Assembly (NCBI RefSeq): GCF_000142905.1
Contig: NW_013657650.1
Coordinates: 62,001 to 126,000, forward strand
DNA: 64,000 nucleotides
Direction: 5' to 3'
Source of the DNA: Thecamonas trahens ATCC 50062
Lineage: Eukaryota > Protista > Apusomonadida
Shown here: piece by piece, positions 1 through 64,000 of the stretch
Numbering within the stretch: the first letter of the stretch is position 1
How the letters are laid out: every line of letters starts with the position of its first letter
Translations under genes and position numbers: made by a program
The notes under the pieces: generated by a model
Told to the model about the DNA's origin: nothing
The model's database searches: none
What the model saw: only the letters and a program-made list of their open reading frames with translations

Positions 1-274
1 ACCCCCCCCCCCCCCCCAACCCCATCTTCTCTCTCCCCCATATCTGATCTGCCGTGTATGTACGGCATCCATCGCCATCGCCACTCTCCGCCGCCGGCAC
101 CCTCCGCCCGCGCACCAATGGCCCCCGGTGCCACGAGGTCACAAGCCGATCGGCGGCATGCGCGGGCTCCGACAAAGCCCCTACCCCCGCCACTTACGCA
201 CAGTCCCCACTCGCCCACCGCCACACACACCTCACTTATCTACTTGACGCGTCAGCTGCTCCGCGCGAGGTTGC

Positions 275-2173
275 ATGCGTGCTGCACATGCCCTGAGAGT
301 ATGGCTCTCGTCGACTCGAGTCGGTCGTCGGGCGGCGGCCGGCAGAGTGGCCGCTGGGCTAGTGGAGACGGCAGCCGTGGCGGAGACGGCGCCAAGTGCT
401 GGGAAGGGGGTGAACGACCGGGCGACGGCGGCCGAATCGGACATGGCTCAAATGATGATGGCGGCCGAATCGGACATGGCTCAAATGATGATGGCGGCCG
501 AATCGGACATGGCTCAGATGATGACGGCGGCCGAATCGGACGTGGCTCAGATAACGACCGCGGCCGCGGGCGATGTTGTCCCGGTGGCGTCGGCGACTGG
601 TCGGTGGTACAGCAGGACAACTGCGATGCCTTTCCATGCGCGAACATCACCTCACCGTGGCACGGTCCTCTGCCGCTTCACCTCTTCGACTGCCGCCCGG
701 CCCCTGTCCACGCCTGAACTGGCTCTGCGATTAGCGGCTGCTCGCCCGCACGACTTTACTCTGCAGTACCCGATCCGGCGCGAGTACTTTCTCGACACGT
801 TTGTCCAGCAAGCACCGGCCCGCATCCGTAAGAGGCGGCACAATGGTGCGCGCTTGGTGGCGGCAGGCGCCGAGGCGCTCGAGAGCAGCATCGCAGAGAC
901 TGTGGCCGACTTGGCTGAGTCCCGGCCGCCGCTGCTGGTCTACGTCCACGTCCCATTCTGTGCATCAAAGTGCACGTACTGCAACTTTGCTGTCGACACG
1001 CGCCAAACGAGCACACTCCACGCAGCATACGTGCACGCGCTTGGACGTCAGATGGCTGCCCTCGAGGCCATGCTTCCTCCAGACAAGATCCTTGGCGGCA
1101 TTGACATCGGCGGCGGGACGCCGACGCTGCTCTCAACGTCACTTCTGCGTGAGCTCCTCGATCAGCTCGCGCCACTGCGGGCCCGAGTTGCACCGTCGTT
1201 GGAGCACCCTCTCTCAATCGAGACAACGCCGGCCATTGCGTCGGCCGAGCCTGACAAGATGGCAGCACTTGTGGCCGGCAGCGTCGACCGCATCTCTATG
1301 GGCCTACAGTCGTCGTCGGCGGCTGTTCTTCGCGATCTCAACCGCGAGGCCCAGGTCGATGCGCCAGCCCGTGCTGCAGACGCCATCCATGCTGCTGGCT
1401 TTAAGCGGTTCTCGGTCGACATCATTTTTGGTCTTCCGGACCAGACCATGGAGATGTGGATGGCCGACGTGGCCGCCGCCATCGCCCTCGCACCCGACGC
1501 CATCACCACCTACGACTGCCTCTATCGTGGCAAGGGCCGGGTCATGACTCGCCACACCGCCGCCGCCGCGCTGCCGTCGTGGCGCCGCCACTACGGGCCC
1601 ATGTACGATGCCGCCTACGATGCACTTGCCGCTGCTGGCTACGTCGCTCCATACGGTTCGGTCAACTACTCGCGCCAACCTGGCGAGACCGGCACCTCGG
1701 CGTACTTTGAGGCTCGCCTCCGCGATGGCGCCCCCTACATCGGCCTCGGCAATTACGCCTCGTCGCTTCTCGGCGGCCCGCTTGACACATGGGCCTTTGC
1801 CCCCTACACCGTCGACGGCTACCTCGCCGCCATTGACGCGGACAACCTCTTCCCCGCCGACTTTGCCTACGCTCTCCCCACTTCCGAGCTTGCGGCCAAG
1901 ACCGCGCTCCTCCAGCTCACTTTCGGCAGCGTCGACCTCACGCGGCTGGCTCGCTCGCTCGGCTGCGACGTCGACGCCGTCGCCGCCGAGCTCGGTCCGG
2001 GCATCGCTGCCGCGTGCGAGTCTGGCTGGCTCGCGCCGGCTGCTCCCGGCTCGAATGTCTTCTCCGTCCAGCACGGCGCGTTCGCCGCCATGCCCTCGGT
2101 CCGCGCTCTCTTCCACACCCGCGGTTCGCTGCAGTGGTACCAGGCGCAGCTCCGCGCAACGACGGCGCGATGA
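275..2173 (+). CDS. HemN/HemW-like (class C) radical SAM enzyme with a possible mitochondrial presequence
   Basis: YVHVPFCASKCTYCNF (CxxxCxxC), GGGTPT, RISMGLQS and DIIFGLPDQT motifs. The N-terminus is Arg/Ala-rich and acid-free. No intron seen. Confidence 0.88.
   Translation: MRAAHALRVWLSSTRVGRRAAAGRVAAGLVETAAVAETAPSAGKGVNDRATAAESDMAQMMMAAESDMAQMMMAAESDMAQMMTAAESDVAQITTAAAGDVVPVASATGRWYSRTTAMPFHARTSPHRGTVLCRFTSSTAARPLSTPELALRLAAARPHDFTLQYPIRREYFLDTFVQQAPARIRKRRHNGARLVAAGAEALESSIAETVADLAESRPPLLVYVHVPFCASKCTYCNFAVDTRQTSTLHAAYVHALGRQMAALEAMLPPDKILGGIDIGGGTPTLLSTSLLRELLDQLAPLRARVAPSLEHPLSIETTPAIASAEPDKMAALVAGSVDRISMGLQSSSAAVLRDLNREAQVDAPARAADAIHAAGFKRFSVDIIFGLPDQTMEMWMADVAAAIALAPDAITTYDCLYRGKGRVMTRHTAAAALPSWRRHYGPMYDAAYDALAAAGYVAPYGSVNYSRQPGETGTSAYFEARLRDGAPYIGLGNYASSLLGGPLDTWAFAPYTVDGYLAAIDADNLFPADFAYALPTSELAAKTALLQLTFGSVDLTRLARSLGCDVDAVAAELGPGIAAACESGWLAPAAPGSNVFSVQHGAFAAMPSVRALFHTRGSLQWYQAQLRATTAR
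427..558 (+). repeat. 33-bp coding tandem repeat, ~4 copies (AAESDMAQMMM)
   Basis: GGCGGCCGAATCGGACATGGCTCAAATGATGAT repeated, with later copies more divergent. Confidence 0.9.
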
Positions 2174-2187
2174 AGCTGGAGGCGGAT

Positions 2188-4653
2188 TTACGCGCTGGCG
2201 CCGTCGGCAAAGTTGGCGGCAAACGAGGCTGCGCGGGCATAGGACCCGCCCGCGACATGCGGTGTGGTGGCGGTCGACGAGCTTGCCGATGCGGCCGGCG
2301 ACGAAGACGAAGACGACGGCGCGACGGCCACCCGCGAGATGTGAACCTGCTCGTAGAAGAGGACGTAGACGCCCTCGGGCGAGATGTTGGCCTGCGGCGC
2401 AAACGAGACCTTGTCGTCGTCAAACGTGGCCCACACGTCGTTGTTCATCCGGACGTGGGTGATGTAGTGGCCCTTGTGTGCCGTCCGGCCAAGGTGCTCC
2501 ACGGCGGCAGTAAGCCTGTACTCGCGCGAGATGAGTGACGACTTGAGGCTCTCGGAGCAGAGGTTCTTGGGAATGGTGAGCTCGTGCTCAAACTTGATCG
2601 GCCGCACAATCTTGATCGGCCCGCCGGCCTTGTTGTAGGTAAACCGCTTGAGCGAGAAAATGAGAATGGGCGGGAGAGTGTGGAACGAGGTATCATTCGT
2701 GACCCGCGTCTCACGGCCAGTCCGCTTGTCGACGTAACCCTCGATGAGCTCCGAGCCGGCAAACGAGGCGAGGCAGTCGCGGACAGAGTCGTGGTCGGCG
2801 ACGTAGAGCTGGACCGTCCAAAATGGTTGGAGCGTGACGAGCGACGCTTGGCCGCCACCGGACCGGGTAGACTTGGTTGTTCCGGCAAAGAGCTGCGAGA
2901 TGAGGGTGATGTCGCGGCTGGCGGTCCGGGAGACCTCGGCCGCCCGGCCGCCCTTGCTCACCTCGGACCATCCGTCGCCGTCGTCCGACGTATCCGCCAG
3001 CCCACCAGCAAGGAGGAACTCCTCGTGGAGCGAGTGCAGGACAAAGGTGAGCCACTCCTGTGCGTCATGCTGGTGCGTCACGGTCGAGCCGGCCATGTCT
3101 CCGGCATACTTGGCAACAAACAGGCTCACCGCGTCACGAACGTATTCCGGGTTGAACGCCTCGGCGACCTCAAACTGGACTGCGGTCGAGCTTGCCGCTT
3201 CGCCGACTCGGGCGGTCGCGCCTGCTGCACCCTCGGCGCCTGCCGAGCTGCCGTCGCTGGCGGGTGCCGAGCCAGGCACGCCACCACGCCCGCGGCGCCT
3301 GCCCCTGGACTTGGCCTTGCGCTGCCGCGCCGTTGAGACCGCCACCGTTGTTGACGACTCCTTGCACAACATGTCAGCGTCGAGCGAGAGGAGCATGTAG
3401 ATGATGGGCGTCGATTCCCATTCAACGATGTCGTACGCCGGGTAGAGCTGGTGGACGAGGTCGTAGAACATCGGCATGCCCATCAGCGCCTGCAGCATCG
3501 AGTGCGCGTAGCAAAAGTTGTCGGTGTTGATCATTCCGCTCCAGACCTTGCGGGTGACGGACAGGTACTGAGTGTGCAGTTTGGCGGAGTGGATGAGCTC
3601 GCGGAGCCTCGGAATGAGCGCCCGCACCTCGACGCCCGGCACCAGCGACGACGCCGCCTGCACCCGCGCCCCGGCAGTCGCTGCGTTCTTGTGAGCTGCC
3701 GCCGACGACGCTGCTGTCACCGACGCCGCTGTCGCCGCCGGCTTGATGCCGCCTGCCGCCACCTGCGACCACGCCTTGGGTGCACCCTTGCTCCACGCCG
3801 AGTTGGCGAGACCCGAGCGAACGGTACTCGGGCCCGGGCGCGCCTTGCCGCTCGCGTCTGCCTTGGCAGAATTGCTTTGCGCGCCGTCAGGCTCTGCCTC
3901 ACCGGCCTCGGCGGCGGTGGCCTGCGCTGCGGCCTGTGCTGCTGCCGCCACTGCTGCCTGTGCGTTTTCGGCATCTCTGGCTGCCTGCGCTTGTGCTTGC
4001 GCCTGTGCTTGTGCATGCGCCTGCGCCTGTGCCTGTTGCGCTTGTGCCTGCGCCTGCGCCTGAGCGTGCGCCTGCGCCTGCGCCTGCGCCATCTGGAACT
4101 GATGCTGTTGCATGCGGCGATGGTGGATGTTGGGGTTCATGCCATACGCAGGCATGCCCGAGTACATGGGGCCGGGCATTCCCATGCCTGGCACCATGCC
4201 GGCGGCGCCATGCATGCCCAGCACGCCGGGCATTCCCATGGCGGCGGCCAGTGGCTGCATCGACGCAGCGGCCATGCCCGGCATGCTCGGAATGGCCCAG
4301 AGCTCTCCACCTCCAGCATTGGGTGATCCGAGCGGACTTGCCATCGAGCCGTGATGGGCAACAGCAGGCGGCGAGCCGGCCATGCCATGGCCTGCCTGAG
4401 CAGCGGCGGGCGGCATGCCAGTGGCAGCAAAGTTGATCATGCCCCCAGCAGCGGGCGAATTTGCCATTGCCATCCCACCGACAGCGGTGCCACCGTTGTG
4501 CGCAGGTGCCTGCCGGCCGCCTCCACCACTTGCACCAGCCATAGGCGGTGTGCCGTCGCGCGGATAGCAGGCCACCGCAGGGCCGACCTTGCCCACCGAC
4601 GACGAGTCCGGCTCCTGTGCACAGGTAAAGGACGCCAAGAATACCGTCGACAT
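2188..4653 (-). CDS. Ubiquitin-specific protease (peptidase C19), USP10/Ubp3-like
   Basis: Cys box GMINTDNFCYAHSMLQAL, QHDAQEWL, His box YRLTAAVEHLGRTAHKGHY and FDDDKV. Low-complexity M/G/P and AQ-repeat N-terminus. Confidence 0.9.
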   Translation of the reverse strand: MSTVFLASFTCAQEPDSSSVGKVGPAVACYPRDGTPPMAGASGGGGRQAPAHNGGTAVGGMAMANSPAAGGMINFAATGMPPAAAQAGHGMAGSPPAVAHHGSMASPLGSPNAGGGELWAIPSMPGMAAASMQPLAAAMGMPGVLGMHGAAGMVPGMGMPGPMYSGMPAYGMNPNIHHRRMQQHQFQMAQAQAQAHAQAQAQAQAQQAQAQAHAQAQAQAQAQAARDAENAQAAVAAAAQAAAQATAAEAGEAEPDGAQSNSAKADASGKARPGPSTVRSGLANSAWSKGAPKAWSQVAAGGIKPAATAASVTAASSAAAHKNAATAGARVQAASSLVPGVEVRALIPRLRELIHSAKLHTQYLSVTRKVWSGMINTDNFCYAHSMLQALMGMPMFYDLVHQLYPAYDIVEWESTPIIYMLLSLDADMLCKESSTTVAVSTARQRKAKSRGRRRGRGGVPGSAPASDGSSAGAEGAAGATARVGEAASSTAVQFEVAEAFNPEYVRDAVSLFVAKYAGDMAGSTVTHQHDAQEWLTFVLHSLHEEFLLAGGLADTSDDGDGWSEVSKGGRAAEVSRTASRDITLISQLFAGTTKSTRSGGGQASLVTLQPFWTVQLYVADHDSVRDCLASFAGSELIEGYVDKRTGRETRVTNDTSFHTLPPILIFSLKRFTYNKAGGPIKIVRPIKFEHELTIPKNLCSESLKSSLISREYRLTAAVEHLGRTAHKGHYITHVRMNNDVWATFDDDKVSFAPQANISPEGVYVLFYEQVHISRVAVAPSSSSSSPAASASSSTATTPHVAGGSYARAASFAANFADGASA

Positions 4654-4810
4654 ACTTGCTCACCTCTTTGTGTTTCGTGTCAGTGAGTGAATGGGCACGT
4701 GGTGCGTCAAGTGTGGTGAGGAGGGGAAGGGGGGAGGGGGGGAGGAGGGGAAGGGGGGAGGAGGGGGAGGGGGGAGGAGGGGGATCCTCTTCTTCCACCC
4801 ACCCAACCAT

Positions 4811-4965
4811 TAATCCCCCATCCATTAATCATACCCCAGACCACCCACCCACCCATCAATTAATCCCCCATCCATTAATCATACCCCAGACCACCCACCC
4901 ACCCATCAATTAATCCCCCATCCATTAATCATACCCCAGACCACCCACCCACCCATCAATTAATC
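4811..4965. repeat. 50-bp perfect tandem repeat, 3 copies, between divergent genes
   Basis: TAATCCCCCATCCATTAATCATACCCCAGACCACCCACCCACCCATCAAT starts at 4811, 4861 and 4911. Confidence 0.95.
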
Positions 4966-5087
4966 ATAGCCGCCCTCCGTGTCCGTTTGCGAAGCCACCC
5001 CTCTCCCCCCCCCCCCCCGCCCTCCCCCCTTCCCCCCCTCCCCTCCCCCCACCCGGATACCCCCCCCCCCCCTCCACATACCTCTCG

Positions 5088-7016
5088 ATGAGCAACCAGT
5101 CGCAGCCGTGGCGGCAGCGTGCGCAGGGGATCCTCCCGGGCGGAGGACAGAACGAGAGCGGGTACGAGAGCGAGCTGCGTGCCTACGAGGCTGGGAAGGC
5201 CAACTCGATGAGCCACGAGATTGGTCGCCATCGCCGGGCCGTTGCTGCCATCCGCCCTGCAGGCACTGCTCCCCGTGCCGACAGCAACTTTGATACTCGC
5301 CTCTCCAACCCATCGGCTGCCCGTTCTTCCCGCCGCTCGCGCCCGGACCACCCCGCCAATCGCTCGTCTATCAACGAGCACATCATGCCCGAGTCGGTGC
5401 CCGAGTCCGATGCCACCCGCGCACGCGCCACCGCAACCTCACTCTCTTCAGATCCCACGCGCCTCAATACTGTCTCGGCTTCATCTGGCTCGACTCCCGG
5501 CCGCTCGCCGTACACGCCTTCAGGCGCTGTCACGGATCGCTCACACTACTCGGGCGGCGGCGGTGCGGCTCAGCGGACGTCCGACGACTCGCCCTTTGGC
5601 CGCCCGTCTATGCGCGGTCGCCTGACCCAGGAGTACGAGGCCCGCCGCCGGGCCATTGCTGACCGCCGTGTCCGCGCCTCGAACCCGTCGTCCATCGGCC
5701 TCACCGCAAACTCGTCGCGTGCCTCGTTCAACATCATCTCCAACGTCCCGGCCGGCGCCCACGAGCTTCCGCGTGACGAGCCGCACGCGTCCGAGCGTGC
5801 TACGTCGAACCACTCGCGCTACAGCTACGACATCCTCAGCGGGCGCGACCGGTCGACCGACCCGAACGCGCCGCTCGATCCGCGCGTCCGCCGCGCCGAG
5901 CTCGAGCACGGCCGCGAGAACAAGGTCACGCCCAACTCGCGCCGCCGCATCGCCGAGCCGCGCGCCGAGCGAACGTCAGGCAACATCCTCGCCTATGACG
6001 GTGGCTCACCCGACGAGCGCGCAACCGCCGCCCGCGAGCACGCCCGTCTCGCCGCCCGCCAGCGGGTCGTCGGCTCGCACCACCACCGCTCGTCCTCGGA
6101 CGGCTACGCCTACAACATCATCGCCCAGTCGTCCGACCTCGACCACGTCGACCGCAAGACCTACGTTTATGGTGACGGCGGCGGCCGCCTCCACGCCAAG
6201 AGCCAGATGCACAGTGGCTCGTCCACCGCTCGCGCTCGTGTCGACCACCTCGACGAGCTCTACCACAACCGTGAGCCGCTGTACCCGGACCGCCCGCGCG
6301 GCAAGCGCCGCGTCGGCACTGGCCACGGGAACGGCGAGCAGGTCAAGAATGCCCTCACCACAGACTCGCGGCGAACAGACGCCCCGCCCGACGACCCGCT
6401 CATCGCCGCAGACACCGGCCGCACCATGCACCATAAGCCAGCTCACACGCTCCGCCACAACCGCGACGTCGACCACATGTGGTACACCCGCCCGGACCCG
6501 TCGCCGCCGGCTCGCCGCCACAAGATCATGCCCGACAACGCACCCAACGTCGACTCGGTCTCCAAGGACCTGCCCTGGCTCACAGGCGCCGAGCGCCGCG
6601 CATACGACGCCCAGCGCCGCCGCGACGAGTCCGCCGCAGGCTCGCCGCGCCGCCGCGGACGCAAGCTCGTTGCAGAGCCCGACCACATGTACGCCGTCCT
6701 CCACGGCGAGCGCAACCCGCGCCGCCATGACCCTGCAACTGGCAGCTACGAGCCACACCCGCCGCCCCGCGCAGGCTACGACGACGCCTCGTCACCGCGA
6801 CGCCCTGCCCGCCGCCCCGCAGACACCCTCGACTCGATCGGCTCCGTCCTCGCCGCCCCGCCACCCGGTCCGCCCTCCTCCTACGAGGAGCGCTTCCGCC
6901 AGACCCGCGAGCAGGAGGAGTCCGCCGCTCGCACCCGACGCGACCGCTCCAAGGCGTCGGGCGCGCCCCCCTGGGCTGCTCCCGGCGGCAAAAACTCGCC
7001 GCGCCGTCGCTGGTAG
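5088..7016 (+). CDS. Hypothetical disordered Arg/Ser/His-rich protein with repeated [FY]NII/YDIL short motifs
   Basis: 642-aa ORF with strong C-ending codon bias. Motifs SFNIISN, SYDILSG, SGNILAY, AYNIIAQ and C-terminal APPWA. Confidence 0.75.
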   Translation: MSNQSQPWRQRAQGILPGGGQNESGYESELRAYEAGKANSMSHEIGRHRRAVAAIRPAGTAPRADSNFDTRLSNPSAARSSRRSRPDHPANRSSINEHIMPESVPESDATRARATATSLSSDPTRLNTVSASSGSTPGRSPYTPSGAVTDRSHYSGGGGAAQRTSDDSPFGRPSMRGRLTQEYEARRRAIADRRVRASNPSSIGLTANSSRASFNIISNVPAGAHELPRDEPHASERATSNHSRYSYDILSGRDRSTDPNAPLDPRVRRAELEHGRENKVTPNSRRRIAEPRAERTSGNILAYDGGSPDERATAAREHARLAARQRVVGSHHHRSSSDGYAYNIIAQSSDLDHVDRKTYVYGDGGGRLHAKSQMHSGSSTARARVDHLDELYHNREPLYPDRPRGKRRVGTGHGNGEQVKNALTTDSRRTDAPPDDPLIAADTGRTMHHKPAHTLRHNRDVDHMWYTRPDPSPPARRHKIMPDNAPNVDSVSKDLPWLTGAERRAYDAQRRRDESAAGSPRRRGRKLVAEPDHMYAVLHGERNPRRHDPATGSYEPHPPPRAGYDDASSPRRPARRPADTLDSIGSVLAAPPPGPPSSYEERFRQTREQEESAARTRRDRSKASGAPPWAAPGGKNSPRRRW

Positions 7017-7063
7017 CGCCATCGCCATCGCCGGTAACACAACAAGCCACATCTTGTCACTCG

Positions 7064-7819
7064 TCACGCCGACGATGCCGACGACGACGACGAGAACGGG
7101 TCGTCCTCGTCGTCGGCCGACGAGATTGACGCAGAGTACACCCCGCCATCACCGCCGCCGCCGTCGTCCACCCGCCCGAGCGACGGCGAATGGAGCCGCG
7201 GATCGGTGAGCGGCTCGCCAACAGGCGCCGCGTCGGCATCGCGGCCATCAGGCGCGTATTCGAGATACAGCACCACCGAGCTGTGCCGTCCGCGCCGAGC
7301 CAGATCTCGCGGCGACCGCCCATGGCGGTCGGTGGCGGCAACGTCGGCGCCGGCATCCGCCAGCAGCCGGACCACCTCCAGCTCGCCGTACTTTGCCGCA
7401 CCGTGGAGTGGGGTAAAGCCGGCCGAGGTGAGCGCATGCAGCCGTGCGCCGTGGCGGATGAGCCACTTGACGCACTTTGTCGATCCGTTCACCGCAGCCA
7501 GATACAGCGGTCCGTAGCCCTCATCGTCTTGATGTTCCATAAGCTCTGGCGAGGCTCTCAATATCTTTTTCATGCGAACTACAAAATCTTTTTGGCATGC
7601 CCGGTGCAATCGCTTCATCACTTTCTCCTCCACTCCCTCCACATGCCACAGCCGAGGCTCCGGCCGCTTCAGCTGGTACGCCAAGTCCGTCTGGTCCGTC
7701 CACGACGGACCTCCTCCTCCTCCTCCTCCTCTTCCGCCTGCAAACGCCCCTGCCCCCAACGTGTACCCCGCGGGCGGAGTTGGCGGTGACCGCATGGCCT
7801 GGTCTGGGTACAAGCTCAT
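7064..7819 (-). CDS. Ankyrin repeat protein (~3 repeats)
   Basis: GYGPLYLAAVNG, GFTPLHGAAKYG and GRSPRDLA repeats. Start at MSLYPDQ (7819) is a best guess because the ORF extends to 7951. Confidence 0.85.
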   Translation of the reverse strand: MSLYPDQAMRSPPTPPAGYTLGAGAFAGGRGGGGGGGPSWTDQTDLAYQLKRPEPRLWHVEGVEEKVMKRLHRACQKDFVVRMKKILRASPELMEHQDDEGYGPLYLAAVNGSTKCVKWLIRHGARLHALTSAGFTPLHGAAKYGELEVVRLLADAGADVAATDRHGRSPRDLARRGRHSSVVLYLEYAPDGRDADAAPVGEPLTDPRLHSPSLGRVDDGGGGDGGVYSASISSADDEDDPFSSSSSASSA

Positions 7820-8545
7820 GTGCAAGTGCGACAAGTGCGTGCCCGGCTTCCCCACCCCCCCCCCCCTGTTGCTGCCTTTGATCACGATCGCGATCGTGAT
7901 CGCGATCGTCGCCCATGGCACCGGGCACTCAACCGTACCGCAACGCATCACCAGCTGCCACCGGTTGACATCGCATATGGTTGTGGCATTACTACAAACC
8001 GTCAGAAGGTAGTCGGGAGGAAGACAAGATGTGGTAGCAACCGTTTTTTACTTTGATCTCTTTGTCGGCAAGTCATCGCGGCGGATGGAAGGTACGCGTA
8101 CGCCGCCACATGTGTGATCATTATCAGTTCTCGCTGGGCGTACTCTAGCATGTGGATCACACTCTAACGATAGAATGTACATGTGGCCAAGAGATGGATA
8201 AACGTAAACAGGATGTTGCACTTGTTATGTCCATGTAACTGATGCTCGAAAAGAGTATTTCTGTAGCGCGTACGAGCCCTTTATCCCGCACACACCAGAT
8301 CATCCCTGTCTGCCAGGTGTCAGTACCCCTTTTTTTGCTCACTCTTTTGCACCTCCCCCTTCAGGGGACGGGGCTGGTGTTGGTGATGGATGGGGGAGGG
8401 GCTGGTGATGGTGTTCGATGGGGAGGGGTTGGTGATGGTGAGGGATGGGGGAGGGGCTGGTGATGGTGTTCGATGGGGAGGCTGTGGCTTGAGCCACCAA
8501 AACAGCATTTCGCGACCTTTTCCTGGTGTTTGGCGCAACGCGGAG

Positions 8546-8623
8546 GAAGGCGCGACCTTCTTGTGCAACTCCATGCGTGTACGGTACAACAGTGCCTGGC
8601 AAGGCATGGTGCTATCCACATGG
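8546..8623 (+). repeat. Direct repeat copy 1 (pairs with 9771-9848)
   Basis: Core TCCATGCGTGTACG(G/T)TACAACAGTGCCTGGCAAGGCA(T/C)GGTGCTATC(C/T)ACATGG is found twice, 1225 bp apart. Confidence 0.9.
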
Positions 8624-8747
8624 AACTGTCCCCCCGCCTCGTGCCCATCCCTCTCCGATGTGCTCCTTCGGTGCCGCAGTCTGCCTCTCCTTCCGAGCGC
8701 GCGTGCGTCGGAAAACGATCACACAGGTTGATCAAGCCCACCATGCC

Positions 8748-9503
8748 CTACTCACGGTCACACGCACCAGACGAGCTCTCGGACATAGGGATCGCACCAC
8801 TCCCTTCAGAGCTCGTGCTGCTGCCCTCCAAGGTCGTCCGCTTCCGCGAGCTGCTGGTGTCGTTGGTGGCCATCGTCACGGGCGTGATGCCCGCGCTAGC
8901 AAGTTGGATCCTCAGCTCGCGAATGGTACGCTCCCGCTCGCGAATGGTGTCCGCAGCCTCCGTCGCCTGCTTTGCAATGGTGCTCGCCTGCTTTGCAATG
9001 GTGCTCGCCTGCTTCGCAATGGTGCTCGCCTGCTTCGCAATGGTGCCCTCCAAGGCATCGATCCGCTTCGTCAGCACCTTCAACAACACCTGGTTCGTCT
9101 CCGATTCGGATGCTGCCATGGCTCCTATCGAGTCAAGTATATCGCCACTTCCACCACCGCCGGCTCTCCGCCACTCTGCCCGTGCCACTCGCCGCAGCAT
9201 GCGCTCCCCTACGCCGCGACGCGTCCGCCATCGCCGCCGCCGCCGCTCCGAGCCACCCCGCCGGCATCTGCGTCCGCGTCGTTCGCCAGCCTTTCCCTCC
9301 TCGCCCTTCTCCTCGCCTTTCCCATCCAGCTCTGTCCGCTCTGCCTCTTCTCCCACGCCATCGGCCACCAACCCGAGCACCACCACCGCATCGTCGTCTT
9401 GCTTGCCGTCCCTGTCGGTCCGCATCTCGCTGCCACGGTCACCGTTGTCGCCCGCCACCGCCTCTGACCTGCACCCCTTCCCCGGCCCTTCCACCGAGGT
9501 CAT
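8748..9503 (-). CDS. Hypothetical coiled-coil protein with AKQASTI heptad repeats
   Basis: ORF contains RIDALEGTI(AKQASTI)x3 AKQATE...RELRIQL, encoded by a 21-bp repeat at about 8965-9045. Start codon uncertain. Confidence 0.5.
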   Translation of the reverse strand: MTSVEGPGKGCRSEAVAGDNGDRGSEMRTDRDGKQDDDAVVVLGLVADGVGEEAERTELDGKGEEKGEEGKAGERRGRRCRRGGSERRRRRWRTRRGVGERMLRRVARAEWRRAGGGGSGDILDSIGAMAASESETNQVLLKVLTKRIDALEGTIAKQASTIAKQASTIAKQASTIAKQATEAADTIRERERTIRELRIQLASAGITPVTMATNDTSSSRKRTTLEGSSTSSEGSGAIPMSESSSGACDRE

Positions 9504-9554
9504 AACCGCCCCAGCCAATGGAGTATGTATTGCAGGGCGGATGAGGTGTGTGCG

Positions 9555-9603
<49 letters not shown>
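9555..9603. repeat. (TA)n(TG)n compound microsatellite
   Basis: Seen directly in the sequence. Confidence 0.95.
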
Positions 9604-9605
<2 letters not shown>

Positions 9606-9770
9606 ATGTGGATGTGGGCGACGCGTGGTCGGCCCAGAACGAACAGCCGCATGCTGACCAACAACCGGTGCAGGTGCAGCCAGCTGGTGATTGATCGAAT
9701 GAAACGGGTTGGGCGACGGGCTGACCAGGTGGTGATCGATGGGCTTGAGCTGGTGGTGGTGACCGATGGG

Positions 9771-9848
9771 GAGGGCGCTATTTTTCTTTGTAGGTCCATG
9801 CGTGTACGTTACAACAGTGCCTGGCAAGGCACGGTGCTATCTACATGG
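9771..9848 (+). repeat. Direct repeat copy 2 (pairs with 8546-8623)
   Basis: See copy 1. Confidence 0.9.
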
Positions 9849-9867
9849 CGCTGACCCCCATATCCTG

Positions 9868-10137
9868 AGCTGATCTGGCAGAGGGTATTCAACCAGCTGA
9901 TCTGGGCAGAGGGTATTCGGCCAGCTGATCTGGCAGAGGGCATTCGGCCACTTGATCTGGGCAGAGGGTATTCGACCATATCTGGCAGAGGGTATTCAAC
10001 CAGCTGATCTGGCAGAGGGTATTCAACCAGCTGATCTGGCAGAGGGTATTCAACCAGCTGATCTGGCAGAGGGTATTCAACCAGCTGGACTGGCAGAGGG
10101 TATTCGGCCAGCTGACCTGGCAGAGGGCATCCGGCCA
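9868..10137. repeat. 27-bp minisatellite, ~10 copies
   Basis: Unit CAGCTGATCTGGCAGAGGGTATTCAAC, with 24- and 28-bp variants. Confidence 0.95.
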
Positions 10138-10294
10138 CCGCTCTCGATCAAAAAGGGAGGTGGCGGCGTGAAAGGGGAAGGGCCCACCAGCGAGAGCGTA
10201 GCAAGCAAAGGGACAAGGCGGACGAGTAGCCATACACCTACAACAGCCTACATACGGGAGGCCACAATACCCTTCCCGGACGGGAAGCACCAAC

Positions 10295-13200
10295 ATGGAC
10301 ACGTCCGAGTCGTACATTGTCCTTCCCAACACCCACCCCGGACCACCTGCGCACGGCTCGCCCGCCACCGCCACCGCCACCGCCACACCCATACCCATAC
10401 CCACAGCTACAGCTGCAGCTACACCGACCTCATCCAACCCTTTGTCAAGTGGTCATGATGAAGACCTTCGGCTTCCACACAGTCAACAGTCTCTTCCTGC
10501 TGACGGACCCTCGTTCTCCTCTACCCTCTCTATGACGCTGCCTGAGCTCGGCTCGGCTCGCCCTCACCATGGTCATGGTTATGGGCATGGTGGTGCTATG
10601 GAGAGTGCTCCTGCTGGACAGCATGCGCATCATCCACACGGTTTGAATTCGCAGCCGCTGGCCTTTGTCTCAGCTTCCTCGTCGCCGTACCAGGCCACAG
10701 TCTTCTCTCCGGCGTACCACACACTGCACGACGACGAGGACTCGGCTGGTCCTCCGCATTCTGCCTATGCATTGGCGTCTCCCGCAGTGGATGCGGCTTC
10801 CATGAACCATGCCGATGCTGATACCGGTCCGCAGGCCGCGCTTCCGCCGCGCGCAGTCCGTGCCCCGTTCCTCCGCCAGCGCGGCAACTCGGCGCCGATG
10901 ATGCCGGCGTCGCGAGGTCCAGGCTTTCCCGAGCCGACCCACCATGTACCCCATGCTGCTGCGCCGACGCTTCCGCTCCAGCTCCGTGCGCAGCTCCACG
11001 AGCCGCATCATCTCCGCGAGGCGCGCGACTCGGCGCGCGAGGGCTCGTCCGCGCCGTACCTCGATCTAGAGCAGATGATGGCGGCAAACGCGGGCGAGGC
11101 CAAAGCCGGCGGCGGCGGAGGCTCGGCCGGAGCCTCGCGGTACCCGCCGCCACCGCCTCCGCCACCAGCGGTGGAGCAGTCGTGGTCGCGGCAAGGCTAT
11201 AAGGCTTTCGACGAGATCCACCCGCGCGACCTCAAGCTGACCCGGCTGCTCGGCACCGGCGGCTTTGGCCAGGTCTGGGCTGGACTTTGGGGCGGAACGC
11301 CGGTCGCCATCAAGCGGCTAAAGCAGCAGACCCGGTCCGGCGCCGTGACGCCCGCCAAGATCTCCGCCTTTATGGAGGAAGCACGACTGCTCTCGCAAGT
11401 CCGCCACCCCAACTGTCTGCAGCTGCTGGGCGTCTCCACCCGCGGGCCTGACGTGTGCATCGTAACCGAGTACCTCCGCGGCGGCGACCTCAAGTCTGCG
11501 CTCTTTGACTCGTCGCTCCTCATCCGCGACACCAAGAAGATCGACATCCTCTCGCAAATTGCGTCGGGCGTCGAGTACCTCCACCGCAAGGACATCATCC
11601 ACCGCGATCTCAAGCCGCACAACGTGCTCCTCGACTTTAACATGTCGGTTGTCAAGGTAGCAGACTTTGGCCTCTCGGTCGTCATCGAGCGACTCGAGTC
11701 ACCGGCGAGCGGCGGCCCAGCGCCATCACGGGCGCGTTCCTCGTCGACCTTTCGCGCCATCGGCGTTGCAGGATCGCGCCGCTACATGGCGCCCGAGCTG
11801 TTTGTCGGCGGGACAGTGACGCCGGCCTCGGACACCTTTTCGTTTGGCGTCATCATCTGGGAGATGCTCTCGTCCAAGCGTGCATTTGACAACACTGACC
11901 GGACAGCCAACTGCTATGCCGGCCTCGAGCCGCCGCCGCCGTCGCTCCTCGCCTCGCTCCTTACCCTGCTTCTTGACGCCTGCCTCTCGGCGGATCCGGT
12001 GGCGCGGCCGTCGTTTGCCGACATTGTGGCCTCGCTTGCCGACGTCACCTCGCGCCTGGTTCTCGGCCAGGTCTTTCCTTCTGTTCCTGCGCTTCCGCTC
12101 AACTACGTCCACCGCGAGGCCTCATTTGCCGCCGCCAAGGACGCTCTGCTCTCGCTCGCAGCCAAGACCGACCACGCCGCCCAGCCGTCGGACCTCTTGC
12201 CCATCCGCGGCCTCTGCATTCAGGGCATGGGCGGGCTCGGCAAGTCGGTCCTTGCCGCTGCACTCGCTCGCGACGAGGACGTTCTCCGCATGTTCCCCGG
12301 CGGTGTGCATTGGATCTCCATCGGCCAGTCGCCAAACACCACCCGCCTCCAGCATGATCTCGTGCAGGAGCTTGGCAAGCCGTGCCCCTCGTTCTCAGAC
12401 GTCTCTGAGGGCAAGAACATGCTCGCCGAGCTCTTTGCACTCCCCTCGCACGCTCGCTCGCTCCTGGTCCTTGACGACGTCTGGGTCACCGGCCACCTAC
12501 TCCCGTTTGGTGTCCTCGGCCCCGGCTCGGCGTACCTGGTAACCTCGCGGATCCGCTCACTCGGCTCGATCATCAATCTCGTCGAGCTCCCGCTCTCGAC
12601 GCTCGACCCGGCATCGTCGCTCGAGCTCCTTGCACTCTGGACCCACACTCCGGTCGAGAACCTGCCGCCGGCCGCGCACAAGGTCGTCGAACGGTGCGGC
12701 AAGCTCCCGCTCGCGCTCGCCATGATTGGTGCCATGGTCCGCAACATGCCCTCGCGCTCCTGGCCTGTCGTCCTGCAGCGGCTCGAGGACTCGGTCCTCC
12801 TCTCCGACGACGTCGGCGGCGGTCCCGATGCGCTCGCGCCTTTGGTAGTCAGCTCAACCCTTGAGCTCGGTGGCATTTTCACTCCAGGCGACGTCATGCG
12901 CTCCATCGGCGTCTCGATCAAAGCCCTCACTGCGCTCCGCTTCCGGTACTATGACCTCGCCGTCTTTCCCGATGAGACTGCGTTTACGCTCCCGGCGCTG
13001 GAAGCCCTTTGGGGCGCACTCCCGTACGAGCCGCTCGACCGCGCCGACGTCTCGCGCCTCGTCGAGGTCTTTGTCGAAAAGTCGCTGCTGCAGCACGACG
13101 AGAGGACCGGCATGTTGCGGCTTCACGACTTGCAGCGCGAGTACATTGTGACGGTCGCCCGCTCGCGGCGCGGCAAAATGCACAGCCTCCACTCGCGGCT

Positions 13201-16200
13201 GCTCGACGGGTACGCTGCGCGTATCCCCAGCGCCCACGGCTTTGTGTGCTGGGAGCACGGGCCCGACGAGGCGTACTACCTCCAGCACATTGTGTACCAC
13301 CTTGTCCACGCCCAGCGCCGCGACGACATTCTCCGCCTCCTTCTCTCGTACGCATGGATCGAGAAAAAGATCTCGGCCGGTCTCGGCATCGAGGCTCTGG
13401 CGTCCGACTACGCGCTTGCTGCGCGGGCCTTTCCGGCCTACGCCGACCTGCTCCACGAGATCCGCGGTGCGCTCATGCTCTCAGCACAGGCTGTGCTCAA
13501 GCGGCGCGACCTGCTCTGCTTCCAGCTCATTGCGCGGCTCCAGTCGTCGCCACTCTCGACTCACCTCGGTTCGCTCCTCTCCGAGGCGCTCGAGTATCTC
13601 TCGCCGCTGCCGGACGCGGTGTACATTCCGTCATCGCCACTGCTGGAGACGCCGGGCAACGCGCTCATCCGAATTCTTCACGGGCACACCGAGCCGGTCT
13701 ACGCCCTCACCACCACACCGTCGGCCAAGCTCCTGCTCTCGGTCTCACCGACCACCGTCATGATGTGGGACACGCTCTCGGGCCTTGCCGTCCGGTCGAT
13801 TCCACGGACAGGCGCACGGGCGCCGGCGGCAGCGTCGGCCCAGGCCGAGCTTCCGGACGCACCGCACCCGGTCGCCACGCTTGTCAACAAGGTGCTCGAG
13901 CCGCGGGAGAGCGGGGCTTCGTCCGAGGCAGAAGCCTCGCTCTCGCGGTCACGCCAGAACCTGCAGTCCATTCACACCTACGCTGTTCATCTTGTGGTCG
14001 CTGACGAGCACCGGGTGTTTGTGGGTGGGTCGGGCGCCGTCCTCACGGTGTGGGATCTCTCGAGCGGCATCCCACTCGGCTCGATCGACAAAGCCGTCGA
14101 CGTGACTGCGCTGGCACTCGGGGCCAAGGCCCGGACACTCGTCTTTGCGCTTCGCACCTCACGTCGGATCTACGTGTACGACCTCTCGCCTCCGGCGGCG
14201 CCCGAGTTTGCGCTCTCGCAAGCTGCCGTGTGTGTTGGGCACAAAGGCTACATCTCAGGCGTCTCGATCTTCCCCGACGGGCGGCGGATGGTGTCGTGCG
14301 CGCGCGACGCGTCGCTTCGAATTTGGTCGACAAGCAGCGGCGAGGAGCTCGCCCGCCTCGTCCACACCTCGTCGTCGATTTCTGCGGTGGTGGTGAGCGC
14401 CGAGTCGGGCGATGTGTTCTTTGCTTCGGGCTCGACAGTCACTGTGTGGACACCCGAGACCGACGAGCTGCGAACGCTCTCGCCTGGCACCTCAGGCTCG
14501 CTCGGCTCGTCGCGCGTGTCGACGCTGGCGCTGGCTCCGCCGTCGGACGCATTTGTCGTTGCCGGCACGGCTTCAGGCACGGTACTGGTGTGGGATCTCG
14601 CAACCGGCATTTGTATGCAGCATGTCTCGGGCCACCGCGGGCCAGTCCTCGGCGTCACCGCGCTCGCCCCCGAAGTGCTCGGCGGAGCCGGCGGGCACGA
14701 GCAGGCCGCATTCGGCTCGGTCTTTACCGCGTCCGAGGACCGGACCATCCGGCACTTTCAGATTGAGCGGCGCAAGGTTGACACGGCCACCATCCAGCGA
14801 ATCCGGCACAAGGAGCCGACGACTTACCTTGCGCTAGCAACCGACGGAAGCTACATTCTGACTGGCGCGGCGGACCGGACGGTCATTGCGTGGTCAACCG
14901 AGCGGGCGAGCTCGTCGTCGCTCGGCGGACGACGGTTCCGGATTCTGGACAACCACCCGGGCGCGGTGACGGCGCTGGCGCTCACGCTCGACTCCAAGTT
15001 TGTGGTCTCGACTGCCGGCTCGCACCTCATGGTTTGGAATCTCAAGGCGGCGCGCTTGGTGTGGTCGGCGCGGGTCACCGAGTCGCCGATCTCATGCATT
15101 GCAGCGTCGAACACGGCAGTGGTGGCAGCCTGCGCGCTCGGCAGCGTCACTGTCTACGCCCTTTCGGACTCGGGCATGCTCGAGGAGGTGCAGGAGCTCC
15201 TCCCGCCGGCTCCCGGCCCGTATGAAGCGCCGGCGGCGGCGACGGTGCCTGCGGTGGTCATTTCACCCGAGTCGCGGCTGGTGGCGCTTGGATGGGCGAC
15301 CGGCGAGGTCCAGTTCTGGCGGTCGGGATCGGGAGGCGGGAGCGGAGACTATGCACTGGTCACCAGCGCGAGCGAGCACAGCGGTGCTATCCGAGCTGCC
15401 TGCCTCTCACCGGAGAACACACGGCTCATCACCGGTGGCACCGACATGGCGATTCGTATGTGGGACACGGTGTCCGGCTCAGCCGTCGGCGCGTTCTTTC
15501 TCGACGCGCCAGTGGCATGCGTGGCGGTTGTGCCCTGGTCGTCACCGGACCTTGTACCGCGGTCTGTGGCACCAGAGCCGTCGTATCTCATTGCAGTGGC
15601 GCTCGACAACTGCACGGTCACGCTCCATCACTCGTACCACTACACCATGCTCGCCTCGTACCTCTTTGACGCTTCGATCAACGGCATGGCGGCGACGCCG
15701 TCGGCAGACCTGGTTCTAACCCACGTGGCCGGGCGGACGTACCATCGGCTCATCCGGCACTACGACCAGACCCACTCTCACGCCTCGCTCGGGCTCACGA
15801 TGTTTGACTCGAACCGCCCGCGGTCGCTGCCGCGGATGGCGTCGGGCGAGGTTGGCGAGGGTTCGCCGGTCGTTCCCGCCGCCCCGCGCGACCGCGCTGA
15901 AAAGCCTGTGCGGCTGATCGAGCCGCGGGCAAGCGCTGCAAAGGGCAAAGCCAAGGGCAAGGGAAAGGTCAAGGGCAAGGGAAAGGTCAAGAGGAATGAT
16001 GGCGGCACAGACGGAAGCATGTCGAGCGGGAAGGGGAAGGCTCCAAGCAGCCCGTCAGGCCGCAAGGACTCGTCGCCGTCGGAAGGCGCGCTCGCGCTGC
16101 ACCTCGCAGCGTTGGAGACTGGCCCGTGGGCGTCGAGCGATGAGGGCGGGCCCGAGTTGAGCGGCTGCAGCGGGACTCCGCCAGCGACAAGTGGCGCCGA

Positions 16201-18915
16201 AGTGGGTGAACTGCGGCGTGTGGTGCGACCCAACTTTCTGCACCTGTACTGCTTCCGGCGGGGGCGGCAGCGTGTGCGAATGCTGGCAGTGCCGGCCAGC
16301 TATGAGTCGGTCACCCGCGACTGTGTGTACATTTTGGACACGGGCGCGGTGGTGTACGAGTTCTTTGGGCGGGCGTGCTCGACAAAGGAAAAGACCAAGG
16401 CGCTCGAGTTCACCACCTGGCTCCGCAAGCACGAGCGCGGCGGCGATCTGGAGCTTGTGCGGATCCTGGACACAAGCCGGCATCATGACGGCCACTCGCG
16501 GCGGTTTTGGCGCTGCTCTCGTATCCCGGAACGCATCCTCCGACGCTTGCCGAGTCACCTGCGGGATGGGCAGACATTGATGACGCACTGCACGCTGCGG
16601 TCCGGCTTTGGCGATTCAAGGACGTTCCGGTGTCTGTGACGACACCGTCGTCTGCTGCGCCGGTCCTCCCGCCGCCGACATCGCTGACGAGAGAGCTGTC
16701 ATCGTCGTATGTGTTTGTGGACGCCGGGCGGGTGATGGCGCCCGAAGGCTCGTCGACCGGCGGCGACGAGTCGGTAGCCGAGGGTGGCGACGGCGGCGAT
16801 GGGACCGAGTGCAGCGAAGGCGGCGGTGGTGGCGGCGGGAGCGGCGGGAGCGGACCTGGGAGTGGCTGCGGAAGCGGCGACGGCGACGAGTCCGAGTCGC
16901 ACATGCAGCAGGTGGCGCCTTCCGTGCTCAACCTCGCGCTCGAGGTGGAGTCGTTGGAGACTACGAGTGCACTGGCTACGCCGCAGCTACTGAGCCATGG
17001 CTCGTACCTTCTTGTCCTTCCTCAGGTCGCGTACGTGTGGATCGGGGCGCGGTCGCCCATCACGATCAACATGGCCGCGCAGTGGGTCAACTCTGCGACA
17101 GCGCTGCCTGTGGAGACAGCAACGGCGCTGCTGGGCCAGCGGCTGCCGCGGCGATGCGTGACGGTTTACGAGGGCAACGAGCCCTTTCTCTTCAAAGAAG
17201 CGTTTGACGAATGGCACGAGCCGCGGCAGCGAGCGACGCCACCGCCGCGGGCTACGGGCTCGCTGTTGGCGTCGTCGTCCAAGGCAGCGCAGGTTGCGCG
17301 GCGGGTGCTGCAGTCGCGAGCGCGGAGCACAGCAGCACGGAGCTCGAGCGGAAGCGCGAGCGGGAGCGAGGCTGGCGGCGGCGGGACTACGGCCGGGGGG
17401 GTGTCGTCGCGGCGGGCGGCAGCAGCAGCGGTGGCGCGGAACCGTCGCACGTCGGCGATCATGGCGGACGGGGCCGCCGCGGCAGCGGCGCTGGCGGGCT
17501 CTGTTCGTGTTGTGGTCTTTGAGAACGAGCACTGCATCTACGCGTTGCCGCGAGAGTTCCACGGTCACTTTTTCTCTGGCGACGGATGTCTGGTGCTGCA
17601 AACGCTCGAGGGCGGGAGCGAGGGCGGTAGTTCGCACGACGACGACGGGTCACGGTCGCGGTACCGGGTATTTTTCTGGCGTGGCGCGGACGCGCCGAAC
17701 AAGCTCTTCCTCAAGTTCAAGCTCAAGCTCAATGCCGGGGCGCTCGGTGACGTGTTTGGGCCGACGATTTCGCGGATCATCCAGACGACGACACGCGAGG
17801 TGGTACAGGGGCGGCATCCCGACAAGAACTTTACGGCGCTGTTCTCTGGCTCCCTGTTTGTGCACCACGGGCACGCGCGGTGCCGGATCCCGCTCCCGCC
17901 ATCGGCCATTCTGCGGGTTGCGCCCGAGTACCGGCTGCGGATGGCGCGAGGCAACGAGGGTGAAGCGCGCAGCGACGATGGGGCGTGGAACGCGCGGCAG
18001 CTGGAGCCGAGTAGCACGGCGCGGCTGTATGCGGTGCGCGGACTCGGGTCGGCTGGAGGTGTGCTACTAACGGCCGACGAGGTTCCGCCGGTGGCGTCGT
18101 CGCTCAACTCATCGCACGCGGCTGTACTGCTGGCTGCGCCTCGGGCGGCGCTGTGGATCGGGGCCGGAGCGCGCGGGTCCGAGGTTGCGGGCGCCCGGCG
18201 GTTCTACTCGTCACTGCGGGAGAGCAGCGAGCTCGGCGAGCTGGTGGAAGTTGCCGAGGGCAGTGAGCCGGAGTGGATGTGGGCCGCAGTAGGCGGGCGG
18301 GCGTGGTACCCGAGCTCTGCGGTGCTGCGCAATGCCAAGCGCGACGAGCCAGCGCTGTTCCGGTGCTCGACAGCCAAGGGCATGTTTGAACTTGCCGAGA
18401 TGGTGGGGCGGATGCCGTCTGCGCTCGAGCCGTCGTGCGTGTACATGCTCGTGGCGCTCCCGCACATCTGGCTGTGGATTGGATCGCAGGTGACGACGTT
18501 CGAGGCGAGCGAGGCACGCGAGGTGGCCGAGGCGTACGCCAAGGAGGAGCCAACGTCGGCGCACGTGCTCGAAGTGCATGCCGGGCGCGAGCCGATGGCA
18601 TTCTGGTCGCTATTCCGGGGGTGGGTCGCGCCGAACCACGGCGGTTACCCGCAGCAGGCAGCCATGGACGCGGAGCTGGCGCGGGCCGGATCGACTCTCT
18701 GCACCGCTGACGTTGTGGGCGTCACGCTCAACGCCGCGCAACAGCCGATGGTCTCGTGCCGCCAGTGCGGGCTTGTCGATGGAGTGTACGCCTGTCGCCG
18801 ATGCGGGGAGCGATGTGCGAGCGCTGGGCACACCGTAGCCGACGTCGGCGTCCTCCCCTTGGTTTGTGGCTGGCGTTGTACCGATCACAGAACCGGCAGT
18901 ACCAGCAGCGAGTGA
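10295..18915 (+). CDS. Kinase - NB-ARC (Apaf-1-like STAND) - WD40 - gelsolin/villin repeats - UBR-box-like fusion protein, ~2870 aa, with one frameshift at ~16505-16510
   Basis: Kinase GTGGFG/VAIK/HRDLKPHN/DFG/APE (~11240-12050). Walker A GMGGLGKS (12224), Walker B LLVLDDVW, GKLPLAL and LHDL. WD40s at ~13670-15720. A gelsolin repeat (VYILDTG..VYEFFG..EKTKA) starts in ORF 10295 and further gelsolin repeats continue in ORF 16507. Cys/His cluster at 18700-18880. Confidence 0.85.
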
Positions 18916-19148
18916 GAGTGTGTAAAAGAGGTACCACCTTGCCCTCCCCTCCCCTCCCCTCCTCTACCCTCCTCCCCTCCCCTCCCCTCCCCTGCCTATC
19001 CTGATCAATGCCCATCCGATCGATACCCGGTGACCCGACAACCACCGTGGTCAACTCCCCGCAGAACACCGCCCCGATCGATCTTGCCCTCCTTCCCTCC
19101 CACCCCTCGACACCCCCCCCCCCCCCCCCCCCACCACCACCACGGAAC

Positions 19149-21861
19149 ATGTCAAGCGGAGCAGACGGGCTCCTCGGAGCGGTGGTGGACGAGGCGTGCC
19201 GAAGCGGGGAGGAGCAGGCGGTGCGTGAGGCGCTGGCCACCGGGTACGGGTGCGACTCGGCGTACAAGGGGTGGACGCCTCTGCAGAGGGCGGCGGCGGC
19301 GGGCCATGTGGCCATTGTCGGCCTTCTATGTGAAAGTATGGAGCCAAAGTGGATTTGCGGCGAGCAAAGACCGGTGCCACGGCATTGATGCTCGCCAGTG
19401 GCTGCGGGCATGTCAATGTGGTGAGGTTTCTGGTCAAGCAGACAAGAGCCGACGTCGATGCCTGCAATGACGAAGGCGCATCTCCATGCTATCTCGCGGC
19501 ACAGAACGGGCATCTCGAGGTGGTGCGATATCTGGTTTCCGACGTCGGCGTGGATCCACTCTCGCCGCTGCCGGACGGTACGTCGACGGTGTACATTGCG
19601 GCTCAGAACGGCCACGTCGACGTCCTGCGCTTTCTCCTCGGCCAGGTTCCCGAGGCTGCCATGGCCCGCCGGGCGGAGGGCGCCTTCCCGCTGCTTGTGG
19701 CTGCTTTTAGCGGCAAAGTCGAGGTCGCACGACTGCTGGTTGAGGAGCACGGGGCAGACGTTGACGAGTGCGACGCCAACGGGGTGACGCCGCTGTATGT
19801 GGCGGCACAGAACGGGCACCTGCCGATGGTGGCGTATCTTGCAACCGACGCCGGCGCCGCGGTCGAGGCCGCCGACGTCAAGGGCATCACGCCGCTGTAT
19901 GTGGCGGCGTACTCGGGCCAGCTGAGCATTGTGCGATACCTGGTGGAGAAGGCTGCCGCCGATGTACAGCACGGGCGCGACTCGGGCGCGACGCCACTGT
20001 ACATTGCAGCGCAAGTCGGCCATGCGCAAGTTGTCGAGTACCTAGCGACGACCGAGAGCGGCGGCGTGAACGCGATCAAGAGCAATGGCGAGACTGCGCT
20101 GCACACGGCAGCGCGGTACGGCCACCTACCGGTTGTGCAGTTTCTGGTCTCGCCTGCCGGCGGTGCCGACGTCGACCGAGTCCGGCGCGACGGCGCGACG
20201 CCGTTCTGGGTCGCAGCGCATGCGGGGCGGGTCGACGTCGTCCGCTGGCTCGCTTCCGCCGCACAGGCTGACGTGCGGCGGCCGACGTGCGACGGGACAA
20301 CTCCGTTTGCCGCGGCGTGCGCCCGCGGGCACGTCGCTACCGTTGCTTGCCTCGCCGTCGAGGTCCTTGCGCTCACACCCGGCGACTTTCCGGTCGACGC
20401 CACGGCGTACTCCCCGACATCATCCGGGTCCTCATGTCTGCACTTGCTGGCAAGATGGTCGGCGAGCGAAGCCGTGGCATGGTCGTCGATGGGAGTGGGC
20501 AGCGGCTGTTTGGCGTGCTCTCGCGGGCGGCGCTCGAGCTGTACGCCGGCATGCGGCTGGTCAAGCGAGTGCTGCTCTCGCGGGTCGAGGCCGTCACCCG
20601 CGACAGCGCCAGCATACTTGTACGCTGCATCGGCGGCGAGACCGTAGCGCTCGACGCCAGCAGTGAGGCCAACGCTGCGGAATGGGCGGCGGCGCTCGAC
20701 GAGGCGACTGGCCCCGGGCGGCTCGACTGGCGGCTTCAGGTCGCCGACCTAGTCCTTGACGAGACCAAGTCCGGGGTGTTGGGACGCGGCGCCTTTGGCG
20801 TTGTTCGTCGTGGAACGTGGCACGGTTTTCCGGTGGCGGTCAAGCAGCTGCACGATGCTGAGAGTATGGGCCAAGCGGCGCGGGCCGAGTTTGTGCACGA
20901 AGCCGAGCTCATGGCCGGCTTGCGGCACCCGAACGTGGTCCGCTTCATCGGCGCCTCACTCGACGCCGACTCTCCATGCCTGGTAACCGAGCTTCTGGAA
21001 GGTGGCTCGCTGTACTCGCTTCTCCACACGAAGCGGAGCTTTGCCGTCGACTGGCCGCTTGTTGTTCGCATCGCGAGCGACGTCGCAGCCGGCATGGCCT
21101 ACCTCCACGCTTGCGAGCCGCCGGTTGTTCACCGCGACCTCAAGTCGCCCAATGTCCTCCTTGACCGCAGCCTCCGGGCCAAGATCGCCGATTTTGGCCT
21201 GACCAAGGCCATTGCCGAGACCGGTGTCCACACAACTGCCGGAACCGCTCGCTGGGCCGCACCCGAGCTCCTCCGCAACGAGGCGTACGGCCACAAGGTC
21301 GATGTCTACTCGTTTGGCGTTTTGCTGTGGGAGATGTGTACGCGGAGTGTGCCGTACCGCGAGCTCGACAACAATCAAGTCATCTTCCGCGCCCTCCGCG
21401 GCGGCGCACGGCCGACCATCCCCGACTACGTCCCGCCCACACTCGCCGCACTGATGTCCGAGGCCTGGGCCGAGGACCCGACCGTGCGTCCAGCCTTTGT
21501 TGACATTGTCGCCCGCCTCGACCTCGGCGCGCCGTCGGTGGCTGCCAGCTCGGGAGGCCCTGCCGTTCCTGACGGTGTGCCAGGCACTCGTGCCCCGCGT
21601 GGTATGCTCCTCTCGTCATCGTCGTCGTCCGATGCCGACGATGATGGCCAGGCCGATCCTGCCGACGAGAGCGATGACGACAACGACAGCGACGACGAGC
21701 CACTGCTCCGCACCGTTGTCCACTTCTCCGCCTCAAATAGCGGCGCCAGTCCGGATCAGGGCTCATCATCGACGGCCGCACCTCGCGGCGGTTTTGACAT
21801 CAGCGTCATCTCGTCCTGGCTCTCGTTTGACGTAGCCTCGTGGTGGGCGGGCAAGAGCTGA
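19149..21861 (+). CDS. Ankyrin repeats - PH-like - TKL Ser/Thr kinase, ~904 aa, with frameshifts at 19333-19335 and 20412-20415
   Basis: About 11 ankyrin repeats (GxTPLYxAAxxGH). PH-like helix ASSEANAAEWAAAL. Kinase GRGAFG/VAVK/HRDLKSPN/DFG/APE. Three ORFs join cleanly with +1 nt each. Confidence 0.88.
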
Positions 21862-22239
21862 ATGTAGTCGACATCGCTCGAGAGTGGGTGTGTACCGGGA
21901 AAAAATATTTGCCGCTTAAAGCCGCACGTGCATGTCTTCCAAACCTTGCAGCGTTGCAAGGCAGCAAAGGCCGACGCGTGCCAGTGAGCAAAGTGAGCTG
22001 GTGTGGACCGAGCGAGCCACTCTCTCATGCCATGACATTCCTCGTCTCTAGTCAAGGCAAGCGAGGAGTGGCCATGGCGGAATCGCCCTCCATACCCGCC
22101 ATGCCCCCTTTGCCGATGCAGACCAGGGATGAGCTCCACCGCCGCGCCCGTCACGGACCTACCCAGACGTGTCACCACTCTGCCGAGCCATGCTGCTCAC
22201 GCGCCAACTGCCGGCTCTGCCACCGCCACCAGCACCGTT

Positions 22240-22271
<32 letters not shown>

Positions 22272-22424
22272 GACGACCACAACCACTCTCACATGAAAAG
22301 ACGTGGCCGATGCGGGGAGGTTCGCCTTTCGTGCCGTGGTGGGGTTCGTGGGGCTCGTGACGGCTCGCTCCGCAACAACTCTCCTCACCACCACAGCAGC
22401 CACAGCCGACGCCGTGGCACGCTC

Positions 22425-25400
22425 ATGCTCATCCTCCTCGTCAGTGCGGTAGTACTGGCAGCGACAGTCAGGGTCGGCGAGGCGAGCGAGACCAGGACAG
22501 GTTCGGTGGCCTCGGGAGATGCTGCGTCGATGCAGATCAGCACTGGGTTCGTCAGCAGTGATCCCGGACATGTCGATTTCGATGGCTCAGAAGAGCAAGG
22601 CGCCGCCATTTTTCAACTCTCGGGCTCGGTAGTGAGCACAACAGGGGTGATCTGGATCGAAAGTGCAATCCTCACTCTGCGAGATGTCGATGCGCCAAGC
22701 CCGATTGCTGTCAACCTTGCCTTCTACAACTACTCGGTGGCAGACAAGGGCAAGACGTTTGACGACCCGCCGTGGTCTGACTTGTTTGGGTTGGACGCCT
22801 TTCCCACCTCGGCTCCATACACAGTCACATTGTCGCCCAGCTCGCCATCGTTTGTGGCTACGACCGCGCTACGGCCTTTCCTCACAGACGCCTATTTGGC
22901 AGATGCCTTTGACGGCAATCGCTTTGCCATTCGCCTCTCCATGGTGGCTGGCGAGTGTCCGGCCGGCACCTGCCGCATCGACTTTGACCCACAGCCGTCG
23001 CTGTTCATAACTTACCATGAGGTCTGTCCCGAGATCTCGGTGGAGAACGGGTCCGTGAGTAACGATCCAACAACCGGGCGCCCGATGGCGCTCACAGGTG
23101 ACAAACTGCGTATCACCTGCGACTCTGGATTCGACGAGTCCGGCGTGGACGGCAGCGACGATGTTACCTGTCTCAGCGACGGCTCCTACTCGCCAGCCAC
23201 CCCAAGCTGTGTGGCTCTCTCGTCACCGCCACCCCCACCATCGCCACCGCCACCACCAGCACCGCCACCATCTCCTCCTCCACCACTGCCATCGCCACCA
23301 CCACCACCGCCACCATCTCCTCATCCGCCACCGCCACCGCCGTCGCCACCACCACCACCACCACCACCATCACCGCCACCGCCACTATCACCACCGCCAC
23401 CATCTCCTCCACCACCACCGCCACCATCTCCTCCACCACCACCGCCACCATCACCGCCACCGTCACCACCACCTCCGCCATCTCCACCGTGCCCGCTACC
23501 AGCGTTCTTGGACAGCTGCGGCGTGTGCTCTGGCCCAGGCACCGGTCATGTGGGTGACTCTGACCTCGACGCCTGTGGCGTTTGCTTTGGCGGCAACGGC
23601 GATCTCGACGACTGCGGAGTCTGCTTTGGAGGCAACTCTGCCAAGGACGGCTGTGGCGTGTGCTATGGAAACAACGCGACGTGCGCCGGGTGCGACGGTG
23701 TACCATACTCGGGCAAAGTACCGGATGTTTGCGGCGTGTGTGGCGGCGATGGTTCGGGGTGCTCGGGCTGCAACTTTATCCCGATCCCACTCGGCGGCGT
23801 GTGGTTTGACGGGTGCGGTGTGTGTGGCGGATCGGCCAGCATCTCGACATGCGCCACACCATGCATCGCCAACACCACGGCGGTGTTCGACTGCTTTGGA
23901 GTGTGCAACGGTACAGCATACGTCGATGACTGCGGTATGTGCGTCGGTGGCGCCACGTCGAACACAGCCAACTTTTTCAAGGATGCGTGCGGGATGTGCT
24001 TTGGCGGCGAGACTGCTCGCGATGCGTGCGGCGACTGCCACGGCGGCAACGCGCGCCGCGACGAGTGCGGCATCTGCGGTGGCGGAAACTCGCGGATGGA
24101 CAGCTGCGGGGTGTGCTTTGGCGGTGAGCGAGGCAAGGACATATGTGGCGTGTGCGGTGGAAATGGAACAAGCTGCATCGGTTGCGACGCTGTCATCGAC
24201 TCGACTGCCGCCTTTGACGCATGCGGCGTGTGCGGCGGGCACAACGAGTGTCTTCGCGAGCGCAGCTCATCCAGCTCGCTGACGTTGCCAGTGGCGGTTG
24301 GCAGCAGTGCTGGCGTCCTACTCTGCTGCGTTGTCATTGTCATCTGCATTGTCATGCTCTCGCGGCGGTCGCGACGAGTGGCGACCGAGGCCATCACTGC
24401 AAGCAAGGCCAAAGCTGCGCTTGCGGTAGCGCCACAGGGCGTAGTCATTCTCCTTGTCACCGATGTGGTCGACTCGACTCGGCTGTGGGAGGAGGTGCCG
24501 GACGTGATGGCAGCATGCTCGGTGCAGCACGATGCTATTGTGCTCAATGCTCTCGCGGCACACGACGGGTACGTGGTGCGCAACGAGGGTGACTCGTTCA
24601 TTGCCGCCTTTCCAACGTCCCGAGCGAGCGCCGCCATCGACGCTGCCCGCGACATCCAGCACGAACTTGCCAACACCGACTGGCCGCGTGGTCTCAAGTT
24701 GCGAACCCGCCAAGGCCTAGCCTGTCGCATCGGTCTGCACGCTGGTCGACCGGTGATCCGATTTGACGAGCGGACGCAGCGGGTGGCGTACGGCGGAGTT
24801 GCCATGGTCCGTGTCGACGCCATCACGAACATGGGTGGTGCCGGCGAGATTGTTGTCTCGCAAGCGGTGCTGATCATGGCCGGCGGTGGGTATGCCACTC
24901 GCGAGCTGGGCACTGCTCCAGGCGGCAGCGACGCAGTTGTGTACAAGCTGATGATGGCGAGCAGCAACGAGCTGTCAGGCTCATCCACTACCAGCGCTGA
25001 CGAAACGTCGACAACATCACTCGCGACAGCACTCGCCGGCCTCGGAAACGTGGTCCCAACGGCGACGACACAGTCTGTTCCGCAGTCGGCCCTGGCCTCG
25101 CTCGCCGAGCTGCTCTCGGATCGTGAAAGCGAGTCGTCGCACCAGTCGAGCGGGCCGGAAGTTCGCAAGTCAACCCGCTCGCAGTCGGTGGCTGTCGACC
25201 TGGGCTGGGGCCCATCGCGCCGGGCACAGGCGCCGACCCGGACTCGGACCCGAGCTGAGACCCGGAGCCGCACAAGGACCGGCTTGCGCCAGAGGGTGCG
25301 GACTAGATCAAAGCGCCGGCGTCACGCCTCGGTCGAGCTTGTCCCGTCGTCGTCACAAGCCAGCATGTGCTCCTCGATTCCCGAGCTGGCCGAGACGATC

Positions 25401-25826
25401 AGACTTCGGCAAACGCGCTCTTCACTTGGGGTGCTGCCACCTGCCGGCTCGGGCGTCTCGCGGCATCGGGTGCGATCGAGGCGCAAGCGCCGCAACCGCG
25501 ACAGGGCTACACGCTTGCGAAAGTCGTCGAGCAACGTTGTGACCAGAGGCCTGCGGCACGCCTCAATCTCGGTATGCGGTCCCGTTGTCAAGCCTTCTTC
25601 GTCTCTCGGTGCACTCGGCGCATCGATGGTCTCGTCTCCCAGCCTCTCCGCCACCGTCACAGAGTCTGGCTCCGGCTCGCACCTCACCTGCGACGATAGC
25701 ATCTCCGTTCTCATCACGCCACACCACGCCTTGACAGCCGGCACCCCGACTCCAACCGCCTTGATGAGTCTCGTCTCCAGCCCAACAGTAGGCCCCCATG
25801 CGCCGGCGTCCGAATGTGGGCGCTAG
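22425..25826 (+). CDS. Single-pass receptor-type class III nucleotidyl cyclase-like protein (signal peptide, sushi/CCP, SPPPP tract, DxCGVCGG repeats, TM, cyclase domain)
   Basis: MLILLVSAVVLAATVRVGEA signal, sushi CPEISVENG...LRITCDSGF...TCLSDGSYSPATPSC, TM AGVLLCCVVIVICIVML, cyclase VTDVVDSTRLWE...EGDSF...RIGLHAG. The start could be 22293. Confidence 0.85.
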   Translation: MLILLVSAVVLAATVRVGEASETRTGSVASGDAASMQISTGFVSSDPGHVDFDGSEEQGAAIFQLSGSVVSTTGVIWIESAILTLRDVDAPSPIAVNLAFYNYSVADKGKTFDDPPWSDLFGLDAFPTSAPYTVTLSPSSPSFVATTALRPFLTDAYLADAFDGNRFAIRLSMVAGECPAGTCRIDFDPQPSLFITYHEVCPEISVENGSVSNDPTTGRPMALTGDKLRITCDSGFDESGVDGSDDVTCLSDGSYSPATPSCVALSSPPPPPSPPPPPAPPPSPPPPLPSPPPPPPPSPHPPPPPPSPPPPPPPPSPPPPLSPPPPSPPPPPPPSPPPPPPPSPPPSPPPPPSPPCPLPAFLDSCGVCSGPGTGHVGDSDLDACGVCFGGNGDLDDCGVCFGGNSAKDGCGVCYGNNATCAGCDGVPYSGKVPDVCGVCGGDGSGCSGCNFIPIPLGGVWFDGCGVCGGSASISTCATPCIANTTAVFDCFGVCNGTAYVDDCGMCVGGATSNTANFFKDACGMCFGGETARDACGDCHGGNARRDECGICGGGNSRMDSCGVCFGGERGKDICGVCGGNGTSCIGCDAVIDSTAAFDACGVCGGHNECLRERSSSSSLTLPVAVGSSAGVLLCCVVIVICIVMLSRRSRRVATEAITASKAKAALAVAPQGVVILLVTDVVDSTRLWEEVPDVMAACSVQHDAIVLNALAAHDGYVVRNEGDSFIAAFPTSRASAAIDAARDIQHELANTDWPRGLKLRTRQGLACRIGLHAGRPVIRFDERTQRVAYGGVAMVRVDAITNMGGAGEIVVSQAVLIMAGGGYATRELGTAPGGSDAVVYKLMMASSNELSGSSTTSADETSTTSLATALAGLGNVVPTATTQSVPQSALASLAELLSDRESESSHQSSGPEVRKSTRSQSVAVDLGWGPSRRAQAPTRTRTRAETRSRTRTGLRQRVRTRSKRRRHASVELVPSSSQASMCSSIPELAETIRLRQTRSSLGVLPPAGSGVSRHRVRSRRKRRNRDRATRLRKSSSNVVTRGLRHASISVCGPVVKPSSSLGALGASMVSSPSLSATVTESGSGSHLTCDDSISVLITPHHALTAGTPTPTALMSLVSSPTVGPHAPASECGR

Positions 25827-25973
25827 CATGGTAGCCCACGTGTTTCCATTCGAGTCGGATGACGTTCCAATGAAAGAAACCGCCACAAAACTGGGCGCCG
25901 TTTTCGTGTGTCACGCTGCGCAACAGAGCAAGCAAGATCAACAACAGCACACGCGCGCGCCTGGTTCTTGATC

Positions 25974-26897
25974 ATGTCGGCATCAAGCAGTATTTCACGC
26001 GGAAGGGGTCGAAACCGCGGCAAGGGCAAGCCGGCCGCCGGTGGCAACAACCGCGAGTCGCGGAGGACCCTGGGTCGTGAGACGGTGGACATTGCCAACT
26101 CCGGCATGTGCGGTACGGTGGAGATTGGGCATCTTGTCGAGGCGGCACGAAGCGGACGGGTCGAGTACGGGCCCAAGGACGACGTGGTGAGCGAGTGGGA
26201 TGCGATCCGCGGCGAGGCGGCGGAAGTGGAGACGGTGTTCGAGGTCACGCCCGAGAGCTCGATGAAGGCGGCTCGGCGGCTGGACGCCGCAGCGCCGGGC
26301 CAGGTGGCGGTCCTCTCGTTTGCATCGGCCAAGAACCCGGGAGGCGGGGTGCTCAAGGGATCCAAGGCGCAAGAAGAGGACTTGTGCCGGGCGTCTGCGC
26401 TGTACAAGTGCCTGCTGGGCGCGCCCGGTTACGCGGCAAACAAGGCCAATGACCGCCGCGGCCTCTACACCGACCACGCACTTTACGTTCCGCAGGTCCC
26501 AGTCTTCCGGTACCCGAACGGGAGGCTCATCGCTAGCAGCTCCGAGCTCAAGGTAATGTCGTTTGTCTCGAGCGCAGCGCCAAATCGCGGGCGGCTGGGC
26601 AAGAACCGGAGTGGCGAGTGCAAGGCGGCGCTTGTGAGAAGGATTGAGCGGGCGCTGGCCATGATGGCCGTCCATGGGCACAGGCACATTGTGCTTGGCG
26701 CGTTTGGGTGCGGAGTGTTCAAGAACCCAGCTGACGAGGTGGCTGCTGTGTTTGCAGACGTGCTGCGCTCGCCGCGGTTTGCCGGAGTTTTTGAACTCGT
26801 CGTCTTTGCGGTTCTGTGCAACAGCACAGGGCGGCCGACGGCCAACTTTCGGGCGTTTGCGGCCAAGTTTGCAGCCGAGGGCGGCGCGAGCGACTAG
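25974..26897 (+). CDS. Microbial-type poly(ADP-ribose) glycohydrolase macrodomain (TIGR02452/DUF2263 family)
   Basis: FASAKNPGGGVLKGSKAQEEDLCRAS (GGG-x6-QEE catalytic loop) and LGAFGCGVFKNP. Confidence 0.92.
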   Translation: MSASSSISRGRGRNRGKGKPAAGGNNRESRRTLGRETVDIANSGMCGTVEIGHLVEAARSGRVEYGPKDDVVSEWDAIRGEAAEVETVFEVTPESSMKAARRLDAAAPGQVAVLSFASAKNPGGGVLKGSKAQEEDLCRASALYKCLLGAPGYAANKANDRRGLYTDHALYVPQVPVFRYPNGRLIASSSELKVMSFVSSAAPNRGRLGKNRSGECKAALVRRIERALAMMAVHGHRHIVLGAFGCGVFKNPADEVAAVFADVLRSPRFAGVFELVVFAVLCNSTGRPTANFRAFAAKFAAEGGASD

Positions 26898-27852
26898 TAG
26901 CCAAGCGCGCGCGAGAGGAGGCCGAGGACGCCGCCAAAGACATTGCCCCAGACAATGAGCCAGCCGAGATGCTCACGAATGACGTCCTCGATGAGGCGCT
27001 TGACGGCATCGGGTGTGAGCTCCTGGAGCTTGACGTCCATCATCTGCTCAACCTCTTCGCGCATGGTGTCGACGTTGAGCATGGAGTTTGCGTCAAACAT
27101 GTCCATCAGCAGTGGGGCCATGTCCGAACCCATGTCGAGAACAAAAGGCTTGATGATGGGCTTGAGCGAGGCCGGGTCGATGCCGAGCATGGCCAGCATC
27201 ATGCCTTCGGGCGGGCGCCGAGATCACCGAGCTTGGAGTCGATGATGGCGTCGACCTGCGGCGACTCGAGCAGAGCCTGGATCTTGTCTTCGATGTTGAT
27301 AGAGGCTGTTAACTGGCCGGCCTTTTGCTCGAGGTAGTTCTCGAGGAAGCGGCGCTCAAAGAAAGTCTTGAGAAACATGTCCTTGATGGAGGCACGGATC
27401 TCGCGGAAGCGCTTGGGAATGACGCCCGAGCCCGGCAAGCCGCACACGTTGTCAAACAGCATCTTGACGGCGAGCCAGTTGGTGACGCCGCCGGCAAAGC
27501 CAAAGAGGCCAAAGGCGAGGATGTACTGGCCAAAGACGTTGGAGCCCGAGACAGCGTCCGGCGGACAGGTCACTTTTCTGCGATCGGGCACGCCGCCCGG
27601 GGTAGACGCCACGATGATGAGGCCGAGGATCATGGCCGAAAAGGTGGCCATGTTGGAGAGCGAGCCCTTGTTGGTGAACCACCCAGCCAAGCGCTTGCCC
27701 CACGGCTCGGTTGGCCGTCTCGCCACCCCAAAGAAGTCGGTCTCGGCCTCTGCCGTCAGCCTCACGCCGCCTCTATGACCCGATGACATAGTTGGCGAGA
27801 GCGGGCGCGACGGGCCGCCTCCACTCGATGACGATGATGACAGGAAGTCCAT
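26894..27852 (-). CDS. DUF445-family membrane protein, with a frameshift at 27209-27211
   Basis: FGFAGGVTNWLAVKMLF...GSGVIPKR and C-terminal EHLGWLIVWGNVFGGVLG. The two ORFs join with +1 C as ARPEGMMLAM. Further 5' exons may lie in the gap. Confidence 0.8.
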
Positions 27853-29037
27853 TGATCTGCATGTGTGTGTGTGTGAGTGGGGGCAGGGAGGCAGGAGGTG
27901 GAGGGGGGGGGTGGGGCCGGAGGGAGGAGGGGGAGGGGGGAGGGGGGAGGNNNNNNNNNNNNNNNNNNNNNNNNNNNNNNNNNNNNNNNNNNNNNNNNNN
28001 NNNNNNNNNNNNNNNNNNNNNNNNNNNNNNNNNNNNNNNNNNNNNNNNNNNNNNNNNNNNNNNNNNNNNNNNNNNNNNNNNNNNNNNNNNNNNNNNNNNN
28101 NNNNNNNNNNNNNNNNNNNNNNNNNNNNNNNNNNNNNNNNNNNNNNNNNNNNNNNNNNNNNNNNNNNNNNNNNNNNNNNNNNNNNNNNNNNNNNNNNNNN
28201 NNNNNNNNNNNNNNNNNNNNNNNNNNNNNNNNNNNNNNNNNNNNNNNNNNNNNNNNNNNNNNNNNNNNNNNNNNNNNNNNNNNNNNNNNNNNNNNNNNNN
28301 NNNNNNNNNNNNNNNNNNNNNNNNNNNNNNNNNNNNNNNNNNNNNNNNNNNNNNNNNNNNNNNNNNNNNNNNNNNNNNNNNNNNNNNNNNNNNNNNNNNN
28401 NNNNNNNNNNNNNNNNNNNNNNNNNNNNNNNNNNNNNNNNNNNNNNNNNNNNNNNNNNNNNNNNNNNNNNNNNNNNNNNNNNNNNNNNNNNNNNNNNNNN
28501 NNNNNNNNNNNNNNNNNNNNNNNNNNNNNNNNNNNNNNNNNNNNNNNNNNNNNNNNNNNNNNNNNNNNNNNNNNNNNNNNNNCACACCCATGCTCCCATG
28601 CCCCTCCCCTACCCCCCTGCCCTCCCTTCCCCCTTCCTTCACATACAACAACGCCGGGTGGAAGAACCAGTATTATCAGATGCATGGATGATGCGCAACA
28701 GCAGTCGATCCGCTGCTGCAAAGCCATGGGGGGCTACGGGGAGGGCGGAGGGACAGGGACGGGGCCATCAAGGGGGATATGCCTGACTTCATGAACAATG
28801 GCCATGGAAAGGGGACGGAAGGAGGTGGCAGATAATCAATGGCCAACGTTCAATTAATCGATGGGTGTCGGCCGGGACAGCCCGCCGCTTCCCGCTGACC
28901 TCACCGGATGAGAGTGAGCTCAGCAGCGTGCGGCAGTGTTCGCTGGCGGCAAGGGTGGGGAGGGGTAAGACTTGACCAACAGCGACGTAAGTCGGTGGCA
29001 CAGTGAGCAAGAGCGTGGACAGGTTAACGTCGTGGTA

Positions 29038-29994
29038 ATGCGGCTAGGATTGGCGTTTGCGGTGGTCGTCCTCCTGGCGGTGGTGGCTGTTGAGGTGGCC
29101 GAGGCCGGCAAGGACTACTACAAGATCCTTGGCATTCCGCGCGACTCGCCCGAGAGAGTCATCAAGAAGGCCTTCCGCGCAGCAGCACGCAAGCACCATC
29201 CGGATCGCTCCAAGCTGCCCAAGGAAAATGCCGAGGAGAAGTTCCGCGAGATCTCAAAGGCCTACGAGGTGCTGTCGGATCCGGAGCTCCGCGAGGTGTA
29301 CGATCGCCACGGCGAGGAGGGCATCGACCGGATGAACAATGGTGGATCGCCCGGCGGCGGTGGCGGCGGTGGTGGCGGCGGCTTTAACTTTGAGTTTGGC
29401 GGCGGCGGCTTCAACTTTGGTGACATGTTTGGCGGCGGGTTCGGCGGCGGCGGCGGCGGCGGCGGCATGCGCAAGCAGGAGGCTACAGTGGAGCTCTCGC
29501 TGCGAGAGATCTACAAGGGCGGCGACAAAAAGGTGTACGTCAATACCGGCAGCGGGCAAAAGGTGGTTATTCTCGATGTGCCGGCCGGCATCCGCGAGGG
29601 CGAGTCCATCGAGTCGCCCGACGGCCGCATTGTCTTTAACGTCAAGGAGAAGAAGCACCCGCGATTCGAGCGTGCTGGCGCCCATCTACACACCTCGGTC
29701 CCGATCACGCTTCACGACGCGCTGCTGGGTACTACGGTCACGCTGCGTCACATCGACGGCTCGGACCTCGAGTTCACCATTCCGCCGGGCAAGGTTGTCT
29801 CGCCCAAGTCGAAGAAGACGTTCAAGAAAAAGGGCTTTCCCATTGTCGGCTCTCGGTCCGGCCGGCGCGGCAACCTCATTGTCACCTTTGACATCGAGTT
29901 CCCGGCAGCAGACTCGATGACCGACGCGGATCGCGCGCTCTTTGCCTCGTCGTTTGGGGACTGGGTGTATGGGAGTAAGGGAAAGGGCAAGTAA
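29038..29994 (+). CDS. Secretory-pathway type II DnaJ/Hsp40 (DNAJB11/ERdj3-like)
   Basis: Signal peptide, KDYYKILG...HPD J-domain, G/F-rich linker and DnaJ C-terminal domain (HPRFER, GNLIVTFDIEFP). Confidence 0.92.
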   Translation: MRLGLAFAVVVLLAVVAVEVAEAGKDYYKILGIPRDSPERVIKKAFRAAARKHHPDRSKLPKENAEEKFREISKAYEVLSDPELREVYDRHGEEGIDRMNNGGSPGGGGGGGGGGFNFEFGGGGFNFGDMFGGGFGGGGGGGGMRKQEATVELSLREIYKGGDKKVYVNTGSGQKVVILDVPAGIREGESIESPDGRIVFNVKEKKHPRFERAGAHLHTSVPITLHDALLGTTVTLRHIDGSDLEFTIPPGKVVSPKSKKTFKKKGFPIVGSRSGRRGNLIVTFDIEFPAADSMTDADRALFASSFGDWVYGSKGKGK

Positions 29995-30049
29995 AGAGGC
30001 GAAGGTGTGCATGTGACCGAGTCGGCAAGGTCGGCGGCAGGTCTTTACC

Positions 30050-31722
30050 TCAAGGAGCCTGGCGCTGAATGGTCTCCATCGGCCGCGGGGCGGGAATGCC
30101 GAGGCGAGAAAAGTAGCTGCCGCGGATCTGGAGCGGCGAGCGATGAAGCTTGAGGGCCTCGGCTGACTTGCGGAGGCGGAGGCGGCGGTCAATGACGCCC
30201 GTGGCGAGGCCGACTTCGAGGCTGGAGCCCGTAAAGGAGATCGAGGGCGTGACTGAGAGGCGCGGCGTCGAGGTCCAGTCCGAGGTCGAGGCGGCATCGG
30301 CAATGGCGCGCGCCTGCGACTCGGTCTGCGGGAGGACGTCGGACGAAGCGTCGGTGTCGTCGTCGTCGAGCGCGACGTACGTGCCGTTCCGCTTGGCCCG
30401 CCACTCGAGGACAGGACCGAGGAGCCGGTAGATGAAGAGGCCGGCCATGATGACGACGAGGCCGATGCCGTCGGTGGCCTTGACAGGCTTGTGGCCGGGC
30501 ACAAACGGGAGTGCAAAGACAAAGCTCGAGATGGGCAGGACAATGGTCATGGCGAGCCAGAGCAGGTTGGCATTGCCGACCTGCACCAGCGAGAGCATCA
30601 TGACGTTCATGACCAGATTGCCGAGCAAGTAGCCGTTCACAAAAAAGGGGGCCTTTTCGCAGTCGTCCGCCTCGTAGTGCTCGTCGGCGTGGAGCACAGA
30701 GTTGTGCCCGCCCGAGCACCGAAGGCCGCGCCAAAAGTTGCGCGGGAGGTCCTTTGGCGGAATGTGTGAGGCGAGGCCGGCAAGAACGAGGCCAAACGGC
30801 GCCAGGGTAAACTGGAAGAGCGAAATCCACCCGTTCATGTACACCACATCCATGTCGGCGTCGCCAAGGGCCAGCTCCTTGAAGCAAGCGCTTAGCGCCA
30901 TCGGCACGCACGAGAAGAGCATGACAATGACCCAGAGGACCGGCGCGCCTCCGGTGGGCTGGAGAAAGGTTGGAAGGAGGACAATCAAGAGTCCTGCGCC
31001 CACAACCGTCGCTCCGATGTAATGCCGCATCTTGTACTTGGCACCGAGCATGAGCTTGGAGATGATCATCGAGATGGGAATGGCCGCCTGCTGGAGGAGC
31101 ACAATCAGCGCGCCCGACTCGATAAAGTTGGTGGCAAAGCCCTGTGCGATGCCAGCCATCGAGTCGAGCCCGCCCATGACAGCAAACTTCCACTTGGGCA
31201 CCGCCCACATCTCGGCTGTGATGGCCTTTCTGTTGAAGATGACGTAGAGAATGGTGAGCGGAATGTAGGCAAAGGTGATGTACAGCGTGATGAACAGCGG
31301 ATACCGCTGCATGTACAGCGTCGCGAGCTTGGCAAAGACCTTGTTGTACGACGCCGACAAGACCAACGAGAAGAAGACAGAGAGGAGCGTCTTGGTGCTC
31401 GCCTTGGACGAAGCCTCTGCAACTCTTCTGTGAGTCCTCCCTCTCTTCCCATCCTCTCCCCCTTCCCCCACCCCCTCCCCCTTCCCCCTCTCCCTCCCCC
31501 CTCCCCAACTAGCATCATGTCCCTCGTGACATGCTCGCGGTGGCCACAGTGAAATCAGAGCAACCACACGAGGAGTCGAGGACCACCCCCTCCTCAGGGC
31601 CGGGTCACACGCATCGCCCTCCACCCTCACTCAACCGTACCAGCGGCACCGACCGAGTCTACGCTTGCCAGCAGCGGCTGAGCGTCGCTCATGCCGTTGC
31701 CATTGCCCACCTCTGTGGACAT
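30050..31722 (-). CDS. CRT-family (chloroquine resistance transporter-like) DMT transporter; exons 31722-31641 and 31416-30050
   Basis: About 10 TM helices. KFAVMGGLDS, LLQQAAIPISM, CFKELAL and GLRCSGG...DDC motifs. The phase-1 GTACGG..TTGCAG intron restores the frame. Confidence 0.88.
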
Positions 31723-32009
31723 GGTGAGCGAGGTGTGGTACTCAAACTTGGTTGCCGCCGCTGGCGCTGGCCGTCGCCAGCCGCCAATCAATGGCGTGAG
31801 CCAACGCGCGACGGCGCGCGTGACTTGGGGACTCGCCCACCTCGCACGTGGCAACAGCCGAGCAGCCACAGGCTTCGCTGTGGCACATCATCCAAAATCG
31901 CCTTGTTTAAGCTTTCAAGACACTAACAACAGCATGCCACTGCTACCTGGCGACTACATATATGCAGTCGCCAGGTAGCTATGGTGGGCTGTTTCAACAC
32001 TCGGACATT

Positions 32010-32904
32010 TCAGAGGACATACGCGAGAAGCGACGAGACCGCCCGGGTCACGGACGCGCTCTTCGACTTGGCAGCCGCCGCATCGCCGGCGAGGCCGAGC
32101 TCGGCACCTTCGCTGACCGAGTAGCACGTCGTCGGTGCGATAAAGGTGCCCGGCGCCACGGTGTCAGTCTGGAAGAGGAACGAGATGCGGCTGATGTTCT
32201 CGTTTGCCGTCAAGTTGTACGACGAGATGCCGAGGATCTGCGCGTTGTCCACCGAGGTATACACCGTTGTCGCGACGTCCTCCTCCGAGAAAAACCACTC
32301 GTACGTGTCCTGCCCGTACCACGAGGCAACGCCGATAAGCTTGGCATCCGCCAGCGGGGACTTCACCAGCGCACCGTCGGCCGGCTGCGAGTTGCACACG
32401 ATGTTGTTGCCAGTCTCTGGCGAGGAAACCATCACCATCTCCATGCCCATGGTCGTGCCGTCCGAAGTATAGTTGGCAATGTGCGACATGGTTAACGCCG
32501 TCGTTGAAAAATCCAGCCGGATCTGCAGCGTGTCCATATCCCAGTGCCTACATCAAAACCGTCAAGTGCCGCACCCACCCCCGCAGCCACCCGTCCCGTC
32601 CCCACGTACGTCCGTGAGCACCACAGCCTTCCTCCCTCCCTAACCACAACCACACCCACACCCACAACCGATCACACCTCTACCTTTCCTCACCATCACA
32701 CCACATGCTCTGTCCCGATGCGATTCCCCACCTGCTGTGCACGTACAAGTTGCCCACGCCCCCGGTGCTGCCAGCCATCATCACAAGTGACGATGAGAAC
32801 TGGCGCGGGAAGCTAGGCGGGACAGGCTTGCTGGCCGAGGCGAGAGCCGTCAGAGCAAGCAGTGCAGCAAGTGCAGGAACACAGGTCTTCAAAGTAGGAC
32901 TCAT
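32010..32904 (-). CDS. Ependymin-related (EPDR-like) secreted/lysosomal protein; exons 32904-32747 and 32547-32010
   Basis: Signal peptide, PPSFPRQF N-terminal motif and C-terminal FIAPTTC (FxxPxxC). Phase-2 GTACGT..TAG intron with CTTGAC branch site. Confidence 0.7.
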
Positions 32905-33706
32905 GTCCGTCTGCAAGAGAAGCGTGGTGTGACATGGAGACGTCCGTGTCTGTACAGGAGGCTTGGCTTTGACGCGCCGACTTCTTTTTTTCGCCCGCCC
33001 CTTCCACATGCCACACACGCACAAGTCAGTCGTAGTTGCATCGCATCCTCCCAGGCTGCCAGCACCAACCCATGCATGGTCAGCAAAGGCTCATCAGAGC
33101 ATACTCCTTGCCGCTGTAAACAGGCACAGGCCCGAAGCCACTTCTTCTCTGCGCCCCCCCCCCCCCGAATCGGATAACGCCAATACTGCCGTCACAGTAA
33201 AATCAATGCATCTTCAAACGGAACGGGCACCTTATTCGATCAGCAACCCGCAGACACTCGTCGGACCGCCTCCTCATTGATATCCAGATCGCTTTGTGTC
33301 GACTAGCACTCAGTTCGGTCTCCTGATGACTTCTATCCGTCTGAGAAAAATCCGGATTTGATTGAAGTTAGAGATGAGAGTCGTTAGGNNNNNNNNNNNN
33401 NNNNNNNNNNNNNNNNNNNNNNNNNNNNNNNNNNNNNNNNNNNNNNNNNNNNNNNNNNNNNNNNNNNNNNNNNNNNNNNNNNNNNNNNCTTTTTCATACC
33501 ATTTTTTTCGCCGTTTCCAGCCGCGCGCGCGCGAACGCCCACTTTTCCGCCCATTCAGGCACCCGACCGTCAACAAGTATTGATGGTTTGTTGATTACAA
33601 GCGAACAAGCAAGCAGCCACCTCGCTCTGTTCTTCTCCTCTTCGCCCTCCTCCACCACCACCACCACCACCAACCATTGATAGTGTGGGGTAAGAGAGGA
33701 GACAGG

Positions 33707-34125
33707 ATGAAGCCAAGCATGCGACCGAGCTTTACGGACACGTCCCCGACAACACACCTGCTTGTGCTGTTGCGAGAGAATGTTCGTCGGTGGTCTGCCA
33801 CCGTCAATGGCTTTGGCCCTGCCGCCGGCCCACTCTCGTACGAGGAAGACACATACGCAAGTTCGACGCTCTCGCAACTGCCGCACCTTGCTCTCCTCCC
33901 ACGCCGCTCCCGGTCCACCTCACGACCAGAGCCTTCTTCTCCAACTCTTCCACTTGCTGACCCGCTTGCTCTCTCTCAGCCGCTCCAGCTTCCGCTCGCC
34001 CTTCCTGTCGCCTGCCCACTCCTCCCTCCTGGCCCGCACGCCTCGCCAGACCCCGCGCCGGCCGCCCATGTCGACTCCTCGCTACCCAGTCGAGACGAGG
34101 CCGAGGAGGAGGCTACTGCTGCCGC

Positions 34126-34165
<40 letters not shown>

Positions 34166-35326
34166 GCTGCTGCTGCCGCACACATGCATCTGTATTCTCT
34201 TGCCCACCACCCACACTTTCAGGCTCAAGCCCACGCTCAGCCTCCGGCCCACTCGTCGCCACAGCACCGCCAACAACAGCACGGACGCCAGTCGTCGGTC
34301 CCGCCACGCTCCAGGCCGTCGTGTGACGATGATCTGATCGACGAGCAGCTGACAGCGGCGCAAGAGCCATCCTCGCCACCGCCGCGCCGCCCGCCGCCGC
34401 TCGTCCCGTTTGTCCGTTCGTCGTCGGTCTCAAAGCTGGACGGTCCAAACGCCCGCAGCTTGCATCGCGCCTCGCACTCGTCGTCCAACCTGGGCGCAAG
34501 CTACCGTGCCAGCGGAGCTGCGGGGAAGCGCGGTCGCCGCGCTGCCGGGTCTCGCGAGCACAAGCGCTCGTCGTCGTCAACCGGCAACGAGTCAACACAC
34601 CCTGGGACCGGCCATCCCCCCTCGTCGCCATCTCCTGTGCACAAGCGCCGGCCAAAGCGCAAGGCCCGCCGTGCCTCGGTCACCGGCCTCCCGTCCGACA
34701 CTCAAGGCCCGTTTCCGGCCGCCCCGCACTCGCACCTCCGGTCACCGCCGGTCCGCAACCGGCCGAGGCGTTCCCGCGCAGGCTCGGCGCCCAAGCCCAT
34801 GGACCACCGCGATCGCCGCAACGGCCGCGACCATGCCGCGCGCCCGCACTCGCGTCCGTCCAAGCCGACCAAGCCGTCTAAGCTCGGTGCGCCATGCACG
34901 CCTGCCTTTGAGCGTGGCGACCTCCCGCCACTCGGCCATCCGGTCCTCGGCCTCCTCAACGATGGCTCGTGGCACGTCGGCGAGGTCGTTCTCCACCACG
35001 ACTCCAAGCGCCGCGTCCTCATCGCCTTCTCGGACGGCGAGACCCGCAAGTGGCTCCCGCTCGAACGCATCATCCTCACCCCGCCGCCCGCAGAGCAGGC
35101 TGCCTTCAAGGCTCGTTTCCTCGCAGAACGCGCTGCGGCAGAGGCCGCCGCCGTCGCCGCTGCGCCCGGCCCCGGCCTCGCTCCCGGCCCTCACGCCCGC
35201 CCGAGCCCTGCCTCACCTGCCCCCGACGGCTCGCTCCCGCACCAGCGCATCGTCTACGTTCCCTACCCAGTTCCGGTCCCGGTCCTCGTCCCTTTTCACC
35301 CCGTCCCTTCTCATCCAGCTCAGTAG
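33707..35326 (+). CDS. Low-complexity protein with a C-terminal Tudor/Agenet-like domain
   Basis: GHPVLGLLNDGSWHVGEVV...VLIAFSDGETRKWLPLERI, poly-Ala from (GCT)n, basic NLS-like stretches. Start uncertain. Confidence 0.6.
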
Positions 35327-35557
35327 CATGGCGCGGTCGTCCGGCTGCACTCTCTTGTGCGGCTTATCATGAACAGGATTGCGTCGGCATTGTGCACCCA
35401 TAAAGAGCCACATGCTAAACACCTCGATGTGCGGCGGCTGATCGTCCCCGAAACAAACACAGCTTGCCCGCGTCGCAGCGGCCTTCAGCGGAGCCGCTCG
35501 CCGCCAACCTATCTGCGCGAGCTGCGGCAAGACTCGACTCGATCCGGATCACGCGAC

Positions 35558-38500
35558 ATGGACGCCGAGACCGCTGCGCTGCTTGCGGAGCAAGAGCGAT
35601 TCCTCTCGTCGGGCCAAGCAAGTGCCGCAACTGTAGTGCGGGCCAATGTGGTTGAGCGGAGTGTGCCTCGGCGGGATGTGGTCCAGCTCGATGGTGCCGT
35701 GGAGGAGTGTCCGCCCGAGGAGCCTAGCAACCTCTCGAGTCGAGTGAGTGCGACTCGGACGGGCGGAGCGCCATCCTCGTCCGGCCGCCGAGCTGACGAC
35801 AGGGACCAGCCTCGGAAGGAGGCTGCGGCGCACACAGAGACGAAAGATGACGAGGAGAAGATGGAAGAGGTTCCGGACGTGGTCATGGGTGTGGTTGAGC
35901 GGTTTCCAGACCAGCGGGCGTACGCTCCACCGGCTCCGTCGGGCACTCCCTTCCCGACTGTTGTCCATCGGTCGGCGAGGACTCACTCGCTCGGTCGGCA
36001 GAGCGCAAGGCGGAAGAGCGGAGACGGCGGCGGCTCGATTTTCGCTCGGCGATCGGCGTTTGCGGCCGATCATGCGGCAGGAGGGGCAAGACCGGACGCG
36101 GGTGCAGGAGGCAAGCCGAAGGCGGGCGACCGGGCAGAGAAGAAGAACCTCAAGCTGCCCAAGGCCGCCGAGTCGGTGGTCAAGGAGGCACCGCGGCAGA
36201 CCCGGGCGACGCTCTCCACGAACATGATCGAAGTGGAGAAGATGCAGTGGATGACGACGCTGATCGAGGGCGCCGGCACCAACGGCGCTCGAGGCGCAAG
36301 TGCAAGCAAGCCCAAGTCGAAGATTGCTCTCCAGATCGAGGCCTTCAAGGAGCTGTTTCCTGTCTTTGACCAGCGGTTCGATCTTCAGGGCAAGCTCTGC
36401 TCCCGCGAGGACTTTGCCGACGCGGTGGAATTGCCGCGCGAGCTGATGCACCACGGCGCGGATCCGGATGCGCCCGGGTACACACTTGGTGAGCTCACGC
36501 GACTGCTGCGATCCAAAGTGCCTGCACAGGCTGCAGTTGCAGCCGACACGCTGGCAGCGATTCTGCGGCGCGCTCACGGCGGCGAGTACGCGCCGGGGCA
36601 GGGTCGGGTCATTGTCAACGCGTTTGTGGAGCTGTACGGAGTGCTTGCGGTCCGACTCGCGCTCGACTCGGAGTCGATCACGCTGCTTCTGCCTGCGCTG
36701 GACCTTGTGGCCGCGCTGCTGCCGCTGCCCGAGTGGACAGCGACCGAGGCGATTGCGCCGTCAGGCGTGCGGTCGTACGCGCTTACGCCGGGCACGTCGC
36801 TGCGGCGGGCGTCGCAGATGGACGACGCCGAGCTGGCCAAGACTGATGCGGTGCTCGCGCTTGTACGCACAGGCATTGTCCCGCGCCTGCACTACCTGTA
36901 TAGTGTGTGGCGACATCCGCCGCACGCGTTGCTTGTCCGGCGGCGGGTGGTGCAAATCCTGACTCGGGTGGCGAGCCACTCGCTGCACGGAGCAGCGGCC
37001 GTGATCCAGACGCCTGGACTGATGGAGACACTTCTCAGCGACCACGTGGCGGTAGCAGCGGTTCACGATGCCGACATGACCGTCCTGACCGTCCCTGTGC
37101 TGCTGCTGGCCAAGAGGCTGGCGGCGTCGTCGGCCGAGCATGCACACCGGCTTGACGACGCGGCGCCGAGTGCGACGCTGATGGCGAGCGTGAGCCGATG
37201 GATCCTGGCGGGTCCAGTGGGTACGAGCGGCGCGTTTGAGGCCGCGCTCGCGCTGTGGCGAGTTTTTCTCGCTTACGGCGGTGCCGTGGACACGCTTGTG
37301 GCGTCGGCGCATGTTCTGCTTCCGCTGCTCGAGACTGGGACCAGCACCCAGGCTGCAGCGGTGTACGCTGTGTACACGCAGGCGGTCGATGCAGTGGCTG
37401 GCTCGGACTCTTGGTCGCTGGTGGCGCCACTGGTGGCGACAACGGTCAACGCGCTCCGGACCGCGGTGGAGGGCGGACTTGTCGACGCTGGCAACGCGGG
37501 GCGGCTGGTTCTGCTCGGAGCGCAGATGCACTTTCTGGCGGCGTACCTCCGTGCGCTACCGCTGCATCCGACGGCGTACGACCCATCGGAGGCAGTGTTG
37601 TTTGCACGGCGGACAATGTCGGAAGTTGTGGGTCTGTTGCCGCAAACCGTACTCGGTGCAGCGCCCGAGGTGCCTGCGGCGGCGCACGCGGTGCTGGCGG
37701 CAGCGGCGCCGCTGACCATCCGATCCGGCGGCGATGCGCCTGCCGTGTTTGCTGTTCCTGCAGCCACCCCTGCGCTGGAGGAGCTGCTGCCGTCTGCGCT
37801 GGCCGTCGACGGGCTGGCGTCGCTCGTCCTCGCGCTTCTCGCGCTGTATCGGCCTGTGCTCTCTGATGCCCGGCCTGGGTTCCTGGGTGCGCTCGCAGCA
37901 TGGCTAGAGTGTGTGGCGCCTGCGCGGCGAGAGCAGGAGAGTCTGGCGGGCCTGCTGCGGCGGGTGGTTGCGACACATGCCGGGCTGCGGCTGGCAGCGG
38001 TGCTGGCGGCGGCACCGGATGGCGTGCTTCCACCGTCGCAGTATGCGTGTGTGCTGCGGCTGGTGGCGGATGCGGTGCCTGGCGACGAGGCGCTGTTGAC
38101 GCAGGTTCTCGATGGAGTGGTGTTTGAGCCGGCTGTTGCGGCCAAGGTGGCGGAGGAGCACGGACTCGAGGGCGTGGAAGCCATCGAGTCGCTCCGTGAG
38201 TACTTGGGGTCATGGATGGGTGAGGTCGACGCGTTGGGCAAGGACAAGCTTGTGGCTGACGTGGCGCGGTCGCGGCTCCCGCTGCCGACCGAGTGGATGC
38301 TGATGCCGCTCGCCGAGGTCCACTCGCGGCTGGGCGACGACGGCGAGCTCGACGTGGTGCTTGGGGCGCGGCCGAACCTCGACGTGCGGCTCAACGCGGC
38401 GGTGGCGGAGGAGATGCTCTCGGGCGAGGCCGCGGCCGATGCCGAAGAGATGGCTGCGATGAAGGCGCATCGGCGGCAGCAGATCCACGGCGGCTTTGCG

Positions 38501-39160
38501 CTGATGGCGCCGCTAGTGGCGTCGACTGCGCCTGCTGTCCTACTCATTCGCGGCGTGCAAGCGGTCTCGGTCTCGTCGACCCTCTTCAGTGAGCCTGTGG
38601 TGAGCGAGGTGCTCGGGGAGATGGCGCGGCGGCTGGCGGCGAGTTCCGCCGAGAGCGGTGGGGTGTTTATGGCGAGCCTCGATGGGGTTCTTGCTGGCTC
38701 GCACGGGTACGCGCCACTGCTTGCCTCGTTTCTGGAGCACTACGGCGGAGTGGCGTACGCCGACGGGGCGGCGACGGCTCTGGTCCTCGTCCACCTCGCC
38801 CCGCGCGTTCCTGCCCCGCTGGCGGCACTGGTGTGGCGGCATCTTGCGGCGGCGCCGCCAATGGTAACGCCGGCTATGGTCGCCGAGTTCAACCTCGGGG
38901 GGGTGCTCTTCCCGGCGAATGGTGCCGAGACGCACGAGCCGATGTCTGCGGTTGTCGCCGAAGCGGTCATCAACGGGCTTGAGCTCATGGCCCGGCGCTC
39001 GCCGGTGCTCTACCACGCGGCCGCGCTGCGCCTTGGCTGGTTTGTGGCATCGGGCGACTTTGACGCCACCAACGCGCTCCACCGGCTCGGCGAGCGTGCC
39101 GACGATGTTGTCGATGCAAGCGCGGCCGAGTGTGCCGCTGCCGCCGGGTGTGGCGAATGA
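35558..39160 (+). CDS. RPAP1: RNA polymerase II-associated protein 1 (RPAP1/Rba50/IYO)
   Basis: RFDLQG...LMHHGADPDAPGYTLGELTRLLRSKVPAQ signature, FPTVVHRS motif and ARM-like helical C-terminus. Confidence 0.88.
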   Translation: MDAETAALLAEQERFLSSGQASAATVVRANVVERSVPRRDVVQLDGAVEECPPEEPSNLSSRVSATRTGGAPSSSGRRADDRDQPRKEAAAHTETKDDEEKMEEVPDVVMGVVERFPDQRAYAPPAPSGTPFPTVVHRSARTHSLGRQSARRKSGDGGGSIFARRSAFAADHAAGGARPDAGAGGKPKAGDRAEKKNLKLPKAAESVVKEAPRQTRATLSTNMIEVEKMQWMTTLIEGAGTNGARGASASKPKSKIALQIEAFKELFPVFDQRFDLQGKLCSREDFADAVELPRELMHHGADPDAPGYTLGELTRLLRSKVPAQAAVAADTLAAILRRAHGGEYAPGQGRVIVNAFVELYGVLAVRLALDSESITLLLPALDLVAALLPLPEWTATEAIAPSGVRSYALTPGTSLRRASQMDDAELAKTDAVLALVRTGIVPRLHYLYSVWRHPPHALLVRRRVVQILTRVASHSLHGAAAVIQTPGLMETLLSDHVAVAAVHDADMTVLTVPVLLLAKRLAASSAEHAHRLDDAAPSATLMASVSRWILAGPVGTSGAFEAALALWRVFLAYGGAVDTLVASAHVLLPLLETGTSTQAAAVYAVYTQAVDAVAGSDSWSLVAPLVATTVNALRTAVEGGLVDAGNAGRLVLLGAQMHFLAAYLRALPLHPTAYDPSEAVLFARRTMSEVVGLLPQTVLGAAPEVPAAAHAVLAAAAPLTIRSGGDAPAVFAVPAATPALEELLPSALAVDGLASLVLALLALYRPVLSDARPGFLGALAAWLECVAPARREQESLAGLLRRVVATHAGLRLAAVLAAAPDGVLPPSQYACVLRLVADAVPGDEALLTQVLDGVVFEPAVAAKVAEEHGLEGVEAIESLREYLGSWMGEVDALGKDKLVADVARSRLPLPTEWMLMPLAEVHSRLGDDGELDVVLGARPNLDVRLNAAVAEEMLSGEAAADAEEMAAMKAHRRQQIHGGFALMAPLVASTAPAVLLIRGVQAVSVSSTLFSEPVVSEVLGEMARRLAASSAESGGVFMASLDGVLAGSHGYAPLLASFLEHYGGVAYADGAATALVLVHLAPRVPAPLAALVWRHLAAAPPMVTPAMVAEFNLGGVLFPANGAETHEPMSAVVAEAVINGLELMARRSPVLYHAAALRLGWFVASGDFDATNALHRLGERADDVVDASAAECAAAAGCGE

Positions 39161-39282
39161 TGTGTGCAATGAAGTGACCGATGGCCGGTAGCTGGCGGCG
39201 GGAGGCTGGCAATGGTAGCCAGCCAGAAGGGAGAGAGTCACCCGTAACTCGGCATTCCTCTCACCAGCAACAACCGACCAAC

Positions 39283-41009
39283 ATGGCTGCATCGTCCAAC
39301 CAGGAGCGCTTTGGCCGCCTTGCCAACTCTTCGTCTAACGACCAGATGGAGTACGTCGGCTTAGCAAGCGCTGTGGGTGTGTTTGGGTGTGGGTGTGGGT
39401 GTGGTGGGTGTGTTTGGTTGGGTGGGTGGGGTGGGTGGGTGGGGGGGGGGGGTGTGTGTGTGTGAAACTGCGGCGGTTTTTTGTCATTTTCTTTGGAACA
39501 CAGGTCGCGTGGGCGGTGGGCGGTGGGATGGGGNNNNNNNNNNNNNNNNNNNNNNNNNNNNNNNNNNNNNNNNNNNNNNNNNNNNNNNNNNNNNNNNNNN
39601 NNNNNNNNNNNNNNNNNNNNNNNNNNNNNNNNNNNNNNNNNNNNNNNNNNNNNNNNNNNNNNNNNNNNNNNNNNNNNNNNNNNNNNNNNNNNNNNNNNNN
39701 NNNNNNNNNNNNNNNNNNNNNNNNNNNNNNNNNNNNNNNNNNNNNNNNNNNNNNNNNNNNNNNNNNNNNNNNNNNNNNNNNNNNNNNNNNNNNNNNNNNN
39801 NNNNNNNNNNNNNNNNNNNNNNNNNNNNNNNNNNNNNNNNNNNNNNNNNNNNNNNNNNNNNNNNNNNNNNNNNNNNNNNNNNNNNNNNNNNNNNNNNNNN
39901 NNNNNNNNNNNNNNNNNNNNNNNNNNNNNNNNNNNNNNNNNNNNNNNNNNNNNNNNNNNNNNNNNNNNNNNNNNNNNNNNNNNNNNNNNNNNNNNNNNNN
40001 NNNNNNNNNNNNNNNNNGGGGGGGGGGGGGGGGATGTCTCACTCGAGAGGATATGGTGATGATGATGATGACGATGACGATGATGATGATGATGATGATG
40101 ACGATGATGATGGTGATGATGATGATGGCGGTCGTTCAATGCGATGGCTGCTGGTCAACTGCTCACTATGCTTGCACTGCTGTGCTGGACTCTGCTGGAC
40201 TCTGCTGGACTCTGCCCATCGCTGCCGGTTGCCTCTCGCCCAACAGTCGGCGATCGCAAGGGCGTCCAGCACACAGAATACGGCATCAAGGTCAAGGTAC
40301 GCACGACCCCCCTCCCTGCGTCCCTCCCACACCCGCTCCCCTCTCCCCCCCCTCCCCCTCCCCCTCCCTTTATCGCCACTCATGCATCATTGCATCACAG
40401 ACACATGACGGTCAGTACCGGGTCTACCGCCGCTACCGTGACTTTGAGCGACTGGTGACCAAGATCGCCAAGGGCCGCAAGGCTGCCGGCCTCCCGCCAG
40501 TCGCCGGCCTTCCGGCGATGCCGAAAAAGTCGCTGCTTTCTCGATTCAAGTCGGACGTGGTGGAGAAGCGCAAGCGGGCGTTCAACGATATCTTGCAGTT
40601 CCTGCTGCAGGCTGAGCCTGACGAGGGCAAGGCGCTCTTGTCGTCGTTTCTCGCCGAAGGCGTCGAGGCCGTCGGCGACTCGTCGCTGCAGAAAATCCGC
40701 TCCAAGGCCATTGCAGTCAAGGTCTCGCTCGCCGATAAGAAGGCCGACGCCCGCCGCGAGACAACTGACCGCCACCAAGCCTCGCTCTGTCGCGAGTGCA
40801 AGGACGATATCAACTACTCCAAGAGCCACTGCGCATCGTGCGCCTCGCCGCTTCGTGCTGCGTCTCACGGCCAAACCTGTCGCGCCTGCAACATCCCGGC
40901 AACTCGCTGCTACAAATGCAACAAGGCCGGCGCCGCGCCCGTCCGCGCATGCGTCGAATGCGCCAAGTTCTGTCTCGCCTGCGAGGAGGATCTCTTTGAT
41001 GCCGAGTGA
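39283..41009 (+). CDS. PX-domain protein with a C-terminal 12-Cys PHF5A/Rds3-like zinc domain; exons 39283-39350, a probable exon in the gap, 40247-40296 and 40401-41009
   Basis: HTEYGIKVK|THDGQYRVYRRYRDFERL...LPAMPKK...VEKRKRAFNDIL is PX. Six CxxC pairs at 40788-40982. Canonical splice sites. Confidence 0.8.
40056..40127. repeat. (GAT)n microsatellite, intronic
   Basis: Seen directly in the sequence. Confidence 0.95.
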
Positions 41010-41336
41010 GTAAGCCGCCGATCACCCCGCCCTACCGCCGCCATCGTAATTGTACTGCCGCCGCCCGTCCCCTCCCCCCCCCCCCCATGGTTGTCAGAGA
41101 TAAGGGCAAGACAAAATAAAGCAGTTGGCGCTACCAAAAAAAAACCCCTCCGATGTCCCCATTGAAGGACCCTCTTTGTCTGCGTCCCCGTGACATGGGC
41201 AACGGCTAATTCGCACGAGTAACCATTGATTATGGTGCAAGAGAGTTGAGCATGGTTCTGAGCTTCGCTCACAGCCGTTCAAGGTCAAGGCCCTGCCCAC
41301 CACGACCTTGACCAGCACTCCACCACGCAGAGAATC

Positions 41337-42307
41337 ATGGCGGACTACGAAGCTGATTACGACGCTGACTACGCAGAGCAGCCTGTCCGCGAGCGCCGCT
41401 ACCGCAAGAAGTGCTTCAACTGTGGCTCGGTACGCCTCCCCCTCCTCCCTCCTTCCCCTCCCTCGCTACCCCCTTGCCGTCGGTTGGCGAGGCGGTCGCC
41501 GGTGCCTCCGTCCCAAGGCCAGCAAGCCTCCCACACCGCCCCCTTTGCGCCACCTACGCCCCTACGCCTCCCCCTCCAACCCCTGTCCCATTCCCCTAAT
41601 CCCTCCTCCTCCCCCATGCCCCCACCCCTACCCCCCCTCCCCCCCCCTCTGTGCGCCTGCCTGGTGGAAGACGGCAGCAATTTTTGGGAAGGCAACCAGG
41701 AGAAGAAGGCCATGCCATGCCATACCATGCTGTCCAGGGGGATGGGTGACGGACCCCCCTCCCCTCCCTCCCTCCCCCTCCTCACCCTCACCCTTACCCT
41801 CCCTCGCCCCTCTTCTACGACACCTACACTCACTTCCTTTTCTGACTACAGCTCGACCATCTTGTCGTCGACTGCCCGTCCGAGGTCAAGCTGTGCTTCC
41901 ACTGCCAGTCGGCCGACCACCTGGCGTCCGAGTGCCCGACGCCCATGCCGCGCGAGTGCTACGTCTGCGGTTCGATCGAACACGTTCGTGCGGCATGCCC
42001 GCAGCGCCCGGCGCCGGCTCCGCGTGAGCCGCGTGAGCCGCGCGAGCCGCGTGAGCCGCGTCCGCCCAAGGCCAAACGCAAGAAGCGCTGCCACATCTGT
42101 GGCGAGGACGACCATCTCTTCCGCGACTGCGATCAGTACGACCCGGACCTGGCGGCGGCCAAGAAGTCGTGCCACAACTGCGGCGGCATGGGTCACATCC
42201 AGCGGACCTGCCCCGAGCCGCCCCGCGAGCCCGACCAGCGCCCTTGCCACCACTGCGGCCTGACCGGTCACGTCAAGCGTGACTGCCCGGCTCTGCAGGA
42301 GGAGTAA
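41337..42307 (+). CDS. CNBP/Gis2-like zinc knuckle protein (6 CCHC); exons 41337-41429 and 41852-42307
   Basis: A GTACGC..CTGACTACAG intron splits the first knuckle (CFNCGS|LDHLVVDC). Six C-x2-C-x4-H-x4-C motifs. Confidence 0.9.
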
Positions 42308-42475
42308 CTGGCCCTGTCCACATACCACTCTCACTCTCAACTTGCGGCTGGCGGTATCGCTGGCTGCAGACTGTTCCTCGGTTTTCCGCGTGGGCGAGAG
42401 CCACGCGTCGCCTTCCCACCCTCGTAAACGAAGATGTGCTTGCTTGGTGAGACCCTTGCCTTGCCTGGCTTCCCT

Positions 42476-45400
42476 TCATTCGGCCGCGCTATGAGTTCGC
42501 CGCACCCGCCGCCGCGTCCGCTTAAGGGATGGCAGCGACGGTGTCGGTGCCAGGGGCGAGCTCGATGCCGCCGAAACGTGCTTGACCGCCACCGCGAGCT
42601 GATGCTGGAGCGAGAGCACCAGCGCCTTGGCCTTGGCGTGCTCGGCGCGCTCGTTGCGGAGCTGCGTCTTGAGTGTATCGATGGTCATTTGTGACGGTGC
42701 CTTGGGCGACGCGGGCTTTTCCAGCGACGCTGGTCCGTCCGGCCCGCGTGATGGGCCGCCGGACTCTTCGGCGGGCCGACGCTCGCGACTCTTACGGGCC
42801 AGTGGCGACGCCGGTTGATGGGCCTCGAAAAGAGCGATCGTGTTTTTGGCGTCGGCAAGCTGCCGCTCAAGAGCGTGCTTGTCGTGAATGACCTTGTCGA
42901 GGTACGTGTGGTTCACGTCCTTGCGCTTGGCCTCCTCGACAACAGCGACCTGTGCAGCCTGGACCTCGAGCTTGAGCTCAGGCACCACGTGCTTCTCGTA
43001 GTGGATGAGCTTGGCGAGGAGCGTCTCATAGCGAGCGTGCGCAGTCTCGGCCTTGTGGCGGTACGATGCCAGGTCGGCTGTGAGACGGGCGATGGTGTCG
43101 TTGGCATCGCCGAGCTCACCCGAGAACCGGCGTGCATCAGCTTGGGCCTGAGCGCGATCGGCCTCAGCACGGGCGACCGAGTCAAGCGCGGTATGGACCT
43201 GCTCAGCGTACTCGGCGTCCTTGCGATTCTCGGCGGTGCGGACGGCCTCCATGATCCGGTCGCGGGCTGCGATGTACTTGTGCTTGATCTCCATATACCG
43301 CACCTTGTGGGCGTCATACTTGAGCCCAAGGTGGCTGTGCTCGCCCATGAGCGCCTCGTACTGTCGTGCCCACTCGGCGTTCTTTGTCCGCAGCGCCGTC
43401 TCCAGTTTGGCCTGCACGTCAGCATACACTGCATGCTCGGCCTTGAACGCCTCGTACTCCGCGAGAAGGCTCTTATGTGCCTTAGTCGTGCTCGACAGCT
43501 GGGTCTCGAGGAAAGCGCCACGCTCGAGCTGAGTCGTCAACTCGGCGATCTTGGCCTCGGCCTTGGCGAGCGCGTCGTTGACGTGAGCGCGGTGGGCAGT
43601 CTGCTCTTCAGCAAGGACCGACTCGCGCTCGGCAGCTGAGCTTGCTGAGACCTCCGCATGGATGCGAGCCTGCTCGGCTGCCTGCAGCTCGTCCTGTAGC
43701 GCAGCAATCTGGGCCTGTTGCTTGCTTCTAGCGTCGTGGGCGGCGTCGAGCTTGGCCTCGAGCTTGGTGACTCGAGCAGACGTGGCGTCGAGCGACCTCA
43801 CGGCTGTCTCGAGCCTTCTACTCGCGGTCGCAAGATCGTCCTCTGCAAGCGCCGTTACCCGGGTTTGGGATGCAAGCTGCTCGCGGAGCGCTTGGATCTG
43901 GGCCTCTTTCTCGGATGCCAGCTGCTCGCGGGCAGCCTCATGCTCAGTGATGAGTTTCTCACGCACGGTCTTGATCTCGGACTCTTTCTCAGCAACCAAC
44001 TGCTCGCGGACGGCCTTGATCTCGGACTCTTTCTCGGCAACCAACTGCTCGTGTGCAGCTTTGTGCTCCGCAACCAATTGCTCACGGACGGCCTTGATCT
44101 CGGACTCTTTCTCGGCAACCAACTGCTCGTGCACGGCCTTGATCTCAGTCTCCTTCTCAGCAACCAACTGCTCGTGCTCAGCTCTGTGCTCCGCAACCAA
44201 TTGCTCGCGCACGGTCTTGATCTCAGTCTCCTTTTCCACCACAACCTGCTCACGGACAGCATTGATCTCGGACTCTTTCTCGGCAACCAACTGCTCGTGC
44301 ACGGCCTTGATCTCAGTCTCCTTCTCAGCAACCAACTGCTCGTGCTCAGCTCTGTGCTCCGCAACCAATTGCTCGCGCACGGTCTTGATCTCAGTCTCCT
44401 TTTCCACCACAACCTGCTCACGGACAGCATTGATCTCGGACTCTTTCTCGGCAACCAACTGCTCGCGGACGGCCTTGATCTCAGTCTCCTTCTCAGCAAC
44501 CAACTGCTTGTGCTCAGCTCTGTGCTCCGCAACCAATTGCTCGCGCACGGTCTTGATCTCAGTCTCCTTTTCCACCACAACCTGCTCACGGACAGCATTG
44601 ATCTCGGACTCTTTCTCGGCAACCAGCTGCTCGCGCACGGTCTTGATCTCAGTCTCCTTTTCCACCACAACCTGCTCACGGACAGCATTGATCTCGGACT
44701 CTTTCTCGGCAACCAACTGCTCGCGGACGGCCTTGATCTCAGTCTCCTTCTCAGCAACCAACTGCTCGTGCTCAGCTCTGTGCTCCGCAACCAATTGCTC
44801 ACGGACGACCTTGATATCAGTCTCCTTTTCCACCACAACCTGCTCACGGACGGCCTTGATCTCGGACTCTTTCTCAGCAACCAACTGCTCGCGCATAGCC
44901 TTCATCTCGGCTTTGCGCTCAGCAACCAACTGCTCGCGGACGGCCTTGATCTCAGTCTCCTTCTCAGCAACCAACTGCTCGTGCACGGCTTGGACTGAAG
45001 CCTCGCGCTCAGCAACCAGCTGCTCGCGGACAGCCTTGATCTCGGACTCTTTCTCAGCAACCAACTGCTCGCGGACGGCCTTGATCTCAGTCTCCTTCTC
45101 GGCAATCAACTGCTCGCGCACAGCCTTCACCTCAACCTCATTCTCAGCGACACGCTGGTCTCGATCCGCCTCAGCCACGGCAGCAGCATTCGCTGCAGAC
45201 GCTGCAAGGACTTCAAGCTCAATTGCACGTCGTTCCAGATCCTGACGCTCCTGATCCAGCGTTTCGCAGCGTGCCTTCGCCTTGCCGAGCGCTTCCTCAA
45301 GCTCCTTCCGCACAACGTCTTGCACACGTCTCTCACGCTCGCGCGCCTCGGTCGTCGTCGCAAGCTCGACCCGTGCTACATCACGCTCACGCGCAATCTG

Positions 45401-48400
45401 CTCGCACTTTTCGCTCGTGCTAGACACCTCAGTCTGCAGCTCACGCGCCCGCTCGGCAATGATCGCCAATTCAGCCTTGGTCTCGCCGTGCGCCTCGGTC
45501 TCGCGCGCCATCAGCACAGACACAGTTGCCAGCTCGGCCTTCGCCTCGTCGCGCTCTCGGGACGCAGCCTCGCTGGCCTGCTCCGCCGCAGCTAGTCTCT
45601 TGCCCAGCGTCGCCTCCACCGTCGCACGCTCAGCCTGGGCCTCGGCCAGCCCTTGTTCGAGATCTTCTCGAACCCCCTGTTGGACACGAGCATCGCGGGT
45701 CCGCGCCTCGGACAACGTACCCAGCTCGAGCTTGAGCACGTCGCGCTCGCGGACAAGCTCTGTCTTTTCCGCCCGCACACTCTCCAGCAGCGCCACATCG
45801 GCAGTCTGCTGCTCAAGCGTGTGCGCGTGTGCAGCGCGTTCGCGCTCCAGCTCGGCCTCAGCCTCGGCCAACCGCACTGCGATGGCCTTTTGGGCCTCAC
45901 CAGCATCCGCAAGCTCTTGCCGGCAGCCCGCAAGTTCTGTCTTGGCATCGGCCGCTGCAGCCAGACTTTGGCGCAGCTCGCTCGCCAGCTCTTCAACCTT
46001 GCACTCCGCAGTGCTCCTCGCAAGCTGCACCGCTTCAAGCTCGGCCCGACACTCGTCCAGTTCGTCCGCAGCATGCTTTGCCGCATCCTCGGTCACCGCA
46101 ATCTCACGCTGCAGTGCCTCGAGCTGTAGCTGCAGCTCCGAGCACTCTGTCCGCCGTGTGGCAAGTTCGGCCTCGCGCTCGCTTACGCTTGCTCGCAGAT
46201 CATTAGCCACTTCGGCGTGCGCCTGGCGCTCGCTGGTCAGCTCAGCCTCAAGCGCATCCATTTTGGTCTGCACTTTGGCAGCATCGTGCTCTTGCTCAGC
46301 AAGGCGACCCTTGAGAGCTGCAATCTCGGCCTCCAGTCGTGTCACAACGTCAGCTCGGTCGCGCTTCACCATCGCTATGAGCTCTTCAGAGGACGCTTGC
46401 TGCGCCTCGAGGTGGAGAGTCTTCTTCTCCGCCTCGCGGATCTGAGACTGGAGCTCGGCAACCTTGTCCTGCAAAGACTGTCGTTCGTCGAGCGACGTGT
46501 CAAGCTTGGCCTCGAGCGTCTCCACCCGTGCCAGGCGCTCTTCCAGGCTCGCTTCGGCCGCCCTCTGCTCAGCTTCGGCACGTTCCAGCTGCCGCTGCGT
46601 CTCGGCGTGCGTTTCGCCCGCTGTCGCCAGCTTGCCCCGCAAGCTCTCGACCTCGGCGTGCGCAGCCTCAAGCTTGGCCTCAACTTCGCTCCGTGCCACC
46701 CTCGACACTTCCTCCAGTGACGCCGTCGAAGCTTCCAGAGCCGCCACCCTGGCTTCAGACTCTTCATGGAGCTCAATAACCCGCGCCTCGGCCACGCGCG
46801 CATCTTGCTGTGCCGTGTGAAGAGCAGACTGGAGCTCGGCAACCTTGTCCTGCAAAGACTGTCGTTCGTCAAGCGACGTGTCAAGCTTGGCCTCGAGCGT
46901 CTCCACCCGTGCCAGGCGCTCTTCCAGGCTCGCTTCGGCCGCCCTCCGCTCTGCTTCAGCACGCTCGAGCCGCTGCTGCGTCTCGGCATGCTCGCTCGCG
47001 GCTGCAGCCAGTCGAGCCTCTGCTTCCAGTCGCGCCGCCTCTTCGCGCTCGGCCCGAGCAACAATTCGTCCGTGGGCCTCCTCCGCTGCTTCAAGCTTGG
47101 CCTTGTACTCGGCCCGCGTCCGCGTCAGCTCGTCATGGCCTCTGACTCGCGCCGCCTCGGCTGCTTGTGCTGCCGCCTGGAGCTGAGCCACATGCGCAGC
47201 GTCTGCATCCTTGGCGGCGCCTGTCTCCCGCACCGCGGCTTTGAGCTCAACAATCTGCTGCTGCAGCTCGTTGCGCTCGTCCAGCGAGGCATCAACGCGC
47301 GCTTCAAGCACATCTACCCGTGCCACACGGTCGGCCAGAGCCTGTTCGGCAGCCTCGCACTCGGCCTTGGCATGCTCGAGCTTGCGTTCGGCCGCAAGTC
47401 GCGCTTCGGCCTCGTGTTCTGCACGCGCTGCGTCTGCTTGTCGCACCTTCTCCAGTGACTCGATCCGAGCCCGCAGCTCACGTAGCTCTCGCTGTGCGGA
47501 TTCGGCTTCGGTCCGTGCAAGTTGGCTCGACTCCTCCAGCGACGCTGTCGACGCTTCCAGCGCCATGCTCGTCGCCTCGGCTTCGTCTTCCAGCTCGATG
47601 GCCCGGGCCTCCGCCGCGGCAGCGCGACTCTTGGCCTCACGGGCTTGCACCTGGAGCTCGGCAATTTGTTGCTGCAACTCAGTACGATCGTCAAGTGAGT
47701 TGTCCAGCTTGGCTTCGAGCGCCGCGACCCGGTCAGCCCGCTCGTCTAGACTCTTCTGCATCCGCTCGAGCTCCGCTCTCGCCTCGGCCTGGTGGCTTTG
47801 CAGCACGCGCACCTCAGCGTCCTTGCCCTGGAGCTGCTGGCAAAGTAGCCCAACCTCTTCGCGGACACGCTCCAGCTCCGCAACTTGATCCTTGGCTGAA
47901 GCTTCGGTTGATGCCAGTTTTGCCCTGGCACTCTCGTGGTGCTCACGCAGAACCCGATGTTCCACCTCGAGCTGGCTGCGGGCCTGCTCGGTCCGCTGCA
48001 GTTCCTGCCGCACCGCTGCCAGATCGCCCTGTACCGCCTTCTGCATCGAGCCGTGCTCTCTCTGCGCCGCTACCGTCGCGACCAGCTTGGTCTCCACCTG
48101 CGCCAGCTCTTCCACCTTGGCCTCGAGACGGCTTCGCTCCTCGTAGGACGCGTCGAGCTCGGCCTCGAGTTGCTTGATCCGCTCTTTGCGCTCGCTGGCG
48201 CTCTTGAGAACCCCAGCCAGCTCAGCCTTGGCTTCATCGCACTGCTCGCGAAGTACACGGAGCTCGACCTCGGACTTGCTCCGGACCTGCTCCTCGCTCC
48301 GAAGCTCCTCGCGGACCGACGCAAGCTCGGCCTGCGCCGCCTCTTGGCTCATCTGGCAGTTCTTGAGCTCAGTCGAGAGGTCCGCAATCTTGCGGTTGTG

Positions 48401-50383
48401 GTCCTCGCGAGCCGTGGTCTCCGCAGCCAGCGCGTCAGTCGCGTTCTTGGCTGCGCTTTCAGCTTCAGCCCGTGTGGCCTCGAGCTGAGCCTCCAGCTCG
48501 GCACGTGCAGCACGCGACTTGTTGAGCGCCTTCTCCAGCTTGCCCTCCAGCTTGGACCGCTCCTCCAACTCGGCCGCGTGCTCGATCTGCTGCGCAGACC
48601 ATTGTTCCTTGACAACGTTGAACGCGTTGGCTGCCACTGCCAGCTTGTCGTTGTACTCGGCCACCTCGGCCTCGTGGGCAGCCTGCGCTTCGGTCACCTC
48701 GCGCTCAAGCGTCTTGTGGGCTTTGGCAAGAGCGTCGTACTCGGCTTGGACACTCGCCAGCTTGCTGTTAGCGGTGTCAAGTTGCCGCATCAACTCTGGC
48801 TCAAGCACCATGCCCGATTGGCGGAGCGCGAACGTGGTCGACGCCGGAGCGTTGGTCTCGTCAACCGCCGACGCCAGCTCGTCAATCCTGGTCTCCGACG
48901 ACTGCAGCTGCCTACGGAGCTTGGCAATCTCGCGCTCGTGTTGCTTGCACCGCCGGCACTCGTCCGGCTGGTGTGGTGGGGCCCGCAATGGAGCACCGAG
49001 CGGAAGCGAGCCACGCCGCTGGGTCAACCGCGACCGGGTCGCCGGATCGATCTGGCCTGCCGCGTGGTCAGGCATCGACCGGTTAAGGCTCGAGATCGAT
49101 GGTGAGCGCGACCGCCCGCGCAGGCTCGAGATCGAGCGCTCTCTCTCGGGCGCCATCGGCGAGCGCGCTCTGGCCAGCGCCGCGTGCAGCCGCGAGTTGG
49201 TCAAATTGAGCGAGTGGCCCGACGAGTTGAGCCGTGACCGTCGTGCCGGCGATGGCGATGCCATCCGCGAGCTCGACCCAGCCTTGATCGGTGAGGCTGG
49301 TGGTGAGGCCAGCCCGATTCCCGAACCATTGCTTGCCGTCTCGGCAACGGTATCCGTGGACCTATCTGCGCCTGTGCCAGCGGCGCCAGCGGCGCCAGCG
49401 GCGGCCTTCTCGCGGACGGCAGTCGAGAGCTCCGGCCGCTCGCCCCAGCGTCGACGCACATCGCCGGTGGTCTCAAGCATCTCGTCGCGGTTGGGCGAGG
49501 TGTACCATGAAAGAAACTCGTCAAACGTGACCGTACCCGAGTTGTCGCGGTCAAGCAGACTCATGACAGCTGTCATGGCCTCGTCGGTCACATCGTAGCC
49601 GCAGTCGACAAGATACTGGCGAAACTCAGCCTCGTCCATAATGTTCGAGCCGTCGGTGTCGTAGTAGTCAAAGATGTGGCGGACTTCTTCGCGAGACCTC
49701 GTGTGGTCACGGAAGAACTCAACGTAAGTCATGACCGACAGCTTGTCGGGCTTGTGTGAGACGTCTGCGGCATCGAACATGATGGGAATGTCGAACGCAT
49801 CGTGAGCCTTCTGAAGCGCGAGCTTGAGGTTGCCCTCGGCATCGTTTGGGTCGAGCGCGTCGTAGTCGATGAGTGACGGGTTGAGGTGGTGGACGAGAGC
49901 GCAGAGGACCATCCCGTTCTGAAAGTTGGTGGTAAAGTTGCGGACCGGGCAGCAGGCGTAGCCGTGCAGCTCTTCGTTAATCCACGCCAGCAGCGTTTTT
50001 GAGACCGACACGCCGTCGGCTCTGATGTGAAAGTGGCGAATCATGGACCAGACAAGGCCGAGGACCATCTTGCGGTCGCCGTTCCTAACCGACTCGACCG
50101 AGCACGAGACGACCACGCCCTCCTTGCCCAGCACATCAAGCGCAAGGGCCACATTCTCGCGCTGATGCATCGGCGACGTTGGGTTCTTCCGGTGTTTGGG
50201 CATGGGTGCGCCCATGAGAATCTCCAATGTATTGATGAGGATGGAGCCGTCGGCCAAGTCGCGCGCCAAGTCGGTCACCTCCAACGACCTGCACGCAAGC
50301 ACGGCGTTGAGCCACCGGGTGAACGCCCGCTCCTGCTTCAGCTCCCACTCGCCGAGGTTGTTCTTCCCCCGCAACGACGACAT
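42476..50383 (-). CDS. Giant actin-binding protein: tandem calponin-homology (actinin-type) domains, EF-hand pair, ~2000-aa coiled coil
   Basis: QERAFTRWLN...DLADG (CH1), LLAWIN...NFTTNFQNGMVLCALVH...PDKLSVMTYV (CH2), EF loops DTDGSNIMDEAEF and DRDNSGTVTFDEF. Confidence 0.92.
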   Translation of the reverse strand: MSSLRGKNNLGEWELKQERAFTRWLNAVLACRSLEVTDLARDLADGSILINTLEILMGAPMPKHRKNPTSPMHQRENVALALDVLGKEGVVVSCSVESVRNGDRKMVLGLVWSMIRHFHIRADGVSVSKTLLAWINEELHGYACCPVRNFTTNFQNGMVLCALVHHLNPSLIDYDALDPNDAEGNLKLALQKAHDAFDIPIMFDAADVSHKPDKLSVMTYVEFFRDHTRSREEVRHIFDYYDTDGSNIMDEAEFRQYLVDCGYDVTDEAMTAVMSLLDRDNSGTVTFDEFLSWYTSPNRDEMLETTGDVRRRWGERPELSTAVREKAAAGAAGAAGTGADRSTDTVAETASNGSGIGLASPPASPIKAGSSSRMASPSPARRSRLNSSGHSLNLTNSRLHAALARARSPMAPERERSISSLRGRSRSPSISSLNRSMPDHAAGQIDPATRSRLTQRRGSLPLGAPLRAPPHQPDECRRCKQHEREIAKLRRQLQSSETRIDELASAVDETNAPASTTFALRQSGMVLEPELMRQLDTANSKLASVQAEYDALAKAHKTLEREVTEAQAAHEAEVAEYNDKLAVAANAFNVVKEQWSAQQIEHAAELEERSKLEGKLEKALNKSRAARAELEAQLEATRAEAESAAKNATDALAAETTAREDHNRKIADLSTELKNCQMSQEAAQAELASVREELRSEEQVRSKSEVELRVLREQCDEAKAELAGVLKSASERKERIKQLEAELDASYEERSRLEAKVEELAQVETKLVATVAAQREHGSMQKAVQGDLAAVRQELQRTEQARSQLEVEHRVLREHHESARAKLASTEASAKDQVAELERVREEVGLLCQQLQGKDAEVRVLQSHQAEARAELERMQKSLDERADRVAALEAKLDNSLDDRTELQQQIAELQVQAREAKSRAAAAEARAIELEDEAEATSMALEASTASLEESSQLARTEAESAQRELRELRARIESLEKVRQADAARAEHEAEARLAAERKLEHAKAECEAAEQALADRVARVDVLEARVDASLDERNELQQQIVELKAAVRETGAAKDADAAHVAQLQAAAQAAEAARVRGHDELTRTRAEYKAKLEAAEEAHGRIVARAEREEAARLEAEARLAAAASEHAETQQRLERAEAERRAAEASLEERLARVETLEAKLDTSLDERQSLQDKVAELQSALHTAQQDARVAEARVIELHEESEARVAALEASTASLEEVSRVARSEVEAKLEAAHAEVESLRGKLATAGETHAETQRQLERAEAEQRAAEASLEERLARVETLEAKLDTSLDERQSLQDKVAELQSQIREAEKKTLHLEAQQASSEELIAMVKRDRADVVTRLEAEIAALKGRLAEQEHDAAKVQTKMDALEAELTSERQAHAEVANDLRASVSEREAELATRRTECSELQLQLEALQREIAVTEDAAKHAADELDECRAELEAVQLARSTAECKVEELASELRQSLAAAADAKTELAGCRQELADAGEAQKAIAVRLAEAEAELERERAAHAHTLEQQTADVALLESVRAEKTELVRERDVLKLELGTLSEARTRDARVQQGVREDLEQGLAEAQAERATVEATLGKRLAAAEQASEAASRERDEAKAELATVSVLMARETEAHGETKAELAIIAERARELQTEVSSTSEKCEQIARERDVARVELATTTEARERERRVQDVVRKELEEALGKAKARCETLDQERQDLERRAIELEVLAASAANAAAVAEADRDQRVAENEVEVKAVREQLIAEKETEIKAVREQLVAEKESEIKAVREQLVAEREASVQAVHEQLVAEKETEIKAVREQLVAERKAEMKAMREQLVAEKESEIKAVREQVVVEKETDIKVVREQLVAEHRAEHEQLVAEKETEIKAVREQLVAEKESEINAVREQVVVEKETEIKTVREQLVAEKESEINAVREQVVVEKETEIKTVREQLVAEHRAEHKQLVAEKETEIKAVREQLVAEKESEINAVREQVVVEKETEIKTVREQLVAEHRAEHEQLVAEKETEIKAVHEQLVAEKESEINAVREQVVVEKETEIKTVREQLVAEHRAEHEQLVAEKETEIKAVHEQLVAEKESEIKAVREQLVAEHKAAHEQLVAEKESEIKAVREQLVAEKESEIKTVREKLITEHEAAREQLASEKEAQIQALREQLASQTRVTALAEDDLATASRRLETAVRSLDATSARVTKLEAKLDAAHDARSKQQAQIAALQDELQAAEQARIHAEVSASSAAERESVLAEEQTAHRAHVNDALAKAEAKIAELTTQLERGAFLETQLSSTTKAHKSLLAEYEAFKAEHAVYADVQAKLETALRTKNAEWARQYEALMGEHSHLGLKYDAHKVRYMEIKHKYIAARDRIMEAVRTAENRKDAEYAEQVHTALDSVARAEADRAQAQADARRFSGELGDANDTIARLTADLASYRHKAETAHARYETLLAKLIHYEKHVVPELKLEVQAAQVAVVEEAKRKDVNHTYLDKVIHDKHALERQLADAKNTIALFEAHQPASPLARKSRERRPAEESGGPSRGPDGPASLEKPASPKAPSQMTIDTLKTQLRNERAEHAKAKALVLSLQHQLAVAVKHVSAASSSPLAPTPSLPSLKRTRRRVRRTHSAAE
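43900..45135 (-). repeat. Coding tandem repeat of 45-bp (15-aa EKE[ST]EIKAVREQLVA) and 33-bp (11-aa EHRAEHEQLVA) units
   Basis: Near-identical DNA units visible in both the sequence and the translation. Confidence 0.93.
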
Positions 50384-50604
50384 GCCTCGCCGCCCTGCTC
50401 TGCTCGTCTGCGTGGAGTGTAGCCGGTAGTGCTTTACCCTCCCCGTCCCTTCCCCGTGGCGTGGCGTTTGTGCGCGATGAAGTTCGGCTGGAAACGGAGC
50501 CTAAACCGAAGCTGATGCGCCGAGCCTCCCACCCACGCCCACTCTCATCACACACATACTCACACAGTGTCATTAATTATGCAACTTGGGCGTAGTTTCA
50601 CCCG

Positions 50605-51780
50605 CTACGATGTGGCAGCTGTGGTCGACTCGAGAACAAGCACGATCGGGAGATGGTCCGAGCCGACGACAGAGGCAGGACGGATGATCGAGGCGTGGAC
50701 CCGCGGCAGGGCGTGCTCCGAGACCACAAAGTGGTCCAGCCTCCATCCGATGTTGCGCGGACGGGCGCCGCGGACCCGATACGAGTAGAAAGAGTAGATC
50801 TGAGCATCCATGACGGCTGCGAGAGGGTGGTCGTCGGCGACCGTGTCGCGAAGCTTGCGGTACGTGTCGACAAGGCCGGCGCGGGCGCAGATGGCCTGGA
50901 ACGAGTCCCGTTCCGCCGGGGAGAACCCTGGCTGGCTCTCCTTCTTCTCCGGGTTGGCCACATCGATGGCAAACGGCGCAACGTTAAGATCGCCGGTCCA
51001 CACCACAGCCTTGCCCGGTGCAGCCTCCCGCAGCTGCTCGAGGTACGCGCCGAGCGCCGCATCCCAGACGTCGACTCGGCGGCCAAGTCGCACGAGCTTT
51101 GGCCCGGCGTTGGGCGTGTAAGTGGCGACCACGATAAAGTCATCAAACTCGGCCGCGACAAACCGCCCGTCGCTCTCGAGCTCGTGGCCGCCCATCTCGA
51201 GTTTGGTCGTCACATTGAGCCACGGGATCTTGGAGAGGAGCGCCACGCCCGATTGGCCCTTGTTGGCCGAAGGGACCCAGACAGCGTGCGGAAAGTGGCC
51301 GAGCCCTGCGGCAGCGACCGTGGCCGCAAACGCTTCCTCGTTCGCCACCGCTTCGCTGGCCAGCTTGAGCTCCTGAAGCGCGAGGACGTCTGGATCCTCG
51401 CTTGCCACATAGTCGGCCAGTCGCCCGTCGCGGGAGGCAGCCTTGAGCGAGTTGATGTTCCAGCTCACGATCTTGACTGTCCTTGCGCCCTCCGCCTGCT
51501 GAGCGCTGGGAATCGCCTCGAGCTCCAGTTCACTGTTGGTAGCCTCGGCCCGCCGCTTCTGATCCTCGGACATCGGTCGATCGGCTCCGCTCCCGGCCTT
51601 GCCTACCTTGCCCTTCTTACCCGCCTTGCTTCCCTTGCCCGACTTGATCCCTCCCGCTGCTGCTTCGCCACCACCGCCTGCTCCGCTTCGCAGCGCCCGG
51701 CGCCCACCAAGCGTCTTGCCCCGCTTCTCCGGTGAGCTCTTGTCCTTGGCCTCGGCCTCGGCCTTTCGTTTGCGCGGCAT
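50605..51780 (-). CDS. APEX1: AP endonuclease, exonuclease III family (APE1-like)
   Basis: KIVSWNINSL, LQELK, YTPNAG, GDLNVA, GWRLDHF and GSDHLP motifs. Basic N-terminal extension MPRKRK. Confidence 0.93.
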   Translation of the reverse strand: MPRKRKAEAEAKDKSSPEKRGKTLGGRRALRSGAGGGGEAAAGGIKSGKGSKAGKKGKVGKAGSGADRPMSEDQKRRAEATNSELELEAIPSAQQAEGARTVKIVSWNINSLKAASRDGRLADYVASEDPDVLALQELKLASEAVANEEAFAATVAAAGLGHFPHAVWVPSANKGQSGVALLSKIPWLNVTTKLEMGGHELESDGRFVAAEFDDFIVVATYTPNAGPKLVRLGRRVDVWDAALGAYLEQLREAAPGKAVVWTGDLNVAPFAIDVANPEKKESQPGFSPAERDSFQAICARAGLVDTYRKLRDTVADDHPLAAVMDAQIYSFYSYRVRGARPRNIGWRLDHFVVSEHALPRVHASIIRPASVVGSDHLPIVLVLESTTAATS

Positions 51781-51926
51781 GCCTCAACCAGTAGCGTCAG
51801 AGTCGACTGCTGACGACTAACGTTGGGGACGAGTAAAGGGACGCGGGCGTGTCGCCAGCGCTCGCCATGACAACAGCTGACGTCTATGCGATGAAACAGG
51901 TCACTCTCGACTTTACTCCCCATCGA

Positions 51927-52522
51927 TCACACGCCCCAGCCAATCTGGTTGGCGGCATACGACGACGAGCTCGAGCTGGACGACGAGCCAGAGCCTGTGC
52001 CAGATCCAGATCCAGTGCCAGTGCCAGAGTTAGAGACAGAGCCCGACGCCACGGCGGCAGCCGGCGCTGTGCCCGGAACTGCTCCCGAGCCAGAGCCTGA
52101 CGAGCTGGACGAGGACGAGCCGGATGAGCTGGATGAGACAGGCGGGGCCGTGGCGTCATGGACATGGGTGCCCAGGTCAACCTCACCATCGCGAGCAACG
52201 AAAACAGGGTCGGACGACGAGGTCGACGACGGGGTGTTGCCCATGGCGTCGCGGCGGGCGTTCTCCTCCTCGATCTGGTGAAGCTTGTTCTCTGCCTGGA
52301 CCTTGTCGTAGTAGATGAAGCCGTAGACGATGCAAAAGACGACAGCAATGCCGGCCATAGTGCCAAAACCACCGCCAGCCGCTCGTCCTTGTCCACCTCC
52401 GAGTCGGACGAAGCTGCGGTGTTGGTCACCTCATTCTCGCCGGCCTCCTGCCCGATGACGCCAAGCACGAGCCACAGCCCCAGGAACATCAGTGCCAACT
52501 TCATAGTCTCCCTCATTGCCAT
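51927..52522 (-). CDS. Small type I single-pass membrane protein, ~198 aa, with a frameshift at 52365-52368
   Basis: Signal peptide MKLALMFLGLWLVLGVIG. Adding one T gives a continuous TM helix LAVVFGTMAGIAVVFCIVYGFIYY. Ser/Gly-rich tail. Confidence 0.7.
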
Positions 52523-52633
52523 GCTGTGTGTTGGGGAGGAAGAGAGGGGGGGGGTGAGACGGGGGGGTGGACTTGGTTTCTGAGTGTAGGCAGCCAGGCA
52601 CGCAGCCGGACACACACACACACGCACACACAC

Positions 52634-52670
<37 letters not shown>

Positions 52671-53245
52671 AATACATATACAGGTAAGACTGTAGCATGT
52701 GCACGTACATCAGCTCAGGGTTGTCAAGATGGGTGAAATGTCTCAAGTGGGGTTGGGGGGTGGGGAAAGGGGGGGGGTGCGTGGGTGGCGGGGGAGTGAG
52801 TGGTGGATTGGCAGCCGAGGACAGTCAGTCACTGTGGACGGAGACAGAGCCGGGACGGGATGCGGTGGGGGGGGGGGGGGGGAGCCATGGGCCTGATTGT
52901 TTGAAAAGGGCGGAAGGATACAGAAGAGGAAGACGGGGAGGAAGAGGAGAGGGAGCATGGCGATGGAGAGTTGGTACCAATGGTTGCTGAAATGGCTTGA
53001 ATGTTGCCCTTGGCCTTGCCCTTTGTCATCTTGGCCTATATGACCTCCATTGTGACCCCCCTGGACCCTGACCCCTGTCCCTTTCCTGCCCAGCTGGGGG
53101 GGAGGGGGGGGGGGGAGGGGGGGGGGGGAAGGGGGGGGGAGGGGAAGCACCCGGCCCCCAGCCACCAAACCACCACCCTCGCCCTCGCCCTCGCCCTCGC
53201 CCTCGCCCTCGCCTACAACCACTCCTCTCGGCGCCCCTGACATAC

Positions 53246-54199
53246 ATGGCTGGTGCGTACTTCAGGGAGAGAGAGAGAAAGAGGGTTCAGTCAGTGNNNN
53301 NNNNNNNNNNNNNNNNNNNNNNNNNNNNNNNNNNNNNNNNNNNNNNNNNNNNNNNNNNNNNNNNNNNNNNNNNNNNNNNNNNNNNNNNNNNNNNNNGAGT
53401 TGCGGCGGCGGCGGCGGTGGCGGCGATGGCGGGAGGTTCGGGCAAAAACCTGAGGTTTGGGCGGTGAGGGGGCAACAAGCACGGCGGGAGGGGGGGGGGG
53501 GGGGGGGGGGAGGGGGGGGGGAGGGGAAGGCACGGCGGAGAACTTATTACAGTTGCGGATACTGGGGAGACAGACGAGTACACGACAGTCAAGGCGACGT
53601 ATGCGTACTCGGCCGCCAATGCGGATGAGCTCACGTTCAATGTTGGCGACCTGATGTACGTGTCGGACATGTCTGACGCCAACTGGTGGGTCGGCTTCCT
53701 CGGCGACGTCGAGGGTTTGATTCCGGCATCGTATGTGGAGATTGTGGAGGAGGCAGCGCCAGCAAAGCCTGCGGTCACATCGAGCGCGCCGGGCGGTCGC
53801 CCCGCCTGGAACAGGGGTGGGGGCGCAGCAGCGGGCGGCGGGGGCGGGCGGTCGTTCACGCCGGCAACAACCTCGGCGATGGCGGTCACGTCGGGCGCGG
53901 CCAAGGAGGGCTTTATGAAGAAGCAGGGGAAGCTGCGCAGCAAGTGGGTCCAGCGGTGGTTCAAGCTCGAGGGCTCGTGCCTGGTCAACGGCAAGGATCA
54001 GTTCGCCACAAACACCAAGTCGTGGCTCCTGGACCGCTCCTCCTCGGTCCGGATCATGCGGCACCACGACCCGACCAAGCCGCCTGTTCTTGAGGTCCGC
54101 AACCCCAACTCGACTGGCCAGAAGTTGCGCTACTTCCAGGTCACCTCGGAGCAGGAAGCGCAAGAATGGGAGGCTGCCATCCGGTCCGCCATCGGGTAG
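53246..54199 (+). CDS. SH3-PH adaptor protein; exons 53246-53252 and 53553-54199
   Basis: SH3 VKATYAYSAANADELTF...NWWVG...GLIPASYV and PH KEGFMKKQG...WVQRWFKL...EAQEWEAAI. Phase-1 GTGCGT..TACAG intron. Confidence 0.88.
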
Positions 54200-54581
54200 C
54201 CGACTCCAGCCGGCCGCCTTCTCCACCCTCTCGCTCTCTGCCACACACACTCTCACTCTTCGCACCCACTTCACCCCCGTCGCCGCGATGGGCATTGCTG
54301 CCCATCGACATCGTCGGAACACCACGCAGGGTCACTGCTGTCCCGAGCCACCTCACCCCACACCACCACGTACCGCAGCCCTTCCCTATCACGTCAGCAA
54401 CACCTCGCTGTCTGGCTCTGTACTTTGCACATCAAACACGCACACACGCCCGCGTCCGCCCGCCCGACCAGGTCGGCCAAGTCGGCCAAGTCGGCCCAGC
54501 CGTCCCCCTCCACCACACCCCACCTCGCCCCACACCCCACCAAACCACATCCCACCATCCACACCACCCACACCCAAGGGG

Positions 54582-56474
54582 ATGAGTCAACCTTCCGAGG
54601 TGGTGATTCTCTCGTCCCCTCCCCCTCCCTTCCCTTCCCCGGACATGTCGTCCATGGCGAGTCGGCGGGAACAGAGACGAACACACGGTCTGTCGCCGCG
54701 GTCACACCGTCCCTCCCCTGCTCCTGCCCCTACTGCTCACGTTGCTGCTGCTGCTACATCGACTGGTGCTGCACTCGCTCCTCCTTCTGCTGCTGATCCC
54801 ATGGCGGCGGCGGCGGCGGCTGCCCGGCGATACGAGTCTAACATGGCCAACCTCATCGCTGCCAATCAGTGCTTGTCCCCACCCGCAGCTCCGCTTACGG
54901 TCCCGTCTGTGGATCAACTTCCGACGAGCTCGGTGGCGCACCAAGTTTCCTCTGCTGCCGACTTGTCGCCGCTGGCCTCTACTGTCGCTGACGACGAGAA
55001 GCCCGACGACGACGACGACGACGACTCCGGCTCGACGTGCTCGATCTGCTTTGAGCCGTGGACCAACCAGGGCCGGCACCGAGTGACCGCGACCAAGTGC
55101 GGACATTTGTTTGGTCGGGCGTGCATCCGCAAGTGGCTCTCGTCGCACTCGTCGTGCCCCACGTGCAAGAAGCGAATCCGTGCGACAGACCTGCGGTATT
55201 TGTACGTCACCAACATCTCTGTGGTGGACAATGCCGAGAAGGAGCGCGCGCTGCGGCTCATCTCCAAGTGCCGGTCAGAGAACGAGAAGATCAACCGCGA
55301 GCTCGGCAAGGTTCAGCTCGAGAACCGAAGCCTGGCAACCAAGCTCGAGGCGGCGCAGCGGGAGATTGTGGCGCTGAAGGCTATGATTGCTGAGAGACGG
55401 CCAGGAGCACATCCGCTTGCGGCGGCGGCAGGAACTGGTGGCCTTGCGCGCGCATCGACAGCGGGACTGCTCTTTGAAGAGGTGCTCTCGCTCCCGCTCT
55501 CACTGGCGGCGCGGGTGATGGACCTCTCGCCGGCCGGCGATGTGCTGCTGGTATCGTCCGCCAACGCGCGCGGGGCGGGCAAGGCGCACGGCTTTACGCG
55601 CATCTCGCTGGTCAACTCGCGGTTTCAGCAGTATGTGGGCGTGCATGACAAGGCTGTGCGCGACGTGGGGCTCTCGCAGCACGACCATGATCTCGTGCTC
55701 TCGGTCGGGTTTGACGCGCGAGCAACGCTCACCTCGCTGTCGGCCAACAGCCCGGTGCTGTCGTGTGTCCTCGACGGTGGCGGATGGTCCGCGGTGTGGC
55801 ACCCGGAGCAAGGGCAGTACTTTGCGGTTGGCACCTCGTGCGGGACGGTGGCGCTGTTCGACACGCGTAAGACCAACGCGCCAACTCTGCATCTTGCGCT
55901 CCCGTCACGTCAGCCTGTGCACTCGCTCGCGTTTTCGCAGGTCGGCGATGACTTGGTTCTTCTCGCGGGCACGTGCTCGTCGGGCGTCTCGGCCATCCCG
56001 CTCGGGGCGACCGGGTTTGGGACGGCAGTGACGATCACACCGCCTTGCATCACGACGGCAGTGGCGGCGGGAAGCGGGACGAGCAGCGTGCTACTCTCGT
56101 ACCGTGCGTCGTCATCGTCGGGCCCGCTTGCGGCACATCACGAAGTGTACGGCCTCGAGCAAGCGACGCTCGCGTGGCAGTCGCAGACGACCCTCCCTGG
56201 TCCGGCGTCGGCGCGGGTGATGGCACGGCCGTCGCTATTTACACTCGGGGGTTGCCAGTTTGCTGCAGTGAGCAACGAGGCGGCGCAAACAGTCCAGGTG
56301 TGGGACGTGGCCAGGCAGCAGATGGTGCAAGAGCTTGCGTCTGGTCACACCTCGCCGGTCCTCGACACACGGGTGGAGAGTGACGGCTACGGCGGGCTGC
56401 TGCTTGGGGCGGTCTCGAGCTCACGGGCAATGCTCTACCGCTGGAACGGACAGCTCACGACAGAGGGGCAGTGA
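54582..56474 (+). CDS. RFWD3: RING - coiled coil - WD40 E3 ubiquitin ligase RFWD3
   Basis: CSICFEPWTNQGRHRVTATKCGHLFGRACIRKWL...CPTC RING typical of RFWD3, then coiled coil and WD40 (VHDKAVRDV, GWSAVWHP). Start approximate. Confidence 0.88.
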   Translation: MSQPSEVVILSSPPPPFPSPDMSSMASRREQRRTHGLSPRSHRPSPAPAPTAHVAAAATSTGAALAPPSAADPMAAAAAAARRYESNMANLIAANQCLSPPAAPLTVPSVDQLPTSSVAHQVSSAADLSPLASTVADDEKPDDDDDDDSGSTCSICFEPWTNQGRHRVTATKCGHLFGRACIRKWLSSHSSCPTCKKRIRATDLRYLYVTNISVVDNAEKERALRLISKCRSENEKINRELGKVQLENRSLATKLEAAQREIVALKAMIAERRPGAHPLAAAAGTGGLARASTAGLLFEEVLSLPLSLAARVMDLSPAGDVLLVSSANARGAGKAHGFTRISLVNSRFQQYVGVHDKAVRDVGLSQHDHDLVLSVGFDARATLTSLSANSPVLSCVLDGGGWSAVWHPEQGQYFAVGTSCGTVALFDTRKTNAPTLHLALPSRQPVHSLAFSQVGDDLVLLAGTCSSGVSAIPLGATGFGTAVTITPPCITTAVAAGSGTSSVLLSYRASSSSGPLAAHHEVYGLEQATLAWQSQTTLPGPASARVMARPSLFTLGGCQFAAVSNEAAQTVQVWDVARQQMVQELASGHTSPVLDTRVESDGYGGLLLGAVSSSRAMLYRWNGQLTTEGQ

Positions 56475-57852
56475 GCGAGGCTGGGAGCAGCGGCAGCTTC
56501 GCGCGCCACCGCAGGCCGGTGACGGTGGCGGCGGCGAGGGTGGAGACGACAACGAGGGCCTTGGTGACGAGCCAGAGCGCCGAGCGCGTCGGCGGGACGG
56601 ATGCGGCGCCGTACGGCTCGGGGATGTCAACAAAGTCTGGGAGCGGAACGCCCATGCGCGAAACAACGTCAAGCGCAGAACAGACGCCGTTCTCGAGGAG
56701 CGGCAGGCCGTAACGGGCGTAGGAGCCGGCCATCCACACGCCGCCGTCGCCTTGCAGGGCAGAGAGGCCGTTGGCAGCCTTGCTTGCGGTGGGGCACATG
56801 ACTGGGCGTGAAAAGGTGGACGAGGTGATGACTGAGTCGGGCGCCGGATTTGCCAGCGGGTTCCAGGTCTGGAAGATGTTGACCTCGTGGTGGGCAAGAG
56901 CGGGATGGAGCTGGTTGAGCCACATGGTGGCCATGGGGCGCGGCGAGCCCGAGTCAGAGAGGAGGACGTTGATGGGCGACCAGGCGGAGCGGTCGGCGGG
57001 CATGAGTGACGGATCTGTGTGGACGACAACGTCGGAGGTTTCGGAGCCCCAGAGCGAGAGGATGCTCTTGAGCTCGGGCGAGGGGTCCTGGAGGAGCTTG
57101 AGGACGTGCTCGGGCTGGGTGGCGATGATGACATGGTCAAACTCGACAGACTGGGCGTCGCCGCCGGCGATCGAGAACTCAACGACGGGCTTGGTCTCGG
57201 TGCACCCGCGCTTGACAGCGGTGACGGCGGCGGAGCAATGGACGTTGGCGATGTTGGCGGAGAGGGCGGCGACAATGGCGTCTGTTCCGCCGAGAGCACG
57301 TTTGACGCCGCGGCCGCGGCCATTAGTAAAGGCGCCAACCACCATGTCTGCCGGGTACTGGCGCATGGAATCGATGTCGCAGGTCATGATGATGGCCATG
57401 ATGGGGAAGAAAACGCGGTGCTGGAAGAGGTCCGAGTAGCCGCGGCTGTCGAGGTACTCGCCCATGGTCAGGCCGTCGAGGCGGCCGGCGTCAAGATCTA
57501 GCTTGGCCGACGAGATCCACCTGTAAAAGTCCTTGGCGACGGCCCAGCCCGAAGTGGAGAAGAGCGAGGCAAAAGGGAGATACGGGAGCGAGAAGGCGCC
57601 GATGAGCCAGTTGGCGTAGCGAAAGTAGACCTCGCCCGACTCGAGAGCCGAGTACGACGCGGCGTAGTTACACATCTCCCACTCGATGCCGAGTGAGGTC
57701 AGGATGGCCGCAAAGTTGCGATAGTGTCGCTCGTTGAAGACCCGGAACGGCACGTCGACCGTCACCTGGCCGTCCGCCGTCTCCACCGTGTGGGCATGCG
57801 CACCCATGCCAACTTCAGCCAGCGACTCAAACAGCGTCACCTCATGCCCATT
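56455..57852 (-). CDS. FAD-dependent amine-oxidase-like oxidoreductase (COG2907-like), 5' exon lost in gap
   Basis: HEVTLFE...VGMGAH, VDVPFRVFNERHY, FDHVIIATQ, VVVHTDPSLMP...W and GVWMAGSY motifs, C-terminal hydrophobic anchor. GxGxxG not visible. Confidence 0.82.
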   Translation of the reverse strand, partial: NGHEVTLFESLAEVGMGAHAHTVETADGQVTVDVPFRVFNERHYRNFAAILTSLGIEWEMCNYAASYSALESGEVYFRYANWLIGAFSLPYLPFASLFSTSGWAVAKDFYRWISSAKLDLDAGRLDGLTMGEYLDSRGYSDLFQHRVFFPIMAIIMTCDIDSMRQYPADMVVGAFTNGRGRGVKRALGGTDAIVAALSANIANVHCSAAVTAVKRGCTETKPVVEFSIAGGDAQSVEFDHVIIATQPEHVLKLLQDPSPELKSILSLWGSETSDVVVHTDPSLMPADRSAWSPINVLLSDSGSPRPMATMWLNQLHPALAHHEVNIFQTWNPLANPAPDSVITSSTFSRPVMCPTASKAANGLSALQGDGGVWMAGSYARYGLPLLENGVCSALDVVSRMGVPLPDFVDIPEPYGAASVPPTRSALWLVTKALVVVSTLAAATVTGLRWRAKLPLLPASLTAPLS

Positions 57853-58363
57853 CTGCATCCCCCTCCCGTTGTTTTGCCTCTGTAAGTCGGGCGCCATGCA
57901 AGCCCCTGCCCCCTATCCCTCCTCCCCGGCCATGACCATGCCCACGCCCACTCACCGCCGGTCCGACAGACTCACGTCATCCTCGGCCCTTCCACCCCCC
58001 CCCCCCNNNNNNNNNNNNNNNNNNNNNNNNNNNNNNNNNNNNNNNNNNNNNNNNNNNNNNNNNNNNNNNNNNNNNNNNNNNNNNNNNNNNNNNNNNNNNN
58101 NNNNNNNNNNNNNNNNNNNNNNNNNNNNNNNNNNNNNNNNNNNNNNNNNNNNNNNNNNNNNNNNNNNNNNNNNNNNNNNNNNNNNNNNNNNNNNNNNNNN
58201 NNNNNNNNNNNNNNNNNNNNNNNNNNNNNNNNNNNNNNNNNNNNNNNNNNNNNNNNNNNNNNNNNNNNNNNNNNNNNNNNNNNNNNNNNNNNNNNNNNNN
58301 NNNNNNNNGGGGAGCAAAGACATGTGAGACTCATCATGATGTGAGAGGGGAGGGGGGCTACAG

Positions 58364-59089
58364 ATCGAGGGGATGGGCGATCTGATGGACGCGGACGAGA
58401 GGGCCTCGTACCGCAAGGAGGTCGAGCTGCTGCGGGATTTGCATCATCCCAACATTGTCCAGTTCTTCGAGTGGATCGAGTCGGACGACGGCGAGTATCT
58501 GTTCATTGTCATGGAGCTGGCACAGATCGGTGACCTGGCCAAGCTGATCAAGAAGGCACGGTCGCGTCGGAAGCCGCTGGTGGAGCGGACCATCTGGAAG
58601 CTGTTCTTCCAGATCACCGCCGGCCTCAAGCACATGCACGGCTCGCGGATCATGCACCGCGATCTCAAGCCGGCCAACGTTTTTGTCTCGTCCGGCGGGC
58701 GAGTCAAGCTCGGCGACCTCGGCCTCGGTCGCAAGTTCTCGTCCAAGACTCGCGCCGCCGACTCGCTCGTCGGTACGCCGTACTACATGGCGCCCGAAAG
58801 GATCAACGAGTCGCCGTACGACTTTTCGTCGGACATCTGGTCGCTCGGCTGCTTGCTCTACGAGATGGCCGCGCTCCGCAACCCATTCTACGGTGAGGCC
58901 ATGAACCTGTACACCCTCTGCGAGAAGATCGACGCGTGCGAGTACCCCGAACTGCCCGAGACCTACTCGGCGACGCTCCGCGACCTCGTCGCTGCCATCA
59001 TCGTCCGCGACCCAGCCGCGCGCCCAAACGTGGGCGAGGTCTATGCCATAGCAAAGTCGATGGTCCAATCATACATGGAGGACGCATAG
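58364..59089 (+). CDS. NEK7: NEK6/NEK7-like kinase, last exon (N-lobe start in gap)
   Basis: DLMDADERASYRKEVELL, HRDLKPANVF, DLG, SLVGTPYYMAPERI and EMAALRNPFYGEAMNLYTLCEKI closely follow NEK6/7. CTACAG acceptor at 58363. Confidence 0.88.
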   Translation: MEGMGDLMDADERASYRKEVELLRDLHHPNIVQFFEWIESDDGEYLFIVMELAQIGDLAKLIKKARSRRKPLVERTIWKLFFQITAGLKHMHGSRIMHRDLKPANVFVSSGGRVKLGDLGLGRKFSSKTRAADSLVGTPYYMAPERINESPYDFSSDIWSLGCLLYEMAALRNPFYGEAMNLYTLCEKIDACEYPELPETYSATLRDLVAAIIVRDPAARPNVGEVYAIAKSMVQSYMEDA

Positions 59090-59142
59090 CATAACACAAG
59101 CCCAGCTTGCTCGCGCACTTTCTCTCGAGATACAGCGTCAGT

Positions 59143-60198
59143 TTAAGCTTCAGCGCGCAGGGGGAGGCCGGGTGCGCCGCCGACGCTGAGCCACTCGGCA
59201 ACGCGCATGTTCTTGACGGTGACGGCGACGCGGAGCGGGGTGTCACCGTGCTTGTCGACGATCGACACGTCAGCGCCGCACTCGACGAGTGTCTGCACAA
59301 CGGCAAAGCTATGGCGGGTGGCAGCGGCGATGTGGAGCGGGGTGGCACCGTCGTTGTCAGTAGCGTTGATGCTTGCTTTGCCTTCGGTGGCAAGCCAGTA
59401 GATGGCGTCGGTGTGGCGGTTCTGGGCAGCAATGTGCAGCGGCGTCATACCATCAAAAGAAGCCTTGTTGATGTCAGCCCTGCACTCGCGGACAAGCACC
59501 CGCAGCATGTCGACCCGTCCGCGCTCGGCAGCGAGGTACAAGGGGGTGGCGCCGCGGGCGTTGGTCGCGTTCACGTCGGCCCGGGCACGCTGGACAAGCC
59601 ACTGGACAACGTCCGAGTGTCCGTTTTGCGCTGCGACGAGGAGCGGCGAGAGGCCGTGGCCGCCGACCCGGGCGCGGGCGGCGCAGACAAGCCACTCGAT
59701 GACATCGACATGGCCGGTGTTGGCGGCGGCATACAGCGGAGTCCAGCAAGCGTCGTTAACCTTGTTCACATCGGCCTTGCCAACACGCACCAGGATCTTG
59801 ACCATGTCCAGCGCGCCCATCATGGCGCACATCATCAGCGCCGTAAAGCCGCGGAAAATGGTCTTGTCGACGTCGGCCTTGGCCGTCTTGAGCAGCCAAA
59901 CTACAAGCGATACGTGGCCGTGGACAGCAGCCACCACCAGCGGCGTCGAGCCAGCCGCGTTGATCTTGTTCACATCCCCACCGCCGCCGTCCTCGTTCAC
60001 CAGCCACTGAACAACGTCCATGGCGCCGGCCTTGCTCGCCGCCGTCACCGCATCGACCAGAGCGCCGTCGACCACGACCGAGACATCGACTGGTACGCCC
60101 TCGCCCACAAGCCGCTGCACAGTCGGCAGGTCGCCCGAGGCGGCGGAGCCCACAAGGGCAGACACAGCTGCAGATGATATTTTCTTGTCAGTAGTCAT
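59143..60198 (-). CDS. Ankyrin repeat protein (~9 repeats)
   Basis: Repeated GxTPLxxAA..GH motifs. Confidence 0.9.
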   Translation of the reverse strand: MTTDKKISSAAVSALVGSAASGDLPTVQRLVGEGVPVDVSVVVDGALVDAVTAASKAGAMDVVQWLVNEDGGGGDVNKINAAGSTPLVVAAVHGHVSLVVWLLKTAKADVDKTIFRGFTALMMCAMMGALDMVKILVRVGKADVNKVNDACWTPLYAAANTGHVDVIEWLVCAARARVGGHGLSPLLVAAQNGHSDVVQWLVQRARADVNATNARGATPLYLAAERGRVDMLRVLVRECRADINKASFDGMTPLHIAAQNRHTDAIYWLATEGKASINATDNDGATPLHIAAATRHSFAVVQTLVECGADVSIVDKHGDTPLRVAVTVKNMRVAEWLSVGGAPGLPLRAEA

Positions 60199-60479
60199 CA
60201 AGCGGTACGTGTGTAAGAGGGTAGGTGCTTGGGAGGAGGAGGGGGGGAAGAGAGGCCGGAGAGTGTGTGGTCGGCGTGAGGTGAGTGGCGCCGAAAACAG
60301 CAACCATCTCAGTTAACAAACGTTGCTTATTGACGGTTCAAAAGTGACGAGTCAACGGCGCGGCGGTTTTTTCGCGCGCCCCGACGACGTCTTTTGCCCA
60401 AACGGGCAAATATGGGCGCCAAAACAAGCGGCAAGAAGAAAAAAAACGAGAGTCATCACCGCCGTCTGCGTTCAACGAG

Positions 60480-62234
60480 TGCCGATCCGAAGATGACATC
60501 ATCACCGAGCTCATCATCCAACAGCGTCCGAACCGATTGCAGGCGGTGGCATCAGGAGTTCACCTGCGTGGCGCTTGCTGTAGCACATGTCCTTTGTTGC
60601 TGGGAAGGGAATGGCTGATGTTGGGCCAGAGTGGGCGCTCTCAGCTGAGACGCTACGGTGCGGCGACGATCTCCACGTCACGCAGAAGTCTACCGATTGA
60701 TTGGTATTGCTACTGGAGCGGTGTGTCTCATTGTGACGCGCATGACCATGTGTGTGGTGCCGAATAAGATGGGCGCGGCTTGCTGCTGGGGAGTGAAACG
60801 CGCCGTGGATAGGAGCCTGGCAGCGAGCGCGTATGATCAGCAGATCCGAGCAAAAATTGTTCGAGTTTGGAAGAGGTGCTTCGTGGATAAGCTCGACGTC
60901 GAGGTCAACGTTGCGTGCGATGTTGATGGGGTCAGCTACTCCCCGCTTCTCTCCGCTGAGCGTTGTGGCTATGATACATGGTAGCATCGATCCTGAGGTC
61001 AAGGCCGAGATGGACGTGGCAGATTCTCGAGCAAAGTCGATGACGCCAGCGATTTCAGCTCGTCCCGTACATGCAGCACGAGCGGTGACGACGACGGCGA
61101 TGAGCTGAGCTGGAGCAGCCGTCACCTTTTGAGATAGTGCTTGAGGAACGAAAGCTACTTCTCTTTGATCTGGACATCTTTCGGGCGGACAATCCGTTGG
61201 CGGTGCTGCGGACGTCCATCCGGGACCACGTCACCAACTTGTGGACTCGATCCCAGGAGACAGGGGAACTTGCCGTCGACGGAGTTTTTCTGACAGTGGT
61301 GTCCAAGGGCGTCTTCAAGGCCAGCGCCGATGAAGCGCATGACTCGTTCGATGTGCTCTTTATGGATGACGGAGCACGGCGCGTGAACTTGGGCCTCCTC
61401 TACGCCAACGACGCGGAACGCATGGAGCTTGGCTGCTGATGTGGACGTGACGGTGACGAAGCAAGACGCACTTGAACCTCATCATGCAGTACCAAGGGCA
61501 GGTAGACGTTAGTAACGGTGAGCGCGAGGATAGGCCGCTACTTGCGTCCCTCAACTCGGGCCCTGGCACCGTGTGCACTACTCGTGGAGTCCAGGACTGA
61601 GTTCCACTCCGATAGGAGCACTCGAATCCCCTATGTGCGGCGGTACCTCGTGCGGGGCGTCCGCTGGGAGGTGCAGCTATCACTTTGACTGCACTGGGAG
61701 TGCAGCTGAAAAGCTTGACCTCATCGTGTCGCGGGGGTCCGGTATGGGGTTGCGCCGCCTCGCTTCGTCCGCGTGCAGACGGAGTGTGCCACAGACTCGT
61801 CTTGGAACTGTTTTCTTTGCCGGATGCAGATCGACTCACCCACGACAATCCTCGATCTGCACGACACCAAGAATGTCCGTCGTCTTTGCCCCGGCGCGTA
61901 AACAACGGTTTTCTTCAACGCACCGAGGCTGGGTACCGACATGCGGCCGCCACCTGCGACGACACGTCGTCGTCGACCGCGTGCGGTAGCGATGGCATTC
62001 AACTCAAGACTCTCAGGGGACGACACGCTGTCGACGTCATCCGACGCCAAACATGATACAACGCGTCCAGTTGATTGGTGTGACATCCACGCGCACGGCT
62101 ATCTCCTCCGCATCTTGTGCACACCGCCGGACCTGCGCGTAAGCGGCGCGCGTCGTTGCGACGACGTCCCCCAGCTGTCGCGGAGCATCGATCACGACAC
62201 ATTGTCCACTCCGCCACATGGTCTAACCACTTGA
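60480..62234 (+). pseudogene. Possible decayed gene or element remnant
   Basis: Protein-like segments in shifting + frames (e.g. 61137-61439 and 61685-62056) broken by stops. Appears lower in GC than its neighbours. No family recognised. Confidence 0.35.
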
Positions 62235-62433
62235 TGGGGGGCCAGTGACTGTTCCCACTCACATGTGCGAGGCGCAAGTGGCGTGTGCTAGTCGCTGTCA
62301 TGTGCCAGGGCCTCTCCTCCTGCGGCTGTGTCTGCAAGTCACGTGACCACCGCTGTGCCAGTCCGAGTGTTAGGCGTCCAGAGCGGCTCCACCCCAGCGG
62401 ACGCCTCAGCTACGACACACTACTCTCACCATC

Positions 62434-63928
62434 ATGCTTAAGACTCTTTGCATTGTGGCGCTTATTGCTGCCGTGGCGACCGCCAACCTCGTCCACATCC
62501 CGCTCGTTCACAAGTACGCTCCACCGCATTCCCCATCCCCCCCCCCCCCCCCCCCCTCCCCCCACCCTTGCGCCGCCGTCTCTGCCAATGGATCCCTTTC
62601 TGCGAAAATTATTTTCATCGCTTTTTCGCGGGCGACCTGCGACCCACCCACTCCCCCCCCCTCCCCCCCCCCCTCCCCCCTCCCCTCACTCACATACCCA
62701 TACCCATACAATGTCATAGGGAGCGCTCGGCTGGGTACGCCCAGGAGCTCATCGAGATCGATGCTCTCCGCCAGCAGGGCTTCTTCAAGGACCTGTCTGC
62801 TGCGCCCAAGGCGTCGCAGGCTACCCTCCCGCTCATGAACAACGAGGACCTCGACTACACCGGCATCGTCCAGATCGGCACCCCCGGCCAGTCGTTCTCG
62901 CTTGTATGTTGCTGCTCCTGCTCCCCTCTCCCTCCCCTTCCCTCCCTCCCCCCCCTCCCACTCACCCTTTTCACTCTACAGGACTTTGACACCGGCTCGT
63001 CCAACCTCTGGATCGCCTCCACCGCTTGCTCCGGCTGCGGCTTCACGTACGTACCCTGCATGCCTTGACCACTCGCCTTGTACCCCTCTCTCCCCTCCCG
63101 CAATCTCTCACCCCTTCCCCTGGTCACAGCAACTACTTCAACGAGTCGGCCTCGACGACCTTCCAGAAGAACGGCCAGAACTTCCAGATCACCTACGGCT
63201 CCGGCTTTGTGTCGGGCACTCTGGCTGCTGACACCATCGACATTGCCGGCCTCGTCGGCACTGATGTCACCTTTGGCATTGTGAACCAGGCTTCGGGCTT
63301 CAACGGCGCCGGCATTGACGGCCTCCTCGGCCTCGCCTACAAGTCGATCTCGGCTGACCAGGTCCCGCCGGTCTTTGACGTCATCGCCAAGCAGAACGGC
63401 CTCAACAACATTGTCTCGTTCTACCTCTCGTCGGACTCGTCGACCAACGGTGCCCTCACCTTTGGCGGCCTCAACTCGCAGTACTACAAGGGTACCCCGA
63501 CGTACACCAAGGTCACGCACCAGCAGTGGTGGGTCATCAAGGGTGAGTCGATCGACGTCGGCTCGACCCGCGCTGTCGGCGGCCTCTTCGGCTTCTCGGC
63601 CATTGTTGACTCGGGCACCTCGCTCCTCATTGTCTCGCCGTCTGCTGCCCGCACCATCACCGACAAGGTGACCGTCAACCAGGACTGCTCCGGCATCGAG
63701 TCGAACCCCTCGCTCACCGTCACCATCGAGAAGCAGGCCTTCACCATCACCCCCGACCAGTACGTCGTCAAGCTCTCCCAGCAGGGCCAGACCCAGTGCA
63801 TTCTCGGCATCCAGGGCGCTACCCTCTCGTCCGAGTTCTCGGTCATCCTCGGCGACGTCTTCATGCGCACCGTCTACACTGTCTTTGACAAGGACTCGTC
63901 GCGCGTCGGCTTTGCCCAGCTCGCTTAA
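62434..63928 (+). CDS. Pepsin/cathepsin D-like aspartic protease; exons 62434-62513, 62720-62903, 62982-63046 and 63130-63928
   Basis: Signal peptide, GTPGQSFSL|DFDTGSSNLW, YGSG, IVDSGTS and ILGDVF motifs. Three GT-AG introns restore the frame. Confidence 0.95.
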
Positions 63929-64000
63929 GCGCGCTGCTTCGGCAACGACACAGCCATCGTAAACCGATTCAAGTTTTCTCCCGCTCAGGAATGCGTACTG

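Follow-up and report, generated by a model that had tools for sequence, protein, structure and literature searches.

Does the forward-strand region at positions 10295-18915 of a 64,000-nucleotide window from the genome of the marine protist Thecamonas trahens encode one protein or two, and what kind of molecule would it be? The region is single-copy in the genome and is covered by two open reading frames, ORF1 (10295-16639, 2114 aa) and ORF2 (16507-18915, 802 aa), which encode in order a kinase, an NB-ARC/WHD/HD2 unit, WD40 repeats, gelsolin-fold domains and a Cys/His finger. Taking this proposal jointly with those on the reading frame, the origin of the tail and the switch, we lean modestly towards a single T. 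trahens gene that encodes a signalling ATPase of the STAND class, about 2,870 residues long. Its chain runs from a disordered N-terminus and an active-type TKL kinase through an Apaf-1-like NB-ARC/WHD/HD2 switch, tandem WD40 propellers and a linker to gelsolin domains G2-G6 and a degenerate UBR4-type finger:

10295..11230, +: ATG start and N-terminal 312 residues, Pro/Ala/His-rich, probably disordered from the composition of the translation
11231..12037, +: TKL-type Ser/Thr protein kinase, catalytic motifs complete (PF07714, E 3e-49; PF00069, E 1e-45)
12212..12793, +: NB-ARC nucleotide-binding domain (PF00931) with Walker A GMGGLGKS, Walker B LLVLDDVW, TSR and GKLPLAL
12947..13417, +: winged-helix domain (LHD at residue 943) together with an HD2 helical domain of the Apaf-1 type (PF17908, APAF1_C)
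13670..15769, +: about 13-14 WD40 blades in tandem beta-propellers (PF00400, E 1e-30, and many propeller families)
15770..16240, +: low-complexity linker within ORF1, with polybasic GK repeats in T. trahens (from the translation)
16241..16534, +: gelsolin domain 1 of 5, G2-like, final helix interrupted by the frame break (PF00626, E 9e-8, 32.3 bits with the cut-off at 21)
16505..16512, +: frame break, one base short of the orthologue's frame (GTTTTGGC), from alignment with the intact orthologue
16603..17205, +: gelsolin domain 2 of 5, G3-like, containing an insertion rich in Gly and Ser (orthologous tail modelled with AlphaFold2)
17497..17883, +: gelsolin domain 3 of 5, G4-like, long helix without its conserved acidic residues (AlphaFold2, Foldseek, G2-G6 mapping)
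18013..18294, +: gelsolin domain 4 of 5, G5-like, D625 substituted (AlphaFold2, Foldseek, G2-G6 mapping)
18352..18627, +: gelsolin domain 5 of 5, G6-like (PF00626, E 6e-9; AlphaFold2, Foldseek, G2-G6 mapping)
18700..18879, +: degenerate UBR4-type UBR-box zinc finger where villin has its headpiece (weak zf-UBR match; family profile)
18913..18915, +: stop codon (ORF calls; equivalent end in the orthologue)

The kinase and the Apaf-1-type switch

Pfam assigns no family to the N-terminal 312 residues at E<=1, and the N-terminal third of the gene is seen in T. trahens only; the orthologue contigs L001 and L019 start within the kinase and thus do not confirm the 5' end. The kinase that follows (Pfam PK_Tyr_Ser-Thr, residues 313-581) is intact, as the initial annotation had proposed, with every quoted motif found: GTGGFGQV (320), VAIK (337), HRDLK (436, in HRDLKPHN), DFG (457) and APE (499). 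Its best solved matches include MLK4, MLK1, CTR1, B-Raf and TAK1, and it is closest, at 46-50% identity, to the kinases of T. trahens kinase-NB-ARC paralogues. The claim of a complete Apaf-1-type NB-ARC likewise holds: the domain (residues 640-833) matches its profile with E of about 5e-25 to 5e-26 (91.8 bits, cut-off 23.5) and has GMGGLGKS at 644, LLVLDDVW at 723 and GKLPLAL at 802, APAF1_C reaches 27.7 bits where 22.8 is required, and the match to the APAF-1-like WHD is weak. The closest solved relative of the switch is Apaf-1 (1z6t, E 3e-31), with the LHDLQ sequences of the two proteins aligned. The many WD40 repeats noted earlier are also evident in an AlphaFold2 model of the propellers (mean pLDDT 73, about 50 strands), for which Foldseek retrieves proteins with tandem propellers; of the listed matches, Apaf-1 has the highest query TM (3shf, 0.44).

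NB-ARC, winged helix with LHD, HD2 and tandem WD40 propellers thus follow one another exactly as in Apaf-1. However, a TKL kinase, predicted to be catalytically competent from its profile and motifs, stands where Apaf-1 has its N-terminal CARD, the propellers have about 13-14 blades as against the 15 of Apaf-1, and about 900 additional residues (G2-G6 and the UBR finger) lie beyond them. Bacterial NB-ARC proteins are also better matches to the NB-ARC domain (264 bits) than Apaf-1 is (112 bits). At least five paralogous genes with the kinase and NB-ARC chassis are present in the T. trahens genome, which has at least 21 NB-ARC loci; the paralogues include three with WD40 repeats (C3, C11 and C53) and one with an RWD domain (C15). 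The chassis is also present in bacteria, where P0275, P0276 and P0028 share the N-terminal kinase, the NB-ARC with APAF1_C and the C-terminal WD40 repeats, and in fungi, where PKinase is one of the N-terminal domains of NLRs (Dyrka et al. 2014, PMC4986451). Unlike the T. trahens protein, these bacterial and fungal proteins have no gelsolin or UBR module, and none is characterised as far as we found. The bacterial kinases are 26-30% identical to that of T. trahens, the fusions occur at differing places in the bacterial clade, and in a quick tree the T. trahens paralogues fall outside the sampled bacterial clade. A similar design logic is seen in the ROCO kinases (LRRK2 and the Dictyostelium Roco proteins), giant cytoskeleton-associated proteins that combine an NTPase switch, a TKL kinase and C-terminal WD40 repeats; they are analogues rather than members of the same family, with Roc-COR in place of NB-ARC and a different domain order.

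The gelsolin-UBR tail and its source

Pfam profiles for gelsolin, like that for NB-ARC, matched the T. trahens protein, in ORF1 (residues 1995-2056) and near the end of ORF2. The five gelsolin-like repeats counted in the initial annotation were recovered as five gelsolin folds in an AlphaFold2 model of the orthologous tail, and Foldseek relates this model to full-length gelsolin (8viz_G, E 1.5e-38) and villin (1e-35), with a TM of 0.78 to G4-G6. The first domain shares 76% identity with the orthologue and lines up with domain two of villin-like proteins, and the second, which ends in an EG.EP..FKE.F..W motif, maps to their third; the tail as a whole corresponds to G2-G6, with G1 missing. In the third domain (72% identity) D485, E488, E523 and H527 are substituted, and in the fifth (74%) D723, D728 and D733. 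As most of the acidic residues conserved in conventional gelsolins, which are the Ca2+-site positions, are gone, the tail probably does not function in severing or capping, and, with G1 also absent, it does not appear to be a Ca2+-driven severing enzyme. The tail shares the multi-domain gelsolin fold with villin, gelsolin, villidin and flightless-I but lacks G1, the headpiece and the conserved acidic positions, and is joined to a STAND ATPase. Fusions of gelsolin arrays to other domains exist elsewhere: with WD40 and PH (the villidin-like P0215), LRR (P0167, P0194, P0202) or a kinase (P0138).

The proposal of a UBR-box-like finger stands at the level of the family and not of the single sequence. 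Alone, the finger stays below the Pfam zf-UBR cut-off (E 0.003, 18.1 bits against 25.2), whereas a profile built from it and its three closest homologues matches the UBR box of UBR4 (8j9r) with E 5e-14, followed by UBR5 and FBXO11. It has eight Cys and at least one His against the nine Cys and two His of UBR4; two or three of the 11 zinc ligands of UBR4 are missing, and the UBR-box fold may not form.

The best non-self matches of the tail, at 25-35% identity, are gelsolin+UBR proteins of T. trahens and Tara Oceans sequences, in which a UBR4-type finger also replaces the headpiece: the T. trahens "severin" XP_013759619.1, XP_013757031.1 (STE-type kinase, gelsolin and finger) and C1 locus (CAP-Gly, gelsolin and UBR), and the Tara orthologues P0121 and P0142. 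These differ from the tail in being free-standing or linked to other N-terminal domains. In P0121 and the C1 protein at least, a gelsolin-type Pfam match precedes the G2-equivalent domain; both retain the finger ligand motifs CH..H and C.CG, and most of the conserved acidic residues are still present in P0121 and P0142. By these comparisons the tail is a diverged copy of free-standing gelsolin+UBR proteins that form an apusomonad family.

The frame break and the one-gene question

The two frames bound the change to 16489-16637. Three Tara Oceans contigs from a related uncultured protist encode the same architecture in one uninterrupted ORF: P0001 (contig L001) and the two sequences clustered with it each form a single 2269-aa ORF, which follows ORF1 from residue 498 to 2078 and ORF2 in the same order and crosses the break. 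Where the orthologue reads ...TFWELLSAPG..., T. trahens has ...RFW and, after a change of frame, LLSYPG, which places the break between FW and LLS; since all flanking residues are accounted for, there is no intron here. The initial annotation had joined the ORFs into a chain of about 2873 aa by adding one base at TTTTGG (16505-16510); the comparison bears this out, locating a one-base shortfall at 16505-16512. On this alignment evidence ORF1 and ORF2 are read as one gene split by a one-base indel, which is most likely an assembly error.

Were the frameshift genuine in strain ATCC 50062, as the assembly as given has it, the product would be a 2114-residue kinase-NB-ARC-WD40 protein, and the rest of the tail a very recent pseudogene remnant. 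This strikes us as improbable, as does its corollary that the ORF1 product stops 43 out-of-frame codons past the break, within the first gelsolin domain. ORF2 stays open for 800 more codons, for which the local off-frame stop rate gives p ~2e-5, gelsolin core positions kept by the orthologue are also kept in T. trahens, and the break falls in a short homopolymer context, a typical place of sequencing indels. Between T. trahens and its 1:1 orthologue, most folded domains before and after the break have a dN/dS of about 0.15-0.3, and synonymous sites are near saturation. A search for the exact 2114-aa product returned nothing for or against a genuine frameshift. That a kinase-NB-ARC-WD40 gene merely abuts a separate gelsolin-UBR gene is far less credible still. 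The linker is low in complexity and not conserved in sequence, 150 codons would stay open by chance here in about 13% of cases, and free-standing gelsolin+UBR genes do occur in the genome. Yet the linker is open and in frame in both species, the WD40 repeats, linker and first gelsolin domain share one ORF and frame in T. trahens and all three Tara contigs, the tail has neither G1 nor an evident start of its own, and both halves have stayed together in two species with near-saturated synonymous sites.

We therefore retain the one-gene reading, in which one gene of a kinase-NB-ARC-WD40 family with at least four members gained the tail. The full combination was found only in T. trahens and the one related uncultured protist. 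When 1.84 billion representative proteins were searched exhaustively, the 150 best matches included no other NB-ARC+gelsolin protein, and neither that search, word-based searches nor the literature yielded a described protein of this architecture, in line with what had been suspected; a literature search for gelsolin, integrated domains and NLR together found no paper.

Proposed readings: signalling switch or immune receptor

If the protein works like Apaf-1 and other STAND proteins, its C-terminal repeats would keep the ADP-bound switch closed until a ligand opens it, whereupon nucleotide exchange would lead to oligomerisation. The crowded N-terminal kinases would then trans-phosphorylate one another and signal, so that kinase activation would proceed through oligomerisation. 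The gelsolin-UBR tail could serve as an extra binding module, either tethering the protein to actin filaments via the G2-like domain or offering a second input surface; against the putative actin binding, residues kept by conventional gelsolins are gone.

It is conceivable, though we consider it unlikely, that the protein is instead an immune receptor with an integrated decoy, its degenerate tail being bait that mimics the cell's gelsolin+UBR proteins. Comparably doubtful is the scheme that would follow, in which a pathogen effector or actin damage engages the bait, opens the NB-ARC and causes the kinase to fire a defence or death signal. Integrated decoys of plants are often copies of host proteins in which the fold is kept and functional residues are lost, and the tail fits this description, being a copy of free-standing host proteins and positioned after the sensor repeats. 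The NB-ARC family is large, and kinases are known NLR partners, Pkinase being among the most prevalent integrated domains of plant NLRs, which likewise add a domain copied from a host family to an NB-ARC chassis (Sarris et al. 2016, PMC4759884). However, plant NLRs have LRRs rather than WD40 repeats, no paired helper NLR adjoins the T. trahens gene, and the main text of the same survey does not mention gelsolin, villin or actin (PMC4759884). Further against a decoy, the only PADLOC matches are generic ones to kinases, and the 1:1 orthologue shows no sign of diversification. We know of no apusomonad pathogen that targets gelsolins. Both the purifying selection on the 1:1 orthologue and the lack of an adjacent partner NLR suit a conserved signalling protein no less than a receptor in an arms race.

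A kinase, an Apaf-1-type switch and gelsolin domains in one gene

The gene lies in a region of 66% G+C and is divided between two overlapping open reading frames:

10295-16639, forward strand: ORF1, 2114 aa, carrying the kinase, NB-ARC and WD40 domains and the first gelsolin domain
16507-18915, forward strand: ORF2, 802 aa, carrying the remaining gelsolin domains and the finger

In ORF1 Pfam places a kinase domain at residues 313-581 (E 3e-49), which has the complete set of motifs for catalysis and, judged from its sequence, is a member of the TKL group, with the TKL kinases MLK4, MLK1, CTR1, B-Raf and TAK1 among its best solved matches. An NB-ARC domain follows at residues 640-833 (E 5e-25; 88.7-91.8 bits against a Pfam cut-off of 23.5), and WD40 together with many other propeller families is matched between about residues 1126 and 1750. 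Each of these three domains had been named in the initial annotation, and the motifs quoted there are all found in the translation; the switch has GMGGLGKS at 644, LLVLDDVW at 723, TSR at 750, GKLPLAL at 802 and LHD at 943. For the switch region, Apaf-1 is the closest match among solved structures (E 3e-31), with the LHDLQ of the T. trahens protein aligned onto the LHDLQ of Apaf-1. When the protein was cut into pieces, Pfam also recovered the Apaf-1 helical domain APAF1_C (27.7 bits against a cut-off of 22.8) and, weakly, an Apaf-1-type winged helix. As in Apaf-1, where the HD2 helical domain is followed by two WD40 propellers, the repeats come after the helical domain; however, where Apaf-1 begins with a CARD, the T. 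trahens protein has a kinase, preceded by residues 1-312 without any Pfam family, and no CARD or death-fold was matched by Pfam.

An AlphaFold2 model of residues 1100-1860 (mean pLDDT 73) contains approximately 50 strands, from which about 13-14 blades in tandem propellers are predicted; this approximate count was taken from the model, a home-made WD40 repeat HMM being too poor for counting. Foldseek returned tandem-propeller proteins for this model, and among the listed matches the highest query-normalised TM-scores were those of Apaf-1 (0.44 for 3shf, and 0.41). Only generic WD40 clusters, below 0.85, were found in the ESM Atlas, PADLOC matched the kinase generically and the NB-ARC not at all, and an exact database look-up of the 2114-aa ORF1 product found no record.

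The initial annotation had proposed that the two frames encode one protein, split by a missing base near TTTTGG. The two ORFs were searched separately and never joined, an intact orthologue serving as the reference. This orthologue, P0001 from the Tara Oceans metagenome (2269 residues, 75% identical), was found with the NB-ARC region as query and has the Pfam kinase, NB-ARC, WD40 and gelsolin domains in a single chain. On its contig one uninterrupted ORF is colinear with residues 498-2078 of ORF1 and then with ORF2, so that ORF1 and ORF2 can be regarded as a single chain, and the architecture from the kinase C-lobe to the finger is conserved in a second organism. The cluster of P0001 has three members, all of 2269 aa and differing by up to 1.7%, and the two that were fetched come from separate Tara samples (ERZ908065 and ERZ908037).

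The frame change is confined to 16489-16637. Across it the orthologue reads ...HHDGSSRTFWELLSAPG..., whereas in T. trahens ...HHDGHSRRFW is followed by LLSYPG... in a different frame. An intron at this point was rejected, because the orthologue covers all the flanking residues and leaves two bases to represent one codon; the break is thus a one-base indel, and the shortfall proposed near TTTTGG is confirmed by the orthologue alignment, which places it at 16505-16512. A programmed frameshift was likewise rejected, as no in-frame slippery heptamer of the form X XXY YYZ was seen and the orthologue needs no shift. The kinase-NB-ARC-gelsolin locus is single copy in the genome, a candidate second copy on contig C8 having proved to be a flightless-like locus with LRR and gelsolin domains. 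Beyond the break the frame runs for 800 codons without a stop, for which the off-frame stop rate of the region gives p about 2e-5, and dN/dS against the orthologue is roughly 0.15-0.3 in most folded domains on either side of it, with synonymous sites near saturation. We think an error of assembly by far the likelier explanation of the missing base, and a very recent real mutation in the sequenced strain the less likely one.

A gelsolin tail with a degenerate UBR-like finger

The five gelsolin-like repeats of the initial annotation are borne out by an AlphaFold2 model for the tail of the orthologue (870 residues, 46-row alignment, mean pLDDT 72.5), in which five gelsolin-fold domains with disordered inserts are followed by a small finger at the C-terminus. 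Foldseek matches this model to full-length gelsolin (8viz_G, E 1.5e-38) and villin (9jus, E 1e-35), and its last three domains superpose on G4-G6 structures with TM 0.73-0.78. Two Pfam Gelsolin matches exceed the cut-off, one to the first domain, where ORF1 ends (E 9e-8), and the other to residues 639-700 of ORF2. Since the five domains align with domains 2-6 of villin-like proteins of about 810-830 aa, the tail corresponds to G2-G6; gelsolin and villin have six domains, G1-G6, and it is G1, which binds the actin monomer, that is absent here. Upstream of the tail there is only a low-complexity linker whose sequence is not conserved between the two species.

Conservation in the tail was judged against the conventional homologues, at alignment positions with the same residue in 80% or more of them. 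The structural Gly, Trp, Phe and Leu positions are retained, whereas eight acidic residues retained by the conventional homologues are replaced in both species (D270, D485, E488, E523, D625, D723, D728 and D733 in orthologue-tail numbering). We take these positions to be the Ca2+ sites of gelsolin. From its sequence, the tail is unlikely to act as a Ca2+-driven severing enzyme. A predicted complex of the G4-G6-like part (17470-18627) with an intron-less T. trahens actin (L009:1492-2616) scored 0.00 and is uninformative on actin binding.

The best-scoring T. trahens actin gene (L008 1498-2700, reverse strand, contig C39) carries a stop-free insert of about 75 bases in frame after 'AVFPS', probably an intron that stays open, and cautions that an open frame in so GC-rich a genome may contain an intron.

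Alone, the finger at the extreme C-terminus scores 18.1 bits against the zf-UBR cut-off of 25.2 in Pfam. A profile built from four sequences (the finger of this gene, that of the orthologue and those of two paralogues) matches the UBR box of UBR4 at E 5e-14, followed by UBR5, FBXO11 and BIG. In the UBR4 box three zinc ions are held by nine Cys and two His (PMC10687169). The T. trahens finger has eight Cys and at least one His, Ala replacing the His that follows the sixth Cys and the C-terminal Cys pair being altered; that of the orthologue is missing this same His as well as its final two Cys. The description of this element as UBR-box-like is supported by the four-sequence profile but not by the score of the finger alone, and its set of zinc ligands is incomplete. 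The tail as a whole therefore looks like a copy whose fold is preserved and whose function is eroded.

To trace the origin of the tail, the tail of the orthologue was run with phmmer, exhaustively, against 1.84 billion representative proteins. Among the best 150 of 757 matches, which were those listed, high scores are confined to its own cluster; ordinary gelsolin/villin-length proteins come next (30-34% identity), and no fusion of NB-ARC to gelsolin appears. Other gelsolin fusions found join it to LRR, to WD40 and PH, to CH and to kinase domains. A Cys-rich C-terminus, defined as at least six Cys within the last 90 residues, occurs in four of the 150 (P0121, P0122, P0138 and P0142), of which P0121 and P0122 are the best two. 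P0121 combines gelsolin repeats with a zf-UBR domain above the Pfam cut-off (28.5 bits), P0122 is a T. trahens 'severin', and P0138 is a T. trahens protein with an STE-type kinase, gelsolin and finger. The loci of these T. trahens relatives, with one more on C1, are:

C1:209650-213102 (L003 1651-5103): locus with CAP-Gly, gelsolin and UBR, the fourth T. trahens member of the family
XP_013759619.1, on C14: P0122, the 'severin'
XP_013757031.1, on C28: P0138, with the STE-type kinase

The tail is therefore homologous to free-standing gelsolin+UBR proteins encoded in the same genome. In this apusomonad family a UBR4-type finger closes the gelsolin array where villin has its headpiece. P0121 and P0142 are orthologues of the C1 and P0138 genes (69% and 61% identical). 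Tara thus holds counterparts of these genes at 60-70% identity, near the level of the kinase-NB-ARC-gelsolin gene, and we take the Tara sequences to belong to a related apusomonad, even though their contigs come from different samples. JGI metagenome contigs scanned with the tail alignment yielded no relatives, and a word-based search for long proteins with the tail gave only the orthologue.

At C8:263000-268800 (L021, L022) an LRR ORF is followed, in another frame, by a gelsolin ORF of 1369 residues; this locus is a flightless-I-like gene split by an intron or an indel.

The kinase-NB-ARC family and the gene neighbourhood

The T. trahens genome has at least 21 NB-ARC matches, the kinase-NB-ARC-gelsolin gene scoring highest, and a TKL kinase is joined to NB-ARC at four more loci (L011-L018):

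C3:502289-509400: TKL kinase and NB-ARC, continuing into WD40
C11:210318-217490: TKL kinase and NB-ARC, continuing into WD40
C53:199168-204950: TKL kinase and NB-ARC, continuing into WD40
C15:406203-409502: TKL kinase and NB-ARC, continuing into an RWD domain

The gelsolin tail is absent from all four; no Pfam family matches the final 765 residues of the C3 protein or the 733 that follow the NB-ARC of the C11 protein. The kinase is closest to these T. trahens paralogues (46-50%). The NB-ARC matches bacterial NB-ARC-WD40/TPR/TIR proteins at 39% and 264 bits, against 58-167 for the paralogues and 112 bits for Apaf-1. A quick tree, built without an animal or plant outgroup and leaving out C70 for lack of a BLAST match, places the T. 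trahens sequences outside the sampled bacterial clade, with the kinase-NB-ARC-gelsolin gene on a very short branch. In view of this placement we attribute the high scores against bacterial proteins to slow evolution, and a recent transfer of the kinase-NB-ARC part from bacteria is not supported. Bacteria have proteins with the order kinase-NB-ARC-APAF1_C-WD40; the gene of one of them, P0275, is neighboured by CsgG and cytochrome genes. A kinase is listed as an N-terminal domain of fungal NLRs (PMC4986451), and in plant NLRs Pkinase is listed as one of the commonest integrated domains (PMC4759884). On account of these bacterial, fungal and plant occurrences, the kinase-NB-ARC part is of a known kind.

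The neighbours of the gene are a USP hydrolase, unknown ORFs, an ankyrin ORF, a kinase ORF, a cyclase-like receptor and a PARG, the last two being:

21840-25826, forward strand: ORF of 1328 residues with a weak class III cyclase domain
25908-26897, forward strand: microbial-type PARG gene

The ankyrin-repeat ORF (19349-20647) overlaps in another frame an ORF with PH-like and TKL kinase domains (20287-21861), the switch lying near 20400; either a second one-base assembly indel or two abutting genes would account for this. On the longer Tara contig L019 the gene 3' of the orthologue (8477-11401) encodes CH domains and EF-hands of the actinin/fimbrin-like type rather than ankyrin and kinase domains, and hence there is no synteny on the downstream side.

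Possible function and evolutionary meaning

By analogy with Apaf-1 and other STAND proteins, the C-terminal repeats would hold the ADP-bound switch closed until ligand binding permitted nucleotide exchange and oligomerisation, whereupon the N-terminal kinase might be activated by proximity through trans-phosphorylation. We think of the tail as a binding module, which may tether the protein to actin filaments through its G2-like domain or provide a second input surface. A more specific version of this idea is that the protein is an NLR-like receptor, which would be the first outside plants with an integrated decoy, the Apaf-1-type switch being coupled to a dead gelsolin+UBR bait. The putative trigger would then be a disturbance of the machinery that regulates actin, or of the UBR finger's recognition of N-termini, and the kinase would signal directly from an oligomeric 'kinase apoptosome'. 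The eroded-copy pattern of the tail fits a decoy, as does its relation to free-standing proteins of the host, for plant NLRs with integrated domains likewise carry an extra domain copied from a host family. However, those receptors have an LRR sensor where the T. trahens protein has WD40 repeats, and a paired helper NLR, none of which is found among the neighbours of this gene; neither this absence nor the conserved 1:1 orthologue favours an arms-race receptor. We consider the decoy improbable and retain the broader reading of the tail as a binding module.

The initial annotation knew of no described protein of this architecture, and literature searches agree in that nothing relevant was found on Thecamonas with NB-ARC or Apaf-1, on NB-ARC with gelsolin, on gelsolin with integrated domains and NLRs, or on gelsolin with a UBR box. 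The kinase-NB-ARC part and the principle of domain integration are known; there appears to be no earlier description of a G2-G6+UBR module attached to a STAND ATPase, or of the gelsolin+UBR family. The known range of the fusion is the T. trahens genome and one uncultured relative.

Apusomonads adjoin animals and fungi on the tree, and by virtue of this position their STAND proteins are relevant to the way in which machines of the Apaf-1 and NLR types came together. In a free-living protist we find an Apaf-1-like switch with a kinase output, present as a small gene family, in one member of which a whole host module has been captured behind the sensor repeats, the same evolutionary move as that made by the integrated-decoy receptors of plants. 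If the tail binds actin, a switch of the type used in death and immunity would be physically linked to the cytoskeleton.
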